32,000 nt of DNA from Microcystis aeruginosa NIES-843. GTDB taxonomy: Bacteria; Cyanobacteriota; Cyanobacteriia; Cyanobacteriales; Microcystaceae. The notes below the pieces were generated by a model, which saw only the letters and a list, made by a program, of their open reading frames with translations, ran no database searches and was not told the origin of the DNA. The position numbers and the translations under genes were made by a program. Positions 1 to 32,000 of this stretch are shown one piece after another; positions within the stretch are counted from its first letter, which is position 1, and each line of letters opens with the position of its first letter. Location: the NCBI RefSeq assembly GCF_000010625.1, contig NC_010296.1, positions 1,710,001 to 1,742,000 of the forward strand. Direction: 5' to 3'.

Positions 1-666
1 AAACGTTACAAACGCTTTTTTGCCGACATACAACTGGACAACGGAGAATTAATTACGGCCCATTGCGCTAATACCGGACCGATGACGGATGTATGCGTAG
101 AGGGTCAACCGGTTTATCTTTCCCGTAGTGATAACCCGAAGCGAAAATTAGCTTATACCTGGGAGATGATTCAACTGGGGGAGACTTGGGTGGGAGTTAA
201 TACCAATCTTCCTAATCAGGTGGTGAAAAATGCCCTGTTGCAAGGAGTTTTTCCCGATTTGGTCAAAAATGAAACCGAGGTGCGATCGGAAGTGGCCTAC
301 GGTCAAAATAATGGCAGTAGAATTGATTTTCTTTTGACCCATGGGGATAATTCCCTCACCTATATCGAGGTCAAAAATACCACTTGGAATCAGGGAGAAA
401 CGGCACTTTTTCCCGATACTGTCACCACGCGAGGACAGAAGCATTTACAGGAATTAATGGCTTTATTGCCGGCAGCGGAGGCGATTATGCTCTACTTTAT
501 TAATCGGGGTGATTGTTACCGATTTGCTCCGGGGGATAGTAAGGATACTAAATACGGGCAGTTATTGCGTCAAGCAGTGGCTAAAGGAGTCAAAGTTTTA
601 CCCTGTCGCTTCCAAGTGACACCCACGGGAATTTATTATTTAGGTTTAGCAGAATTGCAGCTGTGA
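1..666 (+). CDS. sfsA: Sugar fermentation stimulation protein A (SfsA nuclease family), 5' end outside the window
   Basis: Frame 1 is open from base 1 (KRYKRFFADIQLDNGELITAHCANTGPM...) and runs into the listed ORF 82..666. The RYKRF-ADV N-terminal signature and overall sequence are typical of SfsA. Confidence 0.85.
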   Translation, partial: KRYKRFFADIQLDNGELITAHCANTGPMTDVCVEGQPVYLSRSDNPKRKLAYTWEMIQLGETWVGVNTNLPNQVVKNALLQGVFPDLVKNETEVRSEVAYGQNNGSRIDFLLTHGDNSLTYIEVKNTTWNQGETALFPDTVTTRGQKHLQELMALLPAAEAIMLYFINRGDCYRFAPGDSKDTKYGQLLRQAVAKGVKVLPCRFQVTPTGIYYLGLAELQL

Positions 667-885
667 AACGAGTAGTTTATACCAAATTTCTAAATCCATG
701 ACAGACATCCACGCTCGAATGCTTGCCAAGCCTGTATTCGTTGTGACGCGAATAAAGAAAAATGGTATTAGATCGGCCGGCTTTTGACAAAATCCCCCAG
801 ACCGCAACTGACCTTGAAAAGCTTAGAGACACAGTTACCTGTGCCTCTAATGGGGATTTTGTCGATACATATTTGAGGTAATTTG

Positions 886-1539
886 TCAAGGTTTTTGATA
901 ACTAATTCCGTGGCGCATTTTCTCTAATTTCTGTTGCACCTGAGCATCGAGAGAATGGAATAAAAAACGCCCTTTGGGACTTTGAGAAGAACTCTGGGAT
1001 TTTCTCAGACGACGACCGGTTAAATCCACCTCGATTTCCAGACGTTGAGCGGAAATCCACTGGGCCCCATAACCCATAACGGTCATTTTTTGGGCATTAT
1101 CAGAAGTAGCGACGATAATGCGTCCGATAGCTGGGGCGCGATCGTGCCAAAAATCGGCACAGGTTTTCTCGATATAGGTGTCGGCGGTTTGAGCGTGAGC
1201 GGTAAAATAAACCGATAAATGGTTAGTGTAGCGTTCTTGGCTGCCGGGGGTGTCTTGAAGGTAGGAATCGAAGACGATTTGGGTTTGATAACCCTGATGG
1301 TGGGTGTAACCGATTAGGGTTTCAATTAACTTGTCTCGCGCCGGTTCGAGACCGTGGCGATCGCTGATTTTTTTCAGGGACGGCCAAGCGCCGATGACGT
1401 TGTAGCCGTCAACCAGCAGAAGGGAACGATCAGAAGAATTAAGCATGGCTTTGAGAGTAATTCGTGTGGCATTAAGGGCAGTTCTAAAAAACAGCATCTT
1501 AATGATATTAACAAAAAATTTAGGATTCTCCCGCCGCAC
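886..1539 (-). CDS. NYN-domain YacP/Rae1-like ribonuclease
   Basis: LLLVDGYNVIGAWPSLKK motif and the IIVATSD acidic motif of YacP-like NYN domains. The true start is probably an internal Met (1497 or 1446), because the longest ORF overlaps the upstream ABC ATPase stop at 1520. Confidence 0.7.
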   Translation of the reverse strand: MRRENPKFFVNIIKMLFFRTALNATRITLKAMLNSSDRSLLLVDGYNVIGAWPSLKKISDRHGLEPARDKLIETLIGYTHHQGYQTQIVFDSYLQDTPGSQERYTNHLSVYFTAHAQTADTYIEKTCADFWHDRAPAIGRIIVATSDNAQKMTVMGYGAQWISAQRLEIEVDLTGRRLRKSQSSSQSPKGRFLFHSLDAQVQQKLEKMRHGISYQKP

Positions 1540-2188
1540 TGGCCAATAATCTCGCTTTTAAGTCTAGGGGATTTCCCCGATCCGTTACCTTGCCCCCCTC
1601 TAATAAAAATGCTCCATCGCTGTAATCCAATTCCTCCAGGCGATGCGTCACCCAAAGGGCCGTAATCCCCCGGTTTTTGACCAATTTCTGCACTTGAGAG
1701 ACTAATTCTAGCTGGGTATCACCATCCAAAAGGGCGGTGGGTTCATCAAAGAGCAAAACCTCGCAATGACGAGCTAAAGCCCCCGCAATGGCGATTCTTT
1801 GCTTTTGTCCGCCACTGAGAGCATAGATCGGTCGTTTTTCCATTTCTAATAAATTCACCGCCCCTAGGGATTCCCGCACCCGCGCCCGAATTGCCGGCGT
1901 GGATAAACCCTCGGATACCAACCCAAAAGCCACATCTGCCCCCACTGTTGGCATCACTAACTGATGGTCGGGATTTTGAAAAACAAAACCGAGGGGGTTA
2001 GGTATCTCTATTTCCCCGCGACTAGGTTTTAATAATCCCGCTAAGAGCCGCAGCAGGGTTGATTTACCGCTGCCATTTGTCCCCAACAACATCCAAAATT
2101 CTCCTCTGGGAACTTGCAAAGAGCAGCCATTTAATACTGATTTCCCATTCGGCCAGCTAAAGCAGAGGTCTGTTACTTTTATAGTCAT
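1520..2188 (-). CDS. ABC transporter ATP-binding protein, ECF/CbiO-like
   Basis: Walker A GTNGSGKST, ABC signature LSGGQKQR, Walker B LLFDEPTALLD. Confidence 0.85.
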   Translation of the reverse strand: MTIKVTDLCFSWPNGKSVLNGCSLQVPRGEFWMLLGTNGSGKSTLLRLLAGLLKPSRGEIEIPNPLGFVFQNPDHQLVMPTVGADVAFGLVSEGLSTPAIRARVRESLGAVNLLEMEKRPIYALSGGQKQRIAIAGALARHCEVLLFDEPTALLDGDTQLELVSQVQKLVKNRGITALWVTHRLEELDYSDGAFLLEGGKVTDRGNPLDLKARLLASAAGES

Positions 2189-2191
2189 GAA

Positions 2192-2221
2192 TTATCAGTT
2201 ATCAGTTATCAGTTATCAGTT
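2192..2221. repeat. TTATCAG heptamer tandem array (reverse complement of CTGATAA), about 4 units, abutting the ATG at 2188
   Basis: Direct reading: attatcagttatcagttatcagttatcagtt immediately after the minus-strand start codon (cat at 2186-2188). Confidence 0.9.
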
Positions 2222-2616
2222 AAATAGTTGGACAAAAGTAAAGTTAACTGTGGGGTAAGGAGTCAGGAGTCAGTAGCCGGTCGTCAGTAGGAATTGCGGC
2301 AATTTACATTTCTTAAGATAGACAACAGAATTTATGTCCGACTACTTATCAGTTATCAGCTTCTGACGGCAAGAGGCTCCCAGAAAGAATCTGGCAATTC
2401 TCCTGCCTAAAAAGAAGGTTAGAAACTAAGTGCATCAAAGCTTTTAGCTTAACCAATTGGGTTTTAGATTCGGCCCTTGTTATCAGTTTTTTAGCTGTCA
2501 GCCTTTTCAGTTATCAGATTTGAGTTTTGAGTTTTGAGTAGAAAGTGTTATGTAGGCGCTTGCCGTTTTCTTGTCACTGATTACTGATTACTGCTCACTG
2601 ATAACTGATTAAAGAA

Positions 2617-2886
2617 CTATTCTGTGGCTAAAGCGACAAACCCCGGCGCTCTACCGGTGGAGGCAGCCCCGGATTTTTGTGAAACAATCACCGCACTGAT
2701 CTGATCGCTCAAAACCGCCACCTTTTTATCGGTTTGTTTTTCGCAGGTTAATTCTAATAATTCGGGATTAGGCGATCGCATAGCGTTAATAATTGTTTGA
2801 TACAAAGCGTCTGCTGCTGCTTCTTCCTTGCGCTGCACGGAAATGGGGATGGGCGAGAGTTTCAGGGTAATATCGATCGAATACAT
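2617..2886 (-). CDS. Conserved-looking small hypothetical protein (89 aa)
   Basis: Clean ORF with host-like composition, flanked on both sides by heptamer repeats. No family recognised. Confidence 0.5.
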
Positions 2887-3125
2887 GGTTTAGCGTTCCC
2901 TTCCAAAAAACAAGTCAAAAACCATTGTATAGCAGGGGTTGAGAAGTCAGTGATCAGTTATCAGTGATCAGATGTGAGTTTTCAGTTCACTGATTGCTGT
3001 TCACTATCACCGATTAACTCTCGGCAGTTGGTGTGCAGAGGCGTTGTTAGCTGGAAATCACTTGTTTGAATGAATGAGCATGGTGCGTTCCCCAAAAATC
3101 TATCGGTGCAGCAGTAGGAGCCAGA

Positions 3126-4989
3126 TTAGGGAACGCACCCTGCATCGATAGCGATCGCGCTATGGAGCGCAGCGGAATTGCCGTCCGGTGCAGCGCATTG
3201 TTGGGAGTCCATAAGTCTTTTGATCAGAGCATTACTCATGAGAATTGCTTTTTTGTGATCATTTTGTGCAATACTAATTACTTCTTCAGCATCTTCATCA
3301 CTGATCATTTCAAATTGTTTCTGGCTTGGACATAAGCTATCGTTCAAATCCCTTGGTTCAAACTTGTCTAATTCATCACCATAACTTCGTTTATTGATTT
3401 TTATTATTTCCTGTCCAATATCACTCAGCAAATACACAAACAATTTATTAATAAATTGTTGTCCTAATTTATTTGGGGTTTGCTGAAAAAGTTTGTTGGT
3501 GGGGTTAGGAGTCAGTAGCCGGTCGTCAGTAGCCGGTCGTCGGGAGTTTCAGGCTTTGTTGCCCTCTCTTTTTTGTACCAACTGATGTACTAAATTAAGG
3601 ATAATGCAAGGTTTTTGATGGTCCCAATCCGATTTTCGCAGCATGAACATCGGATTTTAACAGGTCAAAAGCCTTATTTTAAAAGGGTTTTACCATTATT
3701 CAGCAAACCCTATTTGGATAAAAGGAATGAAAGCAGGTAAAATTTATTGCTGTTGTGAAATTGCGTATTACTTTTAACCTGCCCCTGCTAAAGACACCGA
3801 ATAAAATTGGAGCTGGTTTTCTATTTTCAATTTTGTACCAGGTCTTCCTTGTTTTTGTAAGATACCTCCCATGATATCCCAATTTTTCGCCTTCTTTTAT
3901 GTAATTTCGTATTTCAGAGTTGTCGTGGTCTTTTACATCTAAACAATGGACTGGCTTATCCTCATTGTATAGTATATTAAAATCATGCTCAGTAAATACT
4001 AATTTGCGGATTTGAGAGCTTTTTGTAATACACTTACAAATATTGTTATCACTCAACTTCCGTTGCTCAATTTTTGATTTTTTTAACGCAAAAAATTCAT
4101 TTGCGCCAGTAGCAATACCTCTCGTAAACGTACCGTATAGGGACAACTTACAGAAGCCATTTGGAGATACTTGTTCAGTGAACAATGATGAAATAATAGG
4201 TGTCCACTTTTGGTTGTATGGTAAATTCGATGGTTCGATTTCCCACTGATAGAATTTACTAATATCAGATATTTTATCTATTTCATCACTTTTTTTGATC
4301 TGTAAAATTTTAATGGTTTCTTTTTTTCCGTCATTTTTACAAAGAAGCACACAAACAGTTGTCGTTGCCTCTGGGAAAATTTCTTTTTCATTGTCAAAGA
4401 TTATTATTTGCTTCAATAAATGATTTTCAAGGAGACTTTTTTTGATTTCTTTTCCGTAGCCAGTATTAAAAAATTCAAAAGGCATAATATACGCCAAGTT
4501 ACCATTGATTTTAAGTTCTCTTAAAGACTTGACAAGGAATAGGGAAGAGATATTAGAGTAACCGATAAGTTTCTTCCCTATTTTTTCTTCAATTTTTGGT
4601 AATATATCATGACGCTTAAGAAATTTCTGAAATCGCATATATGGTGGATTACAAATGATACCGTCAAATTTTTCAGTTTCAGCTTCGAGGTAATCACTAT
4701 TGATAACTCTCAAATAAGGACTGTCACCATTACGATTGAGAAACTCAAATATATTTCTATCAATCTCATATCCAATGAAATGTACTTGATTACCTGAAGG
4801 TGTTTTTATTGCTTCATCATAAAAAACGCCTAAGCCAAACGCTGGGTCTAATACTGTTTCTGGATTATCTTTCAAAACCCACTGTACCATGAGGCGAGCA
4901 ACGCACACAGGTGTAAAAAACTGACCGTAATCCTTCCTATGATTCAGTGGAGTTTCAGCTATATATTTTAACTCACGCATTAATAACAT
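3126..4989 (-). pseudogene. Gamma-class N6-adenine DNA methyltransferase (TaqI/Eco57I-like), split by a MITE insertion
   Basis: The N-terminal part (3700..4989) has GQFFTP, the DPAFGLGVF SAM-binding motif and the catalytic CNPPYMRF motif. It ends YPN-RVC-stop, where RVC-stop is read from MITE sequence. The 105-aa ORF 3126..3443 continues the same protein once the MITE and one TSD copy are removed. Confidence 0.85.
3475..3710. mobile_element. MITE family B copy (~235 bp) with terminal inverted repeats GGGTTTGCTGAA / TTCAGCAAACCC and TATTTG target-site duplication
   Basis: TIRs were read directly. TATTTG is present at 3470-3475 and 3711-3716 (boundary ambiguous by 1 nt). A near-identical copy lies at 17575..17801. 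Confidence 0.85.
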
Positions 4990-5177
4990 CCCAAGGTAAT
5001 TAAAATATCAATATCACTATCTGAACGGAAATCTTCCCGTAAAACTGAACCAAATAATGCCAATTCGGTGACTTGCCACTTTTGACAAAATGCTTTAATT
5101 TGTTCCATTGGTAGTTCTATTTTTGTGTTCATCGGATTAGTTTTACTCCCAAGCTTTCTAGTTGTTGGTTTATCCAA
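4980..5177 (-). pseudogene. Truncated MNT-type nucleotidyltransferase (antitoxin of HepT/MNT modules). The C-terminal half and the HepT partner are missing.
   Basis: [20 protein letters not shown] is the GS-X9-DxD nucleotidyltransferase motif. The ORF stops about 10 residues after DxD and overlaps the methyltransferase ATG at 4989. The likely real start is the Met at 5132. Confidence 0.65.
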
Positions 5178-5289
5178 GCGGTTGCCGTTTCTTCGTCGGT
5201 TTCTATTGCTTTTTCTACTCCTATTTTAGCAATTTCTAAGAGTTGACTTAAAAGGGAGATTGATGATTTTAATGAGTCAGAATCAGTGA

Positions 5290-5415
5290 GAATTAGCCGT
5301 TTATGATGCTGAGGATGCGTTTTTAAGGGTCAATCGTCTAGGGTTGTCCTTATTTCGGTTTTGGGGTGATGAGATTCATGAGCGTTTAATGGAGAATTTG
5401 AATAAATTTTTATGA
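5290..5415 (+). pseudogene. C-terminal remnant of a DUF559/Vsr-like endonuclease domain
   Basis: My translation gives ELAVYDAEDAFLRVNRLGLSLFRFWGDEIHERLMENLNKFL-stop, which resembles the G-x-V-LRFWN-x-E-V tail of DUF559 proteins. There is an in-frame stop immediately upstream and no start codon. Confidence 0.35.
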
Positions 5416-6120
5416 TGAGGTATCGTCATTGTTATCAGTTTTTTTACTTCGTAAATCTACCCATAGATGTCTTAAATTAAATGGACTAGGTGGCACATCA
5501 GGACGTTCTAGTTGATGGTCAAGACGACTCACATCATTTTGCCATCCTTCCGGCGATAAAGTTAAATCTATAATGGTTAGTTGTGAACAATGCTCATTAA
5601 CTTCATTTAAAATTTCTCTTAATTCCATATTTTGAATATAACCAATCATTGCTCCCGAACTGACGGATTTTCCATAACCCCATTCAACTAATATAAATCT
5701 GTTAATCCCATTTAGAATATAATTTTTGTTAAGTATCCATTGAGAACTTGATGGAGAACCAAGTCTTTTAGCCTCTAAAGTGTAAAATTTATCCATTCTT
5801 TCAGGATTTGTTTCGTTAGTATCACAGATTCCCCATTGAAAATCAGGTCGTTTATATTCTCGTTTAGCTCGAATGCTATCATCAGCATCAGGTTGATTAT
5901 TGGCTTCATACATACAAGGCCATTCTATTCCTTGATTAGAAATAGTTAATTGTTGGTTGGCATAACGGACAAAAAAGCATAGTTTTCGATTAAGTTCATC
6001 TTCACTTTGGGGTAATTCTTGGTTCTTTTGAAGCATTTCTAAAGCAAGCCTAAAAATAGCTAAAACTCTCTTTTCATGATTACCCCATATATCTTTTTTT
6101 AATAAACTTGGTTTTGTCAT
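5410..6120 (-). CDS. Putative PD-ExK restriction endonuclease (237 aa from Met 6120)
   Basis: KRPDFQWG ... FYTLEAKRLG gives PD-X19-ExK spacing. The ATG at 6120 lies 4 nt after the stop of the 1100-aa methyltransferase and is preceded by AAGGA. The longer ORF to 6222 would overlap the upstream gene by 98 nt. Confidence 0.6.
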   Translation of the reverse strand: MTKPSLLKKDIWGNHEKRVLAIFRLALEMLQKNQELPQSEDELNRKLCFFVRYANQQLTISNQGIEWPCMYEANNQPDADDSIRAKREYKRPDFQWGICDTNETNPERMDKFYTLEAKRLGSPSSSQWILNKNYILNGINRFILVEWGYGKSVSSGAMIGYIQNMELREILNEVNEHCSQLTIIDLTLSPEGWQNDVSRLDHQLERPDVPPSPFNLRHLWVDLRSKKTDNNDDTSS

Positions 6121-6124
6121 AAGT

Positions 6125-9100
6125 TTAGATCCTTTCTTGAGATTCTTGTAAGTTAATAATTTGAAGCATTGTTGCCTCCGCATCCTCACGCGCCATGCTA
6201 CGAGTCCAGAATCTTCGTTCATTACGCTTAATAATAATGATTTCTGTATCAGAAACCGAACGAACTAAACCATCAAGATAAATTTGATGGCTATTATAGG
6301 GAACTAATAAACCGTTTTCTTGTCTTGCTAATTGATCAATAATTTCTATCCATTGTTTTTGCTCTGATTGGGAGACAGGTTGAGGTTTTTCTCCATACTC
6401 TTGTGTAGAGAAAATAACGGCTAACATAGGATTTTCTAACCCCTGAAATTGAGGACGAATAATCTGCCAACTGAATTCACCATCAGGTTCTAATTCTCGA
6501 TTCCAAATATCTAAAAAGGCTTGTAAATAACCTTCTAATCCTTTTTGAGTTTGACGGTTTTTATTAATATCGTTGAGAAGTCCTTGATTTTGTTGAGGAT
6601 AGCTTTCAACAGGTTTTACTGCTTTACTGTTGATATGATTATAGTAAAACTCTATCCCTACATCACACATATCACGAATGAGATCCCGTTCAGCAATGGT
6701 GAGATCATAGACATCAAATATTGCCTCATCTAATTGATATTCTAATTCAGTGAGTTGTGCTTCTATTTTTTCTGGAGTTTTTCCTTCAGGATGTTCAATA
6801 CTATACTTTATAGGATTACAATTCTGTAATTGCTCAACAATATCGATAACTTTTTCCCGAATACCTTGATCCTTTGGAAAAATAATCGGCAAACTTAAAT
6901 ATTGAGTCGTATAGACTTCATCGTGCCAGATTCCCCAGTTACTTGAAGTTAAAAAGAAATAGTATCGAGGTAAAGAAGACCAAAGAATCCCTAAAATAAC
7001 TTTATATTTCCACGTTTCTGGTTCGATTAATTTAATAGAATTAATCGAGTTTTTAACAGAAAATTTCTCGGATTCAAACCGGGCAATAATTTCTCCTTGT
7101 TTATTTAATCTTTGACTAATACCACGCTTGATTAATAGACGTTCTCCATTATATAGAGCGAGTTGTCTAGGGCGCGCTGCTTGTTTAGGTGCTTGTTCAA
7201 ACCAAGAAGGAGAAATTAAACCATATCTTTCAAATTTATCTGTGGGAAGTAATCTCGGTAACTGGCAATCTTTTTGATCCTTTTTCCCTTCTGAAAATCC
7301 TTGACCACTATTCCTAGAGTCATGTAATTCTTTTAAAGTTTGCGATAATTGTATCCCTTTAATTAAACCAGCATCTTGATGATTTCCCCAATAATAAATT
7401 TTCCATAAAGAATCATTATAAAATAGTTCACTTTGTCTGATACCACGACGATCCATAACACTCAAAATAACAGCTTGCACATTTTTAATCATAGCTGTTT
7501 TTTTAGCAGACCAATAAGTGACAACTTGATCTTTTAAGGTTAACTCTGTCTGATTGACTTTCTGAAAAATAATTGAAGCAAAAGGAGAAATTGAGGCACT
7601 AGATTGGTTTTTATTACCAGATTTAAAGAAAATATCACGAACATGAGCAAAATTGACAACTTCTTTTAATAAGACACTGTTTAACCATTTTTGTCTAAAT
7701 TCTTTGCTTTTATCATGGGTCTTAAAGAAAATACCTGTTGATACCACTAATGCTGACCATCCATTATCTTTTAAAAAATCAAATACTCTCCAGATAAACG
7801 CTTGAGAACGTTCTTTATCTCCGACTGGATAATCACGTTCTTGACACCATTGTAAAGCGATATTTAAGTCTTTTGTGCCTTTTTTATCCTTCGTTTTAGG
7901 AGATCCCCAAGGAGGATTACCGACAACAACATCAGCACATTGACTGCTAAAATTTCTAGATAATATCACATCCTCTGAGTTAGAAAATTCTTGAAAAGCA
8001 TTATCGCAGACTAAATTATTAAAGTGATTATCCTCAGATAACCCATTCGCTTGATAAATTAAAAAGGGTAATTTTTCACCTCGTTTAATTTGTAATAAAA
8101 TGTCTGGAGGCTCTTGATAATTTAATAAAGCAAGATATAGACTAAATGCAGTAATTCTGATAGCTTCTGAATTAATTTCTATGCCAGCTATCTGATTTTT
8201 TAAGATTTCTCTTAACTCTTGCCAACTTAATCGCTGTCGCTGATTTTGATAGACTCGATGTCTCACAATTCTCCGAAATGCTTCCACTAAAAAGATTCCT
8301 GAACCACAACAAGGATCAAGAATACGGGGATGAGTTGTCAAACAATCTGACGTTAAAACTTTAGACAAGACAAATTCTACTAATGAACTCGGTGTATAAT
8401 GCGTCCCATTATCAATATTTTCTGTATTTGACTCATGATAAAATTCTTCATAAATACTACTAATTAAAGAAATAGGAATTATATCAAATTTATAAGCCCA
8501 GAAAAATAATTTTTTTTGTGGATCAATATCTCCCTGTAAAAATTCTTGTAAGAGAGATAAATGCCGTTGCTCAACAGATTCCGCTTCTTGTTCATCAGAA
8601 GGGAACATATCTCCGTTAAAATCTTGACTCAACCGATTAAATAAAGCATAGGTAAAACTTTTATCACTTAATATTTTGATATAATGTTGTTTAGCTTCAG
8701 TTTCCATATTTAACTGATCGTCAGGAGCATTAAGTAAGGCTTTCCATGTTGCATTGTTTTGTGCTATTGCTTCAAAATACTCTTGAGTTAAAATTCCTCT
8801 ATCTTCCAAATAGCGAATAAAAATTGATCTACCAATTAAAGCATGAGCATATTTACGTTTATTTTCGCTTAATCCTTCACGGATTAAGGCTAAACGAACT
8901 GTTTTTAAATCTTTGATCAGTGATTGATCAGCACGTTGATTAGATGTTTCAAAACGCTCATCCTCAAAAAGCTTCCCTGATTCGATTTGTTCCCGTCTGT
9001 ATTGATAAAGTTTTGAAGTTACTTCAAGTATGTTTTGGGCAACTTCTAACGGTCTATTATTTTTCTTCCAATCTTCTATACTTCTAGCAGGTGGTTTGGT

Positions 9101-9427
9101 TAGATCGTAAATAGCTAGTTCACCTTCTTTCGCTAAAAATAGGTAACTTGGTCTAGCCATACACCATATTTTATTAAAGATTTGACGTACTTTTTCATCT
9201 TCTTGAGTATCACATTTAGCAAAAATAATCACAGGATTATTATTAATAAAAAAAACTTTTTCTGCTTCAACTTGCTGGGCTAATTCTAACCAATCTCCTT
9301 TTTCTATCCACTCTTCTAAAGTTATTTCTGACAATGACGCTTTTGAACTCACTAAGTCGCCTTGACTAAAATCGAGTTTATTATAAGCATATTCTAACAA
9401 TTCATAAGCAGAATTAGCTGTCATCAT
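6125..9427 (-). CDS. Large Eco57I/MmeI-like N6-adenine DNA methyltransferase with an N-terminal helical region and a C-terminal target-recognition region (1100 aa)
   Basis: HYTPSSLV, ILDPCCGSGIFLVEAF (SAM motif I) and VVGNPPWGSP (motif IV). The ALIGRSIFIRYLEDRGIL helix is typical of Type IIG/PglX-like enzymes. About 550 aa follow the catalytic motif. Confidence 0.8.
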   Translation of the reverse strand: MMTANSAYELLEYAYNKLDFSQGDLVSSKASLSEITLEEWIEKGDWLELAQQVEAEKVFFINNNPVIIFAKCDTQEDEKVRQIFNKIWCMARPSYLFLAKEGELAIYDLTKPPARSIEDWKKNNRPLEVAQNILEVTSKLYQYRREQIESGKLFEDERFETSNQRADQSLIKDLKTVRLALIREGLSENKRKYAHALIGRSIFIRYLEDRGILTQEYFEAIAQNNATWKALLNAPDDQLNMETEAKQHYIKILSDKSFTYALFNRLSQDFNGDMFPSDEQEAESVEQRHLSLLQEFLQGDIDPQKKLFFWAYKFDIIPISLISSIYEEFYHESNTENIDNGTHYTPSSLVEFVLSKVLTSDCLTTHPRILDPCCGSGIFLVEAFRRIVRHRVYQNQRQRLSWQELREILKNQIAGIEINSEAIRITAFSLYLALLNYQEPPDILLQIKRGEKLPFLIYQANGLSEDNHFNNLVCDNAFQEFSNSEDVILSRNFSSQCADVVVGNPPWGSPKTKDKKGTKDLNIALQWCQERDYPVGDKERSQAFIWRVFDFLKDNGWSALVVSTGIFFKTHDKSKEFRQKWLNSVLLKEVVNFAHVRDIFFKSGNKNQSSASISPFASIIFQKVNQTELTLKDQVVTYWSAKKTAMIKNVQAVILSVMDRRGIRQSELFYNDSLWKIYYWGNHQDAGLIKGIQLSQTLKELHDSRNSGQGFSEGKKDQKDCQLPRLLPTDKFERYGLISPSWFEQAPKQAARPRQLALYNGERLLIKRGISQRLNKQGEIIARFESEKFSVKNSINSIKLIEPETWKYKVILGILWSSLPRYYFFLTSSNWGIWHDEVYTTQYLSLPIIFPKDQGIREKVIDIVEQLQNCNPIKYSIEHPEGKTPEKIEAQLTELEYQLDEAIFDVYDLTIAERDLIRDMCDVGIEFYYNHINSKAVKPVESYPQQNQGLLNDINKNRQTQKGLEGYLQAFLDIWNRELEPDGEFSWQIIRPQFQGLENPMLAVIFSTQEYGEKPQPVSQSEQKQWIEIIDQLARQENGLLVPYNSHQIYLDGLVRSVSDTEIIIIKRNERRFWTRSMAREDAEATMLQIINLQESQERI

Positions 9428-9788
9428 CTTGAGTAAATCACTGGTAATAGTTGATTGTGTTGGTTAGAGTCACACAACCTAATCTTTGGTTTTTTTGAAC
9501 TATTTTTAATAGTATGACTGATAGGAAGCGTAACTGTCAAGTAAACAGACAAGCCGCCATTATGTCAATTTTTTAATAATTTGCCTCTAGCACTGAAAGC
9601 GAGCAAACAGCGATCGCATTGGGGGCAGCTTTGCTGTGGCAATTGTCCGTGACTCAATATCTGTAATAATCTAATACAGCCCTTGTAAACCTTCTTTAAG
9701 CTCTGGGTTTTCGTCTTGATCGAGATGCACAAAATCGCCCTTAGATGAGAATTAGTTTACAAAAATTTACATTTGGAGATAAGGAGCA

Positions 9789-10328
9789 ATGAGTCAAGTT
9801 TCCGGTACAGATGTTCCCGATTTGGGTCGTCGTCAATTTATGAACCTGTTGACCTTTGGTACAATTACCGGAGTAGCGGCGGGGGCTTTGTATCCGATTG
9901 TTAAGTATTTTATTCCCCCCTCGGCCGGTGGTACGGGTGGCGGTGTCACCGCAAAAGATGCCCTAGGCAATGATGTGATTGTCAGTCAATTTCTGACCAG
10001 CCATAACGCTGGCGATCGCACCTTAGCCCAAGGTTTAAAAGGCGACCCCACCTATTTAGTCGTCCAAGAGGACAAAACCCTGGCCAACTACGGAATTAAC
10101 GCCGTCTGTACCCACTTAGGTTGTGTGGTGCCTTGGAATGCCAGCGAAGAAAAATTCATGTGTCCTTGCCACGGTTCCCAGTACAATGCCGAAGGAAAAG
10201 TAGTTCGCGGTCCAGCGCCTCTATCCTTAGCCCTCGCCCATGCCAACGTCACCGATAATGATAAAGTCGTCTTCTCCACTTGGACGGAAACCGACTTCCG
10301 CACCGGTGAAGAACCCTGGTGGTCCTAG
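9789..10328 (+). CDS. petC: Cytochrome b6-f complex Rieske iron-sulfur subunit
   Basis: [10 protein letters not shown] and CPCHGSQY Rieske 2Fe-2S boxes, an N-terminal TM helix, and petA immediately downstream. Confidence 0.95.
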
Positions 10329-10371
10329 ATTATTCAATGTGACGAGATTTGGAATTATTCAACCGATAGAG

Positions 10372-11358
10372 ATGAGAACATTCAACTTTTTAAGCTTCCC
10401 GCAAGTCCACAGACAGGCCCTAGTGAAAGCTGTCCTCGTGGCGATCGCTACCGTTTCCCTACTCCTAACCAGCGATGTCATTAACCCCCAATCTGCCCAA
10501 GCATATCCTTTTTGGGCGCAACAAACCGCCCCGGAAACCCCCAGAGAAGCAACAGGTCGGATTGTCTGCGCGAACTGCCATTTAGCCCAAAAACCCGCCG
10601 AAATTGAAATCCCCCACTCGGTATTACCCGATAGCGTCTTTGAAGCAGTAGTAAAAATCCCCTACGATCCCGCCAGTCAACAGGTGTTAGGAGACGGATC
10701 GAAGGGGGGTTTAAACGTCGGTGCAGTCTTAATGCTACCGGATGGTTTTAAAATCGCGCCCCCCGATCGCATTCCCGAAGAAATGCAGGAAAAACTCGGT
10801 GGAGTCTATTTCCAATCCTACAAAGAAGGTCAAGATAACGTGGTTATCGTCGGCCCCTTACCCGGTGATCAATACAAAGAGATCGTTTTCCCCGTCCTGG
10901 CCCCCGATCCTAGCCAAAATAAGGGTATTCACTTCGGTAAATATGCTGTGCATTTAGGGGCCAATCGCGGTCGCGGTCAAGTGTACCCCACCGGTGAACC
11001 CAGCAATAATAACGCTTTCAAAGCTTCTACCGCAGGTACAATTAGCCAGATCAGCAAAACCGAAGCCGGTGGTTATGAAGTCACCATCACTTCCGAAGCT
11101 GGCCCCGTGGTGGAAAATATTCCCGCAGGTCCTGAGTTAATCGTCTCGGAAGGTCAAGCGATCGAAGTGGGACAATTTTTAACCAGTAACCCCAATGTCG
11201 GCGGTTTTGGTCAAAAAGATACGGAAGTTGTCCTGCAAAATCCCGGCCGGATCAAAGGATTAGTTTTATTCCTCGGTGGTATTATGCTCTGCCAAATCCT
11301 CTTAGTTATTAAGAAAAAACAAGTGGAAACAGTACAAGCGGCCGAAATGAATTTCTAA
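10372..11358 (+). CDS. petA: Cytochrome f (apocytochrome f precursor)
   Basis: A signal peptide is followed by the mature N-terminus YPFWAQQ, the heme site CANCHL and a C-terminal TM anchor. Start chosen at the Met giving MRTFNFLSF...; the 10240 ORF start overlaps petC. Confidence 0.92.
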
Positions 11359-11383
11359 TCGCAATATTTCGGTTATTTTTGCT

Positions 11384-11412
11384 AAAAAGCGGGTTACTTG
11401 CCCGCTTTTTAG
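11384..11412 (+). terminator. Rho-independent terminator after petA
   Basis: aaaaagcggg-ttacttg-cccgcttttt: a perfect 10-bp stem (including A/T flanks), a 7-nt loop and a T tract, 26 nt after the petA stop. Confidence 0.8.
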
Positions 11413-11490
11413 CTTTGGGGCAGGAAAATGCTCACCGCTCACTGCCGTCTGATACAATCGGTTCAACTTAACCGATAAGTGTCAATTTTT

Positions 11491-12552
11491 ATGAATCAGT
11501 CGCTTGTTCCAGTCATTCTCGCCGGTGGTAAAGGGGAACGTTTTTGGCCTCTCAGTCGTCTAGCGCGTCCGAAACAGTTTCTCTGTCTTGATGGTAGTGG
11601 TCGCAGTCTTTTACAAGCAACGGCTGATCGTCTATTATCTTTAGGGGCAGGTTGGGAAAATCTCTGGGTAATTACCGCTAGTGCGATCGCTGATGGTGTC
11701 CGCGAACAACTGCCCGATTTACCGGAGAGTAACCTATTAGTGGAACCGGTGGGCAAGGATACGGCCCCGGCTGTGACTTGGGCCACCTTAGAAGTGATAA
11801 AACGTTATGGTAAGGAAGTGGCGATCGGTTTTTTTCCTGCCGATCATTATATTGGTGATCAAGAGGCTTATATTAACACTTTAAAAGCGGCCGTAGAAGT
11901 GGCCGTCAGCCAAAAAGCGATCGTTACTTTAGGGATTAAACCCGATTATCCCTCCACCGGTTACGGTTATATCGAACAGGGAGAAAATCAAGGCGAATTT
12001 AATGGTTTACCCGTCTATAAAGTTAGTCGTTTTACGGAAAAACCCGATCGCACCACGGCCGAAAAATTCCTAGAAACGGGACTTTTTAGCTGGAATAGCG
12101 GAATGTTTATCTTTCAGGGACAAGTGGTTTTAGAGGAGCTAAAAACCCACGCTAATAATATTTTACAGCCTCTGATCGATCGGGGCATCGCTGCCTATGA
12201 GGATTTAGAGAAAAAAAGTATCGATTATGCTTTGATGGAAAAAACCCAACTCGCTTACGTTTTACCCGCTAATTTCGGTTGGGATGATCTGGGAGATTGG
12301 AATGCTCTGGAAAGATTACTAGAAGCAAAGGGCAAAAATATTGAACTGGCAAATCATGTCGGTTTGGATACGGAGGGGGCTATTATCTATGCTAGTGATG
12401 AGGAAGAAGTGATCGTTACTATTGGTTTAAAAGATCTGGTAATTGTTCGCGACGGCAAAGCAACTCTCGTTGTCCACAAAGATCGTACCCAAGATATTAA
12501 ACAAGTTCTCAAGCAATTACAAACCGATCCCAAATTGGAGAAATTGTTATAG
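11491..12552 (+). CDS. Mannose-1-phosphate guanylyltransferase (NTP-transferase family)
   Basis: VILAGGKGERFWPLSR nucleotide-binding motif, FPADHYI, and GYGYI. About 353 aa with no isomerase domain. ATG at 11491 preferred over GTG at 11479. Confidence 0.8.
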   Translation: MNQSLVPVILAGGKGERFWPLSRLARPKQFLCLDGSGRSLLQATADRLLSLGAGWENLWVITASAIADGVREQLPDLPESNLLVEPVGKDTAPAVTWATLEVIKRYGKEVAIGFFPADHYIGDQEAYINTLKAAVEVAVSQKAIVTLGIKPDYPSTGYGYIEQGENQGEFNGLPVYKVSRFTEKPDRTTAEKFLETGLFSWNSGMFIFQGQVVLEELKTHANNILQPLIDRGIAAYEDLEKKSIDYALMEKTQLAYVLPANFGWDDLGDWNALERLLEAKGKNIELANHVGLDTEGAIIYASDEEEVIVTIGLKDLVIVRDGKATLVVHKDRTQDIKQVLKQLQTDPKLEKLL

Positions 12553-12582
12553 GATTGATAAGTACCTAAGTAGGGTTTGCTG

Positions 12583-12750
12583 AAAAAGGTTTTCGTGGGG
12601 GCAGGGTGTGGGGTGTGGGGTGTGGGGTGTAGGGTTTTACCGATTTTGAGGTAGTCAGTTACCTAATTTTCAGGGAAAAAGTCCAGGAATTTTACCCCCG
12701 ATCACTCCAATGGTCAGCACTTTTTGAGGAAAAAAAAGTCTAAAAGCCTT
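12583..12750. mobile_element. MITE family A copy, 3' end degraded into heptamer repeats
   Basis: Aligns by eye with 17355..17568: GGGTTTGC-GAAAAAG-TTTTCGTGGGGG-(GGGGTGT)n-TTTTACCGATTTT-AGG...TTTTCAGGGAAAAAGTCCAGGAATTTT...CACTCCAATGGTC-GCACTTTTTGAGG. Confidence 0.75.
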
Positions 12751-13180
12751 TTTTTCAGTAATCAGTGATCAGTAAACAGTAACCAGTAACCAGTGAAAAG
12801 ACAGTAGGAAACTTCTATTTAATACTGCTCACTTAAAACTCAAATCTGATCACTGATAACTGATAACTGATAACTGAAAGGGGTACATCTCATTTTTGTA
12901 AATCTACTAAGTTGGGATTTTTTAAGGGAAACTTCCTACTAAAATCGGGCGTTACTTTCGGTTTTATCGCTCAATCCAAGCTTTTGGGGGGTAGAACCCC
13001 CCAAACCCCCCGTTGGGGGCGTGGCGCCGCCCCCAAACCCCCCGCGCATTAGTTTTTCGGTGGGATGCTTACAGGCAGCTGCTGATATATCTGTAATAAT
13101 TTAAAAGTCACTGATAATTGCTGATTATCGGTGTTCCTGCAAATGTGGGATGCACCCATCGATAAGTACCTAACTTACCC

Positions 13181-13307
13181 ACTGATAAACTGATAACTGA
13201 TAACTGATAACTGATAACTGATAACTGATAACTGATAACTGATAACTGATAACTGATAACTGATAACTGATAACTGATAACTGATCACTGATAACTGATA
13301 ACTGATA
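13181..13307 (+). repeat. CTGATAA heptamer tandem array, about 18 units with 2-3 variant units
   Basis: Read directly. The array ends 5 nt before the GTG start (13313) of the ABC1 kinase gene. Confidence 0.95.
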
Positions 13308-13312
13308 ATACC

Positions 13313-14962
13313 GTGTTCTCACTCCCCCAAACCAGTCAAAGACAAAAAGAAATCCTTGAGATAGTTCTCGGCAACGGTTGGGACTATATGCGCGGGGTTT
13401 TAACCCTAGGAAAAACGGAAAATCCCCAGATTCCCACCCCAGAAGTTCTCAAAAAAATCCTTGTGGAATTGGGGCCTTTTTATGTCAAATTGGGACAGTT
13501 ACTTAGTACCCGTCCCGATCTGCTACCTGCTAATTATATCGAGGCTTTAACTGCCCTACAAGCACAAGTTCCTCCCGTTGCTTGGACAGATATAGAAATA
13601 GTCATCACCGAACAGTTAGCAAAACCGATCGAAGAGGTATTTAAGTATATTAATCCCCAACCGATTGCCGCAGGATCAATCGGGCAAATTCATCGGGCAA
13701 CTTTATTATCTGGGGAGGAAGTAGCGATTAAAGTCTTGCGTCCTGGAATCGAAAAAATTGTTGCCCAAGATAGTGCCTTAATTAAGGGAATTGCTGATTT
13801 AGTTGCCCTCACAGAATTTGGTCAAAGTTACGACGTTGTTGACTTAGCAGAGGAGTTTATTAAAGCAGTCAATGCGGAATTAGATTTTACCCAAGAAGGT
13901 CATTATACTGACCAATTACGCTATAATTTAACCCAGAGTCGGTGGTCAGAACCCAAACAGTTAGTTATTCCTAAAATTTATTGGCACTTAACTAATTCCA
14001 GGCTATTAGTGTTAGAATGGTTAGAAGGAAAACAAATTTTAGAGGCCGATGTTTCTAGACCAGCAACTGAGCAAGCAATTTCCCAAAGAAAAACCGAAAT
14101 AACTCGGATTTTGTTTCGGTCATTTTTTCAACAAATTTATATTGATGGCTTCTTTCATGCCGATCCCCATCCGGGTAATATTTTCTATCTTGATGATGGT
14201 AGAGTGGCTTTAATTGACTGTGGCATGGTGGGCAGATTAGACCCACAAACTCAACAAATTTTAACAGAATTGTTATTGGCAATTGTTGACTTAGATGCCA
14301 AAAGATGCAGTCAACTAACTATTAAACTATCCGAGTCAGTCGTGCCGATTACTTTAGTACAATTAGAGGTGGATTATGAGCGGATGTTGCGAAAATATTA
14401 TAACCTCAATTTAAATCAAATTAACTTTAGTGAGGTGGTTTATGAACTTTTGCAAATTGCCCGTCGCAATAGAATTAAACTTCCGGGTAATTTAGGTTTA
14501 TTTGCCAAAAGTCTCGCTAATCTAGAAGGAACTGCCCGAAAATTTAATCCTGATATTAATATCCTAGAAGAAGTCAAACCGCTATTAACTAATATTCTTG
14601 AACAACAGTTAATCGGTAGCACTCCCCTACAAACTGCCCTAAGAACAGTTTTAGACTTGAAATCTTTTTCCCTGAAATCTCCCCGTCAAATCGAAGTTTT
14701 ACTAGATGGTTTAACCTCGGAAACTTTAAATGTTAATCTGAAAATTCGCGACTTAGATAATCTCCGTCGCAGTTTAGATAATTCCGCCAATCGACTAGCT
14801 TTTAGTGTGATTATTGGTTCCTTAATTATCGGGGCCGCCATTGTCACAGCCAGCACCCAATCTCGGCAATTAACTATTATTAGTACCGTATTATTTGCTA
14901 CAGCTAGTTTTATCGGTTTATGGTTAGTTGTCGGTATCCTGCGATCAGGAAGATTGCGCTAG
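13313..14962 (+). CDS. ABC1/UbiB-family atypical kinase
   Basis: LGPFYVKLGQLLSTRPDLLP, AAGSIGQIHRA, VAIKVLRPG and FHADPHPGNI motifs, plus C-terminal TM helices. Confidence 0.9.
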   Translation: MFSLPQTSQRQKEILEIVLGNGWDYMRGVLTLGKTENPQIPTPEVLKKILVELGPFYVKLGQLLSTRPDLLPANYIEALTALQAQVPPVAWTDIEIVITEQLAKPIEEVFKYINPQPIAAGSIGQIHRATLLSGEEVAIKVLRPGIEKIVAQDSALIKGIADLVALTEFGQSYDVVDLAEEFIKAVNAELDFTQEGHYTDQLRYNLTQSRWSEPKQLVIPKIYWHLTNSRLLVLEWLEGKQILEADVSRPATEQAISQRKTEITRILFRSFFQQIYIDGFFHADPHPGNIFYLDDGRVALIDCGMVGRLDPQTQQILTELLLAIVDLDAKRCSQLTIKLSESVVPITLVQLEVDYERMLRKYYNLNLNQINFSEVVYELLQIARRNRIKLPGNLGLFAKSLANLEGTARKFNPDINILEEVKPLLTNILEQQLIGSTPLQTALRTVLDLKSFSLKSPRQIEVLLDGLTSETLNVNLKIRDLDNLRRSLDNSANRLAFSVIIGSLIIGAAIVTASTQSRQLTIISTVLFATASFIGLWLVVGILRSGRLR

Positions 14963-14974
14963 AAATTATCGCCA

Positions 14975-15382
14975 TTAAATTAAGATTTGTTGTTGTAAAA
15001 ATTTCGCCCACCGACTGGCTAATTCAACTTCAGTAAAGGGAATTCTTTCAGGCGATCGCTCTTTAAAAATAAATTCTAGGCAAGGGGAACCTTGGGGGGG
15101 AAGAGCATCTAAATCCACCACTTGATTATTAACTAACAGACGGATTTCTTTGACCTCCTCTAGGGAAAAAGTTTGTAAATTTATGACTCCCTTACGAGTT
15201 GGCTTTCCCCAAGTGATAATTTTATCTTTTTGACCTAAGACAGAATATATATCATACTTAGCTCGCTCGAAGTTTTCCGCCCATGATCGATAGATTTCCA
15301 CTTTTTGGTATTCATTCCAACCACTCCAAGCCAACCAAATAAATAGAATTAATAAAGGTGTCCACAATAACCCGCGTTCCAT
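14975..15382 (-). CDS. Hypothetical membrane-anchored protein (135 aa)
   Basis: N-terminal hydrophobic helix LLWTPLLILFIWLAWSGW and host-like composition. No family recognised. Confidence 0.5.
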   Translation of the reverse strand: MERGLLWTPLLILFIWLAWSGWNEYQKVEIYRSWAENFERAKYDIYSVLGQKDKIITWGKPTRKGVINLQTFSLEEVKEIRLLVNNQVVDLDALPPQGSPCLEFIFKERSPERIPFTEVELASRWAKFLQQQILI

Positions 15383-15571
15383 AAACTATCGCCCCAAAAT
15401 TCTGGTCAATTAATCCTATTTTATGCTAAGTGGGTGGGTGGAATTAAATATAAGATGAACGTAGGTTGGGTTGAAGCATGAAACCCAACGCCCGATTATG
15501 TTACGCTACCGCTAACCCATCCTACAAATAATTGTGCCTCCCTACTTAATTGGCAGCAAGGGATTATACTA

Positions 15572-15625
15572 GGGTTTGCGGCAAAAAGTTTTTCCTGGGG
15601 GTTGGGGTGTGGGGAAGGAAACCTC
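15572..15625. repeat. 5' fragment of MITE family A
   Basis: GGGTTTGCGGCAAAAAGTTTTTCCTGGGGGTTGGGGTGTGGGG matches the first ~50 nt of the 17355 copy. Confidence 0.7.
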
Positions 15626-15677
15626 TTTCATCTGCGGTGGTGAAAATTTTTTCATCGGGACTGACTTGCTGATTCGG

Positions 15678-15706
15678 AAAAAAAAGGGCAGACAAAAGCC
15701 TCCCCT
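15678..15706 (-). terminator. Possible intrinsic terminator downstream of glnA
   Basis: The minus strand reads GGGAGGCTTTTGTCTGCCC followed by T8. The stem is imperfect (one mismatch, one G-U). Confidence 0.35.
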
Positions 15707-15732
15707 AGTATTAATGATTGGTCAATCAAACC

Positions 15733-17154
15733 TTAGACATCGTAGTAGAGAGAGAACTCGTAGGGGTGAGGACGTAAGCGCATCGGGTTAACTTCGTTAT
15801 CGAGCTTGTAGGTGATCCAGTTGTGGATAAAGTCTTCGGTAAAGACACCAGAATCGGTCAAGAAAGCGTGATCTTTTTCGAGACTTTCCAGAGCTGCTTC
15901 TAAAGAACCGGGGGTAGAGGGTATTTTTGACAATTCTTCGGGACTGAGTTCGTAGATATCCACATCGAGAGGTTCCCCCGGTTCAATTTGATTTTTAATC
16001 CCATCGATACCGGCACAGAGCATAGCTGCAAAAGCGAGGTAGGGGTTAGAAGTCGCGTCAGGACAGCGGAATTCTAAACGTTTGGCTTTCGGGTTGCTTC
16101 CCGATAAAGGAATCCGAATCGAAGCGGAGCGATTACCTTGGGAGTAAGCCAGGTTTACAGGGGCCTCAAAACCGGGGACGAGACGCTTGTAAGAGTTGGT
16201 GGTGGGGTTAGTTAAAGCTAAGAGTGCGGGAGCGTGTCTAAGCAAACCACCGATGTAGTGCAGTGCCATTTGGCTAAGTCCGGCGTATTTATCCCCAGCG
16301 AACAGGGGTTGACCATCTTTCCAGATAGACTGGTGAACGTGCATCCCGGAACCATTATCACCAAAGATGGGTTTAGGCATAAAGGTGACGGTTTTACCGT
16401 ATTTCTTGGCCACGTTCTTGATGCAGTATTTATAGGTCATCAAGTAGTCGGCAGCCCGTACTAGGGTAGAGAATTTAATCCCTAACTCGTTTTGACCACC
16501 AGTAGCGACTTCATGGTGATGTTTTTCGATGGGAACTCCGCAGTCGGCCATGGTTAAGAGCATTTCCGTGCGAATGTCTTGAGAGGTATCGGTGGGACTA
16601 ACGGGAAAATAACCCTGTTTGTAGGCGGGTTTATAGGCAAGATTTCCGTCTTTTTCGTCTTTACCGCTATTCCAACGACCTTCGACACTATCCATGTAGT
16701 AATAGCCCGAGTTGGCGGTTTGGTCGAAACGAGCGCTATCAAAGAGGAAAAATTCCGCTTCCGGTCCAAAATATACGGTATCACCTAAACCGGTAGTGCT
16801 AAGATAATCGATCGCTTTCTGAGCAATAGAGCGAGGATCGCGGCTATACCATTCACCGGTTCTCGGTTCTTTGATGCTACAGATCATGCTTAGGGTAGGT
16901 TCCTTGTAGAAGGGATCGATCCAAGCAGTGGTGGGATCGGGAACCATGGCCATATCGGATTCGTTAATTGCTTTCCAACCGCGAATACTGGAACCATCGA
17001 AGGCAACACCATCGCTGAAAGAGCTTTCATCGATTTGATCGTAGTAGAACGAGCAATGTTGCCAGATACCTGGCATATCAATAAATTTCAGGTCGATAAT
17101 CTTAATATTGTTGTCCTGAATCATTTTCAAGACTTCTTGTGGCGTTTCGGGCAT
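15733..17154 (-). CDS. glnA: Glutamine synthetase type I
   Basis: 473 aa with the [18 protein letters not shown] and [10 protein letters not shown] motifs of GSI. Confidence 0.97.
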
Positions 17155-17231
17155 GGAAAACTCCTTTGATGTATGGATCAGTTCTTAAGCTTCTCAAAAA
17201 ATCCATCCTAAACAGTCACTTTGGCCGGTTT

Positions 17232-17247
17232 TGTATTTTTCGATACA
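17232..17247 (-). promoter_or_regulatory. NtcA binding site TGTA-N8-TACA with a downstream -10 box (glnA promoter)
   Basis: TGTATTTTTCGATACA is a perfect palindromic NtcA consensus. On the glnA strand, TAGGAT (TAN3T) at 17205-17210 lies exactly 22 nt from the GTA-N8-TAC core. The site is ~80-90 nt upstream of the glnA ATG. Confidence 0.8.
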
Positions 17248-17354
17248 AAATCTTTAATCCTAGCTTGAAAAAATCTGTAATTTCCTTGTTCAGGTCGGTA
17301 ATCGCTGGGAATGACCATTTGCCTATCAGCTTCTACTGCCCCTTGCCCTACTTA

Positions 17355-17568
17355 GGGTTTGCGGCAAAAAGTTTTTCGTGGGGGTAGGGTGTGGGGTGTG
17401 GGGTGTGGGGTGTGGGGTTTTACCGATTTTCAGGTGGTCAATTAGCTAATTTTCAGGGAAAAAGTCCAGGAATTTTCCCCCCAATCACTCCAATGGTCGG
17501 CACTTTTTGAGGGGAAAAAAGTCTAAAAACCTTGTTGGATAAGGTTTTTAGATTTATTCAGCAAACCC
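17355..17568. mobile_element. MITE family A, full-length copy (~214 bp) carrying a (GGGGTGT)n tract
   Basis: Termini GGGTTTGCGGCAAAAAG ... TTATTCAGCAAACCC are imperfectly inverted (about 7-9 complementary terminal nt). The internal sequence is shared with 12583..12750. Confidence 0.8.
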
Positions 17569-17574
17569 TACTTA

Positions 17575-17801
17575 GGGTCTGCGGCAAAAAGTTTGTTGGT
17601 GGGGTTAGGAGTCAGTAGCCGGTCGTCAGTAGCCGGTCGTTTCAGGCTTTGTTGCCCTTCTTTTTTGTACCAGTTTATCTACTAAGAGAAGGATAATGCA
17701 AGTTTTTTGAATGTCCTAATCCTATATTCTGGCACTAACATCGGATTTTAACAGGTCAAAAGCCTTATTTTAAAAGGGTTTTACCATTATTCAGCCAGCC
17801 C
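17575..17801. mobile_element. MITE family B, second copy
   Basis: Shares GTTTGTTGGTGGGGTTAGGAGTCAGTAGCCGGTCGTCAGTAGCCGGTCGT ... CATCGGATTTTAACAGGTCAAAAGCCTTATTTTAAAAGGGTTTTACCATTATTCAGC with 3475..3710. An additional solo TIR fragment (GGGTTTGCTGAATAAATC) lies at 17808-17825. Confidence 0.85.
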
Positions 17802-17989
17802 TAATTAGGGTTTGCTGAATAAATCTTGTTCGAGCTGCCCGGTCATCACCGTCCGGCCCTGGCCGTGAGGATGTCAAACACTTAACCAGACATTTTGTCC
17901 TTAAATTCTGAAATATAACGTCTGCTTAACCCGGAACGATCAAAGCGTTAGATTAGAAAGAGTCCTTTTTTGAGAGATATTTAAACCTG

Positions 17990-18811
17990 ATGGTCTGGCC
18001 TTTTAAACCGAAAACCCACAAACAAATCGCTCGAATAGAAATTACAGGTGCAATTGCCTCCGATACCCGCAAAAGAGTCTTAAAAGCCCTAGAAATCGTC
18101 AAAGAAAGGCAATATCCCGCCCTACTTCTCCGCATTGACTCCCCCGGGGGAACCGTGGGGGATTCCCAAGAAATTTATGAAGCATTGAAGCGGTTACAAA
18201 AAAACACGAAAATAATCGCTAGTTTTGGCAATATTTCCGCCTCTGGCGGCGTTTATATCGGTATGGGAGCTAATTATATTATGGCTAACCCCGGCACGAT
18301 TACTGGCTCGATCGGTGTTATCCTCAGAGGGAACAATCTGGAAAGATTGTTGGATAAGGTGGGAGTTTCGTTTAAAGTGATTAAATCTGGCCCCTATAAA
18401 GATATTCTCTCCTTCGATCGAGAATTAACTGATGAAGAAGAAAGAATTCTCCAGGATATGATCGATACCAGTTATCAGCAATTTCTGCAAACCGTCGCCG
18501 GAGCGAGAAATTTAGATGTCAATCAGGTGAAAAGTTTTGCCGATGGGCGCATTTTTACCGGCCAACAGGCGTTAGAATTAGGAGTGGTTGATCGCTTGGG
18601 AACCGAGGAAGATGCCCGACTTTGGGCGCTAGAATTGGCAGGATTACCCCCAGATAAAACTAAATGTCAGACTATCGAAGAACCGAAACCCCTCCTCAGT
18701 CGTCTGACGGGCAATCGTTCCCCAATACCCCCAGGATTACAAAAAACCCTACAGCGCCTAGAATTTGAATTGGAAGTTAACGGACAACTATTGTGGTTAT
18801 ACCGACCCTGA
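17990..18811 (+). CDS. sppA: Signal peptide peptidase SppA, 36K type
   Basis: LLRIDSPGGTV and SASGGVYI (catalytic Ser region), plus GSIGV and the SGPYKD Lys region. Confidence 0.9.
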   Translation: MVWPFKPKTHKQIARIEITGAIASDTRKRVLKALEIVKERQYPALLLRIDSPGGTVGDSQEIYEALKRLQKNTKIIASFGNISASGGVYIGMGANYIMANPGTITGSIGVILRGNNLERLLDKVGVSFKVIKSGPYKDILSFDRELTDEEERILQDMIDTSYQQFLQTVAGARNLDVNQVKSFADGRIFTGQQALELGVVDRLGTEEDARLWALELAGLPPDKTKCQTIEEPKPLLSRLTGNRSPIPPGLQKTLQRLEFELEVNGQLLWLYRP

Positions 18812-18879
18812 TGGCCAGATTAAAGTCGAGAAAAAGGGCGCGTTAACCCCTAAAATTGACTCATCAGGATTAGCGGAGG

Positions 18880-19281
18880 ATGACAATCGTGCAGTGGAAG
18901 GTTCGAGCCATTCGGGGAGCAACGACAGTAACGGCTAATACTATTGAAGCTATACGAGAAGCAGTAACAGAACTCCTCGAAGCGATCGAAATCCACAATA
19001 GTCTCGATCCCGATGATATTGTTAGTATTATCTTTACGGCAACTCAGGATTTAGACGCGATTTTCCCCGCCGCTATCGCTCGCGAACGTCCCCATTGGCA
19101 AAATGTCCCCCTCCTCGATGTGCAACAGATGCACGTCGTTGGTAGTCTGGACAAGTGTATTCGCGTAATTCTCCACGTTAATACTCCCAAACTACAAGGG
19201 GAAATGCAGCACGTCTATCTGCAAGGGGCGAAAAATCTTCGCCCCGATTGGCAGATTTCTCCAGTAACTATTAATCGCTAA
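18880..19281 (+). CDS. aroH: Chorismate mutase, AroH class
   Basis: VRAIRGATTV N-terminal signature and a ~130-aa size typical of AroH monofunctional chorismate mutase. Confidence 0.8.
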   Translation: MTIVQWKVRAIRGATTVTANTIEAIREAVTELLEAIEIHNSLDPDDIVSIIFTATQDLDAIFPAAIARERPHWQNVPLLDVQQMHVVGSLDKCIRVILHVNTPKLQGEMQHVYLQGAKNLRPDWQISPVTINR

Positions 19282-19297
19282 AATCTTCGATAACTGA

Positions 19298-20191
19298 CTA
19301 AATCCCCATTTCCGACAGCCAACTCAAAATTAATTGATTAACTTTTTCGGGATGTTCATCGTGGGGACAGTGACCGGCTTTGGCAATCGGATAAAATTGG
19401 GTATTATTTCCCATTTTAGCTCTTTCTTGGTAAATTACCGAACCGGCGATCGGTGTCCAAGGGTCATCCTCTCCCCAGAGTACCAATAAAGGGCGATCGA
19501 TTTGCGGTAATAATTCCTGGGTCGATGGTCCGGGGGGTGCTGTCAACACCGATGCAAACACTCCCCACGCACCCGCATCACAGGAGGGTTGATAGAGAAT
19601 TTCGACTAATTCCTCGGTAATCGCGGTATGATCCCGATAAACCTGTTTTAAGGTCTTCCGGATGCGATTTTTCTGCCTTACCTGTTCAAAAATAAACTTT
19701 CCTGTCACGGGAGAACTAACTAAACCGGTAAAGGCAGCCATGATTAAACGCAGCGGCAAATTTAATTCTTCGGGACGATGGTTTAATCCTCCGGCACAGT
19801 TAATAATTACTCCTCCGGCAGTGATTTCGGGAGATTCTGCCATCAGCATTAAGGTAATCAGTCCCCCGATGGAATTACCGACAAATACCGCCGGTCTTGC
19901 CATTTTTTCTCGCCAAAAGTCCTGTATTTGCCGCTGCCAAAGGTTGAGACTATAATCTAAAGCGGGCTTATCTGTACCCCCAAATCCCAAAAGATCTAGG
20001 GCATAGACTTGATAGCCATTTTCCGCTAAAACGGGGATATTTTTGCGCCAATGACCGATAGATGCCCCAAAACCGTGAATTAATACTAGGGGTTGTCCTT
20101 CTCCCCGCACAGTGTAGGGGATGGTGTGACCTTGCCATGTCCAAGACAATTGCTCTAAGCTAGTCCCAGTGATCGGAGATTGTAGTGCCAT
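19298..20191 (-). CDS. Alpha/beta-fold hydrolase
   Basis: LVLIHGFGAS oxyanion region, GNSIGG nucleophile elbow and a C-terminal GHCPHDE His motif. Confidence 0.85.
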   Translation of the reverse strand: MALQSPITGTSLEQLSWTWQGHTIPYTVRGEGQPLVLIHGFGASIGHWRKNIPVLAENGYQVYALDLLGFGGTDKPALDYSLNLWQRQIQDFWREKMARPAVFVGNSIGGLITLMLMAESPEITAGGVIINCAGGLNHRPEELNLPLRLIMAAFTGLVSSPVTGKFIFEQVRQKNRIRKTLKQVYRDHTAITEELVEILYQPSCDAGAWGVFASVLTAPPGPSTQELLPQIDRPLLVLWGEDDPWTPIAGSVIYQERAKMGNNTQFYPIAKAGHCPHDEHPEKVNQLILSWLSEMGI

Positions 20192-20249
20192 TGTATGAAG
20201 TTTTATTAAGTGATAGGTAAATTATAGAGTAAAAATCAGTCGAGAATTT

Positions 20250-21092
20250 ATGCCACAACGCCAGACTTTTACCAATAACTCGATGGAAATTTCCTATTTA
20301 CAATGGAGCGATCGAGGTATGCCTCTATTATTATTGCACGGCATGGCGGATCATGCTTTGGTTTGGTCAAGTTTGGGCGATTATTTAAGCTCAAATTATC
20401 AAGTTATTGCCCCAGATTTGCGGGGACATGGGGAAAGCGGTAAACCGGCAACCGGTTATCACTTTCAGGATTATATCGGCGATTTAAGGGCTTTAATTAA
20501 TCATTTAGGTTGGACGCAAGCACATATTTTAGGTCATTCTTGGAGTGCTAAAATAGCGGCAATTTGGGCAACTCAACAGCCGGAAGTATTTAAGAGTTTA
20601 ATTTTAGTCGATCCCTTTTTTATCGATAAAATGCCTAGTTGGATTAGGATAACTTTTCCAATTCTCTATCAAGTTTTGCCCTTTTTAAAGATTACTCGCT
20701 CCTTTGATAGTTATCAGAGCATAGAAGCGATCGCTCGTCAATTAAAACAATATAAAGGTTGGTCAAATCTACAGCAAGAGGTGTTTAAAAATGCCATCGA
20801 ACAAAAAGCTGATGGCAGTTGGAGCGGTAAATTCACTTTATCGGCACGCGGGGAAATTTTTGAGGATGTCATGGGGTTTGCCGGATTAACTAAAACTTTA
20901 GATATTCCCAGTTTATTAATCCTTCCCCAACAGGGATTAAATCGCACTGCTTGGCAAATTCAATCTTATAAAAAGTATTTAACTTCTCTAGAGATTAAAA
21001 AGATACCGGGTAATCATTGGGCATTTTTAGGGGAACCTGAAAGTTTTAATCAAGCGGTGGCCGAGTTTTTATCTGTTCAGGAAATTGTCTGA
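20250..21092 (+). CDS. Alpha/beta-fold hydrolase
   Basis: LLLLHGMADH, GHSWSA nucleophile elbow, and a PGNHW His region. Confidence 0.8.
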   Translation: MPQRQTFTNNSMEISYLQWSDRGMPLLLLHGMADHALVWSSLGDYLSSNYQVIAPDLRGHGESGKPATGYHFQDYIGDLRALINHLGWTQAHILGHSWSAKIAAIWATQQPEVFKSLILVDPFFIDKMPSWIRITFPILYQVLPFLKITRSFDSYQSIEAIARQLKQYKGWSNLQQEVFKNAIEQKADGSWSGKFTLSARGEIFEDVMGFAGLTKTLDIPSLLILPQQGLNRTAWQIQSYKKYLTSLEIKKIPGNHWAFLGEPESFNQAVAEFLSVQEIV

Positions 21093-21455
21093 TTAGCGGA
21101 GAGAACGAATCTGCAATTGGTAATAATCCTCGTCTAAACCTTGATTCTGCTTGTTATTAACCGAATTAAGCTGTTTTTGTAGTGCCAAAATGCGATCACT
21201 TGTAGCCGGATGGGTGCTGAGAATTGTCGGGGTAGAACCCCCCTGTTGTGGTAATTTTCCCATCAAGGAGATCATCGCCTTGGCTGCATAACCAGCCTCA
21301 GCTAGATTGTTTAAACCCAGTCGGTCCGCTTCTAATTCATCCTTGCGACTATTGGGCAGATTATAGGCGAGATTGACTGCCAATTGTACCCAAGTTTTTG
21401 TGTCTAATCCCGCCGCGCTGAGAAGTCCTTGGGCGAGGGCAGTATTGCTTGACAT
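21093..21455 (-). pseudogene. C-terminal fragment of an M48-family metallopeptidase
   Basis: SRKDELEADRLG and STHPATSDRI are the post-HExxH motifs of M48 peptidases. The HExxH segment is absent. The frame is open for only 5 codons upstream of the listed ATG, and the tnpB stop is 10 nt away. Confidence 0.7.
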
Positions 21456-22905
21456 ACTCCCACCGTCAAGCTACGCTGTGACGGGGGATTCTTTCCACAT
21501 CGCTGTTAGAAATTCCTTGTTCAACGAGACAACTTAGATTCTCAATGTCTCCACTGAAAATCCAGAGGCCGGACTCTCCCAAGGCGTTTGGGTCGGTTTC
21601 TGTTTGCCCAACAGTACCGTTGAGATGATTTCCCAAATATTGTAACCCTTTTTTAAGAATATTTATTGCTGCATTATGATCCCTATCTAAGACTGTTTGA
21701 CAATTGGGGCATTGATGAGTTCTAGTACTTAATGTTTTTTGAACTCTCGTCCCACAAACTGAACAATCTTGAGAAGTGAAATGGGGAGGAACAGCAACAC
21801 AAACAATCCGATAAATCTTGGCAAAATAATTCAACCATTCAGTGAATTGATACCAAGAAGCATCACTAATCGACTTGGCAAGTTTACGGTTTTTGACTAA
21901 GTTTCTTACCTTTAAAGCTTCATAAACTACCAGATCATTAGACTGGACTAACGCCAAAGCGTCTTTAATTGCTTTGTCTTTACGTTGTCTTGATACTTTA
22001 AGATGAAGCCTAGCTACTTTTATCCGTTGCTTGTGATAGTTGTTAGACTGTTTCTTTCCTTTGCGAAATTGTTTTGATAATCTCCTTTGTGCTTTTTGAA
22101 ATCGTTTTTCTGACTTGCTTAAATAACGTGGATTCTCTACAGTATTGCCTTGAGCGTCAGTATAAAACTCTTTTAAACCTAAGTCAATTCCTGTTATTTG
22201 TCCCGTTGGTTTATGGTATTCTTGCCGTTCTACGTCAATCAAAAACTGACAATAATAACCGTCAGCACGTCTAACAACTCTTACCCGTTTAATCTGTTGT
22301 TCTGAATAATAAACTAAGGTTTTTTGACTACACCATAAATCAAATTCTCCTGCTTTAAAACCATCGGTAAACTTGATTTTACGTCGATTATCAGATAGTT
22401 GGTAGCCCGTTAGTTTATACTCAACCGAACGGCTATGCTTTTTGAAACGAGGAAAACCCTTTTTCCCAAGTATCTTAGCATGACAATTCTGGTAAAACCG
22501 ATTAATTGATTGCCAGGCTCTATCAGCAGCCGATTGACGAGCTTGAGAGTTTAATTTATTAACATAAGGTGTCTCTTTATTGTTAGCTAGTACCGCACAA
22601 AGTTTTTGGAGATCATTGCGGGTTGTCCCTTGATTGTCCATCCAATAACGAACACAAGAGTTACGCACAAACTGAGAAGTTTTGATAGCTTCATCAAGCT
22701 GGTGATATTGCTCTGGGGTTCCGTTTTTTAGCTTCGCTTCTACGACTAGCATCTAACAATCCTTGACCTTTGGCTAAGTTAATTATAACACAGTTTACCT
22801 ACAAATGGTAGAATTAAAATCGGGCTTCTCAGTTAATATCTTGGTCGGATTTCATCCCCCGCAAAGGTTGATGTCTTGTCGAAAAATTTAGCGGGGGCAT
22901 TCATC
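21456..22905 (-). mobile_element. IS200/IS605-family tnpB-only (IS1341-like) element; boundaries approximate
   Basis: Contains tnpB and no tnpA. An imperfect subterminal hairpin TCGGAT..CCCCCGC / GCGGGGG..ATCCGA lies at ~22845-22910 on the tnpB-upstream side. The element is flanked by two fragments of one M48 gene. Confidence 0.7.
21466..22752 (-). CDS. tnpB: TnpB (IS605 OrfB) RNA-guided endonuclease, apparently intact
   Basis: RuvC triad candidates GIDLGLK, VVYEAL and DRDHNAAINI. Zinc finger CSVCGTRV...CPNCQ. 428 aa. Confidence 0.9.
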   Translation of the reverse strand: MLVVEAKLKNGTPEQYHQLDEAIKTSQFVRNSCVRYWMDNQGTTRNDLQKLCAVLANNKETPYVNKLNSQARQSAADRAWQSINRFYQNCHAKILGKKGFPRFKKHSRSVEYKLTGYQLSDNRRKIKFTDGFKAGEFDLWCSQKTLVYYSEQQIKRVRVVRRADGYYCQFLIDVERQEYHKPTGQITGIDLGLKEFYTDAQGNTVENPRYLSKSEKRFQKAQRRLSKQFRKGKKQSNNYHKQRIKVARLHLKVSRQRKDKAIKDALALVQSNDLVVYEALKVRNLVKNRKLAKSISDASWYQFTEWLNYFAKIYRIVCVAVPPHFTSQDCSVCGTRVQKTLSTRTHQCPNCQTVLDRDHNAAINILKKGLQYLGNHLNGTVGQTETDPNALGESGLWIFSGDIENLSCLVEQGISNSDVERIPRHSVA

Positions 22906-23031
22906 CGACATTTTAGGTAAATCCATCCACGAGCGCCCGAAACTGGGTTGGGGATTGACAATCCCGATACTCAGGGTGAGCAGCAGAGAAATTATTGTTA
23001 ATAGCCAAAAACGGCAGAAAATAGGGCGCAT
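22888..23031 (-). pseudogene. Probable N-terminal (signal-peptide) fragment of the disrupted M48 peptidase
   Basis: My translation gives MRPIFCRFWLLTIISLLLTLSIGIVNPQPSFGRSWMDLPKMSDECPR-stop. The last residues are read from the IS end hairpin. Assignment to the same gene as 21093..21455 is an inference. Confidence 0.35.
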
Positions 23032-23094
23032 AGACGATTCGATCCCATAAAAACCTCATTCCCATTCTAGACAGTCCCTATCACCCTTTACCTG

Positions 23095-23379
23095 TTACTG
23101 TCCGCGATTGGTTTGATAGACGTAAAAGTTAAATAAATCGAATAAACTGCCAACAAAAGCAAAGGTGACAGCGATGGTTAACAGGCCTTGTAGGGGATAA
23201 CCGCCGCCGAAAATGGTTAAAAATTGCAGGATTTGGCTAAAACCGGTCTGACAAACCCAAGTAAAGCCGGGGACGTGACTGGTGGCCAATAAAGCCGTTA
23301 AAATAGAACCGACCAAGAGGACGGGGGCAACAAAACTTAATAGGGTGGAAAATAGCAGGGAACGGAGCAAAGTAAGCAT
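23095..23379 (-). CDS. Small integral membrane protein (94 aa, 3 predicted TM helices)
   Basis: Three long hydrophobic stretches and host-like composition. No family recognised. Confidence 0.5.
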   Translation of the reverse strand: MLTLLRSLLFSTLLSFVAPVLLVGSILTALLATSHVPGFTWVCQTGFSQILQFLTIFGGGYPLQGLLTIAVTFAFVGSLFDLFNFYVYQTNRGQ

Positions 23380-23576
23380 GGGTGCTGATCTCCAGAGAAT
23401 TAGGGGGCGATCGAACGGGAATAGGAATCTATACTCGCTCCCCTCTAGGATATACGTTCATCTCGGCTAGGGGCGGTTTTTTAAAAAATCTTAAAATATC
23501 ATTAAGATTCTTGGTTAAGAACGATTAAGTGGTAAACAAAAGTCAACCCGATAATTGCTGGGGCAGCCTTTTTCAG

Positions 23577-23647
23577 TGTGGGGTGTGGGGTGTGGGGTGT
23601 AGGGCGTAGGGTGTCGGGTGTAGGGTGTAGGGTGTAGGGTGTAGGGA
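23577..23647 (+). repeat. G-rich heptamer array (GGGGTGT / GTAGGGT variants), about 10 units
   Basis: Read directly: gtggggtgtggggtgtggggtgtagggcgtagggtgtcgggtgtagggtgtagggtgtagggtgtaggg. Confidence 0.9.
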
Positions 23648-23664
23648 GAATAAATAGAAATAAT

Positions 23665-23730
23665 CTCCTGACTCGGAGTCTCCTATCTCCTGACTCGGAG
23701 TCTCCTATCTCCTGACTCGGAGTCTCCTAT
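23665..23730 (+). repeat. Three perfect tandem copies of the 22-mer CTCCTGACTCGGAGTCTCCTAT, followed by CTGATAA-type heptamers to ~23776
   Basis: Read directly. Each unit contains the small palindrome GACTC-G-GAGTC. The next unit starts CTCCTGA and then switches into TAACTGATAACTGATAA. Confidence 0.9.
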
Positions 23731-23900
23731 CTCCTGATAACTGATAACTGATAACCGGTAACTGATCACTGATAACTGGAACTACCTGAAGCATTGATCC
23801 CCGTGGTGTGGTACTGTCAATTCAGTGTATTTATCGGCACTGGCTTAAGATTTGTCGCTATTGTCCTCCCCTTCTCTCGTCGCTGTTTTTGAGGCTTTCT

Positions 23901-24896
23901 ATGACCGACATTCCTTTCACCCTAGACCAACTGAGAATTCTCAAAGCGATCGCTGCCGAAGGAAGCTTTAAACGGGCGGCAGATACCCTGTATGTATCTC
24001 AACCGGCGGTCAGTCTTCAGGTACAAAACCTCGAAAAACAGCTAAATGTGCCGTTATTTGACCGGGGCGGTCGGAAAGCCCAATTAACGGAAGCGGGATA
24101 CCTACTCTTAAGCTACGGCGAAAAAATTATCACTCTCTGTCAAGAAACCTGTCGGGCGATCGAAGATCTACAAAATCTGCAAGGGGGAACCCTGATCGTC
24201 GGCGCTTCCCAAACCACGGGAACCTATCTTCTTCCCCGCATGATCGGGCTTTTTCGGCAAAAATACCCAGAAGTATCCGTACAGCTACAAGTTCATTCCA
24301 CCCGTCGCACCTCTTGGAGCGTTGCTAACGGTCAAGTGGATTTAGCCATTATCGGGGGGGAAGTTCCCGCCGAATTACAAGAAACCCTGCGGATTATCCC
24401 CTACGCAGAAGATGAACTGGCTTTAGTCCTGCCGATTTTTCATCCTCTGTCTAAGGTAGAAATGATTCAAAAAGAGGATTTATATCGACTAAAATTTATC
24501 ACCCTCGATTCCCAATCGACGATTCGCAAAGTCATCGACAAGGTTTTAACTCGTTGCGAGATCGATACCAAACGCTTAAAAGTGGAGATGGAACTTAACT
24601 CGATCGAGGCGATTAAAAATGCCGTACAATCTGGGTTAGGGGCGGCTTTTGTCTCGGTGACAGCGATCGAAAAAGAACTACAAATGGGAGTTATCCACGC
24701 TACCAGAATTAAAGACGTGGAAATACGACGCACTTTGTCGGTAATTATTAACCCGAATCGCTATCGATCAAAAGCCGCCGAAGCTTTTACCCTAGAAATA
24801 CTCCCCCAATTCTCCACCTATCCCGAATATCTGGCTGACGACCACAACTTTGAACCGATTCCTAACTCGCAACCCGCCGAAATTATTAGTAAATAA
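23901..24896 (+). CDS. rbcR: LysR-family transcriptional regulator, RbcR/Ycf30 (CbbR-like) type
   Basis: [48 protein letters not shown] is the highly conserved Ycf30/RbcR HTH. Start set at Met 23901 rather than the ORF-track 23808. Confidence 0.85.
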
Positions 24897-24932
24897 GTCG
24901 CTCGAGATGGGCAAAATCTCCCTACATTTAAG

Positions 24933-25598
24933 CTATCTCTTGGGAAAATTACTGCCGGGATAAATTACTTTTTTATCGACTTTAATCCAATGGAGACTCT
25001 CTAAACGACTTCTAAGATTAGTAATAGTTACTCCCAACTCGTCGGCGATCGCATACAGAGGTCCCCATTTCGTCAAGTCACGTCCCTTGATGGCTTTCTC
25101 TAACTCACTCATCGGCATTAGTAAACAACTGGCAAAATATTGGGCTTGCCATTCAATTCTTTGGCTAGAATCAACTGTCCGACACAGAAAAGGTTGAATT
25201 GTCTCTAGGGAATCTCCCTGATTGATTCGATCCAAAAAGTTAGAGACAGCTGTTTGATTAATATGGAGTACAAAATGACCAATTTCATGGGCTAAACTCG
25301 AATTTTTAAAACCTTCTTTTGCTAGGGATGAATTTTGGGAATCTTTTAAGAATTTTACATCTTCATTAAGAATAATTTTCTTTTCTGTGGGAATAATCAT
25401 TGCGGCGATTTCTCCCTCTTTATCTGGCTTTATATCCGTCCATTCAATAGCCAAATCAAAATAATCGGCCGCTGCTTCCGCAATATCGCAATTTTTTAAG
25501 GGACGACGACGATGAGCTTTTACTTTCTTAAGAATATTGTCTGCCTGAGCTTCAATCACTGTTTTGGGAATAAAACTATAGGGTTTAATAATATCCAA
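24933..25598 (-). CDS. ImmA/IrrE-family (M78, DUF955) zinc metalloprotease
   Basis: HEIGHFVLH (HExxH) and the downstream EWQAQYFASCLLMP motif typical of ImmA/IrrE. The start is 5 nt after the XRE stop. Confidence 0.85.
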   Translation of the reverse strand: MDIIKPYSFIPKTVIEAQADNILKKVKAHRRRPLKNCDIAEAAADYFDLAIEWTDIKPDKEGEIAAMIIPTEKKIILNEDVKFLKDSQNSSLAKEGFKNSSLAHEIGHFVLHINQTAVSNFLDRINQGDSLETIQPFLCRTVDSSQRIEWQAQYFASCLLMPMSELEKAIKGRDLTKWGPLYAIADELGVTITNLRSRLESLHWIKVDKKVIYPGSNFPKR

Positions 25599-25603
25599 GA
25601 TAT

Positions 25604-25960
25604 TTACTCCTGCTCATCTAATTTTGTCGCCTCAGAAATAATTTTTTTGGCAAAATTGGGATTGTCTTTCATGCGACGCAATAAAATCGGCATTTGTTGG
25701 TATTTTTGAACTAATTCTTTGAAGACTTTTTGATCATCTGAACTCAGTCGTCCCGCCAATTCCCCTAAGGTTTGAGCATTTAATTTTAAATGAGTCGCTA
25801 AGGACTCAATAACTTGCTGACTAGGAGGATAACCCGCATGATCATTTTCTAGCTTCGATAGATAGGTATAGTCCACCCCAATCAACTTAGCTAGTTCTCT
25901 CTGACTATATTCTTCCTCTCGACGAGCTTTGCGGATAACCTGTCCAAATGTTTCTGACAC
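25604..25960 (-). CDS. XRE-family helix-turn-helix transcriptional repressor
   Basis: IRKARREEEYSQRELAKLIGVDYTYLSKLEN is a canonical HTH_3 domain. GTG start at 25958-25960. First gene of the XRE-ImmA pair. Confidence 0.85.
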   Translation of the reverse strand: MSETFGQVIRKARREEEYSQRELAKLIGVDYTYLSKLENDHAGYPPSQQVIESLATHLKLNAQTLGELAGRLSSDDQKVFKELVQKYQQMPILLRRMKDNPNFAKKIISEATKLDEQE

Positions 25961-25987
25961 TGCTTTTCTCTCAATCGCTCAAAAAAA

Positions 25988-26017
25988 ATTATATCAAGGG
26001 TTGACTATTTCAGTCAA
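25988..26017 (-). promoter_or_regulatory. Near-consensus sigma70-type promoter for the XRE gene (TTGACT-18 nt-TATAAT)
   Basis: The minus strand reads TTGACTgaaatagtcaacccttgaTATAAT. The -35 lies inside operator O1. The -10 lies ~28 nt upstream of the GTG start. Confidence 0.65.
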
Positions 26018-26018
26018 C
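26000..26018. promoter_or_regulatory. Operator O1: perfect palindrome GTTGACT-N5-AGTCAAC
   Basis: gttgactatttcagtcaac read directly. It supplies TTGACT -35 hexamers on both strands; the plus-strand candidate is TTGACT-18-TAGAGT (-10 at 26025-26030). Confidence 0.7.
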
Positions 26019-26042
26019 ATACGCTAGAGTTAGTTCATTGGC

Positions 26043-26061
26043 GTTGATTATTTTAGTCAAC
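26043..26061. promoter_or_regulatory. Operator O2: GTTGATT-N5-AGTCAAC (one mismatch to O1)
   Basis: gttgattattttagtcaac, centred 43 bp from O1, between the candidate plus-strand -10 and the Cas4-like start codon. Confidence 0.65.
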
Positions 26062-26117
26062 ACAATAGCAAACACTGCCGTATCATCCTAGCATTTTCCT
26101 GACTGAGGGGAAAAATC

Positions 26118-26948
26118 GTGTCCTGCCAGTTTCCCAAAAAGCCTTGGTATCCTCCGATGAGCTATAGTCTTTGGCGATCGCTTAAACCAGCGATTGGCTA
26201 TGAGAATTGGCATTGTCAGACAAAACGGGGGTTTGAAAAAGCGCGAAACAAAGAACCAGAAGTTCAAAGATTACTATCGCAAGATAATCAACCGCAAAAA
26301 ATTGGTAAGTTGGCACAACGAGGAGTTTTTGAGTTTCATCAAGAGCCAGGGAGATTATCGAGTCCTGATGGGGTGGAACAAGTCGCAGAAATCCTGCAAT
26401 TAAATCAAGAATCGCCAGAAATTCAAGCCAGGGTTTTAGTAATTTTAAACAATTACTATCAACAACCAATTTTATTGAATAAACAGATTATTGATTTACC
26501 TAGAGGTGATGAAGGTTATCCAGAACCTATTGTTATCGAGCAAGGTAACTATCGGTTTAATTTGTCCGCTGCCTTTGATTGTATTTTTAGAGAAGCTGAT
26601 GACACTATACATATTTTAGATTTGAAAACTGGTCAATCTAATTTTGATCGTCGTCAGGCTCATGTTTATTTACTGGCGGCTAGTTACCGTTATCCTCAGG
26701 AAAAAATTGTCGCTTCTTTTTACAATTTAGAAACCCAAACAAGCTCAGAAAATATCTCCCTGTCTTCCGAGGCAATAGAAGCAGTTAAAATCGAACTAGC
26801 TTTCCTGTCCAAAAAACATCAACAACAACTAAAAAAATATAAAAATCACCCCGAAGATTTTTATCATATTTTCCCGCCCCAAAGTGGCTATGCCTGTCGT
26901 TATTGTCCTTTTACATCGATTTGTGATTCTGCAAATAAGGAAGTTTAG
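26118..26948 (+). CDS. Cas4-like PD-(D/E)xK nuclease with a predicted 4Fe-4S cluster
   Basis: AAFDCIF (motif II Asp), ILDLKTG (D-x-K), RRQAHVYLL (QxxxY), and C-terminal CRYCPFTSIC = CX2CX5C, plus an N-terminal Cys (NWHCQ). Alternative ATG start at 26157. The stop lies 3 nt before the pAgo ATG. Confidence 0.8.
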   Translation: MSCQFPKKPWYPPMSYSLWRSLKPAIGYENWHCQTKRGFEKARNKEPEVQRLLSQDNQPQKIGKLAQRGVFEFHQEPGRLSSPDGVEQVAEILQLNQESPEIQARVLVILNNYYQQPILLNKQIIDLPRGDEGYPEPIVIEQGNYRFNLSAAFDCIFREADDTIHILDLKTGQSNFDRRQAHVYLLAASYRYPQEKIVASFYNLETQTSSENISLSSEAIEAVKIELAFLSKKHQQQLKKYKNHPEDFYHIFPPQSGYACRYCPFTSICDSANKEV

Positions 26949-26951
26949 ATC

Positions 26952-29195
26952 ATGAATTACACAGCAGCTAACACAGCCAACTCTCCAATATTTTTGAGTG
27001 AAATTAGTTCCTTAACTCTCAAGAATAGTTGTTTAAATTGTTTTCAGCTTAATCATCAAGTTACTAGGAAAATAGGTAATCGTTTTAGTTGGCAATTCAG
27101 TCGGAAGTTTCCCGATGTGGTGGTTATTTTTGAAGATAATTGTTTTTGGGTATTAGCTAAAGATGAAAAATCTATTCCTTCTCTACAACAGTGGAAAGAA
27201 GCTTTATCAGATATTCAAGAGGTTTTACGAGAAGATATTGGCGATCACTATTATTCTATTCATTGGCTAAAAGACTTTCAGATAACAGCTTTAGTTACAG
27301 CACAATTAGCAGTTAGAATTCTAAAAATATTTGGTAAATTTTCCGATCCAATAGTTTTTCCCAAAGATAGTCAGATAAGTGAAAACCAAGTACAGGTAAG
27401 GAGAGAAGTTAACTTTTGGGCAGAAATCATCAATGACACCGATCCGGCTATTTGTTTAACTGTTGACAGTAGTATTGTCTATAGTGGAGATTTAGAACAA
27501 TTTTATGAAAATCACCCCTATAGACAAGATGCTGTTAAATTATTAGTAGGTTTAAAGGTTAAAGATAGAGAAACCAATGGGACAGCTAAAATTATTAGAA
27601 TAGCGGGTAGAATTGGGGAAAGAAGAGAGGATTTATTAACAAAAGCCACAGGTTCAATTAGTCGAAGAAAATTAGAAGAAGCTCATCTGGGGCAACCAGT
27701 GGTAGCGGTACAATTTGGCAAAAATCCTCAGGAGTATATTTATCCATTAGCAGCTTTAAAACCCTGGGTGACAGATGAGGATGAGAGTTTATTTCAAGTC
27801 AATTACGGAAACTTATTAAAAGCAACAAAAATCTTTTATGCTGAACGACAAGAACTATTAAAGTTATATAAACAGGAGGCACAAAAGGCTTTAAATAACT
27901 TTGGGTTTCAGTTAAGAGAAAAAAGTATTAACAGCCAAGAATACCCCGAATTATTTTGGACTCCTTCTATTTCTATTGAGCAAACTCCTATCTTATTTGG
28001 TCAAGGAGAAAGGGGAGAAAAAAGAGAAATTATCAAAGGATTATCGAAGGGGGGTGTATATAAACGTCATCGAGAATATGTCGATCCTGCTCGTAAGATT
28101 CGTTTAGCTATTCTGAAACCAGCTAATTTGAAAGTGGGAGATTTTAGAGAACAATTAGAAAAGCGATTAAAACTTTATAAATTTGAGACTATTTTGCCAC
28201 CAGAGAATCAAATAAATTTCTCTGTTGAAGGTTTAGGATTTGAAAAAAGAGCTAGACTGGAAGAAGCAGTTGATCGATTAATTGGAGTAGAAATTCCTGT
28301 AGATATTGCTTTAGTCTTTCTTCCTCAAGAGGATCGCAATGCTGATAATACTGAAGAAGGGAGTTTATATTCGTGGATTAAAAGAAAGTTTCTGGGTCGT
28401 GGAGTTATAACTCAAATGATTTATGAGAAGACTTTAAATGATAAGAGCAACTATAAGAATATTCTCAATCAAGTTGTCCCAGGGATCCTGGCCAAATTAG
28501 GAAATTTACCCTATGTCCTTGCTGAACCTCTAGAAATTGCCGATTATTTTATTGGTTTAGATGTGGGAAGGATGCCTAAAAAAAATCTTCCGGGGAGTCT
28601 CAATGTTTGTGCAAGTGTGCGACTATATGGAAAACAGGGAGAATTTGTTCGCTGTCGGGTAGAAGATAGTTTAACCGAGGGAGAAGAAATTCCTCAACGG
28701 ATTCTGGAAAATTGTTTACCGCAAGCTGAACTAAAAAATCAGACAGTTCTCATTTACAGAGATGGTAAATTTCAAGGAAAGGAGGTTGAAAATTTACTGG
28801 CAAGAGCTAGAGCAATTAATGCTAAATTTATTCTCGTAGAATGTTATAAGACTGGCATTCCTAGACTTTATAATCTTCAGCAAAAACAGATAAATGCTCC
28901 CTCCAAAGGATTAGCTTTAGCTTTATCAAATCGGGAAGTTATCCTGATAACGTCCCAAGTTTCTGAACAAATTGGTGTTCCTCGTCCCTTGCGCTTAAAA
29001 GTTCATGAATTAGGAGAACAAAGAAACTTAAAACAGTTAGTTGACACTACGTTAAAATTAACTTTACTTCACTATGGTTCTCTCAAAGACCCCCGTTTAC
29101 CTATCCCTTTGTATGGAGCGGACATTATTGCTTATCGACGCTTACAAGGAATTTATCCTAGTTTATTAGAAGATGATTGTCAATTCTGGCTTTAG
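26952..29195 (+). CDS. Long prokaryotic Argonaute (pAgo), predicted catalytically active
   Basis: PIWI motifs: YFIGLDVGR (D537), TEGEEI (E576/578/579), LIYRDGKF (D604), LPIPLYGADIIAYRR (D724). MID 5'-end pocket candidates: YSWIKRK, TQMI, GILAKLG (Y-K-Q-K type). 747 aa, consistent with an N-PAZ-MID-PIWI architecture. Confidence 0.85.
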   Translation: MNYTAANTANSPIFLSEISSLTLKNSCLNCFQLNHQVTRKIGNRFSWQFSRKFPDVVVIFEDNCFWVLAKDEKSIPSLQQWKEALSDIQEVLREDIGDHYYSIHWLKDFQITALVTAQLAVRILKIFGKFSDPIVFPKDSQISENQVQVRREVNFWAEIINDTDPAICLTVDSSIVYSGDLEQFYENHPYRQDAVKLLVGLKVKDRETNGTAKIIRIAGRIGERREDLLTKATGSISRRKLEEAHLGQPVVAVQFGKNPQEYIYPLAALKPWVTDEDESLFQVNYGNLLKATKIFYAERQELLKLYKQEAQKALNNFGFQLREKSINSQEYPELFWTPSISIEQTPILFGQGERGEKREIIKGLSKGGVYKRHREYVDPARKIRLAILKPANLKVGDFREQLEKRLKLYKFETILPPENQINFSVEGLGFEKRARLEEAVDRLIGVEIPVDIALVFLPQEDRNADNTEEGSLYSWIKRKFLGRGVITQMIYEKTLNDKSNYKNILNQVVPGILAKLGNLPYVLAEPLEIADYFIGLDVGRMPKKNLPGSLNVCASVRLYGKQGEFVRCRVEDSLTEGEEIPQRILENCLPQAELKNQTVLIYRDGKFQGKEVENLLARARAINAKFILVECYKTGIPRLYNLQQKQINAPSKGLALALSNREVILITSQVSEQIGVPRPLRLKVHELGEQRNLKQLVDTTLKLTLLHYGSLKDPRLPIPLYGADIIAYRRLQGIYPSLLEDDCQFWL

Positions 29196-29206
29196 AGAGA
29201 AAAATT

Positions 29207-29437
29207 ATGTATAATTCCCCTAGCAATCTACACCATCTAGAAAAATTAGTCAGTGATTTAGTTACCCAAATTAGTTTACTGACGGCAGAAAATCGAGCCA
29301 TTAAAGAAAGATTAGCTTATCTTGAATGGGACTTGCACCGAGAAAATGGTTGTTTACAAGCCGAAAATTTATCTCTACGTCAAATGGTTGACTACTGCTC
29401 CGAAGAATATAATTCTCTTGAGGATTCTCTAAGATAA
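29207..29437 (+). CDS. Small coiled-coil protein (76 aa from ATG 29207; 86 aa if from 29177, overlapping the pAgo 3' end)
   Basis: Heptad-like Leu/Ile pattern LVSDLVTQISLLTAENRAIKERLAYLEWDL...LSLRQMV. Same strand as pAgo and directly after it, with AGAGAGAAAAA upstream of 29207. No family recognised. Confidence 0.45.
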   Translation: MYNSPSNLHHLEKLVSDLVTQISLLTAENRAIKERLAYLEWDLHRENGCLQAENLSLRQMVDYCSEEYNSLEDSLR

Positions 29438-29512
29438 TTACTATAGCAGTTACTAGGAATTGCATAGCTGGTTTTTTTTGGGGAGCAAGCTTTAGATTTT
29501 TTTCTTATTTCT

Positions 29513-31930
29513 TTGAGCGAAAAATGTCTATCATCAAAGGCGATATTATCCCGCCAATTTATGTTACCAGCGATCGGTCAAAATCATCCCCAATCTGGTA
29601 ATTATGCCCCCCTAGATAGCCATCTCTGGGCCGATGCCACCTATCCCCTCGGGGCGCATTATCGGGGCGATAGTGTCACCTTTGCCGTCTATTCTAGAAA
29701 TGCCAGTCAGATTCTTCTGGAAATCTACGATCGCCCGACGGGAGAAAACGCTAAGTATGATTACTGGTTGACAAAAAACCCAAATGATGATATATGGCGG
29801 GCAAAAATCGCTGGTATTGCCCACGGCAGCTACTACGCTTTTCGCTGTTGGGGTCCCAATTGGCAATTTGATCAAAAATGGCAAAGAGGCCACAGTAACG
29901 CCGGTTTTCGGGCAGATGTGGACGATTTCGGCCATCGTTTTAACCCCAATAAAGTCCTCTTCGATCCCTACGCGCGAGAACTTTCCCAGGACATTGAAAC
30001 CCCGGCCATGGTCGCGGCGGGAGAAAATGTTGGAATCTATGCCACAGGAGGGGGGGACTACAAAGGAGTGATCCAGCGGCAATACGATACGGGCAAATGG
30101 TCGCCCAAAGGCATTGTGATCGCTCCGGATGGGACTTCTACCGGGATTCGTCCCCGTCTGGGTGCCGAAAAAGCGATCATTTATGAGGCCCATGTACGCG
30201 GTTTAAGCAATCACCCCTCCGCTAGTCGTTTAGAAGATATTCTCAAGGGAATTAGGGGTTTTGAGGAAGTGGCCAACGTTCCCGACCGGTACAGGGGAAC
30301 TTATGCGGGAGCCGGCTATATGGCCAAATACCTAAAAGCGCTAGGATTTACCACGATCGAACTCTTACCAGTCCAAGAAACCGCTAACGATAATAACCCT
30401 GACGATCGCCCCAGCGGTAACTATTGGGGTTACATGACCTTTGGTTATTTCGCCCCCGATCGCCGTTATGCTTATGATCGCTCCCCCGGGGGACCCACCA
30501 GAGAATTTAAGGCCATGGTCAAAGCTTTCCACGACCAAGGCATGGAAGTTTATCTCGATGTGGTCTATAACCACACCGGAGAAGGGGGCAATTGGGGCAG
30601 CAACGATGTCACCGGATTTGTTAGTTTTGGTGGTTTTGATGTGGTGGAATACTATCAACTCACCGATGAACATTATCTAGTCGATGGGGCCACCGGCTGC
30701 GGAAATCAATTAAACTTTTCCCATATTGTCACCTGTAATCTGGTTCTTGATTCCCTCACCTATTGGTTAGAAACCATGGGAGTTGATGGTTTTCGTTTTG
30801 ATCTGGCCCCCGTCCTCGGCCGAACTCCTTCTAGTCATCAACGAGAAGATCGGGGCAAACAAAAACAATTCTTCCCTAAACATACTTTGTTAGAAAAGAT
30901 CGAGAAATTAGGCAAGAAATACGATGCGGAAATGATCGCCGAAGCTTGGGATAGCTGGGGTTACGAAGTGGGGAATTTCCCGACGGGTTGGGGCGAGTGG
31001 AATGGCCGTTATCGCGATGCAATTCGGCGTTTTTTAAAGGGAGATGGTAATACTTTTAAATTCATCGAACAGGTGAACGGAGATTATCACAATTTTAACG
31101 ACCAAGGCGGACCAGAAAAATCGATCGATTTTATTGTTGCCCACGATGGTTTTACCCTGATGGATTTGGTCAGTTATAACAGCAAAAATAACCTCACTCC
31201 CTGGCCCTTTGGTCCTTCCGATGGCGGCAATAGTAATAACGATTCTTGTGATTCTGGGGGTGATCAGGCCTTACGTCGCCAAAGATTACGCAACTTTTGG
31301 ACGATTCAATTTTTATCTCGCGGTGTGCCGATGACTGTCTGGGGCGATGAATTTGGCCGCAGCCAAAATGGTAATAATAATCCCTACAATATTGATAGTG
31401 TGGCCACTTGGAATAATTATGACATGATTGCCACCCGTTCACCCCATCTACTGCCCACGGGTTATCGGGAAGCTTATCACAATAATTTTGGCACGGGAAC
31501 TAATCAAGAAGAACGCAATCCTTTATTTATTTTTGCCGCTTATATTGCTCACTTAAGACAGAATCATACAGCCCTCAAACAGCGCCACTACGGTGATATG
31601 GTTCTCGATGCCAGTAATGATGTCACCTATTTATTTAAAAAAACCGATGGGGTTAGCGATTTAACTGCCGATGATCGCTGTATTTGGTTTTTAATTGATG
31701 GTAGTGCCGTCGGCGATCACGATTTTTTGGTGTTAATTAATATGTATCATCTGCCGGTGGATTTTCGTCTTCCCTCATCATCCAATAATTATCGTTGGCT
31801 AAGAATTATTGACACGGCCGCTTGGGCAGAAACCGATTATAATTGTTGGTCTGTGGATCAAGGGACAGTAATTGCCGATAACTATCAAGTCAATGGTTTT
31901 TCGATCGTGGTTTGCCAGGAGATTAACTGA
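29513..31930 (+). CDS. glgX: Glycogen debranching enzyme / isoamylase-type GH13 (GlgX-like)
   Basis: N-terminal CBM48-like YPLGAHYRGDSVTFAVYS. GH13 regions DVVYNHT, GVDGFRFDLA, EAWD and VAHDGFT. The start may be the internal Met at 29561. Confidence 0.85.
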   Translation: MSEKCLSSKAILSRQFMLPAIGQNHPQSGNYAPLDSHLWADATYPLGAHYRGDSVTFAVYSRNASQILLEIYDRPTGENAKYDYWLTKNPNDDIWRAKIAGIAHGSYYAFRCWGPNWQFDQKWQRGHSNAGFRADVDDFGHRFNPNKVLFDPYARELSQDIETPAMVAAGENVGIYATGGGDYKGVIQRQYDTGKWSPKGIVIAPDGTSTGIRPRLGAEKAIIYEAHVRGLSNHPSASRLEDILKGIRGFEEVANVPDRYRGTYAGAGYMAKYLKALGFTTIELLPVQETANDNNPDDRPSGNYWGYMTFGYFAPDRRYAYDRSPGGPTREFKAMVKAFHDQGMEVYLDVVYNHTGEGGNWGSNDVTGFVSFGGFDVVEYYQLTDEHYLVDGATGCGNQLNFSHIVTCNLVLDSLTYWLETMGVDGFRFDLAPVLGRTPSSHQREDRGKQKQFFPKHTLLEKIEKLGKKYDAEMIAEAWDSWGYEVGNFPTGWGEWNGRYRDAIRRFLKGDGNTFKFIEQVNGDYHNFNDQGGPEKSIDFIVAHDGFTLMDLVSYNSKNNLTPWPFGPSDGGNSNNDSCDSGGDQALRRQRLRNFWTIQFLSRGVPMTVWGDEFGRSQNGNNNPYNIDSVATWNNYDMIATRSPHLLPTGYREAYHNNFGTGTNQEERNPLFIFAAYIAHLRQNHTALKQRHYGDMVLDASNDVTYLFKKTDGVSDLTADDRCIWFLIDGSAVGDHDFLVLINMYHLPVDFRLPSSSNNYRWLRIIDTAAWAETDYNCWSVDQGTVIADNYQVNGFSIVVCQEIN

Positions 31931-32000
31931 ACTAACCAAACCCATATCGAGGGTAATTTAGAGACGGATCGGGCAGCCCACTAATATTGAGATCGAGATC

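Follow-up and report, generated by a model that had tools for sequence, protein, structure and literature searches.

Long-A pAgos encoded with the nuclease ACE1 form the APACE1 system, which has been described from Microcystis aeruginosa PCC 7806 and Chroococcidiopsis thermalis PCC 7203 (Bobadilla Ugarte et al., Mol Cell 2025, PMC12094033; structures PDB 9IAB, 9IAC and 9IAD). In this system the pAgo takes 5'-phosphorylated small DNA guides and cuts complementary plasmid and phage DNA, and ACE1 binds the pAgo, cleaves ssDNA upstream of G and trims guides; no protease is needed for the activity of MaAgo and MaACE1, and MaAPACE1 expressed from pBAD is non-toxic to E. coli (PMC12094033). Among repressor-protease pairs, CapH/CapP controls CBASS, DISARM and other immune operons (Lau et al. 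2022, 10.1101/2022.04.27.489752; Calloji et al. 2026, 10.64898/2026.05.16.725639; structures PDB 7T5T, 7T5U and 7T5W). ImmA, IrrE and CapP have all been characterised as repressor-cleaving regulators, and in CapP and IrrE a GAF domain forms an ssDNA-sensing groove. ImmA is small and is not known to carry a GAF domain.

Here, we analysed a 32,000-nucleotide window of the Microcystis aeruginosa NIES-843 genome and consider it probable that the locus summarised in the table below is a four-gene defence module, in which ACE1 and a catalytically active long-A pAgo form the effector operon and a divergent XRE and M78 pair provides its dedicated control. The five ORFs called by the first-pass annotation are all present (5/5), with the XRE stop followed after 5 nt by the TTG start of the M78 gene and the ACE1 stop followed after 3 nt by the pAgo ATG, and the low G+C content noted there was likewise recovered (0.33-0.40 over 25001-29500, compared with 0.44-0.54 in the flanks and 0.51 in petA). 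Profile searches with Pfam and PADLOC upheld its gene identities, as Peptidase_M78, HTH_3, PDDEXK_1 and Piwi each score above the Pfam cut-off. The flanking genes had been named rbcR and glgX: one indeed encodes a GlgX-family debranching enzyme, but the other is a CbbR/RbcR-like LysR-family gene that falls under all NCBIfam cut-offs, so that the name rbcR is only plausible.

Table. Features of the locus, with positions in the window and the basis of each assignment.
Feature	Position	Strand	Basis
M78 (ImmA/IrrE/CapP-like) zinc metallopeptidase, 221 aa, TTG start	24933..25598	-	Pfam, PADLOC, alignment, AF2
XRE-family repressor, 118 aa	25604..25960	-	Pfam, PADLOC, alignment A3, AF2
xre-m78 promoter-like site, TTGACT, 18 nt, TG-TATAAT	25988..26017	-	Consensus match 11/12, best in the 4.8-kb region scanned
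O1 palindrome, GTTGAC-TATTTCA-GTCAAC	26000..26018	.	Overlaps -35 box and spacer of the xre promoter-like site
ace1-ago alternative site, TTGACT-18-TAGAGT	26001-26030		Weak consensus match
O2 palindrome, GTTGAT-TATTTTA-GTCAAC	26043..26061	.	Overlaps -35 box of the ace1-ago promoter-like site
ace1-ago candidate promoter, TCAACA, 18 nt, TATCAT	26057..26086	+	Weak consensus match, 9/12
ACE1, Argonaute-associated Cas4-family Fe-S ssDNA endonuclease, 276 aa	26118..26948	+	PADLOC, PDB match, motifs
Long-A pAgo, 747 aa, MaAgo ortholog	26952..29195	+	PADLOC, CtAgo alignment, tetrad
Small coiled-coil ORF, 76 aa from ATG (86 aa from upstream TTG)	29207..29437	+	Eroding ORF

The effector core is an ortholog of the characterised M. 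aeruginosa APACE1 and is hence already known. ACE1 matches the PADLOC profile Aga_Cas4-like_Nuc (1.6e-131), is 93.1% identical to MaACE1 (PDB 9IAC) and carries the full RecB/Cas4 motif set and CX2CX5C cysteines attributed to it previously (D154, D168-L-K170, and C33 with C260-X2-C263-X5-C269). The pAgo (PADLOC pAgo_II, E=0) aligns end to end with CtAgo over residues 9-747 (9IAD, E=5e-261) and is 88-96% identical to other Microcystis pAgos. In line with the earlier reading, this alignment leaves all four PIWI catalytic positions intact, with D537, E578 (in TEGEEI), D604 and D724 corresponding to CtAgo D533, E574, D600 and D721 (PMC12094033), and residues Y473, K477, Q488 and K515 make up the YKQK-type MID pocket that had been proposed. 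Among 16 pAgo homologs the first three catalytic residues are invariant; at position 724, 14 of them have D and 2 have H. Furthermore, the guide processing by the Cas4-like enzyme that had been suggested earlier has meanwhile been demonstrated by experiment in the M. aeruginosa ortholog (PMC12094033).

The small ORF had been taken as a coiled-coil accessory of the system, a role that did not hold up. The reading frame spans 29177-29437, its first ATG lying 12 nt past the pAgo stop. Of 13 comparable Microcystis loci, 4 have it intact, and precise deletion, frameshifts or insertions affect the rest; among non-Microcystis loci it occurs only in L011. It has 16 matches among 1.84 billion representative proteins and no Pfam family at cut-off. 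The ORF is thus decaying and lies outside the system.

The divergent genes are, as first proposed, an HTH_3 repressor followed by an HExxH ImmA/IrrE-type protease. The repressor (Pfam HTH_3 6e-11; PADLOC HTH_VI 1.6e-12 and capH 6e-9) belongs to a tight clade of 147 proteins found only in cyanobacteria, across which the recognition helix TYLSKLEND is invariant (alignment A3). Its AF2 model (pLDDT 85) consists of a five-helix HTH followed by two long C-terminal helices bearing a conserved MPxLxRRMxxNPxFA motif. CapH and DdrO likewise combine an HTH with a two-helix C-terminal domain, and the fold matches of the Microcystis repressor include C.BclI, SinR, the CapH N-terminal domain, DdrO and ImmR. 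The protease (Pfam Peptidase_M78 2e-9; PADLOC capP 1e-19) likewise falls in a tight clade confined to cyanobacteria, with an N-terminal region of ~95 residues specific to that clade. The HEIGH residues H104, E105 and H108, together with C139 in PFLCR and the third zinc ligand E149 in EWQAQYFASCLLMP, are invariant among 35 homologs (alignment A2). The top PDB match of its AF2 model (pLDDT 89) is CapP 7T5T, followed by IrrE/PprI; since no ImmA structures were among these fold matches, its likeness to ImmA is one of size and domain content only. In the model and in fold comparison with CapP and IrrE, the GAF domain is absent. The analogy with CBASS and Deinococcus is therefore not fully transferable, nor can the trigger be read off those systems; on the modelled structure, signal sensing by the M78 protein probably differs from that of CapP and IrrE, with an ImmA-like partner or the invariant Cys in the loop beside the zinc site as candidate sensors.

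We find the M78-XRE pair beside ACE1-pAgo in all 21 assessable Microcystis loci and in 46 of 55 other cyanobacterial loci, where the pAgo is 41-71% identical, and the flanking genes differ among loci wherever neighbours were inspected. The reverse search from M78 gave the same arrangement for 3/3 homologs (Rivularia, Crocosphaera and Pleurocapsa), and both regulator clades lie only beside ACE1-pAgo in every inspected case. The XRE and M78 genes abut wherever their junction was inspected, and L041, L051, L052, L075 and L095 encode them as a natural fusion protein. In the homolog sample, the distant homologs without ACE1 (L079 and L080, and L018 with only a degraded ACE1) are also without the pair. 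The four genes show correlated pairwise divergence (Mantel r 0.87-0.95; M78 versus pAgo r = 0.92), which could partly reflect shared species phylogeny. Nine of the 55 non-Microcystis loci are without an intact pair and five of these nine retain ACE1-pAgo, implying that the pair is dispensable. The earlier proposal that the pair belongs functionally to the pAgo operon, to be refuted if the genes failed to co-occur in other genomes, is sustained by their co-occurrence in unrelated genomic contexts, together with conserved operator-like sites that overlap the divergent promoters.

These sites are two palindromes, O1 and O2, spaced 43 bp apart in the intergenic region. Distant loci also carry the motif GTTGAC-N7-GTCAAC, at ~35 nt from where XRE starts; in the window there are six matches with at most one mismatch, compared with 1.0 expected. 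Across 41 dereplicated distant, non-Microcystis loci, the exact motif is ~340-fold enriched in XRE-proximal intergenic DNA (67-fold with at most one mismatch). With one mismatch allowed, at least one site is found in 30/41 of these loci and at least two in 23/41, and paired copies with a spacing of 40-47 bp (61 bp in L071) are present in exact form in 10/41 and with at most one mismatch in 23/41. Most loci without the motif show one after gene boundaries are corrected. In total, the region contains no more promoter-like sites than shuffled sequence does. We note that the palindrome holds TTGAC, the -35 consensus, and its conservation may partly be due to promoter function.

Taken together, synteny, motifs and homology suggest that the XRE/M78 pair probably switches APACE1 on. 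XRE dimers would bind the two operators over the -35 regions of both divergent promoters, holding xre-m78 and ace1-ago low; once stress or infection is signalled, the peptidase would cut XRE within or ahead of the domain formed by its two C-terminal helices, and XRE would leave the DNA, so that the Argonaute operon would be induced. The non-toxicity of MaAPACE1 in E. coli implies no obvious need for tight repression.

It is also conceivable, though unlikely, that XRE is a simple autoregulator or an R-M-like controller setting the timing and level of the nuclease, as might be needed following horizontal transfer, with no proteolytic induction, M78 having another role or being a passenger. The best fold and sequence matches of XRE include the R-M controllers C.BclI, C.AhdI and C.Esp1396I, PADLOC reports Control_protein (5e-6), and two operators near its own promoter are a classic C-protein layout. 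Yet M78 is retained with XRE in most loci, in genes that abut, diverge in step with the other two and are in several cases fused into one polypeptide; XRE moreover has a conserved ~50-aa C-terminal domain missing from C proteins, and the divergent orientation fits CapH/CapP rather than C-protein operons.

We think it quite improbable that XRE/M78 is a type II toxin-antitoxin-like or abortive-infection module that stabilises the locus or acts as a separate defence, even though COG2856-Xre pairs have been predicted to be toxin-antitoxins (PMC3632139), the 7T5T chain was deposited as 'CapP toxin', and NCBIfam gives weak antitoxin matches (spr1629 5e-6 and HipB-like 1e-6, both far under cut-offs): the two clades keep exclusively to ACE1-pAgo in the inspected cases, the operators sit in a promoter region shared with ace1-ago, and ImmA, IrrE and CapP act as regulators that cleave repressors and not as toxins. 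The lack of a GAF domain and the clade-specific N-terminal region, which mean that substrate or signal may differ from those of CapP, as well as a divergence in step with pAgo, could point to an M78 that works post-translationally on the effectors or an invader protein, for instance by switching pAgo or ACE1 on or off or by cutting a phage factor, leaving XRE to regulate transcription only. We give this very little credence, as XRE-M78 fusions mark XRE as the partner, every characterised M78 paired with an XRE repressor cleaves it, and MaAgo and MaACE1 need no protease for activity.

Compared with the published APACE1, the locus keeps both effector genes in unchanged order and orientation and shares the DEDD tetrad, the D-DxK motif and the four-cysteine Fe-S motif; we see no difference in the effector core. 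APACE1 was, however, described as a two-gene operon driven from pBAD in E. coli, and PMC12094033 mentions neither the XRE/M78 pair nor operators or native regulation; the other papers that could be searched do not mention the pair either. Thus, where the first-pass annotation held a protease-gated pAgo with an Fe-S nuclease and a coiled-coil accessory to be undescribed, a pAgo with a dedicated Fe-S nuclease had been published in 2025 (9IAB, 9IAC, 9IAD) and the accessory falls away, whereas the claim appears to stand for the regulator pair. As in CapH/CapP, an HTH repressor with a two-helix C-terminal domain and an M78 zinc peptidase lie on the opposite strand upstream of an immune operon, fusion variants occur in both families, PADLOC returns capP and capH matches, and CapP is the best structural match of the peptidase. 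The Microcystis M78 is nevertheless shorter than CapP (221 versus 278-291 aa), lacks the C-terminal GAF that forms half of the ssDNA-binding groove, and has a longer loop from HExxH to the third ligand, with an invariant Cys 31 residues from the second His rather than 13; the system that it accompanies is an Argonaute, a type missing from those that the CapH/CapP papers list. ImmR/ImmA, known from ICEBs1 and phage-like elements, and DdrO/IrrE (PprI) of Deinococcus similarly combine an XRE repressor with a COG2856/M78 protease that cleaves it and derepresses its targets, but they control mobile-element excision and a DNA-repair regulon, respectively, neither being a nuclease defence operon, and IrrE has the GAF that the Microcystis protein lacks. 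Other DNA-guided interference systems with a DEDX PIWI nuclease are without a dedicated guide-processing nuclease, and we know of no dedicated repressor/protease pair in them. By analogy, the control proposed here follows the logic of ImmR/ImmA, DdrO/IrrE and CapH/CapP, and the XRE/M78 pair with its operator sites is apparently new as part of this locus.

The Argonaute locus lies in DNA that is AT-rich relative to its flanks, with a G+C content of 0.33-0.40 across 25001-29500 against 0.44-0.54 for the LysR-family and GlgX-family genes on either side and 0.51 for petA. A six-frame ORF list and reading of the junctions recovered the five closely packed ORFs described in the first-pass annotation, with 5 nt between the XRE stop and the TTG start of the M78 peptidase gene. 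The four larger proteins match Peptidase_M78, HTH_3, PDDEXK_1 and Piwi, all over the curated Pfam cut-offs, so that compositional bias, gene order and family assignments all agree with that annotation. Its name for the LysR gene, rbcR, is plausible, as CbbR-type models match at 1e-45, with scores under their cut-offs. In a look for an uninterrupted site that would mark a recent island insertion, the exact LysR protein of the window was found on short contigs only, in all of which an M78 gene adjoins. Approximately 1 kb upstream of the LysR gene, a TnpB/IS605 OrfB-type protein (21466-22752, minus strand) carries OrfB_IS605 and a Cas12f1-like TNB domain, and an Rfam scan of the whole window found no RNA family. 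At the other end, no glgX was found behind pAgo in the fetched flank of four sampled Microcystis loci (L002, L005, L006 and L009), which suggests rearrangement. A second block of low G+C (0.31-0.35; 3700-9427, minus strand) holds methyltransferase and Type IIG genes, and the window therefore contains two separate defence loci.

Features of the two defence loci and of the XRE-ACE1 intergenic region, in window coordinates
Feature	Position	Strand	Basis or remark
Type II N6-adenine DNA methyltransferase	3700-4989	-	
Unannotated 270-aa ORF	5410-6222	-	
Type IIG restriction-methyltransferase fusion, 1100 aa	6125-9427	-	PADLOC REase_MTase_IIG 3e-56
M78 ORF, 221 aa	24933-25598	-	six-frame ORF list; TTG start
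XRE ORF, 118 aa	25604-25960	-	six-frame ORF list
O1, GTTGAC-TATTTCA-GTCAAC	26000-26018		palindrome; operator-like
O2, GTTGAT-TATTTTA-GTCAAC	26043-26061		palindrome; operator-like
ACE1 nuclease ORF, 276 aa	26118-26948	+	six-frame ORF list
pAgo ORF, 747 aa	26952-29195	+	six-frame ORF list
Small ORF, 86 aa	29177-29437	+	six-frame ORF list; TTG start, first ATG at 29207

The plus-strand pair is an ortholog of the already characterised APACE1 system, and the effector core adds nothing new. The Cas4-like nuclease (ACE1) matches PADLOC Aga_Cas4-like_Nuc at 1.6e-131 and is 93.1% identical to MaACE1 (PDB chain 9IAC), while the pAgo matches pAgo_II over its full length (E=0) and aligns through residues 9-747 to CtAgo (9IAD, E=5e-261) as a full-length N-PAZ-MID-PIWI protein. 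These structures come from Bobadilla Ugarte et al. (Mol Cell 2025, PMC12094033), who coined the names ACE1 and APACE1 in their study of the systems of M. aeruginosa PCC 7806 and Chroococcidiopsis thermalis. In the alignment, the DEDX tetrad of the pAgo, D537/E578/D604/D724, corresponds to CtAgo D533/E574/D600/D721, with D537, E578 and D604 invariant in 16 homologs and position 724 a D in 14 and an H in two of them. The MID 5'-phosphate pocket is of the YKQK type (Y473/K477/Q488/K515; Y473, Q488 and K515 invariant in the 16 homologs). ACE1, a Cas4-family gene directly upstream of pAgo in the same orientation and 3 nt from it, encodes the nuclease motif D-DxK (D154, D168-L-K170) and Fe-S cysteines in a 1+3 arrangement (C33 and C260-X2-C263-X5-C269). 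The tetrad (including the E of TEGEEI), the MID pocket, and the RecB/Cas4 motifs and CX2CX5C cysteines of the nuclease are thus as first annotated.

For the orthologs, siDNA-guided ssDNA cleavage by pAgo has been demonstrated (MaAgo, CtAgo), ACE1, an Fe-S ssDNA endonuclease, cuts on the 5' side of G and trims the guides bound to pAgo, the two proteins form a heterodimer, and APACE1 interferes with plasmids and phage in E. coli (PMC12094033). At approximately 90% identity or higher, the proteins of the window would be expected to share guided cleavage, heterodimer formation and interference. The early idea of a guide-making role for the Cas4-like enzyme proved right, because the same paper demonstrates guide trimming by ACE1, and the accompanying view that a pAgo with an Fe-S nuclease was undescribed as a system is outdated by that 2025 publication. 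A BPAN-like system, in which an inactive long-B pAgo is combined with a nuclease effector, is ruled out by the intact tetrad and by orthology to characterised long-A enzymes. The two most divergent pAgo homologs, P0118 (from locus L018) and P0119, have a DEDH tetrad in which H replaces D at the fourth position; in L018, ACE1 is degraded and the XRE/M78 pair is absent. When ten Microcystis loci (L001-L010) were compared with window positions 23808-31930, identities were 88-93% for pAgo and 89-95% for ACE1, against 95-98% for XRE, 92-98% for M78, 95-98% for LysR and 93-96% for GlgX, which suggests faster evolution of the defence effectors. A candidate 5'-UTR hairpin upstream of ACE1 (26094-26114) was not significant (z = -0.05).

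The small coiled-coil ORF behind pAgo, put forward at first as an accessory, did not hold up as a conserved component, being eroded within Microcystis and rare elsewhere. Among 13 Microcystis loci in which pAgo and glgX are adjacent, it is intact in four and precisely absent in three (leaving an 84-nt spacer); the remainder carry frame-breaking deletions of 20, 52 or 1 nt, have lost the ATG, or contain MITE-like insertions, the last being approximately 100-200 bp long and placed directly after the ATG in L001, L024 and L029. The non-Microcystis loci yielded no counterpart except in L011 (a 66-aa ORF, 62% identical). An exhaustive search of 1.84 billion representative proteins returned 16 matches, mostly truncated Microcystis variants together with a few 97-141-aa proteins aligning at their C-termini, and the coiled-coil matches in Pfam were all under the cut-offs.

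We then asked how firmly the divergent XRE/M78 pair is linked to these effector genes. A single-protein query of the genome collection gave matches in Microcystis only, and the order LysR / M78 / XRE / ACE1 / pAgo is the same in all ten species-level genomes recovered. Since Microcystis is a single lineage, distant homologs were sampled: a divergent M78-XRE pair lies directly upstream of ACE1-pAgo in five of seven distant neighbourhoods, whose pAgos are 51-71% identical and whose contexts are unrelated. A metagenome scan with the pAgo alignment added 80 loci, and gene presence was scored by tblastn. By this measure the four-gene arrangement is found in 21/21 assessable Microcystis-type loci and in 46/55 assessable others (pAgo 41-71% identical; the 55 include three anchored on M78 and a few duplicates, so that counts are partly dereplicated), and the divergent layout is kept in 67 of 76 assessable loci overall. 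The nine exceptions among the 55 comprise ACE1-pAgo alone (five), neither part (three) and XRE with an M78 fragment (one). The reverse test, starting from the M78 homologs of Rivularia PCC 7116, Crocosphaera UHCC 0190 and Pleurocapsa FMAR1, returned the same arrangement in all three. Co-occurrence across genomes therefore bears out the link between regulators and pAgo genes on which the first-pass annotation had staked its reading, and a prophage remnant as the source of the regulators is ruled out, as the pair travels with ACE1-pAgo through unrelated genomic contexts.

In line with this linkage, M78 and XRE each form a tight clade found exclusively in cyanobacteria, and pairwise divergence is correlated among the four genes (Mantel r 0.87-0.95 over 46 dereplicated loci), to which shared species phylogeny contributes. 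Furthermore, five related loci (L041, L051, L052, L075 and L095) encode XRE and M78 as a single fused polypeptide, joined by a coiled coil of approximately 30 residues (an example stretch is EQVAKLQKENAELKAKVAKLEKKL); by the Rosetta-stone argument, which supports partnership only, these fusions point to a direct partnership of the two proteins. Other genes accompany some of the loci. One encodes a 208-aa protein with an MMADHC-like domain (PF10229) and sits between XRE and ACE1, in the same orientation as ACE1, in L012 (4554-5180); it recurs in L031, L032, L033, L043, L051 and L052, with a remnant in L060, and the operators remain beside XRE. Some APACE1 systems may use its product as an additional accessory. 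Genes for putative Uma2-family endonucleases (PF05685) lie near APACE1 in four unrelated genomes (L013 3358-3948, L018 4267-4854, L099 1434-2141 and L101 11383-11949), a recurrence that may be chance; the family is very abundant in cyanobacteria.

The XRE protein matches PADLOC capH at 6e-9. In its model (pLDDT 85), five helices make up the HTH, and behind them come two long helices (73-98 and 100-116) bearing a strongly conserved MPxLxRRMxxNPxFA motif. The HTH is generic, its fold matching C.BclI, SinR, the CapH N-terminal domain, DdrO and ImmR, and the recognition helix, TYLSKLEND, is invariant across the family and matches the conserved operator half-site. With CapH and DdrO, XRE shares the HTH and C-terminal two-helix architecture, the latter being a putative dimerisation domain.

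The candidate operators are two palindromes, O1 and O2, set 43 bp apart in the 157-bp XRE-ACE1 intergenic region. The best promoter-like site of the 4.8-kb region scanned (TTGACT-18-TG-TATAAT) reads on the minus strand into xre, with O1 over its -35 box and spacer, and O2 likewise overlaps the -35 box of a weaker site that points into ace1 on the plus strand. Allowing up to one mismatch, the operator pattern occurs six times in the window against 1.0 expected. A third exact GTTGA-N9-TCAAC (GTTGAGGATAGCTTTCAAC, 6592-6610) falls inside the Type IIG restriction-modification gene, probably by chance. Across 41 dereplicated non-Microcystis loci, exact GTTGA-N8/9-TCAAC was counted 28 times in the 6.8 kb of intergenic DNA next to XRE and four times in 371 kb of other locus DNA, an enrichment of approximately 340-fold, although TTGAC is the -35 consensus too and the conservation may in part reflect a promoter instead of an operator. 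In the usual layout, one copy lies approximately 35 nt away from the start of XRE and another approximately 42 nt beyond it. With one mismatch, at least one site is present in 30/41 loci and at least two in 23/41 (67-fold enrichment), and several of the apparent exceptions (among them L013, L016, L099 and the fused-type loci) carry the motif under gene-call boundaries.

The M78 protein is, as first annotated, an HExxH protease of the ImmA/IrrE type. It matches PADLOC capP at 1e-19, and in an alignment of 35 homologs the HExxH residues (H104, E105 and H108), the third zinc ligand E149 in its canonical EWQAQYFASCLLMP motif, and C139 (in PFLCR, within the loop between HExxH and E149) are all invariant. 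A Foldseek search of the PDB with the AlphaFold model (pLDDT 89, pTM 0.87) gave Thauera CapP 7T5T as the best match (E=8e-7, TMq 0.50), followed by IrrE 3DTI/3DTE and PprI 8SLN, and a sequence profile found CapP at 8.6e-5. Beyond the peptidase domain, residues 162-213 of the model form an HTH-like unit of three helices and a short hairpin, and neither a GAF domain nor any GAF-sized beta-sheet domain was found in this confident model of the 221-aa protein. CapP, in comparison, has 278-291 aa with a GAF domain at residues 182-288, and in CapP and IrrE the GAF forms half of the groove that binds activating ssDNA (bioRxiv 10.1101/2022.04.27.489752 and 10.64898/2026.05.16.725639). Because the GAF is absent, the model and domain content place M78 as ImmA-like rather than as a CapP or IrrE in the strict sense, and the ssDNA-groove mechanism cannot simply be assumed for it. 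Many CapPs have an autoinhibitory cysteine-switch loop between HExxH and the Glu ligand, where the loop of M78 is longer; C139, which is invariant and presumably lies near the zinc site, could be a cysteine switch of M78.

Taken together, these features suggest a switch in which XRE would bind O1 and O2 and repress both divergent promoters, and M78 would cleave XRE upon a signal, derepressing ace1-ago; as read from sequence, both the repression and the signal-dependent cleavage are predictions. Tentatively, the trigger may be sensed via the invariant loop cysteine of M78; alternatively, DNA fragments or complexes arising from ACE1 and pAgo themselves may be the trigger, which would give a positive-feedback loop.

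Three other readings of the pair were weighed and rated lower. XRE might be an autoregulator resembling the controller (C) proteins of restriction-modification systems and acting without proteolysis. Such C proteins are HTH-only, of approximately 75-85 aa, co-oriented with the nuclease gene, and have tandem operators upstream of their own gene. The HTH fold and tandem operators are the sole resemblances of XRE. At 118 aa it carries a further conserved domain at the C-terminus, its gene points away from the nuclease operon, and it comes with a protease partner; on these grounds it does not belong among the C proteins. Alternatively, XRE and M78 could constitute a COG2856-Xre toxin-antitoxin module, or the protease could act on other substrates. 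Against all three stand, above all, the XRE-M78 fusions, the strict co-occurrence with ACE1-pAgo and the operators in the shared promoter region, and we therefore favour cleavage-gated repression of ace1-ago by XRE.

Long-A pAgos are usually regarded as nucleases that act alone, and to our knowledge their control in native hosts has been little studied. The XRE/M78 module bears on whether pAgo immunity is, like some CBASS, BREX and DISARM systems, inducible by DNA damage or infection and on how a GAF-less M78 senses its signal, and a conserved repressor/protease module with operators offers a testable handle on when cyanobacteria turn Argonaute on. The published APACE1 experiments were run in E. 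coli with an artificial promoter, and their authors name behaviour in the native host as an open issue (PMC12094033). There is also a practical side, as pAgo limits natural transformation and plasmid maintenance in cyanobacteria, documented for SeAgo in Synechococcus (PMC10653904), and the XRE/operator pair could be used as a small inducible switch in engineering cyanobacteria.

The APACE1 paper (PMC12094033) makes no mention of XRE, HTH, M78 or ImmA, and the two CapH/CapP papers make none of Argonaute or pAgo. A literature search linking Argonaute or pAgo with CapH/CapP, XRE, ImmA, COG2856 or DUF955 gave nothing relevant, with limited coverage of subscription journals and, for APACE1, coverage of the main text, so that an earlier mention is possible. 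It is a tentative and rather doubtful proposal that APACE1 is the first Argonaute immunity gated transcriptionally by a dedicated repressor/protease switch, with a GAF-less M78 that senses otherwise than through the CapP/IrrE groove. The repressor/protease logic proposed for XRE/M78 is that of CapH/CapP, ImmR/ImmA and DdrO/IrrE, and regulator genes placed upstream of and divergent from the operon are common to these known pairs and to XRE/M78. M78 likewise has the peptidase fold and central HTH-like subdomain of CapP and IrrE, but lacks the GAF of their ssDNA groove, and its GAF-less clade was found beside ACE1-pAgo only, in every case inspected. A known Argonaute system thus meets a known type of regulator, and what appears to be new is their combination, together with a GAF-less clade that seems dedicated to APACE1.

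What the first reader, a model, noticed from the sequence alone, without database searches (positions are those of the whole stretch)
26118..26948. Cas4-like Fe-S nuclease encoded outside any CRISPR context and translationally coupled to the pAgo
The 276-aa protein carries the complete RecB/Cas4 signature in the correct order:
- Asp in AAFDCIF
- D-x-K in ILDLKTG
- QxxxY in RRQAHVYLL
- a C-terminal CX2CX5C (CRYCPFTSIC) plus an N-terminal Cys, the arrangement that ligates a 4Fe-4S cluster in Cas4 and AddB

I saw no CRISPR array or cas1/cas2 anywhere in the window. Its stop codon lies 3 nt from the pAgo ATG.

Cas4 trims prespacer ends during CRISPR adaptation. By analogy, this protein may generate or size 5'-phosphorylated DNA guides, or degrade pAgo-nicked targets. 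That functional link is an inference.
Basis: partly seen in the sequence, partly recalled or inferred. Interest (0 to 1): 0.65.

Follow-up and report, generated by a model that had tools for sequence, protein, structure and literature searches.

The report
Known Argonaute partner nuclease ACE1

Summary
It is not a new find. The protein is 93% identical to MaACE1 of Microcystis aeruginosa PCC 7806, whose crystal structure is PDB 9IAC. It matches the PADLOC model 'Aga_Cas4-like_Nuc' at E = 1.6e-131. The gene 3 nt downstream is a long-A pAgo with an intact DEDD tetrad. This pair is the APACE1 system described by Bobadilla Ugarte et al., Mol Cell 2025. In that work ACE1 carries an Fe4S4 cluster on four cysteines, cuts ssDNA endonucleolytically 5' of G, forms a heterodimer with pAgo, trims pAgo-bound guides to about 14-21 nt and boosts plasmid interference. 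The protein belongs to the Cas4 family only in the broad sense, because it fails the curated CRISPR-Cas4 model. The less ordinary result lies next door. A divergent XRE-HTH plus M78 peptidase pair resembles CapH/CapP but lacks the GAF domain. Twin palindromic operators sit in the intergenic region. The pair accompanies ACE1-pAgo in 57 of 80 cyanobacterial loci. I found no mention of it in the APACE1 or CapH/CapP papers I searched.

The parts
26118..26948 (+). [quoted passage not shown] Catalytic D154, D168-x-K170 and Q180-xxx-Y184. Fe4S4 ligands C33, C260, C263 and C269.
   Evidence: ORF. PADLOC Aga_Cas4-like_Nuc E = 1.6e-131. 93% identical to PDB 9IAC MaACE1. AF2 model TM 0.90 to 9IAC. Motif residues invariant in 34 homologues.
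26952..29195 (+). Long-A pAgo, 747 aa, orthologue of MaAgo and CtAgo. DEDD tetrad D537, E578, D604, D724.
   Evidence: PADLOC pAgo_II E = 0. Pfam Piwi. PDB 9IAD CtAgo E = 5e-261, with the tetrad mapped by alignment. A pAgo lies directly downstream of ACE1 in 79 of 80 loci.
26937..26951 (+). ACE1-pAgo junction. SD-like AAGGAAG (26937-26943) lies inside the ACE1 3' end, followed by stop TAG (26946-26948) and a 3-nt gap before the pAgo ATG.
   Evidence: Read from the sequence. The family-wide junction is a 4-nt ATGA overlap in 59 of 77 loci and a 3-nt gap in Microcystis.
26105..26110 (+). SD-like GAGGGG, 7 nt upstream of the ACE1 GTG start.
   Evidence: Read from the sequence. The GTG start is supported by conservation of W10 upstream of the alternative M14.
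26000..26019 (.). Candidate operator 1, palindrome GTTGACTATTTCAGTCAACA. It overlaps the -35-like TTGACT boxes of both predicted divergent promoters.
   Evidence: The pattern occurs twice in the window, both times here, against 0.01 expected. TTGA-N9-TCAA is present in 47 of 59 orthologous intergenic regions, about 26-fold enriched.
26043..26062 (.). Candidate operator 2, palindrome GTTGATTATTTTAGTCAACA, 43 bp from operator 1. It overlaps the -35-like box of a predicted + strand promoter (-10-like TATCAT at 26081-26086).
25604..25960 (-). XRE-family HTH protein, 118 aa, CapH/ImmR-like. Candidate repressor, transcribed divergently from ACE1-pAgo.
   Evidence: Pfam HTH_3 5.6e-11. PADLOC capH 5.8e-9. 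Present with the M78 gene upstream of ACE1 in 57 of 80 loci. Fused to M78 in some Nostoc loci.
24933..25598 (-). M78 (ImmA/IrrE family) Zn-metallopeptidase, 221 aa, CapP-like but without a GAF domain. HEIGH at 104-108, conserved C139, E149.
   Evidence: Pfam Peptidase_M78 2.2e-9. PADLOC capP 1e-19. The only PDB sequence hit is CapP 7T5T. The AF2 model's best fold hits are CapP 7T5T and IrrE 3DTI. Orthologues are 206-270 aa. Reverse context test 4 of 4.

Best explanation
The ORF encodes ACE1, the Cas4-family accessory nuclease of a cyanobacterial APACE1 (long-A pAgo + ACE1) immune system, here in a Microcystis chromosome.

**Shown for the 93%-identical orthologue MaACE1**
- Four cysteines hold an Fe4S4 'iron staple'. 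In the window protein these are C33, C260, C263 and C269.
- D154, D168 and K170 bind Mg2+ in a channel too narrow for duplex DNA.
- The enzyme is a ssDNA endonuclease that cuts just 5' of G.
- It trims pAgo-bound DNA guides to the 14-21 nt the pAgo uses best.
- It raises pAgo-mediated plasmid interference.

**Inferred for this window**
- The same activities apply, by orthology and by conservation of every catalytic and cluster residue.
- The two genes are co-transcribed and probably translationally coupled, which would favour 1:1 assembly.

**Further inference, not published**
- The divergent HTH repressor binds the twin palindromes over the shared promoter region.
- It is inactivated by the adjacent M78 peptidase, making the operon inducible.
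For: **Identity**
- PDB 9IAC E = 3.2e-175, with 256 of 275 residues identical.
- Foldseek on the AF2 model (pLDDT 86.8) ranks 9IAC (TM 0.90) and 9IAB first. Cas4 SSO0001, AdnA, Dna2 and AddAB follow.
- PADLOC Aga_Cas4-like_Nuc E = 1.6e-131 and pAgo_II E = 0.

**Residues**
- All motif residues are invariant.
- They share numbering with the published MaACE1 D154A/D168A mutant.

**Partner**
- The pAgo DEDD tetrad is intact.
- A pAgo lies immediately downstream in 79 of 80 loci.
- The junction is a 4-nt overlap or a 3-nt gap in most loci.

**Host**
- The closest relatives are all Microcystis and GC content is 41%.

**Function**
- PMC12094033 covers phylogeny, structure, ssDNA endonuclease activity, heterodimer formation, trimming and interference.

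**Regulator inference**
-.
Against: - Nothing here contradicts the identity.
- The in vivo role is less settled than the biochemistry.
  - In E. coli, guides still form without ACE1.
  - The shift in 5'-G guides is small, from 35.4% to 39.4%.
  - The catalytic double mutant still enhanced plasmid loss.
  - ACE1 did not add to protection against phage Bas01.
- No experiment has been done in a cyanobacterial host.
- Translational coupling and co-transcription are inferred only from spacing.
- No activity, cluster or complex was measured for this particular allele, which differs from MaACE1 at 19 positions.
Confidence: 0.88

Rival explanations
1. ACE1 helps pAgo mainly as a structural or allosteric partner through the complex itself. 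Its nuclease activity would then be secondary to immunity.
For: - In PMC12094033 the catalytic double mutant MaACE1(D154A, D168A) still enhanced the pAgo-dependent drop in plasmid content.
- The authors attribute that effect to complex formation.
- pAgo also changes ACE1 activity within the complex.
Against: - The catalytic and cluster residues are invariant across 34 homologues down to 52% identity. That argues for selection on catalysis.
- ACE1 measurably trims guides in vitro and shortens them in vivo.
- The two readings are not mutually exclusive.
Confidence: 0.25
2. ACE1 acts after target recognition. It would degrade the ssDNA or unwound ends exposed once pAgo nicks the invader.
For: - ACE1 cuts ssDNA and splayed-arm DNA.
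- In the complex it gains the ability to cut circular ssDNA.
- Its closest folds, AdnA and AddB, resect unwound ends.
- The paper lists this as an open question.
Against: - No direct evidence exists.
- ACE1 has no helicase domain and does not cut dsDNA.
- ACE1 gave no extra protection against phage Bas01.
Confidence: 0.2
3. It is an independent solo-Cas4-type nuclease for defence or DNA repair, and sits next to pAgo only by chance.
For: - MaACE1 alone reduced plasmid content 1.6-fold.
- 19 of 58 RefSeq ACE1 genes lie in genomes without a pAgo.
- A solo Cas4-like gene affects plasmid maintenance in Synechococcus elongatus (PMC10653904).
Against: - A pAgo lies immediately downstream in 79 of 80 loci.
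- The overlap is 4 nt in 59 of 77 loci.
- A physical heterodimer has been shown for the orthologue.
Confidence: 0.05
4. It is a genuine CRISPR adaptation Cas4 serving, in trans, a CRISPR-Cas system elsewhere in the genome.
For: - It shares the fold and four-cysteine arrangement with Cas4. Foldseek finds 4IC1 at 3e-5 and 8D3L at 1e-3.
- In one relative, Scytonema hofmannii, the module lies beside cas6 and cas3 genes.
Against: - TIGR00372 cas4 scores 16.4 bits against a cut-off of 65.
- There is no Pfam Cas_Cas4 hit.
- The window has no cas1, cas2 or array.
- ACE1 forms its own clade, separate from CRISPR-Cas4.
Confidence: 0.02

Closest known systems
MaACE1 / APACE1 system of Microcystis aeruginosa PCC 7806 (PDB 9IAC; Bobadilla Ugarte et al., Mol Cell 2025, PMC12094033)
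   Same: - 93% identical over the full length, with the same residue numbering for D154 and D168.
- The same four cysteines.
- The same gene order, ACE1 then long-A pAgo, and the same genus.
- Conserved chromosomal neighbours across Microcystis strains: LysR, M78, HTH, ACE1, pAgo and a glycogen-debranching-type gene.
   Different: - 19 substitutions, none at a motif residue.
- The paper describes a two-gene operon and does not mention the divergent HTH and M78 genes.
CtACE1 of Chroococcidiopsis thermalis (PDB 9IAB)
   Same: - 52% identical in the structural alignment, E = 1.6e-90.
- Same fold, TM 0.87.
- Same D-DxK motif and the same cysteines.
   Different: More distant orthologue from another order. 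Its numbering is shifted by 6.
CRISPR-associated Cas4 (e.g. SSO0001, PDB 4IC1; type I-C Cas4, PDB 8D3L)
   Same: - RecB-type PD-(D/E)xK core.
- One N-terminal plus three C-terminal cysteines.
- Processes ssDNA ends that feed a guide-based immune system.
   Different: - Only 12-16% identity.
- Fails the curated cas4 HMM.
- Partners pAgo rather than Cas1-Cas2.
- It is an endonuclease with a 5'-G preference, not a PAM-dependent prespacer trimmer.
[quoted passage not shown]
   Same: - Fe4S4-stapled RecB nuclease with its active site in a narrow ssDNA channel.
- The authors report these as the closest folds.
- Recovered here at E about 2e-4 to 8e-4.
   Different: ACE1 is a free-standing 276-aa protein with no helicase module. 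It relies on pAgo rather than on a motor subunit.
CapH/CapP (CBASS-associated HTH repressor plus ssDNA-activated M78 peptidase; PDB 7T5T), IrrE/DdrO and ImmA/ImmR. This comparison concerns the neighbouring regulator pair.
   Same: - Adjacent HTH and M78 genes upstream of an immune operon and on the opposite strand from it.
- Fused variants exist.
- The best structural match of the M78 protein is CapP, followed by IrrE/PprI.
- There is a conserved cysteine between HExxH and the third zinc ligand.
   Different: - There is no C-terminal GAF domain. In CapP and IrrE that domain forms half of the ssDNA-binding groove.
- The activating signal therefore cannot be assumed.
- The associated system is a pAgo, which the CapH/CapP papers read here do not list.

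Membership tests
ACE1 (APACE1 system) | Close sequence and structural relationship to the characterised ACE1 proteins | tested here: met
   9IAC E = 3.2e-175 at 93% identity. 9IAB E = 1.6e-90. Foldseek TM 0.90 and 0.87. PADLOC Aga_Cas4-like_Nuc E = 1.6e-131.
ACE1 (APACE1 system) | Conserved D-DxK catalytic motif | tested here: met
   D154, D168 and K170 are present and invariant. They are the same residues as in the MaACE1 double mutant.
ACE1 (APACE1 system) | One N-terminal and three C-terminal cysteines that ligate the Fe4S4 cluster | tested here: met
   C33, C260, C263 and C269 are invariant in 34 homologues. The cluster itself cannot be tested in silico.
ACE1 (APACE1 system) | About 278 aa, without the 28-41 aa insertion that marks ACE2 | tested here: met
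   276 aa. It aligns without gaps to 9IAC and 9IAB.
ACE1 (APACE1 system) | Encoded in the same orientation next to a catalytically intact long-A pAgo in a cyanobacterium | tested here: met
   The pAgo starts 3 nt downstream. Its DEDD tetrad is D537, E578, D604, D724. The closest relatives are Microcystis.
ACE1 (APACE1 system) | ssDNA endonuclease with 5'-G preference, heterodimer with pAgo, guide trimming | not testable with these tools
   Shown for MaACE1 and CtACE1 in PMC12094033. Inferred here by orthology.
CRISPR-associated Cas4 (TIGR00372 / cas4 sensu stricto) | Scores above the curated family cut-off | tested here: not met
   TIGR00372 scores 16.4 bits against a cut-off of 65. PADLOC Cas4 models reach only E = 0.0016-0.038.
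CRISPR-associated Cas4 (TIGR00372 / cas4 sensu stricto) | Located in a cas operon or next to a CRISPR array | tested here: not met
   The 32-kb window has no array, cas1 or cas2.
Cas4 family in the broad sense (RecB-type PD-(D/E)xK nuclease with a 4-Cys cluster) | RecB motifs (D, DxK, QxxxY) plus a C...CX2CX5C arrangement, and a Cas4/AddB/AdnA-like fold | tested here: met
   Motifs confirmed. Pfam PDDEXK_1 4.5e-11. Foldseek hits to 4IC1, 6PPR, 7SJR, 4CEI, 5EAX and 8D3L.
AddB / AdnA helicase-nuclease subunits | Nuclease domain fused to, or partnered with, a UvrD-like helicase module | tested here: not met
   The protein is 276 aa and consists of the nuclease domain alone. No helicase gene is adjacent.
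CapP/CapH regulator pair (neighbouring genes 24933..25960) | M78 Zn-peptidase (HExxH plus a distal Glu) encoded beside an XRE HTH protein, upstream of and opposite to an immune operon | tested here: met
   HEIGH at 104-108 and E149 are conserved. capP 1e-19 and capH 5.8e-9. The divergent arrangement holds in 57 of 80 loci and in 4 of 4 reverse look-ups.
CapP/CapH regulator pair (neighbouring genes 24933..25960) | C-terminal GAF domain forming the ssDNA-binding groove | tested here: not met
   Orthologues are 206-270 aa, against 291 aa for the CapP chain 7T5T. The PADLOC match covers only profile positions 4-150 of 242. The AF2 model ends in helices and a short hairpin.
CapP/CapH regulator pair (neighbouring genes 24933..25960) | Cysteine-switch loop between HExxH and the third zinc ligand | tested here: inconclusive
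   C139, in the motif PFLCR, is invariant in A2 and lies 10 residues before E149. It does not align with the CapP cysteine in the pairwise alignment.
CapP/CapH regulator pair (neighbouring genes 24933..25960) | Repressor binds the operon promoter and is cleaved by the peptidase on a DNA-damage or ssDNA signal | not testable with these tools
   Only the candidate operators were found.

The most novel reading that the evidence does not exclude
APACE1 may be a four-gene, inducible cassette rather than a constitutive two-gene operon. Under this reading:
- An XRE repressor sits on twin TTGAYT-N5-ARTCAA palindromes that overlap the divergent promoters.
- A GAF-less CapP/IrrE-like M78 peptidase cleaves the repressor in response to an infection or DNA-damage cue, possibly ssDNA.
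- That would switch on ACE1 and pAgo.

ACE1 itself makes short ssDNA, so the module could in principle feed back on its own expression. This would be a first case of CapH/CapP-type control of an Argonaute system. It would also be a CapP-like sensor that works without the GAF domain.
Probability: 0.4. Interest if true: 0.45.

Novelty: already known. Interest (0 to 1): 0.15.

Why it matters
The flagged gene adds one more Microcystis allele of a system whose structure, biochemistry and heterologous phenotype were published in 2025. It changes nothing in the field.

The regulator pair is the part with residual value.
- It might matter for how APACE1 is studied. All published in vivo work used pBAD-driven genes in E. 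coli, and the authors themselves flag the lack of native-host data.
- If the system is normally repressed and induced by damage or infection, its native timing would need to be examined under inducing conditions. So would its guide sources and the contribution of ACE1.

Tried and rejected
- **CRISPR context.** Tandem and direct-repeat scans found only heptamer (ACTGATA-type) and 22-nt microsatellites. Pfam on the ORFs tested (every ORF of at least 100 aa in 1..20000 and the main ORFs beyond) found no cas genes.
- **Bona fide Cas4 membership.** Rejected on the NCBIfam cut-off.
- **RNA features.** Rfam at gathering thresholds and a tRNA scan of the whole window found nothing.
- **Overlapping ORFs inside ACE1.** These are 26182..26469 (-) and 26194..26403 (+). 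I dismissed them because the ACE1 frame is conserved from end to end.
- **The 86-aa ORF at 29177..29437 as a third operon member.**
  - It overlaps the pAgo 3' end.
  - It has only sub-threshold coiled-coil hits, such as ZapB at 25 bits against a cut-off of 31.5.
  - It is detectable in only 4 of 9 Microcystis loci and in no other genus.
  - I therefore do not treat it as part of the system.
- **Literature on the regulator link.** No paper in the searchable library holds CapH, CapP and Argonaute together. The APACE1 paper does not contain HTH, peptidase, XRE or CapH. Ryazansky 2018 does not mention HTH, M78 or ImmA. The library is incomplete, so this is not proof that the link is unpublished.
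- **Terminators.** No intrinsic terminator was predicted between or directly after the two genes. The scan is too crude to carry weight.
Full report
**1.

- The + strand ORF 26118..26948 starts with GTG, is preceded by GAGGGG 7 nt upstream, and encodes 276 aa.
  - AAFDCIF, with the Asp at D154;
  - ILDLKTG, with D168 and K170;
  - RRQAHVYLL, with Q180 and Y184;
  - CRYCPFTSIC, with C260, C263 and C269.
- The relevant N-terminal cysteine is C33.
- In an alignment of 34 homologues of 52-95% identity, all nine residues are invariant.
- The stop TAG (26946-26948) is followed by ATC and then the ATG of a 747-aa ORF (26952..29195).

The window has no CRISPR array. Repeat scans return only heptamer and 22-nt microsatellites. 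Pfam scans of the ORFs tested (all of at least 100 aa in 1..20000 and the main ORFs beyond) find housekeeping genes, two Eco57I/MmeI-type methyltransferase genes, a TnpB and a LysR regulator. They find no cas1 or cas2.

**2. What it is**

- Pfam gives only the generic PDDEXK_1 (E = 4.5e-11).
- The curated cas4 model fails, at 16.4 bits against a cut-off of 65.
- The PADLOC defence library has a dedicated model, 'Aga_Cas4-like_Nuc'. It matches end to end at E = 1.6e-131.
- The downstream gene matches 'pAgo_II' at E = 0.
- A search of PDB sequences returns 9IAC at E = 3.2e-175 and 9IAB at E = 1.6e-90. Identity to the 9IAC chain is 256 of 275 residues, or 93%.
- Foldseek names 9IAC and 9IAB as the Argonaute-associated Cas4 family protein 1 (ACE1) of Microcystis aeruginosa and of Chroococcidiopsis thermalis.
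- An AlphaFold2 model of the window protein has a mean pLDDT of 86.8. It superposes on 9IAC at TM 0.90 and on 9IAB at TM 0.87.
- The next hits are Cas4 SSO0001, AdnA, a DinG helicase entry (9KQH), Dna2, AddAB and type I-C Cas4, at E = 1e-5 to 1e-3.
- The nearest database relatives are all Microcystis.
- Window GC content is 41%.
- The order LysR, M78, HTH, ACE1, pAgo, debranching-enzyme gene recurs in other Microcystis assemblies. The window is therefore a Microcystis chromosomal segment.

**3. The partner**

- The 747-aa protein matches CtAgo (9IAD) at E = 5e-261.
- Aligned to CtAgo's published tetrad D533, E574, D600, D721, it has D537, E578, D604 and D724. It is therefore predicted to be catalytically competent.
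- Among 80 cyanobacterial loci recovered with an ACE1 profile, a pAgo lies directly downstream in 79.
- The ACE1 stop and pAgo start overlap by 4 nt (ATGA) in 59 of 77 loci. The 3-nt gap seen here is the Microcystis variant.
- An SD-like AAGGAAG lies 8 nt before the pAgo ATG.
- Co-transcription and translational coupling are therefore well-supported inferences. They have not been demonstrated.

**4. How it works (from the literature)**

Bobadilla Ugarte et al., Mol Cell 2025 (PMC12094033), characterised this system from M. aeruginosa PCC 7806 and C. thermalis.
- ACE1 forms a cyanobacteria-only clade of the Cas4 family, distinct from CRISPR-Cas4 and from ACE2.
- The crystal structures show a PD-(D/E)xK core, Mg2+ on the D-DxK residues, and an Fe4S4 cluster on the four cysteines.
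- The closest folds are the AdnA and AddB nuclease domains.
- The active site lies in a 10-13 A channel that excludes duplex DNA.
- ACE1 is a metal-dependent ssDNA endonuclease. About 90% of its products start with G, and the D154A/D168A mutant of MaACE1 is dead.
- MaACE1 and MaAgo form a heterodimer of about 115 kDa through the MID-PIWI lobe.
- ACE1 trims pAgo-bound guides to about 14-21 nt. It shortens the in vivo guides from a mean of 21 nt to 18 nt.
- Co-expression lowers transformation efficiency 6-8-fold, against 2-3-fold for pAgo alone.
- Open points stated by the authors:
  - the catalytic mutant still enhances plasmid loss;
  - ACE1 adds nothing against phage Bas01;
  - a role in degrading targets is untested;
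  - nothing has been done in a cyanobacterial host.

**5. Verdict on the finding**

- The Cas4-pAgo association has been noted since 2009 (PMC2743648) and 2018 (PMC6299218).
- The finding is already known.
- Two precision points apply. It is a Cas4-family protein but not a CRISPR Cas4. It is an endonuclease rather than an exonucleolytic trimmer.

**6. What else is there: a regulator pair**

Immediately upstream, on the opposite strand, lie two genes:
- a 118-aa XRE-type HTH protein (25604..25960);
- a 221-aa M78 peptidase (24933..25598).

Family matches:
- They match the PADLOC models capH (5.8e-9) and capP (1e-19).
- They match Pfam HTH_3 and Peptidase_M78.
- The M78 protein's only PDB sequence hit is CapP 7T5T.
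- Its AlphaFold2 model has a pLDDT of 89.9. It best matches CapP, then IrrE and PprI bound to ssDNA.

Conservation of the arrangement:
- Both genes lie divergently upstream of ACE1-pAgo in 57 of the 80 loci, across many genera with unrelated outer flanks.
- The loci without them are mostly those whose pAgo is most distant from the window's.
- I also ran the test in reverse with four M78 homologues chosen from an independent M78 search. They came from Crocosphaera, Rivularia PCC 7116, Scytonema hofmannii and Planktothrix.
- All four sit in the same arrangement, with Piwi and PDDEXK_1 on one strand and HTH and M78 on the other.
- In some Nostoc-type loci the HTH and M78 parts are fused into one 365-aa protein.

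Candidate operators:
- The 157-nt intergenic region carries two near-identical palindromes, 43 bp apart: GTTGACTATTTCAGTCAACA (26000-26019) and GTTGATTATTTTAGTCAACA (26043-26062).
- They overlap the -35-like boxes of the predicted divergent promoters.
- The pattern TTGAYT-N5-ARTCAA occurs only at these two places in the 32 kb, against 0.01 expected.
- TTGA-N9-TCAA occurs in 47 of 59 orthologous intergenic regions, at 2.85 per kb against 0.11 per kb across the loci.

Comparison with CapH/CapP:
- The layout matches the published rule for CapH/CapP-like regulators: upstream of the controlled operon, on the opposite strand, and sometimes fused.
- The cyanobacterial peptidases are only 206-270 aa and lack the GAF domain. 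In CapP and IrrE that domain forms the ssDNA groove.
- They keep HEIGH, E149 and an invariant cysteine, C139.
- The activating signal cannot therefore be transferred from CapP.

Literature check:
- The APACE1 paper does not mention these genes.
- No paper in the library combines CapH, CapP and Argonaute.
- The CapH/CapP papers I read list CBASS, DISARM, DUF2188/DUF3892 and ubiquitin-like operons, but not pAgo.

I rate regulation of ACE1-pAgo by this pair as likely. A damage or ssDNA trigger is only possible.

**7. Scores**

- The flagged feature is already known, and its interest is low (0.15).
- The most novel reading not excluded is an inducible four-gene APACE1 cassette controlled by a GAF-less CapP-like peptidase. 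I give it probability about 0.4 and interest about 0.45 if true.

Noticed in passing
window 24933..25960 (-) and 25961..26117: A divergent XRE-HTH plus M78 peptidase pair lies beside ACE1-pAgo. It is CapH/CapP-like but lacks a GAF domain. Twin palindromic candidate operators sit at 26000-26019 and 26043-26062. The pair is conserved beside ACE1-pAgo in 57 of 80 cyanobacterial loci and in 4 of 4 reverse look-ups. It is not mentioned in the APACE1 paper.
   Followed up: yes
L033 6307..7404 (-), with similar loci L035, L043, L046, L051, L052, L055, L056, L066 and L075: In Nostoc-type APACE1 loci the HTH and M78 parts are fused into one protein of about 365 aa. In L033 a second stand-alone M78 gene follows it (5595..6284). 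This gene fusion supports a functional link between the two parts.
   Followed up: partly
L030 7333..7959 (+); L028 7703..7951 (+); L033 7715..7951 (+); L082 5268..5492: Many non-Microcystis loci have 440-780 nt between the regulator and ACE1. That space holds an extra same-strand ORF. It is 208 aa in one Microcoleus locus. In Nostoc it is a conserved 78-82-aa ORF ending ...VYTAIYEILTK, and in Rivularia a 74-aa ORF. These could be further APACE1 operon members. They are absent from the window.
   Followed up: no
L084 1..1348 (Scytonema hofmannii PCC 7110): In this genome the ACE1-pAgo-HTH-M78 cassette lies about 1 kb from cas6 and cas3 genes. 'Outside any CRISPR context' is therefore true for this window but not for every member of the family.
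   Followed up: no
window 29177..29437 (+): An 86-aa ORF overlaps the last 19 nt of the pAgo gene. It has only sub-threshold coiled-coil (ZapB-like) hits. It is detectable in only 4 of 9 Microcystis loci and in no other genus, so it is probably not part of the system.
   Followed up: partly
window 26118 vs 26157: There is a start-codon discrepancy. Several database entries for Microcystis ACE1 are 263 aa and start at M14. Conserved W10 upstream of M14, and the crystallised construct, support the 276-aa GTG start.
   Followed up: yes
window 21093..22752 (-): An IS200/IS605-type TnpB (428 aa; OrfB_IS605 plus the Cas12f1-like TNB domain) lies directly next to a 120-aa ORF. That ORF matches only the C-terminal third of an M48 peptidase profile. 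It may be a gene truncated by the insertion.
   Followed up: no
window 3700..4989 (-) and 5410..9427 (-): There are two N6-adenine methyltransferase genes of the Eco57I/MmeI type. One is 1100 aa, a size typical of type IIG restriction-modification enzymes. This is a second likely defence locus about 17 kb from the pAgo, separated from it by housekeeping genes (petC, petA, glnA).
   Followed up: no
window 13181..13308, 23576..23783, 2192..2611, 12595..12880: Intergenic regions hold dense heptamer microsatellites, such as (ACTGATA)18 and (GTGTAGG)10, and a perfect 22-nt repeat of 3.4 copies (23663-23737). They are not CRISPR-like. Their function is unknown.
   Followed up: no
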